From NCBI GenBank assembly GCA_008632985.1, contig QPGO01000211.1:62001-118227 (forward strand): DNA of 56,227 bases, in the 5' to 3' direction. Made by a program: the position numbers and the translations under genes. This DNA is from Psammoneis japonica. Taxonomy: Eukaryota. The notes beneath the pieces were generated by a model. The model was not told the origin of the DNA, ran no database searches, and saw only the letters and a list, made by a program, of their open reading frames with translations. The number at the start of each line of letters is the position of its first letter. Within the stretch, counting starts at the first letter, position 1. Shown here one piece after another: positions 1 through 56,227 of this stretch.

Positions 1-22
1 CATTTCAAAAGCAAATGAAACT

Positions 23-3000
23 CTAATTTCCCCAGTATTCTTTCCACCCGTCTTCCCCGCTGGTCTCCTTAGTTATTGTCTCGGACTCTTCCTGCGCTAG
101 TTCCGATGCACCTTCATCATTGTTGGATGCGTCTGACCTACTAGTGCCACCTTCAACTTCACTCTTACCCACCGGGTGGACCAGACCGTATTTCGTCAAT
201 GTCTGGAAGTTGTGAACTTGATCTTTGGGCAGCACATTATCTGGATGGCGTGGCACTTCTTCACTACTAGGACCAGGAACTTCAAAGTCCTTTGCGACAT
301 CAGCATTGTCCTTCATGGAAGCCAAATCTTTGTATGTATCCGAAATTTCTTCGATACCCACACCACTTGACCAGCTTTTTTGATCGCGATATGACCGTCT
401 CGCCGCAGCCTCTTCCTCTTGAGAAGCATATCCCAGCCATTTGCGTCGGTCCGTTCCTTCTTCATGGCCATCTTCCTCCTTCACTGGGGCTGGGCCCTCC
501 AAGCTGTCGCCACGGATTGTTTGCCATTTCGCACTGCAGTGGATTTCACGAACCTCAAAGATTCTCTTCACAAACACGCCAATCTCTCGGCTTGCGCTTG
601 GCGCTAAACCTTGTTGGACAGGCTTATGCGAAATCGCAATGGCGCTTTGCCGAAAGCGAGAGACTGACACAAGGCGGTCCTTTAGTACATTGTAACATGT
701 ACTTTGCGGCGTAATCATGAGAAGAGACTTGAGCATTCGAAAAAGCATGGCGCCGCTACCCTCGTCGTCTGCATCTCTGTCCCATTCCAGCATGCGCAAG
801 TGAAGATGCCGAAAGAGAGGCCGTTCCAATAGCTCCACCAACTGATCAAGCTCCAGCAAGAACATGAGATTGATTTCCAGCGGGTTAATGTTATACAGAA
901 ATGTGGATGCCGTCCGAAAGGCTCCACCCCAAAGACAAAGGGACACCGTAGATACTGCGTTGTGTGCGAAAGAGTGCAGGATAATGTGAAATAATCTGGC
1001 GCGACGACTGTCATATTCGCTTTCCGTTCGTGATCCAATGCAGTCCAAGAGAACGTTGCGCAGTTCTTGAGCTTCTTCCGCGTTGAGCAAGACAAAACTC
1101 ATTTGCTGCACGAACGACGAGAGAAATTCCAGGTCCTTGGAAAAGGACCTCATGTCGTCGCTGTCAGGTTTTCTCCTCGTCGTGTTCCGCCTAAGCATTT
1201 GTCTCTTTGTTCGGGCTTTGGCGAAACTATCTAACTCCAAAGCAAAGGACACAAACACAAATTCTGGTGGTTGTAGCGTGCACATGAACTGAACGACACG
1301 CGAAAGGGCCGATAGGAGGCCGTCATTGTATGAATGGAGGCGAATCAACGCCGAAAAAACCTCCCTGTCGCGAGACATGGAAAGTTGTCGGTCCGGGTCC
1401 ATAACGTCAAGCGCAAATGTTGCATCTTCATTGCTCATGGGATAACTTCCACTACGACCTTCGTCCCTGGCATTCTGCGACTCTACGGATGACTTCACCG
1501 ATTCACCGGGCGCTGGTACAGTGATGCGCGCAAGGACCTGCAAACTCTTGAAAATAATGGGCTCGGGTGGATTGTCCACTAGCTGATCGATAATGGGTGT
1601 AATGAACTCTCGTGCGTACTTTATACGAGTCAAAGAAAAAGCAGACAAAGCGAGAGTTAGGAACAGCCAACACTACATACACAATTTTGCGTGTGGTATC
1701 TTGCTCACCTCCGCTTTCAATACGTTCGGAACAACGCTGTCGTACAGTACAATGACCCACTCAAGGGCGCATTGCCGAGACATCATCACCGCCTCTTTTC
1801 CCCTTATGGTTGATCCGTCTTCCTTTGAGGAGCTTTTGTTTATCGCGATAGTATCTTTCTTGCCGCCTGTGGGAGGAGCAGGAGGAGCCGAGCTACGGAA
1901 CCACCCAGTGCTTTCGATCCCGGACCCGTCCTGTTTCACATCCATACGATACGGTTTGCGTTCAACCGCAGGAGGATTGCGCCCGGAAAGACCACCAGGA
2001 GAGTCCAGTTCTTCTCTAAGGGCAACAATGAAGCCATCCAAGTGAGACACATAAGCCGGCCCATCCCGACGGACGGCATCTTGCAAGCACGCATTGGTTT
2101 GTTCAGCTAGCGATCGGGTAGTTTGATCAGGTAGAAACGAATCCTTGGTTGTTGAGCGATTTTCAAATGCATCCCCAATGCTGTAGCAAAAGAACGGTGG
2201 GCATGAGACGCATATACGCAATAAACGATGGCGCAAAATCTAGAGACAAGCATTGCTCTCACCTCAATAAGATTCCTGGCAGCACGTGAGGTAGCGAGTT
2301 TCGGACCGAAATGGAAGCTGCTGTCAAGTGTGGCGTGGATTCAATGCCCGCTTTGGTATCAATGTCATCTCTTATATCGTTGTTCCCCATGTGTGCTTTG
2401 ACAATCCGTGACATCCAATACATGGCGACTTTGCGTACAAACGGATCTGGATGTTCCATGGTGGTGACGAGTGATTGTAAAATCTTGTCAAAATCAACCT
2501 TGGTCACAATGGAGGTATCCTCTGATGATTGAAAATCTTTCTGATGAATAACTAGTAGCTTGGGTAAGACCGACTGCAAAAACGCCAAGGCTGACTGTCG
2601 AATGACAATATGAGGATCAGCAACCATGGCAAAGACACCTCCCAAAAATAGATGCAAGAACTCAAGTATAGGGGCTCCCTCCAACTTTTCCGATAATTCT
2701 TGCAGCCACGTTAGTGTCAATTGTTTGGTGGCCTTGTTGGGCATGGACACAAACCGAGCAAAGACAGGAACGCACGCGTCTGCCGAAAAGTTTCCACTAT
2801 TGATGGCACCAACAATCACTTCCTTGAGTTTCTTGTCCAATAACTCAGCACCGCTTCGTACATCAATATCAACGTCGGCATAGAGCGACCTTAAAATCTC
2901 AAACAAGATAAAGAAATGCTGCACAGCAAATGTCGGAATCACCTTGATAATGTTGAATAGCGATTCGGTCGCGTAGTACCGAACACGGGATGAATGATCT

Positions 3001-3962
3001 TGGCAAGCGTGGAGCACGGACGTAAGAATCAATTCGCGGCATTCTTGCACCATGGCGTTTTTGCCCGATGCCTTTTTCAGACCAATTGCACACGCAGCCA
3101 AGGCTACAACACCACCCTTGCGGGCATCTTCCGACACGGATCGGACGTAATCATCACTCAATAACAACAGAATTGCACGAATACGTTCCAATTCCCCCGT
3201 CTGCACCAGGGATCGCACTACTTTTTCAATCTCCATGGCTGCCAATCGACGTCGTTCGTATCGTTTGTGTGCTAGACTGACCAGAACGGCTGCAGATATA
3301 GATTGCTGGAAGCTCCGTTTCATGGACTCGCGTTCTTGGAGAGTAGTTCCATCCTGAGCATCGTCCTCTACTCCACTTACTTCGGCTAACTTCATCATGT
3401 CGGAGTCAAATAAGGTTAGTGATTCGATTTTTTGACGCATCGTCATGAGAACATCAGGCAAGACACCTTCGCTCAAGTCTTCTGGTTTGGGGCGGATTGT
3501 GCCGGCGCCCGATGCTCGATGCGGCGACTGAGCGCGTGTTGTTCCTGAAATTAGATCCTGTCGTTGCTTCTGTTGTTGTAGGGACAAGTTTGCATCGGAC
3601 GCAAAAGAAGTTGTTGCACTGCCAGCTTCACTCATTGCCTCGTCCACAACATTGGATTCGGCACGTACTAGGAACGGATCAAAAGTAGCAGAACCCTTAT
3701 GCGGAACACCATCACTTGTTTTCAACGCCTTATCAAACTCTGACTGCGGTTTGGCTTCTGAATTATCACTCACTGATTCATCGTAGTCGTCACCAGAGGA
3801 AGAAGAAGAGCTGCTAAAAGCGTCCTCGCTCCGCGCTGCTCGGCGCCTCGAAGTCACTACATGAGGACTCGGTACAGGTGATACGTCAGAAATTTCATAA
3901 GACTCGGTAGTCACTTCTACCAGGTCGTTGTCGTCACTGTCTTCACTGTTGCTCTCACTCAT
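23..3962 (-). CDS. VAC14: VAC14 homolog (HEAT-repeat scaffold of the PIKfyve/Fab1-Fig4 complex), 3 exons
   Basis: Vac14 motifs LAHKRYERRRLAAMEIEKVV, ARKGGVVALAACAIGL, SRVRYYATESLFNIIK and C-terminal LDQLVELLERPLFRHLHLRML. GT-AG introns 2181-2262 and 1619-1708 join the three ORFs in frame. Confidence 0.93.
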
Positions 3963-4563
3963 GATGTTTTTACAATGGGAAAAGCGCTATCAGTAGATAC
4001 TCTGAAACGCGAGAGGTAGATAGCTAACTCGCTCTCAATGTCACAGCGTCGTTCGTTCTGCGTTGCCGATTGCCGATGATTGATTTGATTGATTGCATGC
4101 ACCAACTCTGCGCCTGTCCGTCAGGCTTAACCCTTTGCTCTTTGCTCACTTCTTTTATGATACAAGCGCAGAAAATATTCATACCGTCATTAAGCATAAT
4201 GATTTCTTATTTTAAATTTATGAAATCATACATAGCCTGTAAAATACGATATTTACAGTATGAAGTGATAAATATATATTCATAAATTTACTATCAAAAT
4301 AAAGTCCACTATTACTATTAGATAGTATGTACAGTATGGGACTAATATGTGAACAGAACATTTTTTCATATTTCCCACGATAGTGACATTTTTGAAAGTT
4401 AAATTACATCAAGGCTTTTAGAAGACTATGAGATTTCAACGGAAAAGGATTGGGCATTCCTCATTTTTTCAGTAGGCCGTTTTTCTTCCCCACAAAGAGA
4501 AGAATACACACTGTACGACTCTACACTTCGCATCCTTGTCGACAGAAGAGAAGGACGAGAACA

Positions 4564-6342
4564 ATGAATGCGGTAATCCTTGAGAATGGCGAAAATGATG
4601 GAGGACAAGAAATAACCTTGAACGATGTGGTGATACGACCGGAACGAGACGATGAGGTAGAAGAATTCGCACTGGCGCAAGATGATGGTGGTGTGGTGCG
4701 TTCGTTGAACCTGAAGTGGTGTCAAGACGCGAAGGAACTTGTCAAGGACAAGCCTAAGAATGATGGCATTATTCATTCTCTTGTGCTCAAAGTGGGAAGT
4801 GAGCCACGACGCCTGACTCCCGTCGCAGTGATTCATCAGAATGGAGACAGCTCCATCGCCTGCAACGAACAAATTGAAAATGAGGATGGAACCCACAGCC
4901 GCAAAAGAAAGTTCCTCAGCAGGTTTGCTCCTAAGAAACGTAAAAGTCGGGGCGCATCAGTTCATCAGTCCTTTCTTAGTCGCTCGAATGGATCCGGGAG
5001 CTCTACCGAGTCGCTGTCGAGCGATGCGTCTGCATCAACTGAAGAGAAACCCCCGAAAGCGAAAAAGTATCGTAATGTCATCAAGCAACTCACCAACCTG
5101 ATGGCTGACAAGTCTCTGGAAGATGAACACTCGAATCACCCTCACTCGGAGACGACCCTACTTCCAAAAAGATTTAGGGCCTTTCCATCGAGAAACAGGC
5201 ACTCGATATCACTAAAAGACATTTCGGATAGGGGTGTTCCACTCAAGCTCTTTCGAACTAAACCACAGAAGAACAGGGAAGAAAGGTCTTCCCTTAAAAG
5301 CGTAGAACACGAATCGTCTCGAAACGAGAAGAGTCAAGAAAAAGAGACTGCTGTAATTGACGCGGGAACGTTGCCACCGGTTGGTGCTGATGCGAAAGCA
5401 CAAAAGCCGGTTGTGGTCAATGCGGATTCAAATCCTACACACAGCGTACCTTGGGACGAGATGAAAAAGGACAGTGAGTCCCCGCCTTTGCCACTGAAGC
5501 ATCACAACGCATATGAGCATAAGCAATCCATGGAGAGATTACAATCAAAGAAACGTGCTAGCGTGACTTGGGCTCAAGGGCTACCATCGACGCCTTCAAG
5601 TCATGCCAATAGAGGAGTTCCAGTTATTGCGGAGTCTAGCTCTGGATCGGTGTCTCATGCAAAGGAGTTGACTGTTGGAGACGTCTGCACTACCGGTCCT
5701 GATTCGGTCAATGCAGCGTCAGAAGCGATGCCAAAGAAAAGAATCTATTTGAAGAAGAATCGCGCTAGTAGAAGTCTCCCGCTTTTTCGGAACGAAGTAA
5801 ATGGAAAGCCACCCCATGACTTGATGCAAGATGACGACATTTTCAGTCCCGATGTTGTCGTGGCCATGAGCCCAGGAGAAGAAGAGCAAGCAGCACATAA
5901 ATCAGTTCACAAAAGTGATCCAAAGGACCACCTCATCGAGAAGGTACCAAGCCTTGATCGTGCCTTTTCTGATATTTTTCAAGCTAGGACCGATCTGGGC
6001 TTTGCTGTGTCTAAATCACAAAGCACCAACTCAGAGACTGAATCAACGAGTGAAGGCCCCATTGCCGAAATTTTCGTCCCCAAAGGCGACTCTTTGGATG
6101 GCCAATCAAAACGTGATGATTCAAAAAATGAAGACCAAGGCCGCGAGCTTGACGATGCGACTACCGTCTATTCGTATGATGAACACGAAGTTGACGAAGT
6201 TGACAGATGGTTCGTTGCTATGGAGGACGTGTGCATGGCGGACGTTTTCGTGAAGGAGACTGACTGGCTTTGCGAGGAAAACTCCGGAGTCGATGATGAT
6301 GATGACCGGCGCATGAAGAGGTCAAGCAGCATTGTGGCTTAG
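4564..6342 (+). CDS. Hypothetical low-complexity (S/K/E-rich, probably disordered) protein
   Basis: About 590-codon ORF from ATG 4564, downstream of an AT-rich intergenic island; no recognisable domain. Confidence 0.7.
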   Translation: MNAVILENGENDGGQEITLNDVVIRPERDDEVEEFALAQDDGGVVRSLNLKWCQDAKELVKDKPKNDGIIHSLVLKVGSEPRRLTPVAVIHQNGDSSIACNEQIENEDGTHSRKRKFLSRFAPKKRKSRGASVHQSFLSRSNGSGSSTESLSSDASASTEEKPPKAKKYRNVIKQLTNLMADKSLEDEHSNHPHSETTLLPKRFRAFPSRNRHSISLKDISDRGVPLKLFRTKPQKNREERSSLKSVEHESSRNEKSQEKETAVIDAGTLPPVGADAKAQKPVVVNADSNPTHSVPWDEMKKDSESPPLPLKHHNAYEHKQSMERLQSKKRASVTWAQGLPSTPSSHANRGVPVIAESSSGSVSHAKELTVGDVCTTGPDSVNAASEAMPKKRIYLKKNRASRSLPLFRNEVNGKPPHDLMQDDDIFSPDVVVAMSPGEEEQAAHKSVHKSDPKDHLIEKVPSLDRAFSDIFQARTDLGFAVSKSQSTNSETESTSEGPIAEIFVPKGDSLDGQSKRDDSKNEDQGRELDDATTVYSYDEHEVDEVDRWFVAMEDVCMADVFVKETDWLCEENSGVDDDDDRRMKRSSSIVA

Positions 6343-6668
6343 CAAAATTGCCAACTGAATACACAAAAAATAGTACATTTAGTCCACTATAATATTGCAT
6401 TAATCAGACTCGCATTCGTCAAGGTCTTCGATGTTGCTGCCTAACCGAACCCTTTTCCGTTACAAACCCGAACGCAGCTTTGAATTCTCACCACTTTAGT
6501 GTTGATGCCATCACTTCGAAATGTGCTGCACCCACTTGCCCCCCCTGCGTATTTCAAGGAAATGTTGCTCAACGGGGCGTGCAGCTAATCTATTACATGC
6601 ATCGGTGCGAACGTTTCAATTTTATTCTTTTTGCGTAATACATCGAGTCTTATTTGCTTCGCACTTTT

Positions 6669-8164
6669 TTAAGTTGTACGCTCACCGGTTTGTGTTGCGC
6701 AATGTTTTCGTTTCTTCCCTTTCTTGGGAGGCTGAAGAAGGCCTCCAAGCGTGAAGTCAAAGTGTTTTGTCACCCAATTAGAACCGCCTTCTTTTGCCTC
6801 TGAGAGCGTGCGGGATGGAGATACTCCGGTAAAGTAGTTGCAGGTGTCATAAACAATGTTCTGACGCTCGTCGACAACTACCGCATAGTCGTCACTGACG
6901 TAAACCGATAGCTCAGTTCCTGGACTCGCGAGAAGCTGAGCAAGCTTGTACGTAAGCGGTAGGTAGGAATGCGTATCTGCATTATTGAGAAGGGTTGAAC
7001 GGAGGGGCGTACTTTCCGGATCGTGTAGGCAATCCTCCAAGAAGAATTTCCAGATTTTGTCTTTAACACCTAAGGCCTCTTCTGCTTCGGATGATAAATC
7101 AGCCATGATATCTTTCGCCATTTCATCGATATGAAGATGTTGATGCCGATCCCGCACTTCTGCGGTGAATTCATCAGCTGACGTCGAAATGAAATCGGTG
7201 ACATCAGAAGCGACAACACTTAACACTTCTTGGACCGTTTGATAAGCCCAATCTGCGGGCTTTGGGTCATCCAACCTGTCCATCAACACCTGACGTATCG
7301 ACATTGCAACATTCATCGCAACAAGTTTCTCCCAATCGGAACCACTATCTAGCTGAGTAAAATGATCGGTCATCCATTCGGCAACCTCGTCATTATGTTT
7401 GCGCAGGAGCTGCTTTGGAGCCATGGCGGCAATTAGATTGTGAAGTTCGTAGTCATCACTGTCTGTGAATTCGTAGTAGTAGAAGGGCCAGTCGTAATTG
7501 CTGTTCCAGTGCTCAATCTGTGCCTCTATCACACAGCATTTCAGCACCTGCTGTACATCTTTTCTCTGCATCAAGGCTGAAACCTTGTCAAAATTAGCCT
7601 CCCAGTCATAATAAACGGGCATAAAGAAGCGTCCATAAGCTTTCAGCGGAAAGGTTTTCGTCGTCCGTTTTGTAGGAGGCAACCAAGAAGGCGATTGAGG
7701 ATCTCCCTCAGAACCAAAGAAACTTGTTTTGTCGGATCGGATACATTCAATCTTTTCTTCAACCAGCGTTCGCAGGGAAGTCTTTGCAAAGGAAATCAAG
7801 CGTTCTGTCAGCAATACGAACTCACGTCGGAACTTGGGCACCGGAGAAGTCTCTCCTGAAAAGTAACGGACGCGTGTTCCGTCGGGCCACACTGAAAAGG
7901 GAACCGAAGAAAAAATTCGAGGACATTCGCCGCGCAATATAATTCTTTCGATCGATGAAACTCCAGCAAGTTGTACCACAAATCACCATCATCATCATAG
8001 CAGCCTCGCTCGTCTTCCTCCCACGTTTGACTCAACCTCTCCGTATGGATCTTTTCATGCCATTTCTTACAGGTTGCCCCAAATCGGCATACGTCAGCAG
8101 GATCCGCCAGAGCAGTCACAATCTGAAAGAGGATGTCATCGGGAAGGGACGGTAGCTCGGTCAT
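6669..8164 (-). CDS. F-box-like protein, 2 exons
   Basis: N-terminal LPSLPDDILFQIVTALADPADVCRFGATCKKW fits the F-box consensus. A phase-0 GTGAGT donor at 7825 joins to the 6669-7979 frame via an AG 44 or 74 nt downstream. Confidence 0.7.
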
Positions 8165-8299
8165 GCTGCTGTTGTGCGATGTTAAGAATGGGAAAGGACA
8201 GCGCCTGGGCAATGCTGGATGCGCCGTCGTCTTTATGTTGCCTACCGGTATGTACTGTACGTTCTCGTTTGTCGGGCGACTGGCAGACCCTATCGCACC

Positions 8300-8576
8300 G
8301 GTGCCATTTTTTTGGCGCGAGTTGAAGGCGAACCCGCAACTCTCAGCACCCGCCCGAGCACCACACCATCATTGTCCTCTCCACAACCCCACTCTAGTGG
8401 TGTGCACCACATGTTACATTCCAAAGCTGGGGAGTGGCAGCACAAGAGCCCATGTCTCCCAGCTGCAGGTGTTCAGAGGGTGACAAACTTCTGCCCTCAC
8501 TCTTCTCTCATCTTTTGAGCAGTGGAAACAATCGCCAACACACCGAACGTGCGGTGGTGTGCACAAACGTTGTGTG

Positions 8577-8607
<31 letters not shown>

Positions 8608-9396
8608 GGGGGTGCGCAGCCTCAACACTTTGTTGATGGCCCCAGAAGCCAACACCCCCTCTGACTGCCAAACACTGCACTGCAGAGTGGGGAGAGAAAA
8701 AAGTTCTCAGCTCCCTGGAACATTTTGATGCCATCATCAAACAACTTGTTTTGCCTTCTGCTGGCAACAAAAGACAGGGCTTCAGCAGGAGGGCACACTC
8801 ATGCCCAACATGGTGAAAAACAAAAACCTTTGTGTCAACAAGTGGTGCAACCTGCTGGGTGGTGGGCAAGCATCACATTCTGTGTCCTTTCCACCCCCGC
8901 GGTTTCTTGTTTCTCACACAGAGCCGGATATGAAGGCTGAGAGGAGGCTGCACATTTTCTTGAGCTAGCACTGCTCACAGTTTCTGGTGAGTGTCTCCTT
9001 GGAGTCTGGACCAAGTTTTGTGAAGTGCAGCTCTTGGATGCCGCCCTTCAAGAGTTTGAAGATCCTCTCCCTTTCCTCCACACATCAAATGAAGCAAGAT
9101 CCCTCAAATGGTTGAGTCAAGCCAACAGCAGCCAGCTGACATCCTTTTCACCATGTGCCAGCACATGCAACATTTCTTGCCACCACCATCCAAGGCATGT
9201 GTGTCACTGATGTGCTCACCCTGGCCATTTTCACAGTGGAGGGCTGCTGCAGCACACAATTGGAGGTCCAAAAGTTCAAAAAGTTCCCAAGTGGTCTGCA
9301 CAACAGTCAGTGGAGAGCAGCAGCACATGATTTCTGTGCACCTTCACAGTCACCCAGAATCATGAGAAAAATGTTGTCATGATGGAGGCATCTGCT
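8300..9396. repeat. TpA-void, TG/CA-rich tract (probable decayed TE remnant) containing a (GT)n-G22 run at 8572-8612
   Basis: About 4 TpA in 1.1 kb by hand count, CpG also sparse, only short Cys/His-rich ORFs; family not recognised. Confidence 0.55.
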
Positions 9397-9683
9397 CTAG
9401 AGAGCGTCCGCATTGTCCCAGGGAAACGACAGCCAAGACTGTGTGCCAATCAAGTTTGTTGTCGTGGGCACAGGAAAAGGGCAAAGGTCGGCGGTTCCGA
9501 AACCCAAGGTGGACGCACTAGGCAGAAAAGATAAGATACGATACGACGACAGCTGCAGCTCTGACATTTTCGAAAAGCTATTTTGACGTCGTATCGACTT
9601 TATCATAAATCTCGACACATGCTATAAATTTTTCGTCTTACTGGAACATACACCACTGCTGCAGATAATGGTCTACTGCGACC

Positions 9684-11363
9684 CTACGTTTTGGTTTTCG
9701 GAGACGATTCATCTCTGTATCTGACATTAGCCAGAAGTAAGTTGTCAAGACACGAACAAACATCAGCCTCTACCCGGGAAGTATCAGGGGTATCAAGTTC
9801 GCTGTAGAAGGGTCCACTTTCCGATGTAGTATATTCGAACTCACTAGTAAGCATCATGCGGCTCACCCCAGGGCGATGTGGAATCCTTTGATTCGATTGG
9901 GACGTGCAACATTGCAGTGATTCGTAAGCCGTAATATCCACCTCCTGTTTTCGATCCGTTGTAGCGTCGTCTTCTACTTCTGGAGCAACTGAAGTCTGTC
10001 TCGCCGCCGCATCCCATTGACGGACCAATGCGGATAGTTTCTTGTGCTGTCGTGTGTCCTTGCGTACTGTTGTGGCCCGCTTGTCTTTGGGTTCCTTGCT
10101 TTTCCTTCCGTTGCTTTTCCCACCTCGGGCGTATCCTTCCGCCTGTCTTGGGGTCTCGGCAGTATTTGCTTGCGATGAGAGATTCCGTAGAATACGAGGG
10201 AATCTGCTCTTATGCTGTACGCTTGGCGATGCACTTTTCGCTGCCTCCTGTGCTGCTTCTACTGTCCTCAAGCTTGTTCTCGATGAAAATTTCAATAAAC
10301 CTCGACGCGAATCTTTTCCTGCAACAGGCTTGGGCTTTTTGTACGAATCATGAGGTGCCCCCTTTGACGAAATTTCAACCTCACGTGCCGCCTTATGAGT
10401 GGGCTTCTCAACGATAAGCTCAACCTCCCCGCTGTCAGATACAGTGGTGCTAGGCTTCTCCCGAGTACTGATACATTTCATTGATTCATGAGCGAGTACT
10501 GTCCTTGGAGACGACGTGTCCGTTTGTTCCTTTCGTGGTCGTTTCGTCTCTTTCGCGTTGTTTGGAGAGGATGCTTTGCCATGCGTCGATTGGCGTCTAG
10601 TTTCGACGGCATTCACATGGCGGACACTGTTGTCTCCCGTATGTCCTCTTGACAAAGTAGAAACTACACTGTCCGTCTCGGTTATTCTAAAAGATGACTC
10701 AAGTGGTGCAACTGGGAAAGGCGTGTGGGATGGATATTCGAAAGCGGAACAGGAGCAGGTTCGGCTGTTGTCGTCTTCGAAAGGCGGCGCTTGCTGAAGC
10801 CCTTTGTGTTTCTTATCAGTTTCAAATTTTTCGTATCCCCACACATTGTTTGGATCGACGTGTGCCTCAGGGGTGACTATAGGCTTTTCGGGTGTCAACA
10901 AGACAGCCCGCATTCCTCGAGTGTTGTTTCCTCCCTTCAACTTGCCAAGCAGTTTTTTCGCTTTCTTATGTCTTTTCTTAGTCAGGAGAACTTCTTGTCC
11001 TTCTTGCACCTCGATGGTCTTGTCTAAGTCTTCAACGCTCGAGTCTTCCAACACGGTCTCCTCCAACAGTGTTCCATCAGACCGCAACAAGAACGAATGA
11101 ACGCAATGGTTTTCGACAACAGACACCACGTTATGCGCCAGCGAGCTTGTCTCTTCCTCTAGTTGCAACTGCGCAGCTTGCTTTGCGTCGCGTTCAACAA
11201 CCGCAAAAATTTCTGGAGGTACAATCCGCACGTCTTCCGACGTGTCAAAGTCATTTTCTTGGATAAGTCGCAAAGGAATGTCGACACTCAAGTCGTCGAG
11301 ATCATCGTCATCAATAGTGTCGTCCAAACCGTTTCGGACGACCCAGGTGAGGGTCTCACTCAT
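9684..11363 (-). CDS. Hypothetical low-complexity protein
   Basis: About 560-codon ORF from ATG 11363; no recognisable domain. Confidence 0.7.
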   Translation of the reverse strand: MSETLTWVVRNGLDDTIDDDDLDDLSVDIPLRLIQENDFDTSEDVRIVPPEIFAVVERDAKQAAQLQLEEETSSLAHNVVSVVENHCVHSFLLRSDGTLLEETVLEDSSVEDLDKTIEVQEGQEVLLTKKRHKKAKKLLGKLKGGNNTRGMRAVLLTPEKPIVTPEAHVDPNNVWGYEKFETDKKHKGLQQAPPFEDDNSRTCSCSAFEYPSHTPFPVAPLESSFRITETDSVVSTLSRGHTGDNSVRHVNAVETRRQSTHGKASSPNNAKETKRPRKEQTDTSSPRTVLAHESMKCISTREKPSTTVSDSGEVELIVEKPTHKAAREVEISSKGAPHDSYKKPKPVAGKDSRRGLLKFSSRTSLRTVEAAQEAAKSASPSVQHKSRFPRILRNLSSQANTAETPRQAEGYARGGKSNGRKSKEPKDKRATTVRKDTRQHKKLSALVRQWDAAARQTSVAPEVEDDATTDRKQEVDITAYESLQCCTSQSNQRIPHRPGVSRMMLTSEFEYTTSESGPFYSELDTPDTSRVEADVCSCLDNLLLANVRYRDESSPKTKT

Positions 11364-11599
11364 GGTCGACTCCAATTTTTATGTGAACATCATCGCCGCG
11401 CCAGCCCAAGGCCAAATTTTTGAATCCTTTGTTTCGCGCCTTTTTTGCTTCCAAGTGACAGATCATAAAAAGCTTAGAATGCGAATATTATTATATGATG
11501 TTTCGATTGCGTCAATGTCGTCATTGCAAGTTGGTTCGGTGCTTCGGTCGAGCAGGTGTGGGGCCGGCCTACATCACCGCTTGTGATAGATCTTACCTA

Positions 11600-13290
11600 C
11601 CTGGTTTGTCGGGGGAAGCTGCTGCCCCCTGTGACCGTGTGCAACGGTGCTCATCAGCCAGTGGCACTCCCAACATGGGAGGTCTGTGATGTGTGAGCCA
11701 GTGGCGCCCGTGCCAAAGAGACATCCTCAGCCAGCAGGATGTGCTGCTGGTGAAATGACACATGTTCACACCAGGCGGGCAGTTGGAACAAAAGACCCTT
11801 GCCCCCCCCTGCAACCCTCCTCCATCTCCAGCTGGTCTCACACCAGCTGCAGAGGACAGCAGCCAATCTGCTCTTCTGCAGTGCGCAGACAGTGATTGCA
11901 GATCTAAAGTTTTTTAACACTGGCGGCAGGTCCAGCCAATTGACAAGTGGCCCACAGTGACAAAATTTGCTGCCAGTGCCTGCCATGTTTTGACCCAGTG
12001 CCCTCTTTTTGTTGCAAAACACAGTGGCAAAATTGACTCTGTTCCGCCCAGGTTGATGCCCAGATGACAAAGAACAGCTTTGCTCTGGCTCGTTCACGAA
12101 GTTTTGCTGTGCACACTTTTTTCATGATCCGTTGCCCTTTGAAGCAAATTGTTCCAACCTCAGCTGCCAAATCTTGTGTGGCAACTGAGACAAGCAAAAG
12201 CAGCTGCAAGCTTTCCCTTTTCTCTCAAATTTTCAAGGGTGGTTGCAGGCTGAGCATTCCTCCATGTGAGTTGCCCAGTTTGTGAGGGGGGCAACGATGT
12301 TCCCAAATTCCCAATGAGTTTGATTTCGGCAGGCTCTCGGCCCATTGCTCTTGTTGTTGTTGGGGTGACCATGCCGCTTTCACACACAGGACAATGCACA
12401 AGCAAGCTCAGCAAGCTTGACCTTTGAGGGTGTTGGATGCTGTTGAAACAGAGAATTGCCAGGTGTTGTTGCAGAAAAAGAAGATTAAACATGAAATGCA
12501 CTGGCGAGATGAACAAGCATTTGCCAGATCTTAACTTTTGTGCCAGGAGCCACAGCTCACTTCTGTGTGCTGCACAATGTGTGATGTGGTTTTTTCCAAC
12601 ATGCCAGCATGATGAAACTTGACTGGACTGTGAAACATGCGATGCCCCAACTTGTCGTTTGTGTTGCCATCCTCACACAAGCACCTGGGTGCAATTCAAG
12701 AGATGACATGCTGATGGGATTGGCTGAGATGCAGTCACCAGGAAGCAGTGCAAAAGATCAAGCTGAGGAGAGCTCTCATCCAGTCATTCTGGAGATGGAG
12801 ATGGTGTTTCCCTGCTGCCAACGACCTGCAGATGGAGTTGGTGGGCAAGGGCATCCAAGGGCAGTTCTCCCCAACAAGAAGTGTGCTTCTTTTTCTGTTA
12901 AAAATTGCAACCTCCAAGAGTTCCATGAGTGTCTCCCTTGGGTGTGAGCATCTCATGACCAACCAATTTGCCACTCACTGGAATCCAAGAAAATGGTGCC
13001 AGCAGCCACCTCTGCAGTCCACACTCTCTGTGTTGGAAATGCACACCCATCCTCCTGTGCTTGGGTCAGCAAAGACAGCTGCCCGTTCTGCTGTCCACAA
13101 GCTGCCAATGTTCTCGCCTCAATGCAGTGATTCTAGCCACCACCCCATTTGAGAGCAGCAGACCGTTTTTGGCTGTTCCAGCTTGGCCGGGCGATTGCGT
13201 CAACCGCAGAATCATTGCCACTATGGCCACAGCATTGCACAGCTTGTGTGAAATTTTTGAGTGGAGAAATGAGGCCTGTTCATGTGTCAT
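11600..13290. repeat. TpA-void, CpG-poor tract (probable decayed TE remnant)
   Basis: Six TpA in 11601-13200, all in YTAR context; no intact ORF; termini not identified. Confidence 0.6.
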
Positions 13291-13427
13291 TGTAAAGTTT
13301 TTAAATGTAGGCAGCACCTTGTTGTGCCAACAAATTAAGAACAGAGACTAAACTGACACGGGACCATCGTAGAAGTCGGCACATCTGGAACCTTCATCCA
13401 TTGCACGGATTGAAGAGCCATCGATGT

Positions 13428-16400
13428 CTAAAGATTCTGTGTTCTCGGGAAAGCACCACAGTGGAAAGCACATGTCTTCCGCAAATTTTTGTGCCATTCC
13501 TTAGTGCTGCGAAAGCGTGAATCCAACGTAAGAAAGGACAAGTCATCAGATTCCATGGAGGTTGTAGAACGAACCGTCACGTCGCTCAAGGGCACACCTG
13601 TTGGAGACTTCTTGTAAACAAGAGGTGGGCACATTCCCGACTCTGCAGGTTTTTCAGGTTCTATGCAAGGTTCATTCTCAAGAACAGTCGAGAGCGGTTG
13701 TGGTTTTACCGGGCCCTTTCGACGAGGATTCAACGATCCAACAGAAGTCAACCACTTGCGCATGCTTTTTCTGCTTTTACTCCCGTTCCTCGCGTCTCGT
13801 TCGGAATTTTCCTCTACCTCGTTGCTTGGTGAACTTTCGATGACGACTTCTACAGGTGCACTTGACATGAGATTCTTGGTGCTGCAGACTTCTGAAATCT
13901 CATTCGACGATGATTTCTTCGCAGTGGACGATGAAGCCACACCTCCCCGAGAAATGTCATTGCCTGTTGTGCATAAAACGGTGCCTTTTCTGGCATTTGC
14001 GCCATCTGCACTTGGTGTGACATCGATGCCAAACTCACACAGACCTGCCGTTGTGTCAATTTGTTGCACCGAGATGTTCTGCTCCTTGAGATGAGAAGAG
14101 TTGTCGTCATGAACCACCCCAAGCGCAGTGGTGTCAACAACTTCGCCGCGGTCAACCTCAAAGCCAGATTTGGGGAAGGTTGTGGTGGAATGGTGGTCAT
14201 TCGTCTGATTGTGCTCCCCCAAATCACCCCGGGAAATGCTTTTCCGTTCGTTTGATGCAAACGCATCATCACCCACAACGGAAGTGGGACCATTGCGCGC
14301 AGTTGAGCCAGTGCCTGGCTGGTCCGAATCTTGCGAACCAGGGCGAGTAAAACACTGGCTTCCGTTGCTTGCCGATTCGGCGTCGCGCCCAGAACTGAAC
14401 GACATTGAATCCAGATTAGCTTCTTTAGCTGCGCCGAGTGGTACGGAAGAAAAGAAGCCGTCGTAATCGGACTCCTGTTGCTCCGATGATTTGTCCGCTT
14501 TGGCCGGTGCAGCTTCGTCACCTAGAGAATTGCCATGGTTCGCGGTGCATTCAACAACCTCATTGCTTGTGGGAACATCTGCGCCATCGACACTTGGCGT
14601 GATGCGTGGAGCTAGTGACTGGTCAGGCCCCTGATCAGAGGCCTCGTGAATCTTGGGCTTAGCACCGTCGTCTATGTCCTCTCCAAACGCAACACCATCA
14701 TCGCGGTCAATCTCAAAGCAAGCTTCGGGCAAGCCTGTTGAGAACTTGTCATTTGCATGGTTCAACTCAGCTACATCACCCCGGGAAACGTAACTCCATT
14801 CGATTGACTCAAGCCCATCATCATCCATGACGGATGCAGGACCATCTGGGGCAGCTGAGCCAGTGTCTGGCCCTTGCGCACCAGGCAGAATTAAAGCAGA
14901 CGCAACCCGCTGGCTTACTTTGCCTCCCGCCACTGAGGCTTCACACCCAGAACTGAACAAAAAGGAACTCACAACGGCTTTTTCAGCTGCGCCCAACGGT
15001 GTGGAAGCAGAGACTTCATCATCCCCAGACTCCTGCTGCGATGATTCCTTCGGGCTGGGCGATGCAGCTTCGTCACCCTTGGTCCTGCCGCGGTCTGTTT
15101 CAGCGACATCATCCCTCATTTTCACATCTGTGCTGTCGACACTTGGTGTGATGTCGATGCCAATTTCGCATGAAGCTGGTGAATGGTCAATCCGCTCCAC
15201 AAGGGCGCTGCACTTCTTGGGATTGTAGCCATGGTCGTGAACCTCCGCAAGCGCATTTGTGTCGACAACCTCTTCGTCACGGCCAATCTCAAGGCCAGCT
15301 TCGGGTGTGGCAGATGCCAACTCGTTGTCATTTGTTCGATCCAACTCATCTGATGCAGCTCCCTGGGAAACGCCGTTGCGCCCGATTGATGACACCACAT
15401 TGTCGCCATCCTCAAGTGTGACATCGATGCCAACTTCACAGGGACCAAGCATCGGATCAACCCCTTGCACAGAGGCATTGTGCTTCTTGGGATTGTAACC
15501 CCCGTTGCGAACAAACCCAAACGCAGTTGTGTCGACAACCTCATCGCGGTCAACCTCAAATCCAGCCTCAGACGAGGCTGTTTCCAGCCGCGTGTCACTC
15601 GTTCGATTCAACTGAGATGCAGCTCCCTTGGTGGAGTCATTCCACCCACCATCATCAGCCACATTACCAGATGCAGCACGTGTGACCTCATCCGTGTGTG
15701 CACCGGCGCTGTTGGACACTCCAATGTCTGAATTGCTTGGCTCTTGAGCGTTCAGGTTGGAAAACGCCGTTGCAATCCATTGACTTAATCCACTCATCTT
15801 CAGTGATTCGTCACTTGACTCATGCGCGTTGCCTTGCGGTGCAATTGGCCCCGTGGTGCAATGGGCTTCTGATGGGCTTGTTTTCGGTGATTTAAATCCA
15901 GACAGCACAGTTGCAAGCCATTGATTTTGTTTGCTGGCATGCCAGGATTCAATGCTGTCATCGACAACCGGTGACGAGTAAATTTCGTCTGAAGCTTCGT
16001 GTCCTTTTGAGATTTGCAGCAAAGCCCATTCATCAACTTGTTTGTTCACTCGTGTCGCGCTTTCATGAGCGTTGCCTTGTGTTGCACTTGGCCGCGTGGC
16101 GTTGTGGGCTTCTGACGGGCTTGACTTCGGTGATTGAAGTCCAGACAGTGCAGTTGCCAGCCATTGGCTCTGTTTGCTGGTTCCCCAGGATTCAACGTCT
16201 TCATCGACAACTGGTGCCGAGTGACCTTCGCCAGGAGCGTCATCTCCTTTTGAGATTTGAAGCAAAGCCCCTTTATCACCCTGTTTGTTCGCTCGCACCG
16301 TGTCCTCTTGCGCTTCCTTTTCCAAAGCAGAAGGAGTTTCGGACGCACTTGGTTCTGGCAAACGATGCGTCTTGTCTGCTTCTTGACCCGCCTCAGTCTT

Positions 16401-18490
16401 TTCAAACACAGGACCAATGATGTTGGGGAACAGCTTGGACATCATTGAAGACGGAGCAGTCTCCTCCTTTTCTTCGGTTGGTTCAATGTTCTTGACGATG
16501 CTTTTCGATTTAGACGCAGTGATCTTGCGTCGGGCTTGCACCGCTACGACAACCTCTGCTTGGACAAAGAGCTTTGCAATTCCACTTGATCTCATTCCCC
16601 TGCAGTCAACACCATTTGTGGCCAACAACTCGTCACCGGCCTTCAGAGTTTTGGAGAACATCCCACCTTCGATAACGCGGGAAACCATCAATTGTCCACC
16701 GGAAATTCTCTTTACAGAAATGCCACTTTTGGACGTCTTGGCTTCTTTGAGGGCAATGGCTGCGATTTTCTGGTGGGAAGGTTGATCTTCGGGTTCAACA
16801 CGGCTTGGATTCACTGGATTGCCCAAAGGCGGCGCTCTGCACGATCCAAGTCTTGCCAGCGACTTTGATCCAAAAGAACGCATCTTTGATCGTTTCTTCA
16901 GCAACATCTGGAGCGATTCATTGCTGCGCTCAATCTTGAGCCCCTGATTGACTTCCATGGAGTTCACTTTGCCACTTGATTTCGAGCCATCATCGCCCAC
17001 AATCGTGTCGGGCGCCTTCTTTTTCTTCCACCTAAAAGACGACCTTGCTCGAAATGGGAGAATTCCCCGTTCTGCCTGTGCGGAGCTTGTTGCGAATCCG
17101 AATCGATCACAATTTCGTGTCCCGCCGCATCAGCAAGGCGGTCGAATTCACCATCCCGTTTCGGCTGAGATGTGTTACGAGATTCGTCTTCCTCGCTCTG
17201 TCCTCCGCTCGCCTCTACCGGAGCATCACTCTTGTCAGTGTCGCTTGGTCCTTGGCTCCCAGAAATGCCTTGGTGAACGCTCGCTTCAACACCTTCATCC
17301 AAGACACATGGCTTGTCTTTGGACGTCGCAATGGCTGCGGTTTTCTGGTGGGAAGAGTGATCTTCGGGTTCAACATGGCTTGGATTCGCTGGATTGTCCA
17401 AAGACGGCGCTCTGCGCGATCCAAGTCTTGCCAGCGACTTAGATCCAAAAGAACGCATCTTTGATCGTTTTTTCTGTGACATCTGGAGCGATTCATTGCT
17501 GCGCTCAATCTCGAGCCCCTGATTGACTTCCACGGAGTCCACTTTGCCACTTGATTTCGAGCTGTCATCGCCCACAATCGTGTCGGACGCCTTCTTTTTC
17601 TTCCACCTAAAAGACGACCTTGCTCGAAACAGGGGGATTCCCCGTTCTGCCTTTAGCGGAGCTTCTTTCGAATCCGGATCGATCACAATTTCGTGTCCCT
17701 CCATGTCATGAAGGCGGTCGAATTCACCATTTCGTTTCGGCTGAGATGCACTGCGAGATTCATCTTCCTCGCTCTCTCCTCCGCTCGCCTCTGCCGGAGT
17801 GTCACTCTTGTCAGCACCGCTTGCTCCTTGGCTCCTGGAAACACCCTGGTGAATGCTCGCTTCAACACATTCATCCAAGACACATGGCTCGTCTGGCTGT
17901 TGGAATGACTCTTCATCAATGTTTGACAGCTCACTGTTTGATGGAGGCTCTGAGTTCACGCTGCGATCTTTCTTCCTCTCCAAGGCAACATCCCGTTTCG
18001 GCCGAGATGCATTGCGAGATTCGTCTTCCTCGCTCTCTCCCCCGCTCGCCTCCACCGAAGCATCACTCTTGTCGGCATCGCTTGCTCTTTGGCGCCCCGA
18101 AACACCCTGGTGAACGGTTGCTTCAACACCTTCATCCAAGACACATGGCTCGTCTGGCTTTCGGAATGACTCTTCATCAATGTTTGACAGCTTGCCATTT
18201 GGTGGAGGCCCTGAGTTCACGCTTCGAACTTTCTTCCTCTCCAAGGCAACAACAACCGTCGCTTCGTTGGGCCCCTCTCCTGGTGCTTTCTCCTCCGTCA
18301 GGGGAGACGAGTCATGCACCAGGCTTTCGATCGATGAGTTGTTGCTGGTGGTCGTACGCTGCTGCATTTCTTGGGAAAGCAGAGGCCAGGTCGTCGCTTT
18401 TGTGGCGCTCAGATCACACTGAGCCCCACTCACCAAATAACAATCAACCTCCTCTACTTCCGATTCGTCGTTCCCTCCTTCAATCGTCAT
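13428..18490 (-). CDS. Large internally repetitive protein with a PDZ-like domain; one frameshift near 17078
   Basis: ORFs 16964-18490 and 13428-17000 are joined by a 1-nt deletion visible against the duplicate copy (ttctgcctttagcgg at ~17645 vs ttctgcctgtgcgg at ~17070). PDZ-like segment KSGISVKRISGGQLMVSRVIEGGMFSKTLKAGDELLATNGVDC lies at ~16520-16770. Several internal repeat modules are present. Confidence 0.7.
16760..18250. repeat. Recent intragenic duplications (about 540-600-bp and 240-bp offsets) within the PDZ gene
   Basis: KPCVLDEGVEA...ASGGESEEDESR module x3, ALERKK..SVNS..LSNIDEESF x2, and GDDSSKSSGKV...RSFGSKSLARLGS x2; near-identical at the nucleotide level. Confidence 0.9.
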
Positions 18491-18899
18491 CGTACAGCAT
18501 CAGATGAGCATCCCGCCGTCGCCGTCTGCTCATGAGTTTATGAGCTTGCCGAATAGCCGCCAAAAACCTTTCCGTTCAAGATAAATGTAATAATTCGAGA
18601 TTAATTTTAATTATAAGTTATTAACATCTATGATTACTAATAATATGATCTTAGAAAATTTTTGTCTCTATCAAAAATATAGATGAAATGTTTTTTCAAA
18701 AAAGTCATATTCCTATAAGAGCTTTAGGATAACCAATATTTCCCCCAACGTAAACCTGTCCCGGGTGGACGAACAAAGGTCTGGCTGTGCGTGCGTGGCG
18801 GCGTGGGCATCCTTGTGAGTCGTCTACCGGCACATCCGAACAAACAACAAAAATCAGCATCATTCCCACTCAAGTCTGCTCTCTGCTCTCTCTCTAGAG

Positions 18900-21050
18900 A
18901 GACTGCAGTGCAGAACCATCCCGCACCACACACACTGGCCCAGCACGTGGCACTGGAGCCATTGTCAAGTCATGAGAAGTGTTTCTGAAAACGGCCACAG
19001 ACGCCCTGGAAGCACCCTCACAAAAGCACCGCCACTCCAACAAACAGCATGAGCACGCTCCAGCATTAGAGGCGGGTGCTAAACCTGGAGGACCTCAAAT
19101 GTTGTTGCAGTGCAAGCACCAAACAGCTGNNNNNNNNNNNNNNNNNNNNNNNNNNNNNNNNNNNNNNNNNNNNNNNNNNNNNNNNNNNNNNNNNNNNNNN
19201 NNNNNNNNNNNNNNNNNNNNNNNNNNNNNNNNNNNNNNNNNNNNNNNNNNNNNNNNNNNNNNNNNNNNNNNNNNNNNNNNNNNNNNNNNNNNNNNNNNNN
19301 NNNNNNNNNNNNNNNNNNNNNNNNNNNNNNNNNNNNNNNNNNNNNNNNNNNNNNNNNNNNNNNNNNNNNNNNNNNNNNNNNNNNNNNNNNNNNNNNNNNN
19401 NNNNNNNNNNNNNNNNNNNNNNNNNNNNNNNNNNNNNNNNNNNNNNNNNNNNNNNNNNNNNNNNNNGGGGGGGGGGGGTCTTGCTTGGTGCACCAGCTGC
19501 AGAGCTCATGCACCAAATTTGGCCACCAGAAAATGGCCCACTGAGTTTCCCAACTGGAAGCTGTGCCAGGATGTGCAAGAAGTCTTTCAGCAGCAGCTGT
19601 TGTTGTTCTGTGGAAACATGTGAGATCACAACAAAATCTTGAGGAATGCACTCTGAACTTCCTCAGGACAAACACACATTTGCTGGAAAAGAGATTGTCT
19701 TCCATGTTGTTCCCAGTGCCAAGAGCCTCAAGCTGCTGTCATGACACACTGCCACCCAGACAGACACAAAAACCAGGGCTGGGTTGACAAAGGAGTTGCC
19801 AAGATCAAAGATCAAAGAATCCAAACAAAAGGCATTCAAGTGCATGTGGGAGCTGTTGGAAGCAAAAGAGAGCATTTCTAAAATTTCAAGCAAGTTTCAG
19901 CAAAAGAGGCAGTGGGGCTGTTCTTGGGGCTCTTTGGTGCATGGTGTTGCTTTTCAAAATTGCCAATGCAAACACCACTGCCCCTCAGAAGGTGCCAGCA
20001 CTTTCCCAGCAGTTCAGGGGGGCTTGACCAGCTCACACAAAACACTCGACACACATCAAAAATGAGAAGTTGAATCAAAGTGCAGGAAAATCAGACAATC
20101 ATGCAAGGCTGTGACCTGCCAGAATGCCAATGGATGACAATGGAAGTTGGGAAAAGAGGCTTCCTCCTGAGTGCTGGGAGACAGTGTGACACATCTGGTG
20201 GAACAGAACAAACAAAAAGATCTCACATGGATGACTCAAATGTCCAAAAGGTTTCTGGCTGTCATGCACAAATTTGGTCTGTTTGCTGCATCCCCTGCAG
20301 ACTCAGTCATGGGCTGGCTTTTCATTTTTTTTGTGGCTCAGGTTCTTTTGGCTTTGTGAGTGGCAGCTGAAAACACAGCTGCGCTTCTTGCGGATGGAAT
20401 GACAGCGCTTGTTGAGTTTTTGTCAGAGCGAAAGCACTGTTGTGAAGAAGTTGCAATGGAAAATGGTCGGGATGTTGGACCATGGAGCACTTGAGTTAAT
20501 CAACAATGCATGTTGCAGAGAATCGAAATTGTTCATCACACTGCATGACTCTTGCAGCTCTGTTGTTGGCTTTTTTGTCAATTTTCCTGCCATGCCCCCA
20601 GAAGGAAAAATCCCACAAGAATCTCCCAGAAATCAAAGGATTGCATCAGAAGCAGCGTGCCACAAAGCACAATGATGCCGCTGAACCAAATGCACATTTC
20701 AACGCTTGCAAGTTGTCACCTTGTGCTCTTGCTCTGCCAACCAGCACACACTGGTGCTGCTTGCAAGGTGGTGTGTTGGTTTTGACTGGGTCCTTGAACC
20801 CGAATCACAACCTGGTGAGGCTCCCTTCTCTCTTTATTCTCCTTCCTTCCATTCCCTCTCTCTTTTCCTTTTCTTCTTCTCAGTTGTCCTTTTTGCACTT
20901 CAACATCCAAATCCAAAAATCTCACGGGGGGCGCTTGAAAGCTGAGTGATGGACACCACGCACAGACGGGCGACGGACGACACGCGGCGGAAAAATCTCG
21001 TGTCGTCCCGCGAGGATGATGATGATTCATTCCAGATGATTCGCCATTCG
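18900..21050. repeat. TpA-void tract spanning an assembly gap (probable decayed TE remnant)
   Basis: Three TpA in 19467-21080; CpG sparse up to ~20900; no intact ORF. Confidence 0.55.
19130..19466. other. Assembly gap (N run)
   Basis: Run of n characters followed by a poly-G tract. Confidence 1.
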
Positions 21051-21111
21051 CCATCAACCCTCCATTTGCCTCCATCGATCTTCCTATTTTCGAAGCTTTT
21101 CAATTGTTCAA

Positions 21112-21972
21112 ATGATGCGATCTCCGTCCTTATCTAAAGCGTTGTCCTCCCCACGACGCTTATCTAGACGCTTGTTTTGTTGGACAGCTGCGGCAGCGTT
21201 GACATCCTCATACGCGTTCGCTCCTACTTTGCCCCAAAGCAACCGCGTGATTGCACACCCGACATTACAACCGCTAGGAGGAGCGACGTTGTCAAGATCT
21301 CAGCATCAGACGCTCCGTCTCTATGCTTCCAGGAAGGGTAATGATAGCTTCCTAGGAAAGGCAGCAGACACAGTCAAAAGTCTTCTTCCAAAGAATTTGT
21401 TTAAATCCAAAGAAGAGAAAAAAGCAGAACTCGCCAGAAAGCAAATGAAGAACGAAATCAAAGGCGGATTGAAAGAAATTCTCAAAGATGCCCCACTTCC
21501 AGTCAGAATGATGGGTTCCATGATTGCTCCACTGGTATCTGGTATGGCTTCGACACTCGCTGAATCCGTGGGCGAACAGCAACGCCAAATGTCAGAATTA
21601 CTGGACGATGCCCGAACCTTTATTGTGCGCGACACTGCTGCAACAAAAGCTCTGGGTGAACCCATTGTTGTGCAGTCACCCTTTTCACAAAGCTCCAGCA
21701 CTACAAACATTAATGGTAAAATGACATCACAAATCCAAGCATCCTTTCCCGTTCAGGGGTATTTCCAAAACGGGTCTGCCACCATGACTGCAAACGAGCA
21801 AGGAATTACTCGGCTTGTGTTACATGTGGCTGGCAGAAGCTACAACATTGATGTTTCGGACAAAGGTGGTGATACTGGAGGTGGCTACACGGAAAGGTTA
21901 GGAAGAAACCCAATGAATAAGGATGACATTATCGACGTTGAATTTGTCGAGAAAGACGTCGAGAAAAAGTAG
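21112..21972 (+). CDS. Predicted plastid-targeted protein of unknown function (possible Coa1/Tim21-like C-terminal region)
   Basis: SSYA|FAP matches the diatom ASAFAP cleavage motif and is followed by an S/T/R-rich transit-like stretch. The ALGEPIVV...ASFPVQG segment is only loosely Coa1-like. Confidence 0.75.
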   Translation: MMRSPSLSKALSSPRRLSRRLFCWTAAAALTSSYAFAPTLPQSNRVIAHPTLQPLGGATLSRSQHQTLRLYASRKGNDSFLGKAADTVKSLLPKNLFKSKEEKKAELARKQMKNEIKGGLKEILKDAPLPVRMMGSMIAPLVSGMASTLAESVGEQQRQMSELLDDARTFIVRDTAATKALGEPIVVQSPFSQSSSTTNINGKMTSQIQASFPVQGYFQNGSATMTANEQGITRLVLHVAGRSYNIDVSDKGGDTGGGYTERLGRNPMNKDDIIDVEFVEKDVEKK

Positions 21973-22088
21973 AAGCTACTTAAGTAGGCAGAGACTCATG
22001 AAGAATCTGTGTTGTGTATTTGTCGAGAAAGACGTCGAGAAAAAGTAGAAGCTAGAGTGAGAGACTCATGAAGAGTTTGTGTTGTGTA
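21942..22088 (+). repeat. About 76-bp tandem duplication spanning the stop codon
   Basis: atttgtcgagaaagacgtcgagaaaaagtagaagcta...gagactcatgaaga..tgtgttgtgta at 21942 and 22018. Confidence 0.95.
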
Positions 22089-22140
22089 AGACTATCCTTT
22101 GATATTTAATTGATTGTACTCTCTAGAGCCATAACTCTCT

Positions 22141-23489
22141 CTATTTAATCATTGAGATGCTATAGGCACTGTAAGCTTCGTCTTCTTTATGTAAGCGTCT
22201 GTCCACGTCCAAGAATGGGGGCAAATGTACTTTGGCTTGCTCGTCACCCGACGATTCGACTTGGGCGTGGAGAATGCAAATGTCAGATACAGGCTCTTCA
22301 TATTCCTGTTTCCGAGTCATAAATCATATTATTAAGGAGTGAGTTTGAGAAAGCAACCACGAGTGCGATTATATGCACTTGCAACAGGTAGATTAATCGA
22401 TTGATTGATTCTCGAAACACTTACATGAATGGAAAAGCTCTGCAAATGGTACAAGAAGCAGATTCGTCGCTGCCGAATAATGTGCCGCTTCAAGTCGCGT
22501 GTTTTGACAGCTGCGAGATACTCGCGACTGCTGATGATACGCTTCACCTCAATTTCCTTGTCGTCTTTGGTCACTTGAGCCGCGGTGAAACCATACACGG
22601 ATCCACCACGAGTGCCATCGCTTCTAATAATGGTTCGTTTCCGTACAAAGCTATACTCCTCCTTGAAGGGTGAAGAATCATCTACTTGTGCATCGACATG
22701 CACCAAGTACACCTTTTCAACTTCAAACACATGAATGTCAACACCGTGTTGTTGAACCAGCGCTTCAACGTCAGGTTTGCAGCGCAACAAGAACTTGGTC
22801 GTGACGCGTCTCAAATTGGAAGGTAGCCCAACCAGTTTGCTCACAGCATTCACCAACTTTTGTAGTTTAGGTTCAAAAGCTGTGGAATTATCAATGACAG
22901 TCAGTTTGGGGTGGCCCACCCATGCTTTTTGTGTCTTGAGATCCACTTCAACAGCTTCATCCGCAGTCTCACTTCTTGCTGCGTTATTGTCTAGCGTGTA
23001 AAACTCACGTGCTCCATTGGCTGCGGTCAACAGGTGGTACACAGCGTTGTATCGGCCCTCGCGAATATCAGTCACATCTATATTGCGGGATTCCAACAAC
23101 TGATTCCACTTGGCGGGGTCCATGTACGCCGACCCATCCATGATTCCTCGATCACAAAGCAACACGGCTGGTTTGCCACGTGCTCGGAGGACTCGTTCCA
23201 ACCCGTCTTCCATGGATGTTTGAACCGAAATGACTGTACCTTGAATGATTAAATCCATGCCGTCTGTTGAAAAATAATCGAGAGACAGTCCGTTTGACGC
23301 TAGAATCGTAAACACTTCGGGACACGTAATCACTTCAAAGCCACGCTCTCGGAGATACGACGAAACACGTTCCAACGCGGTTGTCTTTCCTCCACACGGA
23401 CCACCCGTCAACACAATTCTATAAAAAGGTGCCTTTGCACCATTGATGTTGTTCTCCGCCTCTGTTTCTTGCTTTGCATCGCCGTTCAT
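22141..23489 (-). CDS. TTD14-like P-loop NTPase (AAA_28/NadR-type) with CYTH-like C-terminal region, 2 exons
   Basis: RIVLTGGPCGGKTT Walker A, LLCDRGIMDGSAY, YTLDNNAARSET and AWVGHP. Intron 22306-22424 leads to a last exon EYEEPV...LPPFLDV...YSAYSISMIK*. Confidence 0.85.
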
Positions 23490-23758
23490 GGTGGAGTTGA
23501 TGAAGAGGGAGGACTTTCAGTTTGACACCTCATTGCCATACTATCGTACTGCTAACAACCAACAACAATTTCAACGTGTCGGTCCGTCGGGTCGATCGAG
23601 CGTGATGATTCGCGCGATTCAGTCAAATGACTCGGTGACTTGTGCAGCTTATTCGAGCTTTGCGGTTCACTCGACGACGACTCTCTAGAGTAGAGAGCTA
23701 GAGAGTAGAAGCTAAGGTCCTCTATTAGAGGGGCACCAAAGGCCATCTGAATGGATTC

Positions 23759-24233
23759 GCTGGAGCAGCTCTGGCGTGGGAGGTAAATTACCTTGCTCTA
23801 AAAAAAAAAAAACCTGCTGGTGCTTCCAGGCACACTCTGCCGCAGCACTTTTTGCGCTGCACCACATCATTTTATCATTTTGCACCACAAAGAGCTCAAC
23901 TCCTGCTGCACTGTTTGCTGGAGCAGCTCTGGCATGGGAGGCAAATCACCTTGCTCTAAAAAAATCACCAGCAACCTGCTGGTGCTTCCAGGCACACTCT
24001 GCTGCAGCACTTTTTGCGCCACACCACACCATTTTGTCATGTTGCACCACAAAGAGCTCAGCTCCAACTGCACTGTTTGCTGGAGCAGCTCTGGCGTGGG
24101 AGATAAATCACCTTGCTCTAAAAAAATCAACCTGCTGGTGCTTCCAGGCACACTCTGCCGCAGCACTTTTTGCGCTGCACCACATCATTTTGTGTCGTTT
24201 TGCACCACAAAGAGCTCCAATCCAACTGCACTG
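23759..24233 (+). repeat. Tandem array of three ~160-bp units at the start of a TpA-poor tract that runs to ~24780
   Basis: Units start gctggagcagctctggc at 23759, 23917 and 24079. Confidence 0.95.
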
Positions 24234-24865
24234 CTTGCAACTTTGCACCCCCATGTTGGGAGCCCCATTGTAACTTTTTGGCGCAGATCGGAGACCAATG
24301 AGATGCAGTGGTCTGTGCCTCCCCCCTGTGTGAGTGGGGGGTTGTTTTTGCGATCTGCTTTGCGACGCTGCTCACATCGCAGAAGCAGTGCATGAGTCTA
24401 CAAGCACCATTTGAGTCACAGCAAACTCACTCTTTTTCTTCATCAATGTTGCACTGCACGTTGATGAGACGAGAGAGCGAGTTTCGTTTGCAGCCTGCAC
24501 AGCCCACCCTTTGCGGCTCTCCAGCCAGAGCTCCAATTCCTGGTCCCCGGAATGGGAGCCCTCTAGCTCGAGGTCTGGTGCTCGTGGCCCATTCCACAAC
24601 CAACCAGAGTGCTCGACTAAGAGCGCATCAGACACGAGAGGAAGCAGAGTCGGCGAGCGACAAAGAGCAATCGACAATCGACACATCGATTGTCATGAAG
24701 TGCAGGTTGCACCGTGGGTGTGCGCGCTCCCACTCTCTGCACTCCCCCCGCCCTTGACAACTTCAACTTGCCCTCAAAAATAGATGTTCTCACCGCGCCA
24801 TGACAAAAACGCTTAGGCAAGTTCGTATTTCGTAACCTTACTGTGTTCTGAACATCTTGATTTTC

Positions 24866-26947
24866 ATGTTGGAACCAAGTGACAATGATGTATTGTTTGG
24901 AAGGGGAAAAGGCTCACGAGAGCACCTTGGCAACTGCGAATTTCTAAGGCTCGTCCGACGCTACAAGCATGCGTACCAGGATGCGAGCAACAGAAAGCAA
25001 AAGAACGACGTCGCACAGCTGATTCTAGGTGCAATTTACAGACGAAAGGGAAGATTCTTGGAAGCATCCGAGAAAACAGGCGAATGGGAACAAGTCAGTT
25101 CCGAAAAAGCACTCAAGAAAGTAAAGCAGGCGCTGAGAGAAAAGAGAAACTTGGATGCTGACACTGTGCAAGAATCACCCTCATTTTCTGCTGCAGAGAC
25201 TGCCAGCAACTACGGGTATCGTTCCTATAATATATTACATCAGCTTGGAGTCGTGATGCCTCCGCAGCCTCCGCAACCGAAAGCGTTTCCGTTTTCGACA
25301 ATGGCAGTGGAACAAAACATTTCACCGGCGCTGAATCATTTAGCGCAGATTCACGGTCTTCTCTCTCAACCCTTTGCAGCAACTGCTCCCGTGGCTCCAC
25401 CTATGGAGGCAAGGTCTTTTCACCCGGCACCCGCAAGCCACCTTGTGGTTCAGCCTTCATCAATGGGGTCTATGAGTGTTTACCACGCACTGCCACGTAC
25501 AAGCTCGATAAAACGAGACACGGTGTCTTCAGAGTCGCCTCGGGAGATTCGAAAACCTTCTCCATTCCGCGAGGAAGCTGCGAAAGGAAGGTTAAACGCG
25601 CCAAGTTCACTTTTACAGGAAAAGAAGCCACCGCAAGACCCACTTAGTCAACGCCCCATTATGCACACTGTTCCTCCAAGAGATTCGAAACAGAAGGAAG
25701 CACCGCCGCAGGTGATAGAGGAGGAGGCAACAGTTCAAAACATTATTCCTCAAGACAATCCTGATGCAACGCAAGAGCTGCAGAGAGAGATGTCTAATCG
25801 TCGTTTTGGAGGTGGGAGCCTATCCAAAATTTTTCGCAGCCTTGACGAAATGCAGCGGCTTCACGATGCCACTTTTAACAATAATGAACCCGATGATCGG
25901 CAACAGCAAGAGAGTAGAGCCCATGTCATTCCTCCTGAATCCTACGTATCCCTGACGAGTCAGGATATTGCGGCTGCTGAATTCTTGTTTACGTCCTTGA
26001 CGGAAGCTTCTACAAATCATCAAAAAGCAGATGATTTTGCCATTTCAGAAGAAGAGCAACGCACCGCCACACAAGATCTATTTGGAAAGTTACGCATATC
26101 GACGCCCCCTCCCACAAAGCGAATAAGACGTTGCAACAGTACGAGTGATGTCTCGTATTTGTTGGTAGAATTAAAGCGTCACCTGGATTCGATACCAGCA
26201 AGTGAAAAGAAAGCGTGGCTGGAGGCCCGTACCAAGGCTCGTGATGTAGAAATAAATGATCAGCGACTGGAATTGTTTTTGAAACGAGAAGATATGGACC
26301 CAGAGAAAGCAGCACATCGTTTCGTCAAGTACTGGGAAGAACGACGAAAATGGTTCGGATCCGACAAGTTCACATTGCCAATGGCTTTGGATGGGGCAGT
26401 GAAGGACGATAAAGAAGCTATTGAGGCAGGATTGTTTCGACTGCTTCCTTACTTGGATACTTCAGGGCGACAGTTGATGCAATGTTTCGCACGCATGAAT
26501 AACTATAAAGGGTACAATACAAAGAACATGACTCGGGCATATTGGTACATGTGCGAGGTGGCCGCCCAGCACCCAGGCGCTTCGGAGGGTATTGTGCGAT
26601 TGGTATGGATGAAAGGGGCGTCCCTTTTCGACACCGACCTAGAACTTGAGTGGAATATGGGGAATCTCGACGAAGCTGTTTTTCCCGTGCCTGTTCGCGG
26701 AACTCACGTGCTTCGCCTACCGTACGTAGTGTCAAAGTTCTTGAAACCAATTGGACTTGCTCAGCAGCCCAAGAGTAGTCGTTCCCGTATTGTTGTGCAT
26801 GATGTTGCCGAATCAAAGGTTGTGGAGACGCTTTCGAGCTATGGCATTTTCCAAAGTATGATTCCAATTAATATGGGTGGAACCTGTGAGTATGACCACA
26901 CGGAATGGTTAGAACGCAGAAGAGAAAAGGAAACGGAAAACGCTTGA
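24866..26947 (+). CDS. DUF6824-type N-terminal domain plus C-terminal CRAL-TRIO-like domain protein (diatom-expanded family)
   Basis: DVLFGRGK...HLGNCEFLRLV...GRFLE...WEQVSSEKALKKVKQALRE at the N terminus; LFLKREDMDPEKAAHRFVKYWEER, DTSGRQL and IPINMGGT at the C terminus. Confidence 0.85.
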   Translation: MLEPSDNDVLFGRGKGSREHLGNCEFLRLVRRYKHAYQDASNRKQKNDVAQLILGAIYRRKGRFLEASEKTGEWEQVSSEKALKKVKQALREKRNLDADTVQESPSFSAAETASNYGYRSYNILHQLGVVMPPQPPQPKAFPFSTMAVEQNISPALNHLAQIHGLLSQPFAATAPVAPPMEARSFHPAPASHLVVQPSSMGSMSVYHALPRTSSIKRDTVSSESPREIRKPSPFREEAAKGRLNAPSSLLQEKKPPQDPLSQRPIMHTVPPRDSKQKEAPPQVIEEEATVQNIIPQDNPDATQELQREMSNRRFGGGSLSKIFRSLDEMQRLHDATFNNNEPDDRQQQESRAHVIPPESYVSLTSQDIAAAEFLFTSLTEASTNHQKADDFAISEEEQRTATQDLFGKLRISTPPPTKRIRRCNSTSDVSYLLVELKRHLDSIPASEKKAWLEARTKARDVEINDQRLELFLKREDMDPEKAAHRFVKYWEERRKWFGSDKFTLPMALDGAVKDDKEAIEAGLFRLLPYLDTSGRQLMQCFARMNNYKGYNTKNMTRAYWYMCEVAAQHPGASEGIVRLVWMKGASLFDTDLELEWNMGNLDEAVFPVPVRGTHVLRLPYVVSKFLKPIGLAQQPKSSRSRIVVHDVAESKVVETLSSYGIFQSMIPINMGGTCEYDHTEWLERRREKETENA

Positions 26948-27534
26948 TGGAACGAAACTGGATATAAATCAGAAAGCGACCCCTGTTGTCGCGATTCGTC
27001 TTCGGAAAGACCTTACTCTTTCATGTGGCCTATTGCCACACTTGTTGCTGACAACGGGGGAACGATGAGCTCGCACCTAAAAGTGATGCTGCAGCGAGTT
27101 GGCCACAAGCTTACTAAGTTGTTGATGGAAAAGGTTATCGATGGCGAGGTTCTGGTACACGACTCACGAACGAGCGAGCGTGCGGTGTGTGCCTTGACGA
27201 TAGCAAAAGGACTGGATTAAAATGTTTATTGTATTTGCTTGTTTGGAAAAGTAACTACATTTGTTTAGCTGCTACTGAAAAGTTCCTCTAGCTTATAGAT
27301 TTTTGTTTTCTGCTGAATTCTTATGTCCACTCTTTTAGACTTCCGCTCTAGTAGCTAGTATTCGAAACTTATGATAGATATACTGGTGGCGATGAGCCTG
27401 AATGAATGCACGTTATGGTTGGACAAAGAGCATAGTAGAAAAACCTTAGCATATTGAATAACATTTACAAACAAAAATCGCTCATTTACAAATCAAAATC
27501 TCCTTCAGACTGCCGCGCTACTTATACCCAAATA

Positions 27535-29374
27535 TTAAGTGTACCTCGTTTTCTCTGAGTCAACAAGAGGCGTAGATTGGTCGGTCGCTTCCACATCACC
27601 GTGTTCTGGGGTTGAAGCAAGTTTGCTTGAGTTCGCAAACTCGCGGCTGCTACTGAAATGTTCGTGAATCCAACGCCCCCCTTTAATTGGCTGGAGACTT
27701 TTCCTTGTAATATCGTTTCGACCAGCTTGCGACCGGATAAAAGGCTTGAAAAGCGTAAATGGAAGCGGTTCAAAGAAATGTAAGGTGCTGACGACAAAGT
27801 ATAAAATTTCATAAGCATCATTGACAATGCTCACCATGTATGCCGTTGCAAAAAGAGAGACCAGCGATGCGGCAAGAACGGGGGGGTTGGCATTGATCTC
27901 TCCTGCCAGGCCACAGAGAATTAGGGTTGATGCAAGTGCAGTCCGTGTTATCGCGACATTAATGCCAGCCGCAAAGCAAAGGGCTGCAAGGGTTGGAGAA
28001 AGCGAGGGTATCACATATGTGAGTGCCTTTCCGAAGGCAGATCCCGCGAAAAAGAAAGGAAAGATAAAGCCCCCACGATAGCCGCCTGCGACTGTAAACG
28101 AAATTGCCACCATTTTCAGAACGCCAACAATCATGGCAGTCCAGAAGGAATTCATTTCAAAACCAATCAGCCCTGCAGTAGGAAAGACGTTGGGCAGTTC
28201 GCTCGCTGGAGCGGCTAGCGCAACAGTCGGAATCTCCAATTCTCCCCAGAACAGGGTGTGAGGCACCAACACGCCAATCAAAACAACCCCAGTGGCTCCA
28301 ACAAGAGCGCGCTGAACAGCATTTTTATTATCCATGAGATTCCACTTCCTAAAAAAGCTAATCACAAACTTGTGAAAGTACACAAACATGGCAGCAACGG
28401 CAGCTCCACAAAGTCCCAAGAGAGCACCCACTCCGACCGTGGATGGCGAGGACGGTCCTAGCATAGTATCCGAGAGCTTCCATACAGGTCCTATTTCGAG
28501 TCCGGCCAACCCACGAAAGACAACGAGACATACGGTGCCACTAAAGATGGCATGCATAGTATGCTCGTAATATTCGATGCCGAAACGGTTGTTAATTTCG
28601 AGTGCAAAGAGTGATCCTCCAAGTGGCACTCCAAAAAAAGCCGCCAGAGCACAAGCCATTCCCTTGCAGGGGTCAACGGTGATGAAAGATGAGTGATGCG
28701 AGATGGAAGGATGACAAACATCAGGAACAGGTACGTAGCCAGGAACAGCTTACCATTAAGGTGTGTTTCCTAACTAGATCAACGCGTTCCGTTCCAAACA
28801 CATTTCGGCCAATGAATGCACCAAAAGCCGCGCAAATGGCCACAAGAGGTGCTTCAGGTCCCAACGATCCTCCTCCCAAAATACTAAACTGACTAGCCGC
28901 AACCATTGGGATAACGTGATCCATTCCAATAAAAGCCTTGTCACGAACGCACTGGACTGTGTAAGACAAGTCTCCCGGTTCACCTAAAAGACGAACCGAA
29001 AGTCCTACACAGACAGCACAAGTAAATCCCACGAGTGGAATCCATAACCAATGAAATGATTCAGGAATACTGTACTTTTCCACAAGCATTTCAGGCAAAT
29101 CATGCCATAGGTAGCGCAGCAAGAAGAACAGCATGGAATAGTAAATGAAGGCAACGATACCGCACACAATGCCAATCGTCACTGCAATCGTGGTAACTCG
29201 GGGAAGTGCGCCAGGTATAAAGTTTTTTAGATCCACCCAACAAGATCCGGACGAATCCTCATCTTCTGCTCGATGGAGTTGCTCAACTGGCTTGGACAGC
29301 ACACGAATCGAGGAAAAGTCTTCGGGTGGCTTATCGTCGCCATTGTCTTGGTTTGTTTCGGGCAATGGCGCCAT
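27535..29374 (-). CDS. CLC-family chloride channel/antiporter without CBS domains, 3 exons
   Basis: GGGSLGPEAPLV, AAFFGVPLGGSLFALE and GYRGGFIFP motifs, many TM helices; GT-AG introns 28663-28753 and 27745-27834. Confidence 0.9.
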
Positions 29375-29579
29375 GCTTCAAACTGCTTGAAGAAGAAAAA
29401 ATGAGATGAGTGCAATAACGGAAGTGCTGGGCCGAGGCCGAGATTGGCACCCCCCTGAAACTTCCCTCCGTTGTTGTCGTCTCGCCTTTCTCTGGGTGCG
29501 ACTTTTTTGACGGAAGTTTCAATCGTGGAAACAGAAGTGGTCGTGCCTTTCGTGGATATTCTACATGGCGAGTCTTATC

Positions 29580-30260
29580 CATGACTGAAACACATTCCGC
29601 AATGAGCCTCTGACGCACGCAAGAAAGAAAACGTCCGTCCGCGCACCAACCAAAAGCCAATCAACACCCACTGCCGGCCAATCGACCTGAAGCCAACCAA
29701 TCAACGAGCAGCCTCGTGACACATTGCCATTAACCGTGTGAAACTTTCTTCCTGGCATTTCACCGGCTTTGTTTGCAACACGCCATCATCATCATTGTTC
29801 CTTTTGGAGTTCTGCTGCTCGGTGCGGGCCTCTCCTGCACGTGTGATGAGCGAGCACACACACACTGCGAGCAATGGCGCAATTGCCGCAAGAAGCAGTC
29901 TGACATTGTGCCCATTGCCCCATTGCACTGGTGCAGTTTTCAAGGACAAATGACAACCAAGCACAACAAGTGTGCTGGAGACAGTGATGCCAATTTTTGC
30001 AGCTTTGGTTTTTTCAGGAAAGATGCAAAAAAGAAAAGCATTGGAAAAAAAGCAGCGACAAAGCCAGCTTGCTCATTGCTGTGGCACAGGAGCATTGCCA
30101 CATGTCACTGCATGAAACTTTCTCCATGGCATGTCACCAATTTCTTGGCAGCATTGTGTGCTTCATCATTGTTTCCTTCAGGTGTCAGCCTGACACACAC
30201 AACATGACACAAACACAACATGACACAACAGCTCGTCGCAACATGTGCTCAGAGTGCACA
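29580..30260. repeat. TpA-void flank of the retroelement, with a degenerate internal repeat
   Basis: One TpA (TTAA at ~29730) in about 680 bp; tgaaactttct..tggcat.tcacc...catcattgtt occurs at ~29739 and ~30113. Confidence 0.6.
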
Positions 30261-30708
30261 GATCCGAGCATGGACTCTGCAAACCGCCGCTTCGGACTGG
30301 ATCTCGAACGATCCTAGTCAAGAACCACTGAGAAGTGACAAAACATTGGGGCACTTAGGAGACTCACAGAACAGAGCTTTCGGCACAAGCTCTGCTCCGC
30401 ACAAGGGGGGACGGGAAAAACCCAAACCCTCCGCAGGGTCCTGCACCAGCACAGGGGCTCTTCCGGAAAACCAACGCAGCACTGATGCCTCGGGCGTTTT
30501 CGAGGGCCAAACTCTAGCATCGCACCCTTTGGCATTTTGCGACATTGGGTGCAAACTAGAGTGCAATCGGCCAACTCGAACGAAGACACGCCAGACCAAG
30601 TTTTCCCGCACGAAAGCCAAAGCTGTCGAAGGTGTTGTGCTGCACAGTTGTCTTGGACCTCGTCTCATCGACTCCCGAGGCCCAATGAGATGAGTCGAGC
30701 TCCAATCC
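30261..30708 (-). repeat. Split direct repeat B2 (3' terminus)
   Basis: About 447-bp direct repeat of 30973-31419. Confidence 0.95.
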
Positions 30709-30727
30709 AGGGTGTGGGGGGTGGGCA

Positions 30728-30973
30728 AAAAAGAACAATGCTTTTCCGAGCTTGAGTGATCCAGTCACGTTGATCAGGGTTCCTGTTCCAACAAAGCTGG
30801 AAAAGTGAGAGAAGAGAAGACCGAAGTTTGACCGGTCACAGTCAGGAGACTAGACCAAGTCATCTTGAGTCGGAAGCACCCTGCTTCCGACATGGATTGA
30901 GCAAGGGGTCACAGTCACCAAGCGGGGTTGGCTTGAGTCAGTCCATCTCCATCTAAACTTGGGTGCGAGGAGG
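30728..30973 (-). repeat. Split direct repeat A2
   Basis: 246-bp direct repeat of 40013-40258. Confidence 0.95.
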
Positions 30974-31419
30974 ATCCGAGCACAGACTCTGCAAACCGCC
31001 GCTTCGGACTAGATCTCGAATGATCCCAGTCAAGAACCACTGAGAAGTGACAAAACATTGGGACACTCAGGAGACTCGTGGAACAGAGCTTTCGGCACAA
31101 GCTCTGCTCTGCACAAGGGGGGATGGGAAAAACCCAAACCCTCTGCAGGGTCCTGTGCCAGCACAGGGGCTCTTCCGGAAAACCAACGTAGCGCCAATGC
31201 CCAGGGCGTTTTGAAGGCCAAACTCCAGTGTCGCACCCTTCGGCATTTTGCGACGTTGGGTGCAAACTAGAGTGCAATCGGCCAACTCAAACGAAGACAC
31301 GCCAGACCAAGTTTTCCCATGCGAAAACCCAAGCCGTCAAAGGTGTTGTGCTGCACAGTCATCTTGGACCTCGTCTCATTGACTCCCGAGGCCGAACGAG
31401 ACGAGTCGAGCTCTGATCC
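30973..31419 (-). repeat. Split direct repeat B1
   Basis: Direct repeat of 30261-30708, abutting A2. Confidence 0.95.
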
Positions 31420-31532
31420 CCCCGATGAGAATCCTGGGCAGTGGCCACCAAACATGATGATCCAGAGAGCAGGAGGATGGAGGACTGCTCTCCGGGGACC
31501 TGACGTCACCAAGGGCTTGAGACCATCCCAAA

Positions 31533-33199
31533 TCACATGGCCTTGGTGCAACGCAGGAATGAGGGTAAAAGAAGGGTGATGTCGGCACAGTGTTGCCGCA
31601 TTTTATGTGTGGGCCGTGCCGCCCCCGACCTTTCCTTCTTTTTCCACCGGTTGATGACATCAATGTCATCTTCCGACACCTTTTGAGCAATGGCACGTGA
31701 GTCAGATCCCCTCCTGAACAACCAACTCACATCACATTTGTCCTGCATGTCAGTGAGGGAAGTGATGTCTGCTGCGAATGAGCTTGGGTGGTCATCATGG
31801 ATGTCTCCCAAGACTTCATGCAAGAAAGCGTTGAGCTCTTTAGTGGACAGGGACCTGTCCATCCACATTTGATGTCGCTGGTCCACGCGTTTGCCGATGA
31901 CCCCAGTGCAGTGAGATTGCTGTTTCCACCCAAAACCGAAGGTTGACACCTGAGCTGGCAACGTTAACACTGGGGAGGAGGAGGCGGCCGCTCCCCATGC
32001 TCTCCCTTCACCCGGCCTAAAAGAGGGACCACAACACACTCCGCATGTCTTGGCAGATGTTTGACCACAGCACCCAAGTCTGTGAGCAAACCTTCGGGGC
32101 CCCGAAGGGACAAGACGTAGCTTGCTGCAAAGTGCAATCTGCATGTGAGGTGCACAAATCTGTCCGCCTCCCCGGGGGCTCAAAGAGCCTTCTCCTCGAC
32201 CCGAGGCAAAAGATGTTGCATGACATCCACTGATGTCGCCCTGTCGGGCCTCCAGTCTTGACCCATCCGTCTCTTGCACCCAGTCATAAAACGTTGGAAC
32301 CACAGCGAGGCTCGCGGGTCCTCGCATGTCCGAAGACACAGTTTTCCTTCCAAGTCCCCCAATGCTAAAGCACGTGAGTTCGCCTGCGCTGAAGCGCGCA
32401 CCTGATTGGAACAAGCGGCACGCAATTTTCGGATTGTGTCAAACTGGGTGCAGGACTCCAAGTGTTTCCCCGCAGCCGTCAATGCCAAGATGATCTGCAT
32501 CGCGACCTTGCACCCACAGTGATCACAGGGCGGGAGAGGACCTGGTTCGAGGTGAGGGCCTGTCAGGCCCAGACGCTCGGATGAGACTGGGCCCCTTCCA
32601 ACTCTCGATGCATTTGCTTCAACCATTGTTGACTCCCTGCTCCAAAACGCGTCCAAGATCACCCGTCGAACACAGGCCAAGGCAACCTCGTCCCGAGGTG
32701 ATGATGGCAAAGGTTCCCTCTGGTGTGGCTTGTGAAATGCACAGGAGTCACACTCAAACGCCACCATGAGATGATCTCCTGCTCGAGCCCGCACGAATTT
32801 GTTTTTGTCGTGCGGCTTCCGATGCCACGCATTGTCGTCCAACCTTGGGCGGTCCGCCCTGAGCATTTGCGCATCGTCATTTTGAGGGTCGTCCGCCAGG
32901 GTCCCTCCTGGATAGAAAGTCACGCTTTCTCGCGAAGCACAACACCCTGGACACCACACCTTCCGACATGCCGGCCAGATTCCTGCATTGTGCACAAAAT
33001 TTGTGCAGAACATTCCTTTCGTCCACCGTAGCATCCGGCCACACTTGTCGCAAGGACCGGTCCATGGCACACATTTTTGGGGTCCCCCGAAGCTGCCAAG
33101 GGCTGCAGGAAACAAACAGAAAAAGGAGGCTGATTGGCAAGGGCTCGAACACATCACCTGGCCAGAACGGTCTTGATCCAGCCGGAATGGTGAACACAA
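31533..33199 (-). pseudogene. Tyrosine recombinase of the retroelement (frameshifted)
   Basis: ARAGDHLMVAFECD, ILDAFWSREST, QFDTIRKLR, KRRMGQDW, FRRGSDSRA, IDVINRWK and MRQHCAD (position of the catalytic Tyr), spread over two frames. Confidence 0.85.
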
Positions 33200-36050
33200 G
33201 GTCCGCCGCCTTGCACAACTGCTTCTGCCACTCCGGTGTCATTAACGTGGGCAGATGAACATGTGAAAAGATGTCTGACATTTGATCCTCGTGATCCGGA
33301 GCTCTTCCAGGGCCATTCTCGCCGCGGCTGGGGGCCGGGCCCAAACCCAAGTGCCTGCATTGAAACAGGGCATTTCGATTGCCTTGTGATCTGGGTGACT
33401 CCATCCCGCAATGTCATGTCCCTTCTGACACCAATCCAAGGGGGTCAGCAGCTCCGGAGGCGGGGCACCAGCCCAAGATCAAACCCACGCGAGGAGAGCA
33501 GGCGACCAAGCTGTGGCTCCGAGATGGAGAGGGACAAACGACAACATCTTGGCTCCGTTCATAGCCCCTTCGGACAAGACTCCCCTGGAGACTCCATCCG
33601 TGCCCTGAGCTGTCATCCGCCCCCCCCGAGACGTGCATGAGGCACAGCCTAATCCCACACTTGGCCTCTAAAGATTTCAACCAAACAATCTGCTCAAGCA
33701 GGAGGGGACTGGAAGAGGCACCCTTGTGCCATGCCATCTCGGCAACCGAGTTGTCCATAAAGAAGAACAAGCACGCGCCGGTCAATTCCCCCTGCTCTCC
33801 AAGTTCCTGGATGGCATCGACCGCATTGGACAATTCCTTCCAGTTTGATGAGTTTCCTGGTTCGTCCTCGCCCCACACACCAATCCAAAAGATGATTGTT
33901 CCATCCGATGCTTCCAGGGACGTGCCGAGGCCTTTTCTGGATGCATCGCCAAAACCGCAAAGGACAGCGACGATTTTTGAAGACCTGATGATGACCGCAG
34001 CAGGGGTCGGAGACTCCACAATGCGGGACACAGCTGTTGGGTCCATAAAAAGACGAGGGACCGCCTTGACCTGCTGAGGTGGCGGCTGATCCCTTAGCCC
34101 ATCTGCAACCTCTGACGGGTCTGGGCCCTGCTTCTCAGCAAGATGATGAATCCAACTCGTGAACTCTTTTGCCGTCATTGCCCAACCATCCTCCTTTCGG
34201 TTTGGGTGCCACGAGTCAAGGGTCAAATGGATCCCTTTCAAGAGTGGTGTTAGAAAAGAGTGAGTCATCGCAAGGTGGACCAGAAACCCCCGCTTCCACT
34301 CCAGATCCTTGAAATTAAAAGTGGGGAGAAAGCCCTCCGGCCAACCAGCATGACAACCAAGCAAATCGGCAATGATGACCTTGGCTTTGTCCCATTTGGC
34401 CTGAGCAACTGACTGGGTGACATCCCCATCGATAACTCGGAAGATGGCGCCAGCCCATGCTCTGGTTTTCACCTGAGAAGGGGGGGGCGCACCTTTCGGG
34501 CAGCGTTCTGGAGACCAAGATGCTGCAAGCGGGAGGCCATTTGGTGAGCCACTTGCCATGAGGATTCCTCGCTTGCCCCCATTCCCCGCAAGTCATCCAC
34601 AAATGTTTTGATGTCCCCAGCAATTTCCTGGCGACGCAAATTCCACTTCATGACAAACGGTTTTTCCACCTGGAAATTTGGGTCACCCGGCAAGTTTAGG
34701 ACCAGCTTGTTGTGCCCCGCAATGTTGGAGACTCGTTTTGGATCGCCTCGGGCAATCTCATTGGCCCAACAGAATGCCCGCACCGCCAGGTGAGGGCTGG
34801 GATGCATCCCCACAAACAAACGGTTCCAACACTTGAACCAGAGTGGGCCCGCCGAGACAGGCTCCAGCGACAGGAGACACGCCTTGAGCGGAGTTAAGGC
34901 AATCACACAACGAGCTGATGGATGGCAAGACGATTGGACTTTCTGAATTTTTTTTGTGCTGGAAACTTCGTGCGCGCTACACGCATCATCGCTGAAAATC
35001 GGCGACATGACGGTGGTGTGTTGTCATGACGACAACGATGACAGCGACGTGTCCCAGAGTCTTTTGTCATCACAGACATTTAGTTTGTTAAGTTTGAGAA
35101 TGCACTCAGTCATGAAAGTCCCCGAGAGCAATCTCCGTTCGAAAGCAAAACGTCACGCCAATGCCGAGCTCTGTTTTCCGACCTGTCACTGTTGTGCATT
35201 CATTGTTGACGATTGAGACTTTGTCAGGCGGACTTTCTGTGCATGTGCGTGTTCCATGCAGTGCAATTGATCATTGTGACAAGTGCCCATTTCAAAGTCG
35301 TCCTGTGTGAGCTTGAGAAAAATGCCATTGTCATCGTCGGCGTCGACGGCAATTTGTCGCGCAAATCGCAAAAAATGCACGACTGTCATCTGTCTGACAT
35401 TGCGCTGCTGTGCGCTTGTTGTGCGCATGCCTTAAGTCAATCCCCGCATGTGGCCGGATGTTGGGATCCATGAAAAAATTTAAGAACATGTCGCCCAGAT
35501 CGAGGTCCACCGAAAATGTCGAATGGGTCATGCACCCCAGAACTGACGCGGGAGTGGGCAAGAAAAAGGAGGGGGCCCACAGGGCATCATCCAACCCAGA
35601 AGAAGTGCCATTGTGAACCATTTGCATGTCCTTGACGATCTCCACCAACCGACCATTCTGGGGTTCCACTCGGACGGTTTTTGGGACCCAGAAACAATCT
35701 GTTGAGCTGATCACCCCACCTCGATGGATGCAACCTTGGTCTTGGACCTTTTGCACTTTGTCCGCCATCCTGCCAATCTCATGCTCTGAACCCCGAATTC
35801 GCTGGCATCGGCGATTGCGAGGGAGGGGACCTTTGACAAAAATCTGGATCCCATCCCGAGCCCCAACCCACTGTTCCAGAGTGGGCCATCGCCAAAATAG
35901 AAGGGATGAACCTCGGCCCCAGCTCCACCATGAACTGCCCAATGCTTGTGTCAACACATCCGCCCCAAGGTGTGCGTCAAGCAGCAAGGATGGGAGTGGA
36001 GGGTGGCGACAAACCCCCCCTGAAGATGCCCTGTAGCATCCCCAAAATGC
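32877..36050 (-). pseudogene. pol: reverse transcriptase, RNase H and DIRS-type MT-like domain (frameshifted, MITE-interrupted)
   Basis: RT motifs DLDLGDMFLNF, WNRLFVGMHPSP and KTFVDDLRG; RNase H motifs GFGDAS, SSNWKELSN and FFMDNSVAE; then WVWARPPAAA...FICPR/LMTPEW. Confidence 0.9.
34898..35431. mobile_element. 534-bp MITE-like insertion in RT, flanked by TTAA
   Basis: TTAA at 34894-34897 and 35432-35435; imperfect TIR GGCAnnCRCACAACRAGC; removal restores the frame AGIDL|TPLKAC. Confidence 0.9.
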
Positions 36051-37203
36051 CGACGTTGTGCAGCCAACATGGCGTCCCACGTCAGCCCATGTTCCCGGTG
36101 CAGGCATGCTAGAAAGGACCGAAGAGTCCTCCACCGCCACCATCGGTGGGCCAAGTCCCGAAGGGCAGGTAAAACCTTTCCAAACCCCGGGAAAACCAGA
36201 GCAACCCGCTTGTCCCAAAGCCGAAACGGAGGCGCCGCTGCATCACCCTCAGTGGCTTTTGCAGTCATGAGAGACACGTCAATCCATGTGTGCGGCAAAT
36301 GCCGCCGAAGCCCTGGCAGCCAAGTCCCAGCCCCACGAAGCGGAGCTGCGGCCACCGTGTCTCCACCAACCACACGCCCAGGTCGCGACGATTCCCGGGG
36401 TGTGTGATCAACGAACGCCTCCACAAAAAGAGTGAGAAGATTCAACGGGACCAGTGAAAAACCATGCTCGAAAGCGCGATGCACCTGAGGCGTGCGGAAA
36501 TGCAAAGGGAAATCCCAGGCCGCCAATGTCTCATCCACAGAGAGTGTGCGGGAGACCCAACCTGTCACAGACTGATGAGACGGGTGCACGACCGGTCGAT
36601 TCAAAAACTGAGGGTTGAGGTGGTTGGCCTCCATGTAAAAATCACCACGGGGGTGTTGGGGTGATGGCGACCCGGGGAGCTTGCAATCAATGATGTGCCC
36701 GATGGACCGTCGCAGCCCACCGTCAAAAATCAGCGTGGGTGCCCCTTGCCAGAACAGGGTCGTTCGGAAGAAAGTGACACCGCCCACCACCGCATGTGCA
36801 ATGTCCCGTCGCTGGAGCTGGTGCAGTCCCAGGAGGCTTGGTCTTGAAACCGCTCCCACAGGGATCACAATCAAGGGTGCCGACCGGATGATGTGCACTG
36901 CGGATTCAAGGAATGAGGGTGGCCCCGACACAAACACAATGTCAACCCGGACAGCGAGTTGTCCCACACTCGTCCAAGAGACCCGTGCCAAGGAGGCACC
37001 CAACTGGCTCTGGAACAACTCCACCAACAGGGGATTCCAGTGGGAGCTGGAGGTGTCATCGCAGCAGCAGCAAAGGACAAAAGCCAAATTGGGGGACCGG
37101 AAGCAAGAACCAAACAAGTTCCTTGAAATGAGAAGGCTTTTCGGCCCCGCATGATGTGCCTCAGGTTGGCAGGCCCATCAACAGAGACCTCACCCTCCCA
37201 CAA
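35951..37203 (-). pseudogene. Degenerate C5-cytosine methyltransferase-like domain at the N terminus of pol
   Basis: VDIVFVSGPPSF (motif IV-like, no Cys), HAVVGGVT..R (VIII-like), RSIGHIID and RTLSVDETLAAWDFP (IX-like), in canonical order. Confidence 0.5.
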
Positions 37204-37224
37204 TTCTTCTGCTCCCCATGGGCT

Positions 37225-39999
37225 TCACTTCTTGTTCTCCAGAGCCTTGAGTCGGCGAGTCAGGTCCTTCACCTCCCCGTCCGCAATTTTCCCAGCTCCA
37301 CGTGAGCCGCATCGCCTCGAGCCTGGGCTGATTTTGCCTCTGAGCTGGCATTTTTGGCTTTCTCCGTCAACGTCAGGACAGTGGATTGCAAATCCGTTGC
37401 CACTTCGAAACCTGAATTTGTCACGAGGAACTTGACACATTCCGACGCCATCGAGGGGTGACCGACGAACCCCAGAGACGTGTGCTCCACCATGATGTCC
37501 TGGGTTCGAAACACCACCCACAAAATTTTGCTGCACACTGCGTCTGGGTCCGTGCCCGAAATGGAGGTGAAGACCCCTGAGCGCGCCTTGTGAATGTCCT
37601 CGAAGATGCGGTGAGTCAATTTGGTGGTCAAGGACCATGCTTGCTTCTTGGAGAACTTGCTCAGATCGGTGAGTGACGCGCAAGTCGAGTCCATGAACTG
37701 AACCAGTGCCCGCAAAAAGGCAACCGTTCTCCGTCGTGGCGATCTTCCCTTCGATGAAGTGCTTTGTCCCCACATTCCCAGATGACCAATGTTCGTGAGT
37801 CTTGACCTCATCCAAGTGGGAGGGATGCAACCCCAAGGTCTGAGTCGATTTTGCAGATCCTGAGTCGAAGATTCAAGGCATGCGGCATTGAAAACCCGCC
37901 AAGGTTCGCGCATCTTCCTCAGTCGCGATGTTCACACTCATTCGCTTTGCCCACTGGGATGGAAAGTGGTGCAGGGCCGTTGGCTCGATTCCTTTGATCC
38001 GATCCAAGAGTGGGACGGTCAAACATCCACAAGCCTGCGACGGGAGAAGTGTTGCGTCATCCACGCCTGGCAATCCTCGTAGGACGATGCGCCGACCCCC
38101 GAGAACTTGACAGCTGATTTATCCGATTTTGCGCGTGGCTCGCTCAGACGCGTTCCAGGTCTAGGTGGGACCTCGCACCACTGAACTGTGACATCGACAG
38201 TTTTTTGAATCACGTCATGTGTCGCGCACGTTGATTTCTACGTGATTTTTTCGACATTTTGTGTCATTTTACGGTGCACTCATTGAGCGATCCGTCCAAC
38301 TGCTTTTGACATTTTTTGTTACAGCGCGATTCTATGATGTCTCGAGAATCGCGCAGGGAAGGCGCACTTGCAAAAACGTCGAGTGGCAAGAGGCATGATT
38401 GTGCCACAAACTTGGCCGTTCATTTGATGTTGAAGACAAATGTGTCCATTGATTAAATTCTCGTACAATGGAGCTCGCACGTAGAATTCTACGGGCCCAA
38501 TGTCACACGGAGTCCCCCACCTGGGGCTGGAACGCGTCCTCACTGCCTGATCCAGTCGGGTGAGCCGTGCATCCACAGATCCTTGGTCATGCGAAACACC
38601 TGGTGGCGAGAACCCCGCGGCTCCCTGTGACTCCAACGACCTCACCTTTGAGGCCAACTGCATGCAAACCCGAAGCATGTTTCTCTTCAAGTTTTCCAGG
38701 TCCATTCGGCTCGCTGTGGATCCCATCTGGTCTTGCATCCCTTGGAACTTCTCGTTGAACGTTCTCACAAGACGGTTGGATTGGCTTCTCCAGCCCATTT
38801 CCACTTGCGTGATGCGGCCCACAAGGTCTGTAGATGGAGTTCCAGTTTCCCAAGATGCCACGTTTGCCAAGGTGCCCCATGGCGTGGGCGCAAGGAGAGC
38901 CTCGTCAAACCCCTGAGTCGGAGTCCCGAGAGACGCATCGAGTTGGTCCAGTTTGCGGCTGAGAATGTCAACCATGGACTCTGCAGCATTGGAGCGCTTT
39001 CCGGCCTTGTCACCCAGTTTGGCTGGAACCTCTCCAACTTGCCGCAGTCCATCCTTGGTTGATTGCACAACCTGAGCCAACACAGATGGGCTCTCATTCG
39101 CCGCCAGGAACTGAGCAGGAGTGGAGAGAATTTGTTTTTCATGTGGAATGAACCCCTCCAGGACGGCGTCTTCGTGAAGGGAGGCAGGTTCTGGCCACTC
39201 CTTGTGAGCCGGTGTCTTGAAATTGGCCACCCTTTCATGCTCCTTCAGAGCTGGTTCAACCTCGTCCTCAGTGAAAAAGGGAGGTTCACCGTTGGATGGC
39301 ACCAAGAACTTTTGCCGCCATCCGGCTGGGGTGTCTGACTCCGGTTCCCACTTAACTGACACCTCGCCCGACATGCTTCCTCCATCTAGGATGGGTTGAC
39401 AAAACCCCACATCCGGTGACTTGAGAATTGCTGCCATCCCCGCCGCCAGGATGTTCATCCTTCCACCCTTGTGCTTTACATTGCACTCACTTGCCTTCTT
39501 GAGGCAGAAGGTGGCGCCCCCGCCCTTGATCCCTGAGCATCGAGGTGCGCCAGTCGTCTCCAGCCAGGTGATCCGACAACGAGACACGTGCAAGGACAAA
39601 GAAGACGCACCTTCCTCAAGCATGCTCCAAATGTCACCCGCTAAATCCCGCCCAAAGAAGCCCACCCGAGAGGAGTGAGCTTCCCTCTGAAATGTGTGGG
39701 ACGCGTCTCCTTCCAAAACGTGAGTTCCTGGAGAGTGGGAAATGACTTCCCCCAACTCCGCCCTGTCAATGTCCGATTGGGGATGACTGTAACCCCCCAA
39801 AATGTCCTTGCTTGCACCTCGGGGATTTGAGCCCTCATGACCCCCCCCCCCCCTGTTGCGCAGCCCCAGAGGGGCGAGCCTGAGGAGAGGGAGCCGCAGG
39901 AGAGCTCGACGAGAACGGCGAGATGACATCAGACTCCAGCTGATGAGCCAAATCGACGAACGCATCATCAGAGATGCCCTGGGCAAAGAAATCTGACAT
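37225..39999 (-). pseudogene. gag-like ORF1 (frameshifted, MITE-interrupted)
   Basis: Starts at ATG 39999 just inside repeat A1; Cys/His cluster RCSGIKGGGATFCLKKASECNVKH and coiled-coil segments; positioned upstream of pol. Confidence 0.75.
38147..38538. mobile_element. 392-bp MITE-like insertion in gag with 4-bp TSD CTCA
   Basis: TIR GACGCGTTCCAG(g/c)(t/c)C(t/c)AGGTGGG at both ends; CTCA at 38143-38146 and 38539-38542; removal restores RLDQAV|SEPRAKSDK. Confidence 0.92.
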
Positions 40000-40012
40000 G
40001 ATGAGAGAGACT

Positions 40013-40258
40013 AAAAAGAATGATGCTTTTCCGAGCTTGAGTGATCCAGTCACGTTGATCAGGGTTCCTGCTCCAACAAAGCTGGAAAAGTGAGAGAAGA
40101 GAAGACCGAAGTTTGACCGGTCACAGTCAGGAGACTAGACCGAGTCATCTTGAGTTGGAAGTACCCTACTTCCGACATGGATCGAGCGAGGGGTCATAGT
40201 CACCGAGCGGGGTTGGTTTGAGTCAGTCCGTCTCCATCTAAACTTGGGTACGAGGAGG
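40013..40258 (-). repeat. Split direct repeat A1 (5' terminus)
   Basis: 246-bp direct repeat of 30728-30973. Confidence 0.95.
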
Positions 40259-40803
40259 TACAGCACGTACGGAGTACATGCCGTACCTCACATCCACCAA
40301 AAAAGTCCGTCCATCGTACGGTGGGTCCCACAAACTGAGACCGAGGTCGCGTTTTTGTTCGTTGCGGAGTAGTTCTCCCTCACTTTTTCATGTGTTCCCG
40401 TCAAAACAGTCCGACTGCATTCGCGATTTCTTCATGTGTATCAAAAATGCGATGATGTTTCCCGTGCGTTAAGTCCCTCGTCGATACTTAAAAGTGAACC
40501 TCACAAAAGTCGCGAATTTGTTAGGGATGGAACATTCCACGACGATCTTGTACTGAAACGACGTGATCCGCGACGAGAACCCAAGACAGATTTACGTGGT
40601 GCGAGACATACTTTGTTGCAATACTTTTCATAGACTATCATAAATTTTGATCTTGTTTGATCGCAAATAGAACATTCTTTCCAATGTGCGATGAGAACAA
40701 AGGGAACGAATGAGAACACTGTCGTGATGGGATGCTGCACAAGTAGTCGCATAAAAAAACAGAAGAGCAAGAAACTCAGAAGAATTACGCAAAGCTAAAA
40801 ACC

Positions 40804-41688
40804 ATGACAATGTTCAACAAGACGACCGTGTCCCTTCTTCTAGCCACTCTCCTTGGCAAAGGTTACGCCTCTGCGCAACTCGCCAACATGGATGTGGTGC
40901 TTCGCGCCGGTGAAACCATTGACGAGATGGACGAAGGCGAGTTTCCCAAATTCCGCAATGGCAAGTGCACTATTCGTTATCCAAGAGACGGAAACTGGGC
41001 CACCCAAAATGGCTTCAACGTGGGTGGATGGGATGCCAACGGAAAGTCCCTATGCGCTTCTTACAGCGGCCCAAGCCTTTCATACTCTCTTCAGCCCAAT
41101 GGAAACTTTGTGGCGTATTGTGGTTATTCTCTCGACTATGCAACTCATTCGGGTGGAGGCCCAATTGATGGCAAGTACTTCATGGCGATTGACGATGATT
41201 GCGTCCTTCACACCTTCAGGGGTACCTTTGATTGTGACTCTGTCAGTATCGAGGACGAGATCTGGTCGAATGTAAAGTTCGAGCCACTACAACGTGGTGA
41301 CATACTTCGACAGGGACAGTATGTTCGTGATGACGATGCCAAGACCTCTCTTCTTATGCAGTCGGTGGACGGTAATCTAGTTCTGTACAAGGACAAAAGT
41401 CCTGGTCATCCTGAAGGCGATGTCTTGTGGGCCGCCAACGAGGAATGGGGTGATGGTCCAGGACCCGAGTTCAACGAGTACTACGCTAGGATCGCTCTCA
41501 ACGGCCATCTTACGCTGGTTGGCATTGATTTCGAGGGGAGTCCGCGCGAAAAGGTCTATTTTGACAAGGACTTGCACTCTAACGGTGCCGCGTGCTTCAC
41601 GGTTGAATATGATAGCAATGCCGATGACCTGGTTGCGGTTCCCTGTAGTGGCACCAGGCGCCGTGAACTCCGTGGTAGCCAGGAGTAA
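40804..41688 (+). CDS. Secreted protein with bulb-type (GNA/B-type) lectin-like modules
   Basis: Signal peptide; LQPNGNFVAY and LLMQSVDGNLVLY resemble QxDxNxVxY; also VLWAAN and LNGHLTL. Confidence 0.75.
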   Translation: MTMFNKTTVSLLLATLLGKGYASAQLANMDVVLRAGETIDEMDEGEFPKFRNGKCTIRYPRDGNWATQNGFNVGGWDANGKSLCASYSGPSLSYSLQPNGNFVAYCGYSLDYATHSGGGPIDGKYFMAIDDDCVLHTFRGTFDCDSVSIEDEIWSNVKFEPLQRGDILRQGQYVRDDDAKTSLLMQSVDGNLVLYKDKSPGHPEGDVLWAANEEWGDGPGPEFNEYYARIALNGHLTLVGIDFEGSPREKVYFDKDLHSNGAACFTVEYDSNADDLVAVPCSGTRRRELRGSQE

Positions 41689-41879
41689 GTGGTTTCCGTG
41701 ATTCCAGGAGTCGACGAGGATCTATGCGGTTCATAATTGGAAGGTTCTTACGGATTGACTCAACAAGGTGGCGAACATTACTAAAATTGTGCAGTAGGTT
41801 TTGACCATGAAAACTATAGGCTTCTGTACAAGTTTATTCTGAATCTACTTACTATCATATGCAGATTGTAGGACTTTCA

Positions 41880-44800
41880 TCACTTAAGGTATGCGCTTGA
41901 TGCAGTCCGCGACAAAGCTCCCGATCGGGGTCCTACCTTACTCCTCATTAAGTTTAACAGCTCTGCAAGAAGAGCACTTGCCGTAGAATCGGCCCCAGCA
42001 GAAGGCCCCTTTTGCACAATATGACGGACACGTGATGTCAGCGAAATCTTCGAACAATTTGGCAACGATGACAGAAATCACAAAGATATGTAAGAGCTCA
42101 CCTGAATAACCAACGGGTAACGCTTGTGGCGCTGAGTAAAGAATCTAACGCATTCACAACTGGGAGGAGTTACTGCAAATATCTGGAAAAAGGAATCAAG
42201 GGTCAGACTCAATATACACGAGGACGAACAGCAAGGATACGAAGAGTGCGTACATGATTGTTGGGAACCGCAACGAGCTTGATATTGAGGGACTTTGCTT
42301 TGACGTCGACGCTCGAAATGTGTCGAAGAACGCAACCTTGTCTCTCGGCATCTTCCACGCGGTCCTTGATCCGTTGGTCGAGTTGAGTGCTGTAGAGCTC
42401 GTTGTGAGAGACGTCGAAAAATTGATCGGCAGATTCTTGAATCTGGTGAGTGTCGTGGTACTGGTCGAGACCTAGTTCTTTTGCTAAAACCATCAGCACT
42501 CGAGCTGAGTACTCATTGCTGAGATCCTTCTCTGGGTGTTCTTCCATAAGCCCTAAAGATATCGCTTCCTTCACCGCTTCGCTAAACAGACATGCGCGGC
42601 CAATCTGGGCCTCGGGCGAAGTGGATAGGTCTCCACGAAATGCCCCTTGACTAAAGAGTTCGTCGAACTCGCTGCATCGGGAAATCTCGGGAGGAGGTGA
42701 TATTCGAAACATAATGTATGAAAGCGAGACCGACATAATGCCATCGATACGACGAATCTTATCTCCCGAATTCAAGAGGCTTCGTAAGGTGCTGACAATA
42801 GGAAGCCCACCACCGACCGTAACCTCGCGAAGATACTGGGCCGAGAGCTTGCCGTATTTTATTTCCGCTTCACTAATGGAGAGACGTTGTTCTCTCGAGC
42901 CAGATAAGCCCGTGTTGTTTGCTGTCACCACGTGAACTCCTTCCCTCAGCCATTCAGCATGTAGGTCGCTGACAAGCTCGTCGTTAGTGCAGTCGAAAAC
43001 GACGTGGTGAGGGCACTCATCATTGAAAAGACACTTAAACATGGACGACAATCCTCCAGTAACAACAGTAGCCATTTCCTCCGCCTCATCAACCTGCTCA
43101 GTTTCGCCAAGTTCATCCGAACTCACGGCATCGCGCGTGACTTTCTTGAATGCCCCATATGTTAATGAGCCAGAATTGCCGTCTCCATCATTCTTCAAAA
43201 CAACCAAGTCCTTACTCTTGCCTTCTGCAACAATAGCGCACACTTCCAAATCAACATCAAAAGCGCTTCTCAGTTTGTCGCGCTGTGTCTCCAGAAGCTT
43301 CAACAAAGATATACCCAAATCATTCATACCAACAACACCCACGCGCACCACCGTCTGAGACAATCGAAACGCCGCATGGACAGCTCGGAGTGCACGCGTT
43401 GATTCGTTTGTCATGACAACAGCGGAAATATTTCTCTCCGAACACCCTTGAGAAATAGCAATCACGTTGATTTTTGCATCGCCCAACGCACTAAAGAAGC
43501 GGCCAGATACGCCAGAGGTGTGACTCATGCCATCACCTACAGCAGCGATAATGGAACACGGTGACTGAACGTCAACACTTGTGATTCGATTCTGCAATAT
43601 AAAAAGAAGCAAAAGAGAAATTGAGTGAGAAAAGGCTTTCGCGTCATTCGTTTCTTGTTGAGTTAATCAAGCATTTTAGCCACGTACTGCCACGAGCTCC
43701 TTGCGAAATTCTTCCTCAATTGCCGTCTTGGCTAATTCCGCCTGTTGTTCATTGGTGGCGAAGGTAATAGAATGCTCAGAGGAAGCCTGGGAAATCAAGA
43801 CAATGTTGACACCCAAGCTCTCCAGGGTTGCAAACATTCGTCGCGCAACACCGGGGACTCCAATCAATCCCGAACCTTCGACATTGATGAGCGCCATGTG
43901 ATCAACAGAGGAAAAGCCACAAACACACTTGTCACGGTCCGTGTGAGTGGTACTAGACGTGAATATACGAGTGCCGGGGTCACTGCTGCAAAACGTGTTT
44001 CGGATATAAATGGGGATTTGCCGCGGTTTTGAGGAGATTGCCGGTTGCATTGTTTTTGGATGAATCACTTTTGCGCCAAAGTAAGCAAGCTCCATTGCTT
44101 CATTGTAGGACACTTCAGGTATGACATATGCTTGGGATACTCGGCGAGGATCAGCGGACATGACGCCATTTACATCGGTCCAAATTGTAATCTTGTTGGA
44201 TTGCAACAAGCGACCCATGATTGCAGCGGAATAGTCAGAACCATCTCTTATGTTTTGAAGGAGTTGTAGGAATAGAAAAAGTGAGAAGACGGCGCATGAG
44301 TATCGAAAAACAAGAAATATGACTAGAGCCAGACAACTTGGAGACAAGACGAATAAACGTACCGCTGTAGCGTCGTTGCAACACCATCGGTGTTCGATGC
44401 AACGTATCCAGTAACAACATAGTGCAAGACATACTCGTCCTCACTGCCAAACTGATTCGCGAGACGAGCAACCTCCTTTCTGTGAACTTCTTCCATGCAC
44501 TCTTTCGACATATCCCAGCAGACCTGTCCGTTCTGAATGGCTTCTTCGTCAATAATAATGATCCGCCGAGCGTCCAAGAAACAAAACTCATGATGTTTGT
44601 AGGGATCTTCATTAACTCCTTGCATGTCTGATCGGGCCTTGGCTCGTTGTCTAAGCAAGGCTGCCAGAATTTGCGATGACCACAATTCACCGTAACCGGA
44701 AACAAGCTCCGAAATCCGAGTAGCTTGCCACTTCATGACTGACACTGTTTTCAAGATATCTCCAATATCGCCCATGTCAGATTGAATAGCGTCCTGAAGC

Positions 44801-45189
44801 CTCTTGCGTTCGTCCTGGTCATCAGGAAATAGCTCATCAATACACGTCTGATGCTTTGTCGTGATTTGATCCATTGCCTCTTTTACTTTTTCAGAATCAC
44901 GCTTTGCGGCTGCTGACACTGTTGATAACAGCAAGTCGGTGACCTTTGGCTTTCCTCCCATGGCTGAGACGACTACAGCCAAGTTGAGATCACTGTATGT
45001 AGTAGGATCACCATTGTTGTTGCTGCTTAGTCCCAAATGTTCTTCGATAATTCCGGCGACAGTCACAAAACATTCCGACGAGGCAACGCTTGTCCCTCCA
45101 AACTTATGAACCTCCCACTTGAAACCTGCAAAGCCAGCGTGGAGATCATTATTGTTGCTGTTGTTGCTGTTGGTACTATCGCTTCTCAT
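41880..45189 (-). CDS. thrA: Bifunctional aspartokinase / homoserine dehydrogenase, 5 exons
   Basis: VHKFGGTSV, VVVSAMGG, RDGSDYSA, IWTDVNGVMSADPR, ELAYFGAKVIHP, two ACT domains, VVTANN, EVTVGGGLPI and GPSAGADSTA. Introns 44247-44362, 43592-43687, 42183-42253 and 42009-42101. Confidence 0.95.
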
Positions 45190-46820
45190 CTTTATACACG
45201 TCACGTCAAACACTTCTTTCTTTTTTTCCGTTGCTATGTAGAGGCTAACCGAGTGTGTCTAAGAAGGCGTCGGTAAAAGCAGTTTGTTGCCGTGCGCTCG
45301 ATCGTTGGGGTGGACAGCACGAGCGCCGGAACAAAAAAAGAGTTGAGGAGTTGAGGAGACGCACGGCACTGAACTCAGAACGAACAACGATGACAGCGAC
45401 GAGATGCAGAGGCATTACAGTACAACCCTGACGTTGCTGCTTTCCATTTCATAACATTGCAATGAGGAGAATAGAGAGGCTTCTCTTTTGGATCTGGGGC
45501 GCTGGAGTTGCATTTACGAGTATGGATTTGTTGGCGGTTCTTCATGAAGCATTCTCTCTGGCCACAACATCATGATCCAGCTAGCCGCGGGCACTGCTAT
45601 AAATCATTTTTCTTCAAAGTCGTAAAGAAAAGGCTGAACTACAATCGTAGCCAAAACACGGCAACATATTTGCACCGGTTAAGTCTGGAAAGGAGTCGCT
45701 TTTTGAAGCATATCACCGTTGCTTTGTTGATCCCACAAAAAGTACAAAGTGGTCGCGACGGCAACAACAAATAATAATGCAGCATTCCGCAAACATTCAG
45801 ATTGGCATGTGACATGATTGCCAAAGCGGGCATTTCGACTTGTCATCTTGTCATGAGAAAAAGTCATTGACGGGTCAAGAACGCAACCCGTCCCTGTTTC
45901 ACTTTTACATTCCCTCGAGAACCCACGTCAAGATTCTTTTCATCCCATCTGGAATCCTTTTTTTGAGTAAGAAGACAGCCTTTGAAAATATCCTTGAGAA
46001 ATCAGAGATTGATTGAAGCCTTTGTCAATCTAGCGAGGGTAGAATACCAATCATCTCTTCTTCGAAGTAATACTATACTCGAGATACGCAACAACAATCA
46101 CAAGCATTCAAGAACTTTGTCAACGACAATGACGCACAGGAACCCTTTGAAGGACACGTAAGACTTCAAATTCCGCGTCTCACCATAATACAGGTCGCAC
46201 TATTTTACTCAATGCTACCAATGATGATTCCAGCAAGATGGAAGATTCCTTTCAAGAGAAATCGGACGCAAACTTGCAATGACGGATACCGTTGAAGTGA
46301 TTCATGCCTACGATCGTGGAACGAGCAAAATGGACTTTATTGGGGTTGATGAAGGAAACAAGACGCAAAATTTGTGAGCTTTCCGCGATTGGCTATTGCT
46401 GTCTTAACCATGAGCTGTCGCCAGAGTGCGACTACGCCGGGACTTGTAGAGAACTCTCTGAGGAACTATTGATTGAACCAATGTCGCCGTATCCGCCTTG
46501 ACGAGCGAATGGCTGGACTTTGCTGGAAGCGCGCATTGAGACTGAAACTTGTATCGCATGGCTCACGATGAACGCGCCAAAAGCTTGCTTTTCGTGGTAT
46601 GCAAAGAGATCGATCGAAGAATCAGACTGAGGCCACGCGTGAAGTGAAGGAGAACTACAGACTAAGGTACATTTGTGCAGTGAAGACAAAGTGAAAGGGA
46701 ACCGCCGACTATTTACAAGTTATGGTGCTCTCCCTCATTGAGGGACGTTATCCAAAAGATTTCTGAAACAAATACACGTAGTCGATTGCAGTTCAACCCA
46801 AGTTTTCAATCCGCTTCGCC

Positions 46821-49443
46821 TTACATGAAGAAGAAGGCACCGCTGAGAGCCATGAACACCACCGTCGTCACCTTCTTGACGGAAGCGCTAGATCCCTGCT
46901 TGTCATCCAAGTTGAAGACCATCTCAAACGCAGCACTGCCAGCGGTGTCATCGGGCTCGTCGAGCTTCCTGACCTGCTTGCTCTCGTCTCCTTCAGGTTC
47001 ACTATAGAGAACGTTGGCACGAAGACGACGTCCGGTATCAGTGAATGCCATGACAGCAACTCCATATGCGAGCACATCAGCAGGAAGGTCGTCGACAAAG
47101 AACGCCGAAGTCATCTGAGTACGAATGTTGCACTTGTCCCCGTTGTACGCCACGGCAGTCAATGCGTCCGCATCCCCGTCGGAGATGGGGGTCCTCGTAA
47201 GCAATCCCTGCTCAAAGACCAGAGAATCGATTCCGACAAACACAAGATTGGTAGCGTTCGTTTCGAGGCAAATGTACACGTCGTCTCCCTGCGTCAAAGT
47301 CTCGGCAAGACATGTCAAAGACACGTCACACTGACAGGCGAACACGTTGTAATCCAAGTCCGCGTTCTGGTTGAGCAATCCAGCGTCCGTACGCTCAAGA
47401 TCGAGGACTCCCGACACCGTGAAACCTTGGGTCAAGTCGATGGTAAGAATGATCTTGGTCTCATGGAAGTGAACCGAAGTCGCGATATCGTCGTCATCAT
47501 CGTCGAGCATCAGATCAACACGGATACACAAGCTGATAGTTCCTCCACCAACGTCAGTGTCATTCCAGACTCCACTGGAGGTAACGGTATCCTGCTTGAT
47601 ATCAAGGGCAACGTCGAGAGTTCCATGCGAAGGAGAAGTAGGAGTCAAAGTCTTGGCCACTCCAACAACGGTATCGGGGACAGCGGTGAGGCAGTCCGAC
47701 TCGTAAATCACGACGGTGTTTTCACGACGAGTGATGTTGTAGTTGAACTTGATCTCCTCGGTGTCAGAGGCATCGTTGAACGCCACAACCGCATCGTCCA
47801 GCCTGAAGATGTCCCACGAGAACTGATCGACGTTCAAGTCCAGATACGAGCTCGGGGCGGCGGAAGGACTATCCGACGAGGAGGGAGGAGCGGAAGGCTG
47901 CGAAGACGGGGCAGGGCTTGCAGTTGGGATGGAAGAAGGTAACGAAGACGGTTCCAAGGACGGTGCTTGCGATGGAGAGCTGGTAGGGGAAGGGCCGGTC
48001 CGTCAAAGACACGAACACTGCCAGTCGAGAAGCCACCGTCATCGTCGGCCCAGGTAGCTCCTCCCGCGAGACGAACACCATCACCAGTCATGGAGACACT
48101 GAAACCAAATCGGTTCTGATTGGCTTCCCCTTCGATGTCATCTCCCAGCTGCGTCCAAGCACCGGAATCAAACTCGAAAAGCTGGACCCGACCCTTTTGG
48201 TTGCTGAACTGGTAGGAGGAAGCGGCGATGCGAGACCCGTCGTCGGAGATGGCCACGGAGCGACCAAACCTGTCGTTATCGTCTCCTTCCATGGCGGTAC
48301 CCTGAATGACCCACGCGCTGCCATCGTACTCGTACACTTCCACGGCTCCACGCAAACTTCCGCCTCCGTCGCTAAAGGGCGAACCAATGATCAAGGAAGA
48401 ACCACTGCCACTCAGGTCAATCGAAAAACCAAGCTGCATTCCAGCGCTGGCTCCAATGATGTCCGTACCAACTTGAGTCCATGAAACGCCGTTGTACTCG
48501 TAGACTTGGACAAGTCCGGCTTCCGTATTTGCGCCGTCGTCAAACTTGAAGGCGGAAATCGCAATGCGGTTGCCATCCGTGGAGAAAGCAGTGCTCGAGC
48601 CGAAGCGACCGCCCGCTGCGGTCCCTGCAAAGGATCCGATGGCATTCCACGCGGTACCCGACCACTCGAAGACTTGGACGAGGCCAGCGCTTACGTTGTC
48701 ACCCTCACTGCTAAGAGCCATGCGGGTTCCATCCGGAGACATGGTGACGACCTCACCATCTTGAGTGCTCGCACTAGCAATGTTCGCACCAAGTTGCGTG
48801 GCAACCCCACCGGGGCTGATATCAAAAACCTGTGCGTAGTTGGGTGAAGCATCGTTACGACGGAGAGCGATACGAGCACCATCGGCGGAGAGCGAAACGT
48901 GCTGAATCTTCTCGTTGAGAGCACCGGTGGTGGCAGGATCGTCGGAGCTCGACCAAAGAAGGTCCCAATCAGTGCCGTTGTCATCGTAGAGAAAGATCCC
49001 GCCGCCATCCTCGTTCGGAACGTCGTGGAGGGGGGATCCAACAACGAGGCGTGTGCCGTCGGCCGACGAAAGGTCAACAACCGATCCGAACTCGACATCG
49101 TCAACCCCACCGTTCGAAGAGGGCGTGCCGAAAATCGTATCGCCAATCTTGGTGAAACCCGTAGGATCCAAACGACGAAGAGACGAAGAGACGAAGAGAC
49201 CGCTGAAGCGGCGCGAGACTTGAAAGGATGCTGAAGTGGAATGGCGACGTGGACAGCGGAGAAACGTGAGTGAAAGCGTAGAACAATGGCAAAACACAAG
49301 ATCACGACGACAAGACGACGGGTAGAACGCGTAGAGAACAATGCAGCACTTACCAATCCGTTCAATCCGTGGGAGTCCTGCGACCCAGCAACCACATTGG
49401 TTGCCAATAAGGCCGTCAAGACAGAGGGAACGAAGCGGGGCAT
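46821..49443 (-). pseudogene. Secreted or cell-surface FG-GAP (integrin-alpha-like) beta-propeller protein with a PS-rich linker and hydrophobic C terminus; two frameshifts
   Basis: Signal peptide from ATG 49443, intron donor at 49353, about 7 repeats of FGxSVxLSxDGxRxxxG...GxVxVYEY. Frameshifts at an 8-mer triplication (49174-49200) and a 1-nt loss at ~47993. Confidence 0.75.
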
Positions 49444-49644
49444 CGAAGAACTTTTCAGAAGAGGTGTAACTTGCAGCGTAAAGAGCAAATTATGAGAGCA
49501 ACGAATGAGGAGACTGAATGAGCAGTCACGGGAAATTCACCGACCTGAGCAGTCTCCTTCCGTAGGACTTGTACCAGCTTCTACGAATTCCTATCTCAAC
49601 TGACAATTGCAGCGACCGTTTCACTCCAGCAATGGAATATCTTT

Positions 49645-49813
49645 TGTACTGGAAGCCACGTGAATTTCACGCATTCCTACTGAAACGGCAATTTTTTTCA
49701 TGGTAACGGCCGCTAGAGTAGAGAGACTGCAATGTACCGGAAGCCACGTAAATGCCACGGATTCCTACTCAAACGGCAGGTTTGTTCCATGGGTAACGGC
49801 GGCGCTACTAGAG
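49645..49813 (+). repeat. Degenerate ~75-bp direct repeat upstream of the FG-GAP gene
   Basis: tgtacyggaagccacgt..at..cacg.attcctact.aaacggca...catggtaacggc at 49645 and 49733. Confidence 0.85.
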
Positions 49814-50019
49814 CAGGATCAAATTGAAATGCTTTCTACTCAACTCTACTCTCTAAGAGCTACTCTCTAGCTAGAGTGAATACTGGTGGACTATCACCCC
49901 ACCGCATTGAAACAAATTTACCTTTAGTATGTATCCATATGTAAAATAATACTAAACTTTATCTTTAATTTGGTACCAGTTGTTTGCATTTGTTTGCATT
50001 TGCTTGTTGCTCGTCTTAA

Positions 50020-52494
50020 TTAGTTTGTGAGGCGACGGTAGACAGCGCTGGTGGAAAACGGATCAAGAGTAGCCTTTACGGGGCCACTGAAAAACTTCAA
50101 GAGACTACTGAATCTCGACAGGTAGGTGTGGTCACGAGCAACCAAGTCCATAAGGCGGGTCATTTCCTTCATGTTGGTGTTGTGCTTGAACGCGGTGTTG
50201 CATAGCTCGCCAGCATCTTCATTGAAAACAATGGCGGGAGAGTATCCCAAAAGCTCCAAAGCAACAGGATTGTTCGTCATGGGAAGCATACCCATCGCAA
50301 TCACGTTCAATATTCTATCTGCAACATACGATTGCTCGATTATTGTATCCAAATGGCATTTGCCCTGGAAGGCGGGAGCATAAATGCTATTCGCATTTTG
50401 AAATACTTCCTCCACCGAATATTTGTCCAAATCGTCCTTCATTTCGAAGTTGGGCAACTCTTTGAGCTTGTCGATATCGTTAGAAAGAATCCATTTGCCA
50501 TGGCGGGTGACCGTCATGTTGTGCTCCAGGCAACCACGAGTGAAGTCCACAAACTCATCAAGATTGCAGTACCAGATGCTTCCAATGAACTCCATTCCTT
50601 TTTGATCTTGAATGCGTTTCAGCTCCTTTGACTTGACGCGTCTTTTGTTTTGCATAATCTCGGAGGGAATGTACTCCGTGGCCCAAGGCATCACAACCAG
50701 CCTTTCTTCGGGACACTCGAAATGCTTTCCAATATGATCCTGATTGCAGCCATTGTGCGGTCTCCAAATGTCCCCTCGCACAAATTCTTGAGAATCAAAG
50801 ATTGGAACGTGGCCATCGGGACCCCACGCTTCCCACTCGGCAGCTCGACCGGCCCTCTTGAGAGCCTCGTGGGGACGGGGAGTCATGCCGTGGAATACGT
50901 AAAGCGACGATTCTTCAACAGGCATGCAAGCATTCCATATCATTAGACCAGGTCATGTGCTTCGGCGACGCAAAAACAAGAGACTTGGCCATCTTGCCAC
51001 GGGTGCTGTCCTTGTACAAGTAGGTTCCAAGGTCAAAGCCGGGGATCTCCGTCACGTGACACAAGTGGCGTGGCCCAGGGGAATGATCGAGCGCAAACTC
51101 GATTGCCTTGACAATGGCAGCATGAACGTATCTGTGGGAATGATCCGCTTCCGGTCTCAACCCCCAAATAATTACTCCATCGAGTCCAGCTCGGTCGAGC
51201 TCGTTTAGGAACTCAACACTGGCAGGATAATCATTTGCTTGAGCTGCAGCAGCTCCTCCACCGTGCATGGAACAGTGCTGGGAGATTTCACGGTGGACTT
51301 TCTTAGTATCAACGCAGAATTCTTCCTTGCCGCGAGAACACAAGTCAGCGACAAGCTGCATGCGTAGTTTCTCAGCAGCTTCTGGACTAGACGCCTCTTG
51401 AAGACGGATGGTCTCCTTGCTCACCATGGTTTGAACCGGCGACTCTCTCATCCTATCCATAATGTACTTGTCGTGCTTGGGGATTTCGTTCTTCAGAACT
51501 TGAACGCGATCCTTGTTCACAAAGGGGTCACAAACGGGCTTTCCTGAACTTTCCTTGCTACGAAGGAGACTGTTAAAGTCAGGTGACTGAATAAAAAGTC
51601 GTGGCGAGGTGATATAAATATTCAGAAGCCCTTCACGTCCAAGTATATTCACATTGTGGTCCTGATTGGTAGTTCAAGAGAATTGAAAGGTGAGTGACAG
51701 TGGGTCCGGTGCCTTGGCATTTGCTCATTTTTGCAACTTACATATGGTAACACCATGGGCTGGCTGTATTGGAGGAGGGTCTCAGCTCCGGCTCGGTTCA
51801 CTAGGTACGCGTGGGTGCACATCTCCCAACCAGATCCTTTCTCAAGGGTTCCCCTCCTCGACACTCTTGCAGCATTTGTCACGCCAAACGAGGCAACGAC
51901 GTTATTGTCACGCAGCTCACAAATATCCCAGCATCGTCCAAGATTAATGTAATTCCAGTCGGCTGGTGCGACATTCAAAATGTCCTCGAGCTCCTCTCCG
52001 ATGTTATCTGCCAGCGCTACGGCATCATCCTCCAACACAAGCATCGTTTCTGCATCAGATGCCAAGAAGCTTTCCAAAGCACGACGGTGAGACATGGTAC
52101 AAGAAACCTCTCCAGCCTGGGGGTAAGGGATGGTGTAAATATCTCTCAGTTTTCCATCATCGTCCCATGACCGGTCCAATGTCTTTGCAGACTCCATCAT
52201 TTGCAAATCAGCAGTTGTTTTGTTGAAGGCCTTGACAAACTCCATATCGGGAAAGATGTTGTGTAGGTTGTTACTCGCCTGCTCAATCCGAGAAGGAACT
52301 ACAATGGTCTTCACAACATACGATGGCTTAGTCGTGAAGGGACTGACCGCTGACCCTTTTCTGTTCACCATTGTCAGGGCCTGATAACCAAACATAAGAA
52401 TAACTCCGACCACCAACATATCCATCCTCGAGGTTGGTCTCTTCAAGGCTGCACGCACTCCAGCAACAACATTGCTGGGGTTAATCGATCTCAT
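50020..52494 (-). CDS. Type II membrane GT25-like glycosyltransferase fused to a second (CgeB/GT-B-like) module; one frameshift at ~50940
   Basis: N-terminal TM; GEVSCTMSH, LVLEDDA, THAYLVNRAGAETLL and LPY|DH across intron 51662-51741; C-terminal YVADRILNVIAMG...RDHTYLSR. Confidence 0.75.
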
Positions 52495-53788
52495 GATGGT
52501 ACTACAAACCCGAGATGTTGGACAACGAAGGAGACTATGACTTGCAAATGAATGAGAGTGTTTTGTTGTCTTGAGTCATCCCGTGTGAAAGTGGTTGTAC
52601 CTTTGATCGCGAACTTTTCGAAATCCCTGGTACAAGTTCTACACGATAATCCCGTGGAGTGACCAACGCCGCGTTTTGTGTGGGGTCATCGTTGGCTCTG
52701 CGATGACAAATTGTTTGATGAAAGGCATAAATAAGATGGTCATTAAATATTCGGTGTCAAATTTTTTTGTACAAAGTCATTACCCTAAGAAACCCGAAGC
52801 TACGTGAATGCGTTACATAGGGTTACGTGAGGGATTACTTAGGGAAACAAAAAACCACGTAGAAATGATAATTTTTCGTACTGGTATACAAAGTAGAGTA
52901 ACGGCAATCGGTCATGTTTCGGTACTGCGCCCAAATTTCAAACGTTAGTCACGCTCACCCATCCTATTCCTTTCTCGCACGGCTCTCTTGCTCTACTAAC
53001 TACTTCGGTCCCGTCCCCCAATTATTTTCAAAGTCTTGTTTGTTAAACAGCAATTTCTTTACGCCTCACTCATATTTGTCTTTGCAGACGCCTACTTATC
53101 TAATTGCAACATTAGGAAATGTCATGAGTGCTATGTGTCACACTCCGATCATTACACAATGCACGACTGTTCTAACAGCACAGTATCTAAAACATTAAAT
53201 CAGCGGAAATGTCAAGTGATATTTACCCTCTTTCACCCTTGTTCACTTTCCTTCTTCGATAAGTCTCGATCCAAAGTAAATAATGTACCTGCATAATTGA
53301 CGTGTCAATAGCTACGATGCAGTGCTACAGCATTTATAAGAATTGCTCCGATGTGTATCGTTTGTCTCTTGCGAGATCACGAAACAATAAGGACATCGAA
53401 AAATTCGTTCGTGATTGAAAGAAATAGAGTCTACGCTGCTACGCTCTAGTGCTTTAGCTTTTCGCAGGTCGCCCTTTCTCGAAATCAGGTTCTATTCGAT
53501 CTAGAATAGTTTTTGCAATGTAGTTTCAATTAATTAGTTGTGACTTCAGCATGCATCTTTAGCAATGTACTCCTAACCAGTAGCTCATGTTACTCATCGC
53601 CCAATAATCCCACTAACTAGAACAGAAGTCGGCGTTCAAACCTTGTATGACAATTTTCTATGGCATTATGACATTCTTTTTAATACACATTCCCAAACTT
53701 GAATCTACAGGTCCCAAATTGGAATATATTGGCTTCTTTTGAGTACGTTGTTACTCGAACGTGAGTTTAATAAGTGCAACGAGACAGT

Positions 53789-54184
53789 TTATGCGCAAGA
53801 TGCAAGCTCCACACTTTGCGATGAAGATGATTTCTTGATCATGCCGTTCTTTTCTGCTATGTCAATCATGTCCGAGCAATCGTTTGTAGCTCTTGTATAT
53901 TCATTGTGCGCAATCTCAAGGGCCGATGATGTTCTGTTGAGCATCTTGATTAGTGAATCGTCGTTGTATTTGCCGCTCTTGTAGAGCAGCTTGGCCGTCA
54001 GTGCATTCGTCAAGCGAGAAGCGTTTTCGTTGGCAATCTTAAGGGCGCGCAATACACATTCTTGGTGATTCAAGGGCTGCTCAGCAAACGTTACTCGCTT
54101 CAATGGGAATCTCGACTTGGCAGTGTGGTGTCTTGGTGCACTGTATGCAACCTTCTTGTCGTTGGAGGGTCTTCGGCACGTCAT
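53789..54184 (-). CDS. Small hypothetical protein
   Basis: About 130-codon ORF from ATG 54184 with a KRVTF motif and helical character; no other support. Confidence 0.4.
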   Translation of the reverse strand: MTCRRPSNDKKVAYSAPRHHTAKSRFPLKRVTFAEQPLNHQECVLRALKIANENASRLTNALTAKLLYKSGKYNDDSLIKMLNRTSSALEIAHNEYTRATNDCSDMIDIAEKNGMIKKSSSSQSVELASCA

Positions 54185-54635
54185 GGTGTGACTTGGGTGT
54201 TGCTGGTTGACGAAACTACGGAGGTGAGTACAAGGGGGGAAATTCAATTCACGAATCAATCTCTGGTTGGTACGTTTGTCGATTTTCTCAAATTGTGAGC
54301 CTGTGACTCGACATCGGAATGAAAGGCTCTTCTCTCCACTGCAGAAGTGATCCCCCTTTCACATCTTCTATCGTGTGATCGCGGAATAAGTCGTGAGTGT
54401 AATAACACTCGTGACTCACAGGTTCACCTCCGAAAGGAGTCACGAGCGTGACCCGAATGGCAAACTACCGGTATCTCGCCTCTTCAATCTCGCCATGGAC
54501 GCGGATCGCGCTGTCGTTTGTGGTTTCGCGAAGTTGCGAGAGACGAGAGAGGGAGAGAGAAACAAGGAAGGAATTGAAAGGTACAGCTCATCTTCTTTGA
54601 ATCGACAGTACACTGTAGCTTCAGAAGATCAAAAG

Positions 54636-55324
54636 ATGATTTGCCATCTGATCCTGATCTTCATGCTGTTTCTGTGGTTCTATAATCTTCATGTGAATGC
54701 CGACAGCACTGGAAATGCTAAGAACGGTGCGATAATATCTCATGTGCTGGTACTGACAGATGATACCTTTGAACGCGCCACACAATCCTTAAATTCAAAA
54801 TCAACTTCCAAATGGTTTGTGAAATTCTACTCTCCAAAATGCAGTTTCTCCAAAAGGCTTGCGCCAACGTGGCACGAGATCTCCAACACATTGGCTCAGG
54901 ATGATAGAGTCAAGATCGCAGCACTCGACGTGCTTTCCAATCCGCAGACAGCAGAACGATTCCAAATAAGAAGCTATCCTACATTGATTCTCTTTACGGG
55001 CGGCATGCAGTATCCTTATGACGGGATTTGTCTCTAGAGAATTTGTTACAGTTTGTGAAAGAGGGGTATACAACTGTAAAAGCTAGCATGGTTGCAGCAG
55101 ACAACAGTTGGTAGAGTGTCCAATGGAAACGTTTTTTGGATGCTACAAACAAAAACAAATTCCTAAGGGTTCTCGTTGCGTCGTTTCTGATTTTGCATGC
55201 TGCCTTTGTTGTGGATTATTATACGGCTCTTTCGAGCCTGTTGTTTTGGAGACAGCGACCGACGCTTCAAGTACAAGCCCGATTGATGACCGGGTCACGC
55301 ACAGCAACTTCATTTCAATGCTAA
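54636..55324 (+). CDS. Thioredoxin/PDI-like (TMX-type) protein with a CxxS site; frameshifted in this assembly
   Basis: Signal peptide, VLTDDTFE, WFVKFYSPKCSFSKRLAPTW and RFQIRSYPTLILF. Continues as LSLENLLQFVKEGY after a shift at ~55025; a TM-like segment lies in the 55136-55324 frame. Confidence 0.75.
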
Positions 55325-55542
55325 GACAAGAATATCAAGCTTCGACAATACCTCGTTGATGAGTATAGTTATGTAATGAATATCGTCCTGTCGGACTTAC
55401 AAGCAGGAGTGGAATTCGTGATGAGTGCTCACACGTACGTTAAGCACAAATCGAAGTACTGCATGACGTCTTCCAGAACGGACGGTGTCATGACAAGATT
55501 TCCTACGCCTTATCCCTTATAATCCCTTCGGTTTTCCCCTTT

Positions 55543-55971
55543 TCACTCTTCACTCTTTTTGTTGGCTGCAGCTACAGCCATGGCCGCATCGACAGCCGCT
55601 TTTTGCATTTTGGATTGCATTTCCTGTACCTCTGCCGCAGTCTCGTTAGCCTTGGTTTCTTTGCTCTTTAGTGACTTTTCTAGCTTGCTCATTTCCGCTG
55701 AAATAAATTCCAACCGCTTCTCCACCGTGTCCTTGGCTTCGGATACGTCTTGCTTGATGAGCACCGGACCCATTTCCTTGTATACATAATCATTGTTGTT
55801 TTAATCATGATTTCTAATTCTTGCTTGACAATTTCGTTTCGGTTCGTTGCCCCAAGAGAGTTTGAAGATCGACCTGGCCTTTCGTTATCTCTTGCTGCAA
55901 TTCTCTAAGGATGCGACCTTTTCATTGACTGCATTTACAAGTTCGTTGCCTGGATTCGCTGTAGCAGACAT
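55543..55971 (-). CDS. PFDN6: Prefoldin subunit 6 (Gim1/Yke2); several apparent indel errors
   Basis: VYK..GPVLIKQDVSEAKDTVEKRLEFISAEM; upstream fragments RELQQEI and (N)EIVKQELE in shifting frames from ATG 55971. Confidence 0.85.
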
Positions 55972-56227
55972 TATTTTTTCAACTTCTGTTGAGTTCTATG
56001 CGCAAACTTTATAGCGACGCAAGATGAAATCACTGTTCAGGAAACAGCAAGGTGCGGAAAGGCTCAATCCACAAAATGTATGGTATCCAACAGGCACAAT
56101 CCAATGAACAAGCGCCGCGAAAGCCAGAGCGCAAAGCAAAGGCCGCTAGGCCTTTGGATATCCCTGGTCCGCGCATCGTTGCGCTTTTGTGCAACAGTGT
56201 ACGATTTTTGGGTCACAGTCATTTTCC

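Follow-up and report, generated by a model that had tools for sequence, protein, structure and literature searches.

Why is every one of the few TpA dinucleotides left between positions 11601 and 13200 of this 56,227-nucleotide stretch (the window) preceded by a pyrimidine and followed by a purine? The segment contained 6 TpA against 94.9 expected from base composition (observed/expected ratio [o/e], 0.06). The T positions were 11905 (CTAA), 11915 (TTAA), 12486 (TTAA), 12532 (TTAA), 12899 (TTAA), and 13134 (CTAG), and therefore 6 of 6 were YTAR (Y, pyrimidine; R, purine). The first-pass annotation had reported these same tetramers, and our recount was identical. The chance of six YTAR in six was 8e-4 under a first-order model with the composition of the TA-poor islands described below and 3.5e-5 with the background YTAR share. 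The o/e was 1.69 for CA and 1.80 for TG, and there were 26 CpG against 105 expected. We judge it probable, at about three chances in four, that the six sites are the slow-decaying remnant of a TpA-specific A:T-to-G:C hypermutation that acts at the DNA level on repeated and silent DNA, with R-T-A-Y as the preferred target.

The segment belongs to one of five sharply bounded TA-poor islands, which were delimited by HMM segmentation on TA density. The islands cover 20.3 kb (20,286 non-N bases), and the one 56-kb window is the source of all counts. Pooled, they contained 114 TA against 1104 expected from composition, with CA and TG in excess. About nine in ten TA steps in the repeated DNA of the window are gone, to TG or CA. 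The genes between the islands have an ordinary TA o/e of about 0.5. Islands 3 and 5 are assigned to the minus strand, and no strand is given for the others.

Island 1 spans 8416 to 9518. It contained 3 TA against 62.8 expected (2 YTAR and 1 RTAY). Island 2, which contains the segment above, spans 11599 to 13292. It contained 7 TA against 101.8 expected, 6 of them YTAR, and 27 CpG against 109.9 expected. It is non-coding, and inspection of its open reading frames (ORFs) gave no convincing ORF. Island 3 spans 13852 to 18437. It contained 32 TA against 251.7 expected (13 YTAR, 17 mixed [YTAY or RTAR], and 2 RTAY), and its CpG is almost normal (o/e, 0.87). The island takes in the portion of a long ORF with a PDZ match (13428 to 17129) that is internally repeated, together with the adjoining tandem repeats. 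Island 4, which is both TA-poor and CpG-poor, spans 18752 to 21084 and includes a 337-N gap (19130 to 19466). It retains 7 TA (5 YTAR and 2 mixed). Island 5 spans 29229 to 40135 and consists of a multi-copy retroelement and its flanks. It contained 65 TA against 559.9 expected (32 YTAR, 31 mixed, and 2 RTAY), which bears out the earlier remark that YTAR survivors are common in the retroelement and RTAY nearly gone.

The A:T-to-G:C change is confined to TpA. TA is replaced by TG or CA, and repeat copies differ as TA versus TG/CA and as TG versus CA. The gains of TG and CA are equal, so by composition both strands are affected; this agrees with the earlier proposal of A>G on either strand. The loss is restricted to particular DNA. 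Island 5 is multi-copy, island 3 coincides with tandem repeats, and the neighboring genes are spared.

These compositions bear on error-prone patch repair by polymerase eta-type synthesis at WA; in silent DNA, the T:G mismatches left when methyl-CpG is deaminated could be one trigger. The polymerase eta WA spectrum takes in A>G at TA, and two islands are also stripped of most CpG. The WA signature also includes AA and some transversions, yet AA and TT in the segment are undepleted (o/e, 1.25 and 1.24, against 1.20 window-wide). About 88% of the TA in islands 3 and 5 are gone, and CpG o/e there is still 0.87 and 0.71. The loss is near-saturating and consists of transitions only. We regard this route as very unlikely.

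The flank bias extends well beyond the six sites. Among the 114 island survivors, 58 were YTAR, 51 were mixed, and 5 were RTAY; the corresponding counts for the 1374 TA in the rest of the window were 249, 719, and 406 (chi2 = 80; P = 4e-18). Of the five surviving RTAY, two are at island edges (18355 and 29557) and a third (38464) belongs to a high-copy element that inserted later. The YTAR bias is present in each of the five islands. When survivors were normalized as TA/(TA+TG+CA), each of the 4 YTAR tetramers outsurvived each of the 8 mixed tetramers. Two RTAY tetramers had no survivors, and the other two scored 0.039 and 0.041. As local TA o/e drops, the YTAR share rises from a starting range of 0.17-0.18 through 0.24, 0.30, and 0.49 to 0.55, and the RTAY share falls from a range of 0.27-0.32 to 0. 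By 3' neighbor, NTAG (39 of 288 left) and NTAA (46 of 351) survive best, and NTAC (18 of 371) and NTAT (11 of 364) survive similarly to each other. NTAN survival in the islands of this window is thus nonuniform across flanks, which is the comparison that the first-pass annotation had proposed as a check.

A YTAR excess could also arise with no context-dependent mutation, if the repeats were so composed ancestrally or if TA were newly made from CA or TG. Ancestral TA contexts were inferred from neighboring genes, intergenic DNA, or the TG/CA contexts of the islands, which leaves such an origin some room. It is rejected by four baselines. The bias stands against the island Markov baseline (P = 4e-7), against background outside long ORFs (P = 2e-13), and against regeneration, in which TA inherit the TG/CA contexts of the islands (P = 3e-10). 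The dose-response across the window also speaks against it, as do the repeat-pair gradient, the A1/A2 pair, and the conserved tyrosine sites described below, which are direct before/after evidence. We consider this origin highly improbable.

TA loss depends strongly on both outer bases, purely as purine versus pyrimidine. Uniform TA loss was rejected (likelihood ratio test chi2 = 83.5; P = 6e-20). A two-parameter R/Y half-site model fits all 16 tetramers (X2 = 10.9; df = 14; P = 0.69), and a version with four base-specific parameters was no improvement (P = 0.125). The loss exponent per flank is 1.74 for a purine 5' of T (equivalently, a pyrimidine 3' of A) and 0.43 otherwise. Because each such flank raises the exponent about fourfold, estimated TA survival is about 41% for YTAR, about 12% for YTAY/RTAR, and about 2% for RTAY. 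The 51 mixed survivors compare with about 47.5 (fitted values summed) or 38.5 (class-level estimate) under an additive model and about 64 under a multiplicative one. The flank rule extends weakly to the next base out.

Repeat pairs allow individual changes to be read; no strand is assigned to these repeats. Repeat B2 (30261 to 30708) is 90% identical to its partner B1 (30973 to 31419). The two differ as CTAG/CTGG, CTAG/CCAG (twice), TTAG/TCAG, and also GTAG/GCAG. The first-pass annotation had cited the YTAR differences of this pair as a sign that YTAR still mutates, more slowly, and they are present. Repeat A2 (30728 to 30973) is a mutated copy of A1 (40013 to 40258), which lies across the right-hand boundary of the mutated tract. 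A1 retains four TA that are lost from A2, and the two therefore form a before/after pair. GTAC (twice), CTAC, and ATAG were converted, and CTAG and CTAA were kept; that is, 2 RTAY and 2 mixed sites were lost and 2 YTAR were kept. Three tandem 162-bp units (23756 to 24238) are partly TA-depleted. CTAA is kept in all of their copies, and mixed sites vary between copies. Across the repeat pairs, the TA kept in both copies were 6 YTAR and 0 other. Those lost in one copy numbered 5, 10, and 2, and sites that were TG in one copy and CA in the other numbered 3, 15, and 8 (YTAR, mixed, and RTAY, respectively; chi2 = 20; P = 5e-4). Older internal repeats (61 to 71% identity) gave four doubtful events with mostly changed flanks and were excluded from the tallies.

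The mutation is at the DNA level and followed insertion. The tract edge lies inside A1, and the change also reached a stretch outside the retroelement, the ORF tandem repeats, and a short high-copy element. This bears on ADAR-like RNA editing of retroelement transcripts fixed by reverse transcription, with which a 5' U preference would agree and for which the largest island, a retroelement, would be a natural place. The mutated tracts ignore element borders, and they include non-retroelement DNA, the tandem repeats of an ORF, and a short non-coding element. For the island 5 copy, an element-wide RNA route is excluded because the tract edge lies inside A1. ADARs are not known outside animals. 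The hot spot given for ADAR2 is 5'-UAG (PMC10661471), yet TAG here ranks with the best survivors (39 of 288 left, against 11 of 364 for TAT). We find RNA editing hardly credible as the source of the pattern.

The retroelement in island 5 carries a frameshifted coding region (31536 to 36994, minus strand). It encodes a polyprotein of about 1300 to 1700 amino acids with a divergent reverse transcriptase; the assignment draws on tblastn and on 76 homologs. RVT_1 matched weakly in 6 of 25 family members, and the family consensus contains YVDD, DAS, and TDNS. Pfam gave no match above threshold for the island 5 ORFs and four homologs, and the family profile matched nothing in a PDB sequence search. 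A homology search with the ORF at 38319 to 40010 also gave no match. A scan of viral_contigs for relatives of the element's protein gave 41 pattern matches, 0 of which were confirmed. At 13 tyrosine columns conserved in the family, the island 5 element has His at 7, Cys at 3, and Tyr at none. Ile (ATA) columns, taken as a second balanced reporter, gave one usable site. The PDZ-ORF protein was dropped as a tyrosine reporter as it is a low-complexity repeat protein.

Read depth was taken from sequencing run X1 and two runs of the same sample compared with 20136 to 40135, where the reads differed at 2946 places; the roughly 40 of these that were listed are too few for a table by context. Most single-copy bins had a depth of about 55 to 89 and island 5 had 255 to 3014, so the element is multi-copy. 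In run X2, gene bins were covered and island bins were without cover, and we place no weight on this. A short, very high-copy element (38145 to 38515, no strand assigned) is inserted in island 5. Reads reach a depth of about 1e5 over it, with loose ends at 38145 and 38516. With 9 TA it is less depleted, and at several of its TG/CA sites most other copies have TA. Metagenome matches to an unchanged 20-base stretch of this element came from 4 loci that were AT-rich, had ordinary TA, and were without similarity to the window; they were set aside as chance.

The first-pass annotation had proposed that the edited strand is read as T-A-Y in preference to T-A-R. The flank dependence in that proposal stands, with YTAR surviving best and RTAY nearly gone. 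The edited-strand form does not follow from the products at YTAY/RTAR sites, of which 12 were as T-A-Y predicts and 10 were opposite (22 polarized events, about 11 of them firmly polarized). A fourfold half-site bias predicts about 4:1, under which 12 or fewer of 22 has a probability of 0.006. The firmly polarized subset ran about 6:5 in direction (P = 0.05 under 4:1). Given 12:10, the rule looks symmetric (R-TA-Y). Survivors cannot split a pyrimidine at +1 from a purine at -2, because each is the other on the opposite strand.

A single-strand reader is a less likely alternative. Here a TadA/ADAT-like deaminase would edit A in 5'-T-A-Y-3' on an exposed strand, and the 5' purine effect would be the same rule on the other strand. 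The survivor data fit T-A-Y as well as the symmetric rule because half-site rates add. Repeat-pair events alone lean to T-A-Y (8 to 5). Among the products, YTGY+RCAR against YCAY+RTGR ran 309:210, or 1.47, in the three small non-coding islands (individually 1.26 to 1.64), close to the roughly 1.43 predicted under T-A-Y, against 1.11 if symmetric; background 3-kb blocks gave 0.83 to 1.38. The two large islands gave 0.98 and 1.05 (pooled 648:648), against T-A-Y, and the direction at YTAY/RTAR sites makes 4:1 unlikely. A T on the 5' side of the target agrees with U33-A34 of tRNA substrates. There is no preference for C over T at +1, and so the analogy with the UAC/TA preference of TadA, drawn in the first-pass annotation, is loose: TAC disappears no faster than TAT, with 18 of 371 and 11 of 364 remaining, respectively. 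The engineered ABE8e A48E is described as preferring YAC (PMC13109818), in favor of a T-A-Y reader. Against it, the amphioxus ADAT2 (BjADAT2) is reported to prefer GAA on DNA, and ABE7.10, ABEmax, and ABE8e are described as broadly context-compatible for adenine (PMC10354150). Hairpin loops are given as the best BjADAT2 substrates (PMC10354150), whereas about 90% of all TA are converted here.

The first-pass annotation had also suggested a search for strand-coordinated clusters of A>G. No strand-coordinated TG/CA runs were detected by runs tests on TG/CA order (z between -1.9 and +1.3 within islands and between -2.6 and -0.5 for background) or in the repeat pairs, where products are interleaved; the power of the runs tests is low because most TG and CA there are native.

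A mutator could instead act on duplex DNA by reading the 4-bp palindrome R-T-A-Y, both flanks having equal weight and either strand being changed at random. It would be restriction-modification-like or DddA-like and would convert or mark adenine. We consider this form somewhat unlikely. A further proposal, which we regard as unlikely, is that a duplex-reading enzyme with the same preference places a modified base. N6-Methyladenine (6mA) would then be lost as hypoxanthine, or thymine would become 5-hydroxymethyl- or 5-formyl-uracil and mispair with G. The preferred site is a 4-bp palindrome, its flanks count about equally, the strand changed looks random, and no coordinated runs were seen. This behavior is typical of duplex-palindrome readers such as restriction-modification methyltransferases. 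The 5-hydroxymethyluracil of dinoflagellates is said to favor TpA and TpC. Protist 6mA is reported at ApT, not TpA, and a single-strand four-base motif R-T-A-Y yields the same counts; both weigh against a modified base.

Under the favored reading of DNA-level hypermutation, a mutator would rewrite TA to TG or CA on either strand in repeated and silent DNA. Loss would be set by both outer neighbors, and the flanks would not decide the strand changed in this window. The target is best written as the palindrome R-T-A-Y because the rule is R versus Y only and does not decide the strand here. The agent may be a base-modifying enzyme recruited to repeats, and the simplest such agent would be an adenine deaminase acting on DNA, with A converted to inosine and read as G. 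The enzyme may contact about four bases, or access may follow the local duplex, as alternating R-Y-R-Y yields readily and Y-Y-R-R resists. TpA, being a palindrome, does not reveal whether A or T is attacked. Of the possible chemistries, A-to-I deamination of DNA would be the most economical.

The flank rule in this window argues against ADAR-like routes, polymerase eta-like routes, and a plain TadA-like UAC reader. A candidate enzyme would have to show this fingerprint, whether in vitro or in a heterologous host. Repeat decay in such genomes can also be modeled for annotation and dating, because YTAR is a slow clock and RTAY is a fast clock. If symmetric duplex reading were true, the agent would be a natural A-to-G editor of double-stranded DNA. 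An R-T-A-Y duplex reader, if real, would be a eukaryotic genome-defense enzyme without a described counterpart.

The process matches the TpA hypermutation reported for Bigelowiella natans. In our search of the literature for a TpA-erasing, repeat-directed mutator, we found only one 2026 preprint, on this unrelated alga (Mettrop et al., bioRxiv 10.64898/2026.01.13.699255). It describes A>G/T>C at TpA only in mutation-accumulation lines and TpA hypermutation of integrated giant-virus and virophage DNA, and it proposes a DNA adenine deaminase (10.64898/2026.01.13.699255). Its lines yielded 231 de novo TpA mutations. Shared features are TpG and CpA products on either strand, restriction to foreign or repeat-type DNA, and long-term TpA depletion with CpA and TpG excess (10.64898/2026.01.13.699255). 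B. natans is a chlorarachniophyte in which the process was measured in lines, whereas here the host is a diatom-like stramenopile and the process is inferred from sequence. The words context, flanking, trinucleotide, and tetranucleotide are absent from the main text of the preprint, which gives no neighbor rule.

tRNA adenosine deaminases act with U on the 5' side of the target (U33-A34), and native TadA reads U-A-C-G. The likeness is that adenine would be deaminated with T or U directly 5' of A; here only TpA is depleted. The difference is that TAC equals TAT here and that the effect of a purine at -2 is as large as that of a pyrimidine at +1. BjADAT2 deaminates DNA adenine and is described as the sole natural ADAT2 so shown (PMC10354150). 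ADARs share the change of A to I, the 5' U preference, and the targeting of repeats. They differ in a 3' G preference, the reverse of that seen here, and in an RNA substrate, whereas the DNA domains here ignore element borders. APOBEC3 and AID are DNA deaminases that serve in defense and leave a short context fingerprint in retroelements (PMC4866542). They differ in that cytosine in single-stranded DNA is deaminated, during reverse transcription or transcription, and C-to-T changes arise in strand-coordinated clusters. The sites in this window changed from A:T to G:C, and such runs were not detected.

Repeat-induced point mutation (RIP) in Neurospora and other Pezizomycotina changes C to T at CpA and so creates TpA and AT-rich DNA. 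It requires a cytosine-methyltransferase-like protein as well as a sexual phase. The likenesses are that both processes are repeat directed and dinucleotide specific, have a graded neighbor preference, affect both strands, have sharp borders, and destroy coding capacity. The lineage differs and the outcome is opposite: here TpA is lost, CpA and TpG are gained, and GC rises. A TpA-erasing, repeat-directed mutator would be the chemical mirror image of fungal RIP.

The window is eukaryotic and gene-dense across its 56 kb, with long ORFs carrying Vac14, CLC channel, homoserine dehydrogenase/ACT, CRAL-TRIO, and DUF6824. Positions 11601 to 13200 contain exactly 6 TpA, versus 94.9 predicted from base composition. 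Their contexts are CTAA, TTAA (four times), and CTAG, and a direct count bore out the first-pass annotation, which had placed all six in YTAR. The region contains 26 CpG versus 105 expected. It is enriched in CA (1.69-fold) and TG (1.80-fold), and its AA and TT frequencies are unaltered. It is non-coding; an ORF search returned none that was convincing.

We called TA-poor islands with a two-state model that took TA density as its sole input. The five islands, numbered from left to right, are at 8416 to 9518 (island 1), 11599 to 13292 (island 2, non-coding), 13852 to 18437 (island 3), 18752 to 21084 (island 4, non-coding), and 29229 to 40135 (island 5). Their borders are sharp. In their 20,286 non-N bases 114 TA remain, versus 1104 expected from composition; TA observed/expected (o/e) is about 0.5 across the other 35.6 kb. 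Because the segmentation took in no flank information, testing flanks on these islands is not circular. Loss of CpG does not track loss of TA: CpG o/e is 0.25 and 0.36 in the non-coding islands 2 and 4 and 0.87 and 0.71 in islands 3 and 5, where TA loss is similar. An assembly gap of 337 N lies within island 4 (19130 to 19466).

TA sites were classed by their two outer bases as YTAR, mixed (YTAY or RTAR), or RTAY. The 114 island survivors comprise 58 YTAR, 51 mixed, and 5 RTAY sites, versus 249, 719, and 406 of 1374 background TA (chi2 80, p 4e-18). Three of the five RTAY survivors are at island edges or within a later insertion. We also normalised each context within the islands as TA/(TA+TG+CA) and took survival relative to background. 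The four YTAR tetramers ranged from 0.24 to 0.58 and the eight mixed tetramers from 0.07 to 0.18; the four RTAY tetramers scored 0, 0, 0.039, and 0.041. Three further baselines also rejected uniform loss: a first-order model built on island composition (p 4e-7), the background TA lying outside long ORFs (p 2e-13), and a regeneration baseline that gives TA the contexts of the islands' TG/CA (p 3e-10). The flank bias is present in each of the five islands. Some survivors are one site counted in two repeat copies (e.g., 17033/17608 and 30557/31268), and the picture is the same without them.

The bias follows the depth of depletion. We binned 600-bp windows by TA o/e. With deepening depletion the YTAR share climbs from 0.17-0.18 through 0.24, 0.30, and 0.49 to 0.55. 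The RTAY share falls from 0.27-0.32 through 0.15 and 0.03 to 0.

A two-parameter model described the loss. It sets the survival of xTAy to exp(-(k[x] + k[complement of y])), and the fitted k for the base 5' of T is 1.74 for purine and 0.43 for pyrimidine. The uniform-loss model was rejected (likelihood ratio chi2 83.5, p 6e-20), and the two-parameter model fit all 16 tetramers (Pearson X2 10.9, 14 df, p 0.69). Giving each of the four bases its own parameter was no improvement (p 0.125), so the rule is purine versus pyrimidine. TAC is lost no faster than TAT (18/371 and 11/364 left), and TAA and TAG survive equally (46/351 and 39/288 left). T at -3 and A at +2 are weakly enriched in survivors (0.39 versus 0.26; p 0.002, uncorrected for five positions). 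Protection may reach out to T-Y-T-A-R-A.

Repeat copies in the window provide before/after evidence. Their differences are mostly transitions, many of them TA versus TG or CA, or TG versus CA at one site. At sites with identical flanks, both copies retained TA at 6 Y..R sites and at no others. TA was gone from one copy at 5 Y..R, 10 mixed, and 2 RTAY sites, and TG faced CA at 3, 15, and 8. The gradient over these classes is significant (chi2 20, p 5e-4) in a table that one three-copy family enters twice. Island 5 has its right edge within repeat copy A1 (40013 to 40258), where GTAC, CTAC, ATAG, and GTAC remain. All four are lost from the internal copy A2 (30728 to 30973), and CTAG and CTAA are common to both. 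The B-repeat differences reported earlier were confirmed between 30261 to 30708 and 30973 to 31419: CTAG/CTGG, CTAG/CCAG (twice), and TTAG/TCAG. YTAR sites therefore do mutate. Three tandem 162-bp units at 23756 to 24238 show intermediate TA depletion and were not called by the island model. CTAA is common to these copies, and their mixed-context TA sites differ.

Survivors cannot separate a 3' pyrimidine from a purine at -2 of the edited A, because each is the other on the opposite strand. The sole discriminator is the product at YTAY and RTAR: a single-strand T-A-Y rule predicts YTGY and RCAR, and the opposite form predicts YCAY and RTGR. Repeat pairs gave 8 events of the T-A-Y kind and 5 opposite, with one duplicate product site dropped. 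Sites with TA in other genomic copies gave 1 and 3. Tyr codons after a pyrimidine gave 3 (Cys) and 2 (His), with ancestry taken from the closest relatives and 5 of 18 listed columns left out as ambiguous. The total is 12:10. The fourfold half-site bias leads to an expectation of about 4:1, under which the probability of 12 or fewer in 22 is 0.006. Ordinary CA/TG to TA transitions may mis-polarise some of the pair events and would draw these towards 1:1. About 11 firmly polarised events gave 6:5 (probability 0.05 under about 4:1). Tetramer composition points both ways: the two kinds stand at 309:210 in the three small non-coding islands and 648:648 in the two large ones; the ratio is 0.83 to 1.38 in background 3-kb blocks. 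Strand-coordinated product runs, a check proposed in the first-pass annotation, were not seen in repeat pairs or islands. Its claim that outer bases govern TA loss stands, but its strand-specific preference for TAY was not reproduced in these counts. Within the window the flank rule looks symmetric (R-T-A-Y).

Island 5 encodes a frameshifted polyprotein relative on the minus strand (31536 to 36994), from a family of about 1300 aa (about 1250 to 1700). It had 76 matches from diatom-type sources, including Cylindrotheca, the best at 45% identity, and on that basis we regard the window as diatom-like. Tyr occupies 13 columns in at least half of 52 relatives; none of these is Tyr in the island 5 copy, which shows 7 His, 3 Cys, 2 Phe, and 1 Leu instead. 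Tyr makes up 0.2% of this copy, versus 2.5% in the family. A related set comprises 11 Tyr-type columns; in it, just 2 of the 52 relatives have Cys, once each. Summed contig depth over island 5 is 255 to 3014, and most single-copy bins lie at about 55 to 89, so the island is multi-copy. A Pfam search of the family found no match above threshold, and a PDB sequence search found no match. Six of 25 members weakly touch RVT_1 (best E 3e-4). The family consensus contains YVDD, DAS, and TDNS, which we take to be RT and RNase H motifs. An Atlas look-alike cluster named RT RNase H-like is a lead only. The repeat order, B2-A2-B1...A1, is like that of DIRS/Ngaro-type elements with their split direct repeats. 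A divergent retroelement is a reasonable reading of these features; a DIRS/Ngaro-like one, very divergent, is probable.

The targets extend beyond this element. The tandem and internal repeats in and next to a long ORF (13428 to 17129; 1233 aa, PDZ match) occupy the same stretch as island 3. This ORF is TA-depleted over its internally repeated part only, and TA is normal in its non-repeated end (13428 to 13850). Depletion peaks where the repeats are most alike (15000 to 18300), with CpG near normal. This suggests that repetition itself, not transposon identity, draws the process. The mutated tract of island 5 begins about 0.7 kb beyond the leftmost repeat and stops inside A1. These borders and the non-retroelement targets mean that chromosomal DNA, and no RNA intermediate, is the substrate of the process. 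A short, roughly 370-base element (38145 to 38515), at about a thousandfold single-copy contig depth, is a later, only partially converted insertion into the older mutated element. It contains TCGA at 38342 to 38345, where most other copies have T at 38343 and A at 38344 (TTAA). Both bases of a single TA seem changed, an outcome that should be impossible for one hit strictly dependent on TpA.

Adenine deamination on DNA would be the most economical candidate chemistry, and we hold it with moderate confidence. A duplex-reading enzyme or a modification-first route (putative 6mA or oxidised thymine) would also suit if the target is palindromic, with equal flank effects and random strand choice. 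Polymerase-eta WA mutagenesis is disfavoured by the flank rule because AA and TT are untouched. Among deaminases acting on adenine, ADAR2 has its hot spot at 5'-UAG (PMC10661471), whereas TAG is protected here; the flank rule therefore speaks against ADAR-like editing. The TadA analogy drawn at first reading fits only loosely, as the UAC-type preference for C over T is missing. On DNA, BjADAT2 prefers GAA and hairpins, and the same paper describes ABEs as accepting A in a broad range of contexts (PMC10354150). The engineered ABE8e A48E reportedly favours YAC (PMC13109818).

The new elements are a flank rule that has been quantified, is robust to four baselines, and shows a dose-response; independent before/after comparisons at repeats and conserved Tyr codons; and the failure of the strand-specific T-A-Y form to reproduce in the window. 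Our literature search covered TpA hypermutation, dinucleotide bias in diatom transposable elements, adenine deamination of transposons, and related subjects. Within that search one preprint alone, on Bigelowiella natans, describes the process (Mettrop et al., bioRxiv 10.64898/2026.01.13.699255), and its main text states nothing on flanking bases. TpA-only A>G/T>C hypermutation was measured in B. natans lines, and the authors propose a DNA adenine deaminase. The spectrum of the window, here inferred from sequence, matches the one measured in that species.

Follow-up and report, generated by a model that had tools for sequence, protein, structure and literature searches.

A TpA-free run in a repeat-bearing PDZ-domain gene of the diatom Psammoneis japonica as the probable product of local DNA hypermutation

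The window, by which we mean the whole stretch of DNA analysed, comprises 56,227 nt from Psammoneis japonica (contig QPGO01000211.1, positions 62,001-118,227, forward strand), and all coordinates below are positions within it. A minus-strand PDZ-domain gene that consists mostly of tandem repeats occupies a domain from which the dinucleotide TpA (TA) is erased (Table 1). The PDZ match in the 3' reading frame exceeds the Pfam cut-off (E 3.1e-06, 27.9 bits), and a full HMMER search returned 44 protein relatives that match the PDZ part only (best E 6.3e-18), while a word-index search against proteins of 678-2158 residues gave no match at E <= 0.001 for residues 1-500. With Pfam and HMMER we saw no foreign hallmark in the gene, and its PDZ domain is of the diatom type. 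The reading frame shifts between the two ORFs at a 1-bp gap where no intron signal was seen in the sense-strand sequence. This gap may be a real frameshift, making the locus a pseudogene, or an assembly error, and we regard the gene as probably a frameshifted PDZ-domain gene of the diatom. Run X2, which contains spliced joints, covers neighbouring genes and not 13336-20672, an absence of cover that is uninformative either way.

Table 1 Features of the locus and of the comparator sequences in the window (o/e, observed/expected).
Feature	Position	Strand	Description
TA-free run	17655..18354	.	Flanking TAs at 17654 and 18355
TpA-erased domain over gene body	13750..18355	-	TA o/e 0.14, CG o/e 0.89
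TA-rich upstream spacer	18368..18750	.	29 TA in 383 bp, o/e 0.81; sharp 5' edge of erased domain
5' reading frame	16964..18367	-	ATG 18367-18365, stop 16964; repeat modules acidic and rich in Ser
3' reading frame	13428..17129	-	1233 codons; PDZ domain ~16557-16751 and older internal repeats
1-bp gap, repeat copy 1 vs copy 2	17078..17082	-	Shifts frame between the two ORFs (alignment)
575-bp tandem duplication	16753..17894	.	Copies 16753-17318 and 17328-17894, 90% alike, TA o/e 0.10
261-bp tandem duplication	17725..18251	.	Copies 17725-17990 and 17986-18251, 88% alike
Older duplicate pair, EIY/EGH site	15820..16295	.	15820-16052 and 16063-16295, 81% alike, TA o/e 0.12
Old internal repeats	14015..15631	.	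67-71% alike, TA o/e 0.18
TA- and CG-depleted flanking island	11500..13000	.	TA o/e 0.06, CG 0.22, TG 1.81, CA 1.68
TA- and CG-depleted flanking island	18750..20750	.	TA o/e 0.02, CG 0.14; N gap 19130-19466 inside
10-kb retroelement-like unit (comparator)	30261..40258	-	Split direct repeats; TA o/e 0.11

On either side of the gene lies an island poor in TA as well as CG, and the left one can be read as an old transposon relic. Farther to the right lies a 10-kb retroelement-like unit in which 30261-30708 is repeated at 30973-31419 and 30728-30973 at 40013-40258, a split-repeat layout that we take to resemble that of DIRS-order elements, the class assignment being tentative. Its ORFs gave no Pfam match at E <= 0.01, and two of its homologues match RVT_1 below threshold only (E 0.03 and 0.22). 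Diatom homologues of the unit have normal Tyr and normal TA, and 80 metagenome loci encoding its relatives have TA o/e of 0.47-0.80, with just 1 of 1508 1-kb windows below 0.3; the element family as such is therefore not depleted of TpA. As for Tyr to His/Cys change in the unit's protein, Tyr is conserved at only three alignment columns, where L, C, and F have replaced it, and these are too few to use.

An earlier note on this DNA described ~17656-18354 as free of TpA, and the interval does contain no TA, against 34.2 expected from base composition and 22.7 from the density of 17 control ORFs (Poisson P(0) = 1.4e-10 for the latter), together with 45 CG, 53 TG, and 52 CA. The 701 bp between its bordering TAs form the third-longest TA-free gap in the window, after gaps of 1444 bp (36636-38080, in the repeat unit) and 799 bp (spanning the N gap), whereas gaps in TA-normal DNA reach 172-183 bp at most. 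The run forms the extreme of a TpA-poor domain of 4.6 kb that has 7.6 TA/kb compared with about 32.5-32.9/kb in the control ORFs, where TA o/e is 0.51. Within the domain TA o/e falls from 0.25 on the 3' side to 0.00 on the 5' side, with no TA at all in 17895-18251, before rising abruptly upstream; the left spacer (13001-13749) has a TA o/e of 0.30-0.32. Across the window, TA o/e is below 0.3 in 36% of 1-kb windows. Depletion had been attributed to the duplications in 17040-18354, and although it is present there, it is not limited to them but covers the whole domain, unique segments included.

The repeat copies record how TA was lost. They differ by transitions at pyrimidine-purine (YpR) steps, with TA or CG in one copy and TG or CA in the other, and include many doublets with TG in one copy and CA in the other. 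Between the copies of the 575-bp duplication 44 of 56 differences are transitions, and TG/CA doublets number 9 against an expectation of 0.46 (5000 simulations gave no more than 4); the 261-bp duplication has 4 against 0.36. The same holds for the 10-kb unit, where one repeat comparison gives 43 differences, 40 of them transitions, with 8 doublets (0.52 expected), and the other gives 14 transitions among 14 differences. The first 170 bp of the 261-bp repeat have a third copy, so that three modules can be compared (17149-17318, 17725-17894, and 17986-18155), and the two sites at which they had been noted to differ read TA/TG/TG and TA/TG/CA, respectively. A site that reads TA/TG/CA across three copies suggests a TA ancestor. 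The EIYSSP versus EGHSAP contrast pointed out in the older duplicate pair is likewise present, with TAC opposite CAC on the sense strand.

The summed density of TA, TG, CA, and CG is nearly the same throughout, at 238/kb in controls, 234/kb in the gene, 229/kb in the repeat unit, and 231-236/kb in three relic islands (8350-9250, 11600-13000, and 19480-20750; 236/kb for 11500-13000), indicating that conversion occurred in place. In the gene TA is down by 25/kb and TG plus CA up by 20/kb, and the gain of TG and CA matches the loss of TA and CG. The gene thus shares a mutational signature with the window's transposon-like DNA, as the earlier note had proposed. From 9 doublets, 2 TA/TG sites, and 1 shared TA, our arithmetic gives about 21 TA, or ~37/kb, in the 566-bp unit at the time of duplication (controls 32.5/kb) and a loss of ~90% of TA from each copy since. 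The doublet counts imply that TA density was normal when the 575-bp and 261-bp duplications arose, and these comparisons support the reading that most TpA conversion postdates both. GC-biased gene conversion was considered and rejected, as the ~3-point rise in GC is roughly that of TA loss alone and the changes are limited to YpR steps.

Comparison of the window with contigs from the same strain reveals two versions of the locus, which may be alleles, subclones, or time points. There are 33 listed differences in the 5.5 kb of 13325-18826, compared with none in 6454 bp of flank covered by four contigs and at most 2 in the 4702 bp of 8623-13324, an upper bound set by a contig with 24 mismatches of which 22 are listed. 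The versions compared are contigs rather than reads, and differences in 16813-17599 are possibly under-reported. All 33 are transitions and 32 fall within YpR steps (P = 4.5e-10), with TA opposite TG or CA at 15 and CG opposite TG or CA at 11. Among polarised TA-type differences, 3 point to TA loss and 2 to apparent TA gain; at 17886 and 17940 parsimony gives the reverse direction, TG to TA, which could be explained by parallel erasure in paralogues. From these sequence comparisons, TpA conversion in the gene appears to be recent or ongoing.

CpG was said to have remained intact in the gene. This holds for CpG content (o/e 0.89 vs 0.98 in the 17 control ORFs, and 0.83-1.03 across the segments of 16753-18251) but not for individual sites, since 4 of the 11 CG-type version differences polarise to CpG loss. 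Polarisation gives a CG ancestor at 15953, 17854, and 16080/1, and one of three doublets at the gene locus has a CG paralogue. TA loss per site is approximately ten to twenty times faster than CpG loss in the gene, which is why CpG content there is still near normal. Either two processes act in one domain or there is a single, broader YpR process. The polarised sites, together with the relics' CG o/e of 0.14-0.22, show the pattern of CpG to TpG/CpA decay associated with 5-methylcytosine (5mC).

We consider it probable (roughly 0.7) that the locus is subject to local DNA hypermutation at TpA and that erosion has gone furthest in the TA-free run. TpA would be converted to TpG or CpA depending on the strand attacked, and a common process would have erased TpA in the retroelement-like unit and in the older transposon-like relics, where CpG would have decayed as well. 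Chemically, adenines in TpA on either strand could be deaminated, which is the mechanism proposed for Bigelowiella natans, with ordinary deamination of methylated CpG operating alongside. The reason for the attack would be that the cell has marked the locus for silencing, and the tandem duplications may be what sets that mark, as one candidate among several.

TpA-targeted DNA hypermutation has been described once so far, for a chlorarachniophyte in a preprint of 2026, where it is reported for integrated viruses only; our literature searches found no report of it in diatoms. In mutation-accumulation lines of B. natans, 230 of 231 mutations in viral inserts were TpA to TpG/CpA (210/211 in the NCLDV region and 20/20 in the virophage region), at a rate ~1000 times background, and TpA-poor clusters rich in CpA and TpG occur elsewhere in that genome too (Mettrop et al, bioRxiv 10.64898/2026.01.13.699255). 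An ADAT2-like deaminase was proposed, though not proven, as the enzyme (bioRxiv 10.64898/2026.01.13.699255). The P. japonica locus resembles this system in its TpA to TpG/CpA transitions on either strand, in a sharply local effect that exceeds the flanks by orders of magnitude, in a long-term footprint of TpA depletion with CpA and TpG gain, in the inclusion of reverse-transcriptase and DDE-type coding sequences among the depleted set, and in raised within-strain diversity, although the local excess is seen here between contigs and not as measured rates: rates in B. natans come from mutation-accumulation lines, and ours are inferred from copies and contigs. The hosts differ, one being a rhizarian and the other a diatom, as do the targets, which are viral inserts in B. 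natans and here a cellular-type PDZ gene containing tandem repeats, besides relics and a retroelement-like unit. A foreign or selfish target describes the 10-kb unit and the relics, whereas the gene has a diatom-type PDZ domain. The B. natans spectrum is also confined to TpA, while CpG transitions account for 11 of 33 differences in the domain studied here.

These findings provide evidence, at the level of sequence, that a diatom carries this footprint in a retroelement-like unit, old relics, and a cellular-type gene; there are signs that the process is currently active, and the repeat copies contain an internal clock that can be put to use. The process would then exist in a second major marine-algal lineage and would be seen to remodel a protein of its host. 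What the process recognises, be it duplication, silencing, or transcription, can be tested concretely at this locus.

Repeat-induced point mutation (RIP), known from Neurospora and other fungi, shares several properties with the changes described here: it produces only transitions, is dinucleotide-specific, acts at the DNA level, strikes transposons and tandem duplications, and affects linked unique DNA. However, RIP converts C:G to T:A, mainly CpA to TpA, so that TpA is enriched, GC lowered, and stop codons created. It takes place before meiosis and requires a methyltransferase homologue of the RID type. At the P. japonica locus TpA is destroyed, GC is slightly raised, and TAA and TAG stops vanish; even the oldest islands have TA o/e of 0.02-0.14 with CA and TG enriched. 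The suggestion of a RIP-like constraint on gene duplication is not supported by this direction of change: with TAA and TAG removed rather than created, duplicates are not inactivated in the manner of RIP. Metazoan A-to-I hyperediting by ADAR-type enzymes changes A to G with a preference for 5' U/T and uses dsRNA from repeats as a substrate, but it acts on RNA, whereas here the changes have become fixed at the DNA level, with different outcomes in the repeats of one inserted element and in the versions of the locus; ADARs are not known beyond animals. AID and APOBEC enzymes provide targeted deamination for defence or diversification, and AID action has a sharp onset close to a transcription unit's 5' end, but they deaminate C, not A, and in other sequence contexts. 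Decay of methylated CpG in transposons, known in diatoms, converts CG to TG or CA as seen here, and DNMT4/RID-like genes are reported in many diatoms (Hoguin et al, 2023, PMC9998398). In the window this signal is strongest in the transposon-like islands. 5mC decay cannot remove TpA, and TA loss far exceeds CpG loss in the gene.

Regarding what attracts the hypermutation, one possibility, which we hold tentatively and at less than even odds, is that a silenced or aberrantly transcribed unit is targeted whether or not it is duplicated, through RNA guidance or a chromatin state, with action beginning at the unit's 5' end and continuing past its 3' end. In the gene and in the 10-kb unit, both on the minus strand, the edge is sharp on the right (5') and diffuse on the left (3'), the internal repeat copy is more eroded than the 5'-terminal one by 9 to 1, unique DNA embedded in the gene is also erased, and the additional CpG transitions suggest that the gene may be methylated like transposons. 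The NCLDV insert hit in B. natans is a transcriptionally silent single copy, and the preprint discusses an RNA-guided or epigenetic trigger (bioRxiv 10.64898/2026.01.13.699255). The argument is nevertheless drawn from two units, diffuse 3' edges could come from adjoining older relics, and no strand asymmetry between TG and CA of the kind expected from transcription coupling is clearly seen, the differences falling within the spread of controls.

The earlier note took duplication itself to be the trigger. In this explanation, RIP-like sensing of homology between the 575-bp and 261-bp copies would direct mutation to TpA within, between, and beside them. It accords with TpA erasure later than the youngest duplications, with the lowest TA in the youngest repeats (o/e 0.00-0.10) and its rise toward the 3' end, with the concentration of 33 differences in the repeat-bearing gene compared with at most 2 in the relics of 8623-13324 and 0 in 19467-20750, and with the direct repeats of the retroelement-like unit. 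RIP also leaks into linked unique DNA, which counts in its favor. Homology dependence is what defines RIP, however, and TA depletion in unique segments of the gene is not significantly weaker than in the repeats (11 TA in 1026 bp vs 24 TA in 3592 bp; o/e 0.18 vs 0.12, P = 0.19), while 14 of the 33 version differences fall in the old repeats at 14015-15631, merely 67-71% alike. Leakage would have to be lopsided to produce such asymmetric edges, as TA o/e is already 0.81 at 117 bp from the last repeat, just upstream of 18368, and depletion downstream extends for more than 3 kb. Two equally duplicated copies of one repeat are also unequally affected, TA or CG having survived in the 5'-terminal copy at 9 of the 10 sites that can be polarised (P = 0.02), and a 498-bp paralogous stretch that is 86% alike (26434-26931) has normal TA. 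Finally, the NCLDV target of B. natans is single-copy, and the preprint's passages on large duplications mention no hypermutation (bioRxiv 10.64898/2026.01.13.699255). On balance we find a duplication trigger unlikely. Its broadest form, in which diatoms possess a homology-sensing defence that deaminates adenine at TpA as a mirror image of RIP and hits duplications in cellular genes as well as transposons, seems to us doubtful; if it were true, new duplicates would soon be rewritten without stops but with wholesale amino-acid change, and evolution by gene duplication would be both limited and redirected.

Passive spread of the erasure from the flanking relics (11.5-13.0 kb and 18.75-20.75 kb) into the host gene between them appears improbable. 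The gene does sit between two TA- and CG-depleted islands, and the promoter and 5' end of a channel gene (29250-29700) are TA-poor where they adjoin transposon-like DNA, yet spacers richer in TA separate the gene from the islands on both sides (o/e 0.30-0.32 and 0.81), the islands have at most 2 current differences against 33 in the gene, and the deepest depletion is distant from the left island.

Selection on the coding sequence, whether as UpA avoidance in mRNA, codon preference, or the composition of a low-Tyr acidic repeat protein, could be invoked because coding DNA in the window is generally TA-poor (o/e ~0.5) and the gene's protein is low in Tyr, Leu, and Ile. We calculated the TA expected in each frame from its own protein sequence and control-ORF codon usage. 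The 5' frame has 6 TA against 33.7 +/- 4.8 expected (ratio 0.18) and the 3' frame 35 against 118 +/- 9 (ratio 0.30), compared with observed/expected ratios of 0.52-0.94 in the 17 control ORFs under the same expectation. Depletion thus goes about five-fold past the prediction from protein and codon usage, and the deficit lies chiefly at codon boundaries (4 vs 25.9 and 14 vs 86.3). Coding constraints do not explain the loss, nor is it confined to expressed coding sequence, as non-coding relics carry the identical signature. Selection predicts neither TG/CA doublets nor raised local diversity, and synonymous changes are not favored among the outcomes, the version differences affecting 14 codons synonymously and 14 non-synonymously. 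The loss of TpA from the gene is thus supported as a DNA-level change and not one of codon or amino-acid choice, and selection is a highly implausible cause. At the protein level, a drift from Tyr to His or Cys had been anticipated; Tyr is indeed depleted (0-0.5% vs 2.3%), without enrichment of His or Cys.

Misassembly, or misreading of a modified base at TpA during sequencing, has very little chance of being the explanation, for although the differences come from two assemblies that possibly share short reads and assembly is difficult in repeats, the window and independent contigs agree on the TA-free relic islands (no differences across 19467-20750, and no more than 2 across 8623-13324, where two of the relics lie), strand-dependent misreading would give TG/CA ambiguity at each such site, and sister repeat copies hold fixed, distinct outcomes.

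The loss of TAA and TAG stops from TA-erased DNA also leaves long false ORFs in all six frames, which can mislead annotation.

Gene-dense eukaryotic DNA interrupted by a single N gap (19130–19466) makes up the window, and the best named relatives of its bifunctional aspartokinase/homoserine dehydrogenase gene are diatoms only (53–57% identity, with other matches up to 62%). On this basis, and from Cylindrotheca homologues of a repeat-unit ORF (below), the source was taken to be a diatom distant from any sequenced species. Over the entire window TA is under-represented (o/e 0.42), with a bimodal distribution in which ordinary genes have an o/e of ~0.5 and sharply bounded islands 0.0–0.2. In the minus-strand, repeat-rich PDZ-domain gene of the TpA-erased domain 13750–18355 (hereafter the gene), no TA intervenes between those at 17654 and 18355, a stretch with 45 CG, against 22.7 TA expected at the density of 17 control ORFs from the same window (P = 1.4e-10). 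This confirms the TA-free run with abundant CpG described in the earlier note, and re-reading the sequence bore out its account of differences at TA sites between triplicated modules and of the EIY/EGH pair. Elsewhere, the N gap of 337 bases leads directly into a run of 12 G (19130–19478); independent contigs break at both of the same places, and the region has the appearance of a gap left by short-read assembly and bordered by a poly-G read artefact. A tandem array of ~160-bp units (23756–24238) is followed, to 24674, by a pile-up of many same-sample contigs (summed depth 715 versus ~61 elsewhere), and 23756–24674 is a TA- and CG-poor high-copy repeat family. The lowest TA observed/expected ratios of the controls (0.52–0.55) belong to two overlapping, Ser/Pro/Gly-rich minus-strand ORFs at 46821–49489, where 1 and 3 NTA codons were seen versus 12–15 expected, probably a milder TA shortage from codon choice.

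Coordinates and properties of TA-poor islands, long frames and repeats (window positions)
Feature	Position	Strand	Remarks
TA-poor island	8300–9250		TA o/e within 0.0–0.2
TA-poor island	11500–13000		TA o/e within 0.0–0.2
TA-poor island	13750–18250		TA o/e within 0.0–0.2
TA-poor island	18750–20750		TA o/e within 0.0–0.2
TA-poor island	23750–24500		TA o/e within 0.0–0.2
TA-poor island	29250–40000		TA o/e within 0.0–0.2
5' long frame of gene	ATG at 18367 to stop at 16964	minus	
3' long frame of gene	17129 to 13428	minus	carries PDZ domain
575-bp tandem pair in gene			90% alike (self-comparison)
261-bp tandem pair in gene			88% alike; third copy of its first 170 bp (self-comparison)
Older duplicate pair in gene			81% alike (self-comparison)
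Old internal repeats in gene			67–71% alike (self-comparison)
Direct-repeat pair of 10-kb unit	40013–40258 and 30728–30973		94% alike
Direct-repeat pair of 10-kb unit	30973–31419 and 30261–30708		90% alike

What separates the two frames of the gene is a gap of 1 bp near 17080, within one of the 575-bp tandem copies; the gene is unique in sequence only at its two ends, in the PDZ segment and in two short linkers. No orthologue of the gene was found: in a library of 1.8 billion proteins, all relatives match it over the PDZ domain only. Relative to the window, an independent contig carries an additional T at two places, after 13485 and after 11987; the one after 13485 sits in a T run among the final 20 codons of the long ORF, whose C-terminus it would alter. 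A 298 aa ORF runs antisense to the gene (17611–18507, plus strand), and many similar ORFs occur in 11.5–20.7 kb and 29–40 kb. Because TA-erased DNA is without TAA and TAG, leaving TGA as the sole stop, long ORFs appear in several frames on both strands and are not evidence of genes.

The 575-bp copies differ at 56 positions, 44 of them by transitions, and include nine adjacent double changes (TG opposite CA), compared with 0.46 in simulation (maximum 4 in 5000 trials), while the 261-bp pair has four such doublets (0.36 expected). In the 10-kb unit, a minus-strand retroelement-like unit with split direct repeats (30261–40258), one repeat pair has 43 differences (40 transitions, 8 doublets) and the other 14, all transitions. 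A TG-versus-CA doublet arises when two copies of a single ancestral TA (or CG) mutate independently of each other, and sites with TA, TG and CA across three copies confirm a TA ancestor. The sum of TA, TG, CA and CG per kb is nearly constant (238 in control ORFs, 234 in the gene, 229 in the 10-kb unit and 231–236 in three measured relic islands, which are TA- and CG-poor stretches read as old transposon relics), so gains of TG and CA account for the lost TA and CG, which is what in-situ transitions would produce. The common signature supports the proposal that transposon-type TpA erasure acts on the gene too. Nine doublets, two TA/TG sites and one shared TA give, by our arithmetic, ~21 TA (~37/kb) in the 566-bp unit at duplication, a normal density; some doublets may derive from CG ancestors, which would lower the estimate to ~27/kb. 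Erasure in that part of the gene is therefore later than the duplication, as had been suggested. On the same arithmetic, each copy has since lost ~90% of its TA and ~10% of its CpG, so the claimed separability from CpG decay holds for rate, but CpG is mutating in the gene too.

The window was compared with contigs that derive from the strain's own public reads, and these reveal two versions of the locus, which could be alleles, subclones or different time points. The contigs equal the window exactly in four flank pieces (6454 bp in total) and show at most two mismatches across 8623–13324 (two of that contig's 24 mismatches are without a displayed position), and 13325–18826 contains 33 listed differences. 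All 33 are transitions, and 32 fall within pyrimidine-purine (YpR) steps (P = 4.5e-10), the exception being an A-to-G change at 18166. TA versus TG/CA makes up 15 of them and CG versus TG/CA 11, with six further sites in three TG-versus-CA doublets. When the differences are polarised with paralogous copies as outgroup, TA was lost at three sites and CpG in four events; two other sites give the appearance of TA gain, or of parallel loss. In bins 13336–16003 one spanning contig alone covers the gene, so a diverged second copy is not evident from contigs, which cannot give copy number.

The layout of the 10-kb unit resembles, we presume, that of DIRS-order (PAT/Ngaro-like) retroelements. An ORF of the unit has homologues in diatom data, Cylindrotheca included, and Pfam searches with two homologues gave sub-threshold RVT_1 matches only. 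The 80 metagenome loci encoding relatives of this ORF have TA o/e of 0.47–0.80, with 1 of 1508 1-kb windows below 0.3, and Tyr makes up 2.0% of the relatives' proteins versus 0.3% in the unit. Such sequence comparisons indicate that TA loss is not intrinsic to the element family.

In both minus-strand units, the gene and the 10-kb unit, depletion is sharply bounded on the 5' side and diffuse on the 3' side, as would suit targeting of a transcription or silencing unit, which fits at least as well as homology sensing. The earlier note held duplication itself to be the trigger. That erasure followed the duplications, that TA is lowest in the youngest repeats, and that the relic islands, each covered by one contig, have little or no current difference would all accord with this, yet unique segments in the domain are as depleted as repeats (o/e 0.18 versus 0.12, P = 0.19) and 14 of the 33 differences fall in repeats merely 67–71% alike. 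TA is back to o/e 0.81 directly upstream of 18368, 117 bp beyond the last repeat, and depletion extends >3 kb downstream. At 9 of the 10 sites that could be polarised, the 5'-terminal repeat of the 10-kb unit (40013–40258) retains TA or CG and its internal twin (30728–30973) has TG/CA, so erosion depends on position in the unit, not on duplication alone. Furthermore, 26434–26931, part of the 24836–26947 gene, is matched by a same-sample contig with 71 mismatches in 498 bases (86% alike); a diverged paralogue thus exists elsewhere, yet TA in this stretch is normal. Duplication as trigger is therefore somewhat disfavoured.

Keeping the protein and drawing synonymous codons from the control ORFs, we expected 33.7 ± 4.8 TA in the 5' part of the gene and 118 ± 9 in the 3' part and observed 6 and 35, the shortfall being largest at codon boundaries (4 versus 25.9 and 14 versus 86.3); each control ORF put through the same test gave an observed/expected ratio of 0.52–0.94. 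With TA so far below the codon-matched expectation and mutational outcomes in the gene not steered towards synonymous changes, selection on protein or codon choice is rejected as the cause. The proposed drive from Tyr to His or Cys is not visible in composition, as Tyr is nearly absent, yet His and Cys are not raised.

The locus is most aptly classed with the TpA hypermutation described for Bigelowiella natans in a 2026 preprint (bioRxiv 10.64898/2026.01.13.699255). In mutation-accumulation lines, nearly all mutations (230 of 231) in two viral regions integrated in that genome were TpA to TpG/CpA, at ~1000 times the background rate; TpA-poor, CpA+TpG-rich clusters are present elsewhere in the genome, as are coding sequences for reverse transcriptase or DDE. 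An ADAT2-like adenine deaminase is proposed there, and the analogy with repeat-induced point mutation is drawn explicitly (bioRxiv 10.64898/2026.01.13.699255). Of the two viral regions, the NCLDV one is transcriptionally silent and present in a single copy (bioRxiv 10.64898/2026.01.13.699255), which also speaks against a duplication trigger. The preprint makes no mention of diatoms (bioRxiv 10.64898/2026.01.13.699255), and our literature searches found no report of diatom TpA hypermutation. The P. japonica locus differs from B. natans in host lineage, in target classes and in the CpG transitions that accompany TpA loss.

Two minor observations concern other genes of the window. Within a minus-strand AAA_28 gene, at 22304–22424, run X2 (labelled 'DNA?') leaves out 119 bases bounded by CT..AC, the pattern that a spliced intron would give; this run may therefore derive from RNA. 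The start and upstream region of a chloride-channel-like gene (29250–29730; ATG near 29374, minus strand) adjoins TA-free transposon-like DNA (29731–30315) and is itself TA-poor (~6 TA in 480 bp), which may represent erosion reaching unique host DNA.

Follow-up and report, generated by a model that had tools for sequence, protein, structure and literature searches.

TpA loss to TpG and CpA in a degenerate retrotransposon and other tracts of a diatom genome

The window analyzed here, a whole stretch of 56,227 nucleotides of diatom DNA, contains at 30261..40258, on the minus strand, a degenerate, frameshifted tyrosine-recombinase retrotransposon with split direct repeats. It belongs to a multi-copy family and has a TpA observed/expected ratio (O/E) of about 0.11. 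We identified it by its repeat layout and by homology to relatives with three ORFs. Its repeats and ORF remnants lie on the minus strand. The 5' end is the repeat X1 (40013..40258), which is 94.3% identical to an internal copy, X2 (30728..30973); the 3' end is Y2 (30261..30708), to which the internal copy Y1 (30973..31419) is 90.2% identical. Between X1 and the Y1-X2-Y2 block, the tblastn ranges of the relatives mark a gag-like remnant of ORF1 (37305..37811; about 540-580 aa in the relatives), remnants of an ORF2 for reverse transcriptase and RNase H (32904..36943; about 1330-1380 aa in the relatives) and remnants of an ORF3 for a tyrosine recombinase with an N-terminal Cys-rich domain (31533..33238). 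ORF2 is broken over several frames, the main pieces being 35331-36242, 34469-35023 and 33414-34592. Its nearest atlas clusters carry RVT_1 and RT_RNaseH (score 0.96), an MMLV RT profile gave weak matches (E 0.16-0.44), and the family consensus carries motifs that we take to be of the YVDD and GFGDAS types. An AlphaFold model of ORF3 from the relative L012 (pLDDT 78) had XerH, Cre, lambda Int and SSV1 Int as its best Foldseek matches in the PDB (E 4e-4 to 1e-2). This layout, together with the gag-like, RT/RNase H and tyrosine-recombinase-fold ORFs of the relatives, resembles DIRS-order tyrosine-recombinase retrotransposons of the Ngaro/PAT-like type, which have split direct repeats; no Pfam model recognized even the intact relatives. 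The family has 9331 representatives at E≤1e-3, including proteins under the EukProt name Cylindrotheca fusiformis, and summed contig depth was 346-2420 in 12 ordinary element bins versus 48-126 in bins outside repeats.

Low- and normal-TpA tracts were called across this one 56-kb window by a two-state model in 100-bp bins. We found that seven low tracts, about 20 kb together and in part, at least, made of repeats, had a TpA O/E of 0.05-0.14, versus 0.56-0.59 in five large normal segments; three short normal segments had 0.34, 0.44 and 0.77. A sequence-only reading of the same DNA had described TpA as nearly absent from the retroelement and a list of tracts and normal in unique genes. This description holds, and its list agrees with the two-state calls except that most of 13.9-17.7 kb had been overlooked. 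The low tracts lie at 8301-9500 (TpA 0.07, CpG 0.28), 11601-13200 (TpA 0.06, CpG 0.25), 13901-14400 (a short tract with TpA 0.07 that belongs to an older tandem-repeat region), 14801-18400 (tandem repeats that overlap long orphan ORFs, with one PDZ match), 18901-21100 (TpA 0.05, CpG 0.33, including an N run at 19130-19466), 23801-24500 (TpA- and CpG-poor, with three tandem copies of a 162-bp unit, and multi-copy in the genome) and 29601-40100. No recognizable domain was found in 8301-9500 or in 11601-13200. Over the element we counted 65 TpA, where about 286 are predicted by the O/E of the window's normal DNA (Poisson P = 4e-56) and 502 by base composition; its stop triplets comprise 45 TAA, 50 TAG and 395 TGA. 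Two properties of the low tracts had escaped the earlier reading: CpG is also reduced (O/E 0.25-0.90), and TpG and CpA are raised (1.27-1.80).

We then compared the element with its relatives at columns in which at least 60% of at least 15 related loci carry Tyr, of which there are only 14. None of the 14 is still Tyr in the element, versus retention of 407 of 546 conserved columns for other residues (Fisher P = 8e-9); a smaller, earlier column set gave 0 of 9. The element's codons at these columns are CAC (five), TGT (three), TGC (two), TTT (two), TTC (one) and CTC (one). Ten of the 14 are now CAC or TGY, and the His and Cys products stand at 5:5. Across eight overlapping stop-to-stop ORFs, Tyr accounts for 8 of 2731 codons (0.29%), not the approximately three in-frame Tyr first reported, while relatives contain 1.3-3.2% (26 proteins), with a median of 2.46% among 146 proteins, 145 of which have at least 1%. 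Of the six motifs in which His or Cys had been suspected of replacing Tyr, five were borne out by the relatives, which have Tyr in 15/17 at MVHNGT, 13/17 at PSPH, 11/17 at LQHLG, 17/17 at CGFGDAS and 20/20 at QHCAD. RPHAGIDL is ambiguous, since Tyr and Phe each occur in 7 of 17 relatives. The last invariant residue of the relatives' recombinase, Tyr in 43/43 loci and in 20/20 proteins of alignment A2, is replaced by a TGT (Cys) codon at 31587..31589 on the minus strand; judged by its position, it is a candidate for the catalytic Tyr. The sequence-only reading had also considered that outgroup copies might be equally TpA-poor. Instead, TpA O/E was 0.40-0.77 in 80 of 80 related metagenome loci, these being the best-scoring 80 of 462 and therefore a sample that favors intact copies.

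Six repeat pairs within the window were aligned over 2076 bp and differed by 216 mismatches. The divergence consists almost entirely of transitions, with identities of 99.1% (Y1 versus Y2, up from 90.2%) and 99.2% after purine/pyrimidine collapse. Since the two 3' repeat copies of an intact relative are identical (300/300), this divergence arose after insertion. The copies do differ by TA/TG and TA/CA, as had been noticed earlier, at 17 sites (7 and 10, respectively); however, 49 sites are CG/TG or CG/CA, and 25 of the 49 adjacent double mismatches are CA/TG, with 0-4 cases for any other double-transition class. Sixteen of these 25 sit in tandem repeats outside the retroelement. By arithmetic on the mismatch counts, about 6 of the 25 are attributable to uniform CpG decay. 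The CA/TG double mismatches could also descend from CG whose methylation varied from site to site. The outer part of X1 retains 6 TpA (40136-40249), and its TA at 40162, 40167, 40197 and 40249 are CA, TG, CA and TG in X2.

The loss depends on sequence context. In the low tracts RTAY is wiped out and YTAR survives in part: compared with normal DNA, ATAC/GTAT falls to 0 versus 188, ATAT to 2 versus 202 and GTAC to 4 versus 226, while TTAA stands at 36 versus 112 and CTAG at 26 versus 124. The TpA retained in both copies of a repeat are YTAR in 6 of 6 cases. Such a strong preference for RTAY over YTAR would fit a change of A in 5'-T-A-pyrimidine-3' on either strand. The sites that bear on the direction of this rule are few and give a test of low power: 4 of 6 TA/TG differences had a 3' pyrimidine, and 4 of 9 TA/CA differences had a 5' purine. 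TG and CA occur 797 and 858 times, respectively (P = 0.14). The mutation runs from A:T to G:C at TpA, symmetrically on the two strands and within confined tracts.

CpG decay accompanies the TpA loss yet is decoupled from it. Conserved Arg CGN codons have become TGG or CAA in the element, and the reduced CpG and the CG/TG or CG/CA sites resemble deamination of 5-methylcytosine; diatom TEs are reported to carry methylation (PMC9998398). However, such deamination is incapable of removing TpA. Tract 14801-18400 has a TpA O/E of 0.10 but a CpG O/E of 0.88, and several relatives are CpG-poor (0.18-0.46) yet TpA-normal. Together with the lost Tyr columns, their CAC and TGY replacements and the independent outcomes in different copies, this upholds the earlier proposal of a process, distinct from 5-methylcytosine decay, that turns TpA into TpG or CpA.

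We propose, with a probability of roughly 0.78, a DNA-level process that changes A:T to G:C at 5'-TA-3' on both strands, confined to tracts and acting on each copy separately, the signature reported in Bigelowiella natans. It would convert TpA steps to TpG and CpA in the dead multi-copy tyrosine-recombinase retrotransposon, in tandem repeats and in other degraded repeats, approaching saturation there and leaving neighboring genes normal. It would have acted after the copies entered the genome, mutating each independently, and would work beside, but apart from, ordinary methyl-CpG decay. We infer an enzyme that deaminates adenine to hypoxanthine in DNA and finds its targets by recognition of repeats or silent chromatin; the process may serve genome defense.

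The B. natans preprint (Mettrop et al., bioRxiv 10.64898/2026.01.13.699255) describes how integrated DNA of NCLDVs and virophages undergoes TpA>TpG/CpA hypermutation. Two viral regions acquired 231 mutations in its mutation-accumulation lines; of these, 230 were A>G or T>C, and every one of the 230 lay at TpA. As reported there, the resemblance extends to A:T>G:C transitions only, at TpA only and on both strands, to confinement to tracts of non-host origin in an otherwise normal genome, and to long-term TpA depletion with CpA and TpG enrichment, RT- and DDE-bearing CDS included. The host there is a rhizarian, whereas ours is a diatom (stramenopile), as the sequence-only reading had supposed; mutation was measured de novo there and is deduced from sequence here; and the main target described is a single-copy 186-kb viral insert with mild depletion (Rho 0.45), in contrast to a tyrosine-recombinase retrotransposon and repeats near saturation (0.05-0.14). 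Our literature search found no diatom report of TpA hypermutation, in line with the sequence-only reading, which knew of none but lacked this de novo precedent. The DNA-level pattern has so far been reported only in this 2026 preprint on an unrelated alga. Its main text, in which the words "flanking", "trinucleotide", "CpG" and "diatom" do not occur, is extended here by the preference for RTAY over YTAR and by the CpG decay that runs alongside, although its supplements may bear on context. Fungal RIP is likewise confined to tracts of duplicated or TE sequence, which it hypermutates by transitions almost to saturation; each copy is hit on its own, and dead elements end up next to normal genes. 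However, RIP is described as C:G>T:A, mostly CpA>TpA, and so creates TpA and stop codons, whereas the diatom element has changed the other way, losing TpA and stop triplets.

Because TpA is its own complement, the signature is blind to whether A was deaminated or T modified. Oxidized thymine is mutagenic, and a TET/JBP-type dioxygenase could oxidize T at TpA in silenced repeats, with 5hmU and further oxidized forms mispairing with G to give T>C, read as A>G opposite; we consider this unlikely. In dinoflagellates, 5hmU is reported to mark and silence TEs, and older work cited in the same paper found T preferentially replaced in TA and TC (PMC11572971), but another dinoflagellate study reports 5hmU with no sequence preference (PMC11071213) and no TpC effect can be seen here (TC and GA O/E 0.74-1.31 in low tracts). 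Mutation as a by-product of repair appears very unlikely to us. An error-prone, Pol eta-like polymerase would fill patches in methylated or heterochromatic repeats, misinserting G opposite T at WA, and CpG decay is indeed present in most low tracts. Pol eta is known from the somatic-hypermutation literature to prefer WA motifs, but TA alone is affected here, AA and TT showing no depletion (O/E 0.90-2.18 in 1-kb rows over low tracts). Moreover, CpG is near normal in the TpA-poor tract 14801-18400, relatives can be CpG-poor yet TpA-normal, and the B. natans mutations of this kind are reported to lie exclusively at TpA.

Highly improbable, in our view, is ADAR-like A-to-I editing of retroelement RNA, fixed by reverse transcription and inherited at insertion. 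The main element is a retrotransposon, and the discussion of the B. natans preprint notes a 5' U preference of ADAR; however, editing of the sense RNA would confine TA>TG to the coding strand, and the equal split of His and Cys argues against it, as do the similar TG and CA counts. Tandem repeats that are not part of the retroelement also carry CA/TG double mismatches, the copies of the split repeats differ at such sites although those of the intact relative are identical, and the flank outside the element is affected too. We give hardly any credence to the absence of mutation, whether as a compositional trait of the families or as an artefact of sequencing or assembly where bases are modified. 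Such bases can be miscalled by long-read basecallers, and the confirming contigs may share their sample with the assembly; nevertheless, contigs of one sequencing run match parts of the element with 0 differences (31668-32542 and 38489-39507 among them), and an artefact would not leave two repeat copies with CA and TG, respectively, at the same site. The loss of a recombinase Tyr invariant in the relatives also speaks against this reading. The TpA loss is mutation, composition being ruled out by the Tyr columns, the TpA-normal relatives and the mismatches between repeat copies.

The proposed A>G process had originally been called repeat-directed. Change of A to G at TpA stands, but repetition per se is no more than a possible basis for the targeting. 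Of three low tracts with depth data, two are multi-copy (23801-24500 has a summed depth of 324-453) and the third is unique-like. This third is the flank at 29577..30260, 684 bp outside the element with 1 TpA (O/E 0.02; CpG 0.59, TpG 1.99). Its sole wholly contained depth bin (29672-30338) reads 68.9, one contig spans 29516-30339 with 0 differences, and the flank looks single-copy. Conversely, a MITE-like unit with 23-nt terminal inverted repeats, nested in the element at 38147..38538, is extremely abundant in the genome, with summed depths of 67145 and 48934 in two bins and loose ends at 38145 and 38516. The stretch 38145-38516 has a TpA O/E of 0.35 and a CpG O/E of 1.30. Since this unit is roughly 1000-fold abundant and its TpA only mildly reduced, copy number alone does not predict TpA loss.

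Dinucleotide profiles along the window resolve two states. The ratio of observed to expected TpA (TpA O/E) is 0.56-0.59 in the five large segments of normal DNA and 0.34, 0.44 and 0.77 in three short ones. Seven low tracts, about 20 kb in sum, have a TpA O/E of 0.05-0.14, up to ~20-fold below the expectation from base composition. These are 8301-9500, 11601-13200, 13901-14400, 14801-18400 (TpA O/E 0.10, CpG O/E 0.88), 18901-21100, 23801-24500 and 29601-40100, the last being the retroelement tract. Thus the near-absence of TpA that a sequence-only reading had reported for the element and further tracts is borne out. The element (30261-40258, minus strand) contains 65 TpA, against 502 predicted by base composition and ~286 by the O/E of the window's normal DNA (Poisson P 4e-56). 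That reading had been silent on two further features of the low tracts, a rise in TpG and CpA (1.27-1.80) and a loss of CpG (0.25-0.90). It had also claimed only about three in-frame Tyr for the element; our count is 8, in eight main ORFs that overlap and comprise 2731 codons. All of these depletion statistics describe one window. A run of 337 N (19130-19466) is an assembly gap within a TpA-poor tract. The ORFs of the other low tracts had no significant Pfam match, a self-comparison collapsed to purines and pyrimidines found no concealed homology among those tracts, and an Rfam scan of the window returned 0 matches.

The broken ORFs of the element have no Pfam match. However, the ORF of the RNase H region has 41 database relatives with identities up to 44%, three of them named Cylindrotheca fusiformis by EukProt, and a metagenome scan yielded 80 related loci. 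Intact relatives carry three ORFs: a gag-like ORF of ~550 aa, ORF2 of ~1330-1380 aa and ORF3 of ~500-550 aa. These also gave no Pfam match, and no PDB match with single sequences. At scores of 0.95-0.96, the ORF2 core adjoins atlas clusters in which RT_RNaseH occurs and 67%, 28% and 92% of members carry RVT_1. An ORF2 profile matched MMLV RT weakly at the YxDD region (E 0.16-0.44), and RT motifs are visible in the consensus; a match to 2vqc from the profile search is unrelated. An AlphaFold model of one relative's ORF3 (pLDDT 78) matches XerH, Cre, lambda integrase and SSV1 integrase, and the ORF3 remnant in the window can be aligned to the ORF3 of the relatives. Based on the ORF2 neighbors, the weak RT match and the recombinase-like ORF3 model, the element is a tyrosine-recombinase retrotransposon with a putative reverse transcriptase and RNase H. 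The three-ORF family (L012, L026 and other metagenome loci) escapes every Pfam model even when intact.

On the minus strand the element reads X1 (40258-40013), the ORFs, Y1 (31419-30973), X2 (30973-30728) and Y2 (30708-30261), where 40013-40258 pairs with 30728-30973 and 30973-31419 with 30261-30708. We take this layout (A1, ORFs, B1-A2-B2) to be the split direct repeats typical of Ngaro/PAT-like members of the DIRS order. Such retrotransposons have split direct repeats, as the element does, and a tyrosine recombinase in place of a DDE integrase, which the ORF3 model predicts for the element as well. In the relative L026, two 300-nt repeats follow ORF3. The family is very large, with 9331 representatives at E<=1e-3. 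The element is also multi-copy: summed contig depth was 346-2420 in 12 ordinary bins over the element and 48-126 in bins outside repeats. The DNA is present in only three sequencing runs, all of one sample and none listed as RNA, and the contigs possibly stem from the sample that also gave the assembly.

We then used the relatives to ask in which direction the element has changed. The 444 ORFs of the 80 loci were compared with the window by tblastn, and the analysis was restricted to columns in which 15 or more loci were represented and 60% or more of them agreed. The window retained Tyr at 0 of 14 conserved-Tyr columns, compared with 407 of 546 conserved columns of other residues (Fisher P 8e-9). 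An initial, smaller comparison based on 41 proteins had found Tyr retained at 0 of 9 columns. The 14 codons are now CAC (five), TGT (three), TGC (two), TTT (two), TTC (one) and CTC (one), so that 10 of 14 are CAC or TGY. One lost Tyr, the recombinase's final invariant residue, is present in 43/43 loci and in 20/20 aligned ORF3 proteins; therefore this copy of the element cannot be functional. Six motifs had been singled out as carrying His or Cys in place of Tyr. Five of these fall at majority-Tyr columns of the family alignments, and the sixth is ambiguous, at a Tyr/Phe column.

TpA-poor relatives would have meant that the depletion is compositional. We found that TpA O/E is 0.40-0.77 (median 0.65) in 80/80 loci, a set that favors intact copies. 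Similarly, Tyr makes up at least 1% of 145 of 146 further family representatives, again a set favoring intact copies. The polarity against outgroup proteins, the TpA-normal outgroup DNA and the independent outcomes in repeat copies (below) together point to mutation rather than composition. The one representative below 1% Tyr (0.64%) is P0297, a 1258-aa protein from an ENA metagenome contig. Seven conserved Tyr columns are occupied in P0297 by Y, W, R, C, F, C and H; Trp is kept at 17/21 and Gly at 30/38 columns. Judged by these residues, P0297 may represent a copy that was hypermutated in a different organism.

Six repeat pairs within the window were aligned over 2076 bp with 216 mismatches. 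It had been noted that paired copies differ by TA/TG and TA/CA, which holds for only 17 aligned steps (7 and 10, respectively). Commoner are CG/TG (28), CA/TG (25) and CG/CA (21); 79 steps are CG/CG and 6 are TA/TA. CA/TG accounts for 25 of 49 adjacent double mismatches, and the seven other double-transition classes occur 0-4 times each. This excess is the footprint of a single ancestral, hypermutable, self-complementary step that decayed separately in each copy. By arithmetic from the step counts, uniform CpG decay accounts for ~6 of the CA/TG sites. The remaining ~19 would imply ~61 ancestral TpA in 2076 bp, or 2.9% against 3.9% in the normal DNA of the window, and a conversion of ~70% per copy, modelled values in which CA/TG ancestry is itself partly model-based. 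In the tandem pair at 16753-17894 CpG is nearly undecayed (34 CG/CG against 9 changed), and there are nonetheless 9 CA/TG sites. Three-copy parsimony in the tandem arrays was limited by too few sites and poor alignment. The pair of 3' repeat copies in L026, an intact relative, is identical (300/300); therefore the 6-10% divergence between repeats in the window arose after insertion. This divergence consists almost wholly of transitions, as identity rises to 99.1% and 99.2% after purine/pyrimidine collapse.

The loss depends on the bases around TpA. We counted TpA 4-mers in the low tracts and in the normal DNA of the window, with strands pooled. ATAC/GTAT occurs 0 times in low tracts and 188 times in normal DNA, ATAT 2 and 202, GTAC 4 and 226, ATAG/CTAT 5 and 131, ATAA/TTAT 12 and 208, CTAC/GTAG 14 and 193, GTAA/TTAC 16 and 159, CTAA/TTAG 24 and 117, CTAG 26 and 124, and TTAA 36 and 112. 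The degree of loss is thus RTAY > RTAR/YTAY > YTAR (R, purine; Y, pyrimidine). From these counts we infer a preference for the A in 5'-T-A-Y-3' on either strand, which would produce this order. All six TpA retained in both repeat copies are YTAR. The direction of the product could be read in a small sample, where 4/6 TA/TG sites have a 3' Y and 4/9 TA/CA sites a 5' R. The RTAY >> YTAR rule constrains the enzyme.

CpG decay has acted in the low tracts as well, and conserved Arg CGN codons in the element are now TGG or CAA. Both processes are active there, yet they are decoupled, since tract 14801-18400 is TpA-poor with a CpG O/E of 0.88 and some relatives are CpG-poor with normal TpA. CpG O/E is 0.25-0.39 in the small low tracts. 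It is 0.18-0.46 in the TpA-normal environmental relatives L044, L035, L043, L057, L066 and others. Going by these ratios, methyl-CpG decay is common in this retroelement family, and TpA loss occurs in 0/80 loci.

The affected tracts stand amid normal DNA, as do those of transposable or foreign origin in Bigelowiella natans (below), and the main one here is the retroelement. The process had been described as repeat-directed, which is only partly borne out. By contig depth, two of the three low tracts with depth data, at 23.7-25.0 kb and at 30.3-40.3 kb, exist in multiple copies. The 684-bp flank left of the element's terminal repeat (29577-30260) has 1 TpA (O/E 0.02) and a TpG O/E of 1.99. Depth in the one bin wholly contained in it, 29672-30338, has a unique-like value of 68.9, and 29516-30339 is spanned by a contig with 0 differences. 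The flank may reflect spreading past the edge of the element, or may be an old, unrelated fragment. At the opposite end of the element, 6 TpA survive in the final ~125 bp, and four sites that read TA in the edge copy X1 read CA, TG, CA and TG in the internal copy X2. Nested in the element is a MITE-like unit of ~390 bp (38147-38538) with 23-nt terminal inverted repeats and many different flanks, whose summed contig depth is ~49000-67000 against ~60 on unique DNA. Over 38145-38516 it has a TpA O/E of 0.35 and a CpG O/E of 1.30, with only two TpA preceded by a purine, and was largely spared by both decay processes. Since the unique-like flank is heavily affected and the abundant MITE-like unit only mildly, copy number alone does not determine the effect. 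Other possible influences on targeting are length, age and chromatin.

Editing of sense transcripts by an ADAR-type enzyme, followed by reverse transcription and inheritance at insertion, could also place such changes in a retroelement. We disfavor this because editing of the sense strand would yield a single product. The products are strand-symmetric: of the conserved Tyr, 5 are now His and 5 are Cys, and the element has 797 TG and 858 CA (P 0.14). Furthermore, 16 of the 25 CA/TG sites lie outside the retroelement in tandem repeats, and the flank of the element is affected too. Selection on transposon transcripts was ruled out, as the element has lost a recombinase Tyr that is invariant in relatives and 14/14 conserved Tyr. 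GC-biased gene conversion was also ruled out because the loss is restricted to TpA; ApT (0.63-0.99) and ApA/TpT show no comparable depletion. We conclude that a TpA-specific base conversion acted on DNA, on both strands, in marked tracts.

The chemistry is most likely adenine deamination to hypoxanthine at TpA, by analogy with the Bigelowiella natans work described below. The main rival is thymine oxidation at TpA by a TET/JBP enzyme, which sequence cannot separate from adenine deamination. In dinoflagellates 5hmU is reported to mark transposable elements with a preference for TA and TC (PMC11572971), but another dinoflagellate study reports 5hmU without sequence preference (PMC11071213). The strict TA specificity makes an error-prone polymerase acting in repair a less likely source. 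TpA conversion strips TAA and TAG and creates no stops, and would therefore kill elements by missense. The element has 45 TAA, 50 TAG and 395 TGA triplets, and as a result long ORFs run in several frames on both strands of 30261-40258. Such tracts contain false long ORFs that gene callers would over-predict, and domain searches fail on the transposon proteins because Tyr is lost.

To our knowledge, defensive tract-targeted hypermutation of genomic DNA was known before 2026 as C>T only (RIP, AID/APOBEC). A process of this type is now in print. A preprint dated 2026-04-14 reports mutation-accumulation lines of B. natans in which two viral inserts received 231 of the 302 nuclear mutations (bioRxiv 10.64898/2026.01.13.699255). 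As described there, 230 of these 231 were A>G or T>C, every one on TpA, at a rate of about 6e-7 and in only 11/15 lines. The same preprint describes low-TpA CDS as a long-term footprint, with RT and DDE domains over-represented among them, and proposes an ADAT2-like candidate deaminase; in its main text the words 'flanking', 'trinucleotide', 'CpG' and 'diatom' are all absent. The conserved Tyr and repeat-copy sites examined here likewise show A>G or T>C transitions at TpA, and both TpG and CpA products are found, as expected of the same both-strand action. Our host is a diatom and not the rhizarian Bigelowiella, and the diatom case was read from sequence, whereas the B. natans rate was measured de novo. 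A full-text literature search, with most subscription journals outside its coverage, found no diatom report of TpA hypermutation. New here are the occurrence in a diatom, a retrotransposon and tandem repeats as targets, a loss of TpA close to saturation, the context rule for 4-mers and the finding that TpA loss and CpG decay are decoupled. The targets include ordinary retrotransposons and repeats as well as viral inserts, and the saturated diatom footprint suggests that SAR algae widely share the process.

Fungal RIP acts in the opposite direction. It converts C:G to T:A, turning CpA into TpA and raising TpA, whereas here TpA is depleted and CpA and TpG are enriched. RIP depends on homology between duplications, and on this point the window is mixed: two of the three tracts with depth data are multi-copy, the flank is unique-like in its one wholly contained bin, and the abundant MITE-like unit is only mildly affected. 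It uses a RID/DNMT4-type enzyme with premeiotic timing; DNMT4 relatives are reported in many diatoms (PMC9998398). We tentatively propose, with a probability of roughly 0.3, an old SAR-wide DNA-editing defense shared by diatoms and chlorarachniophytes. Its enzyme would read 5'-T-A-pyrimidine-3' in silenced repeats, transposable elements and viral inserts and convert A:T to G:C in a manner independent of cytosine methylation, killing elements through the erasure of Tyr and other TA-containing codons and signals while never creating stops. If true, this would be the mirror image of fungal RIP. Diatoms can be transformed, and the mechanism is therefore open to testing.

Orphan ORFs of 1233 aa (13428-17129) and 511 aa run through the TpA-poor, CpG-normal tandem repeats at 13428-18499 (minus strand), whose units are ~575, 261 and 243 bp and which gave one PDZ match (E 3e-6). 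The 1233-aa ORF had no homologue among 7997 scored candidates of the protein database. These ORFs may be a host gene struck via its internal repeats, or a false ORF produced by loss of TAA and TAG. The host genes in the window are long and intron-poor and include one for a DUF6824 protein. The host is identified as a diatom by its proteins: the aspartokinase/homoserine dehydrogenase ORF lies closest, among eukaryotic atlas clusters, to one that is mostly Bacillariophyta, and the named relatives of Vac14 are from Mediolabrus comicus (75% identity) and Amphora coffeaeformis (53%).
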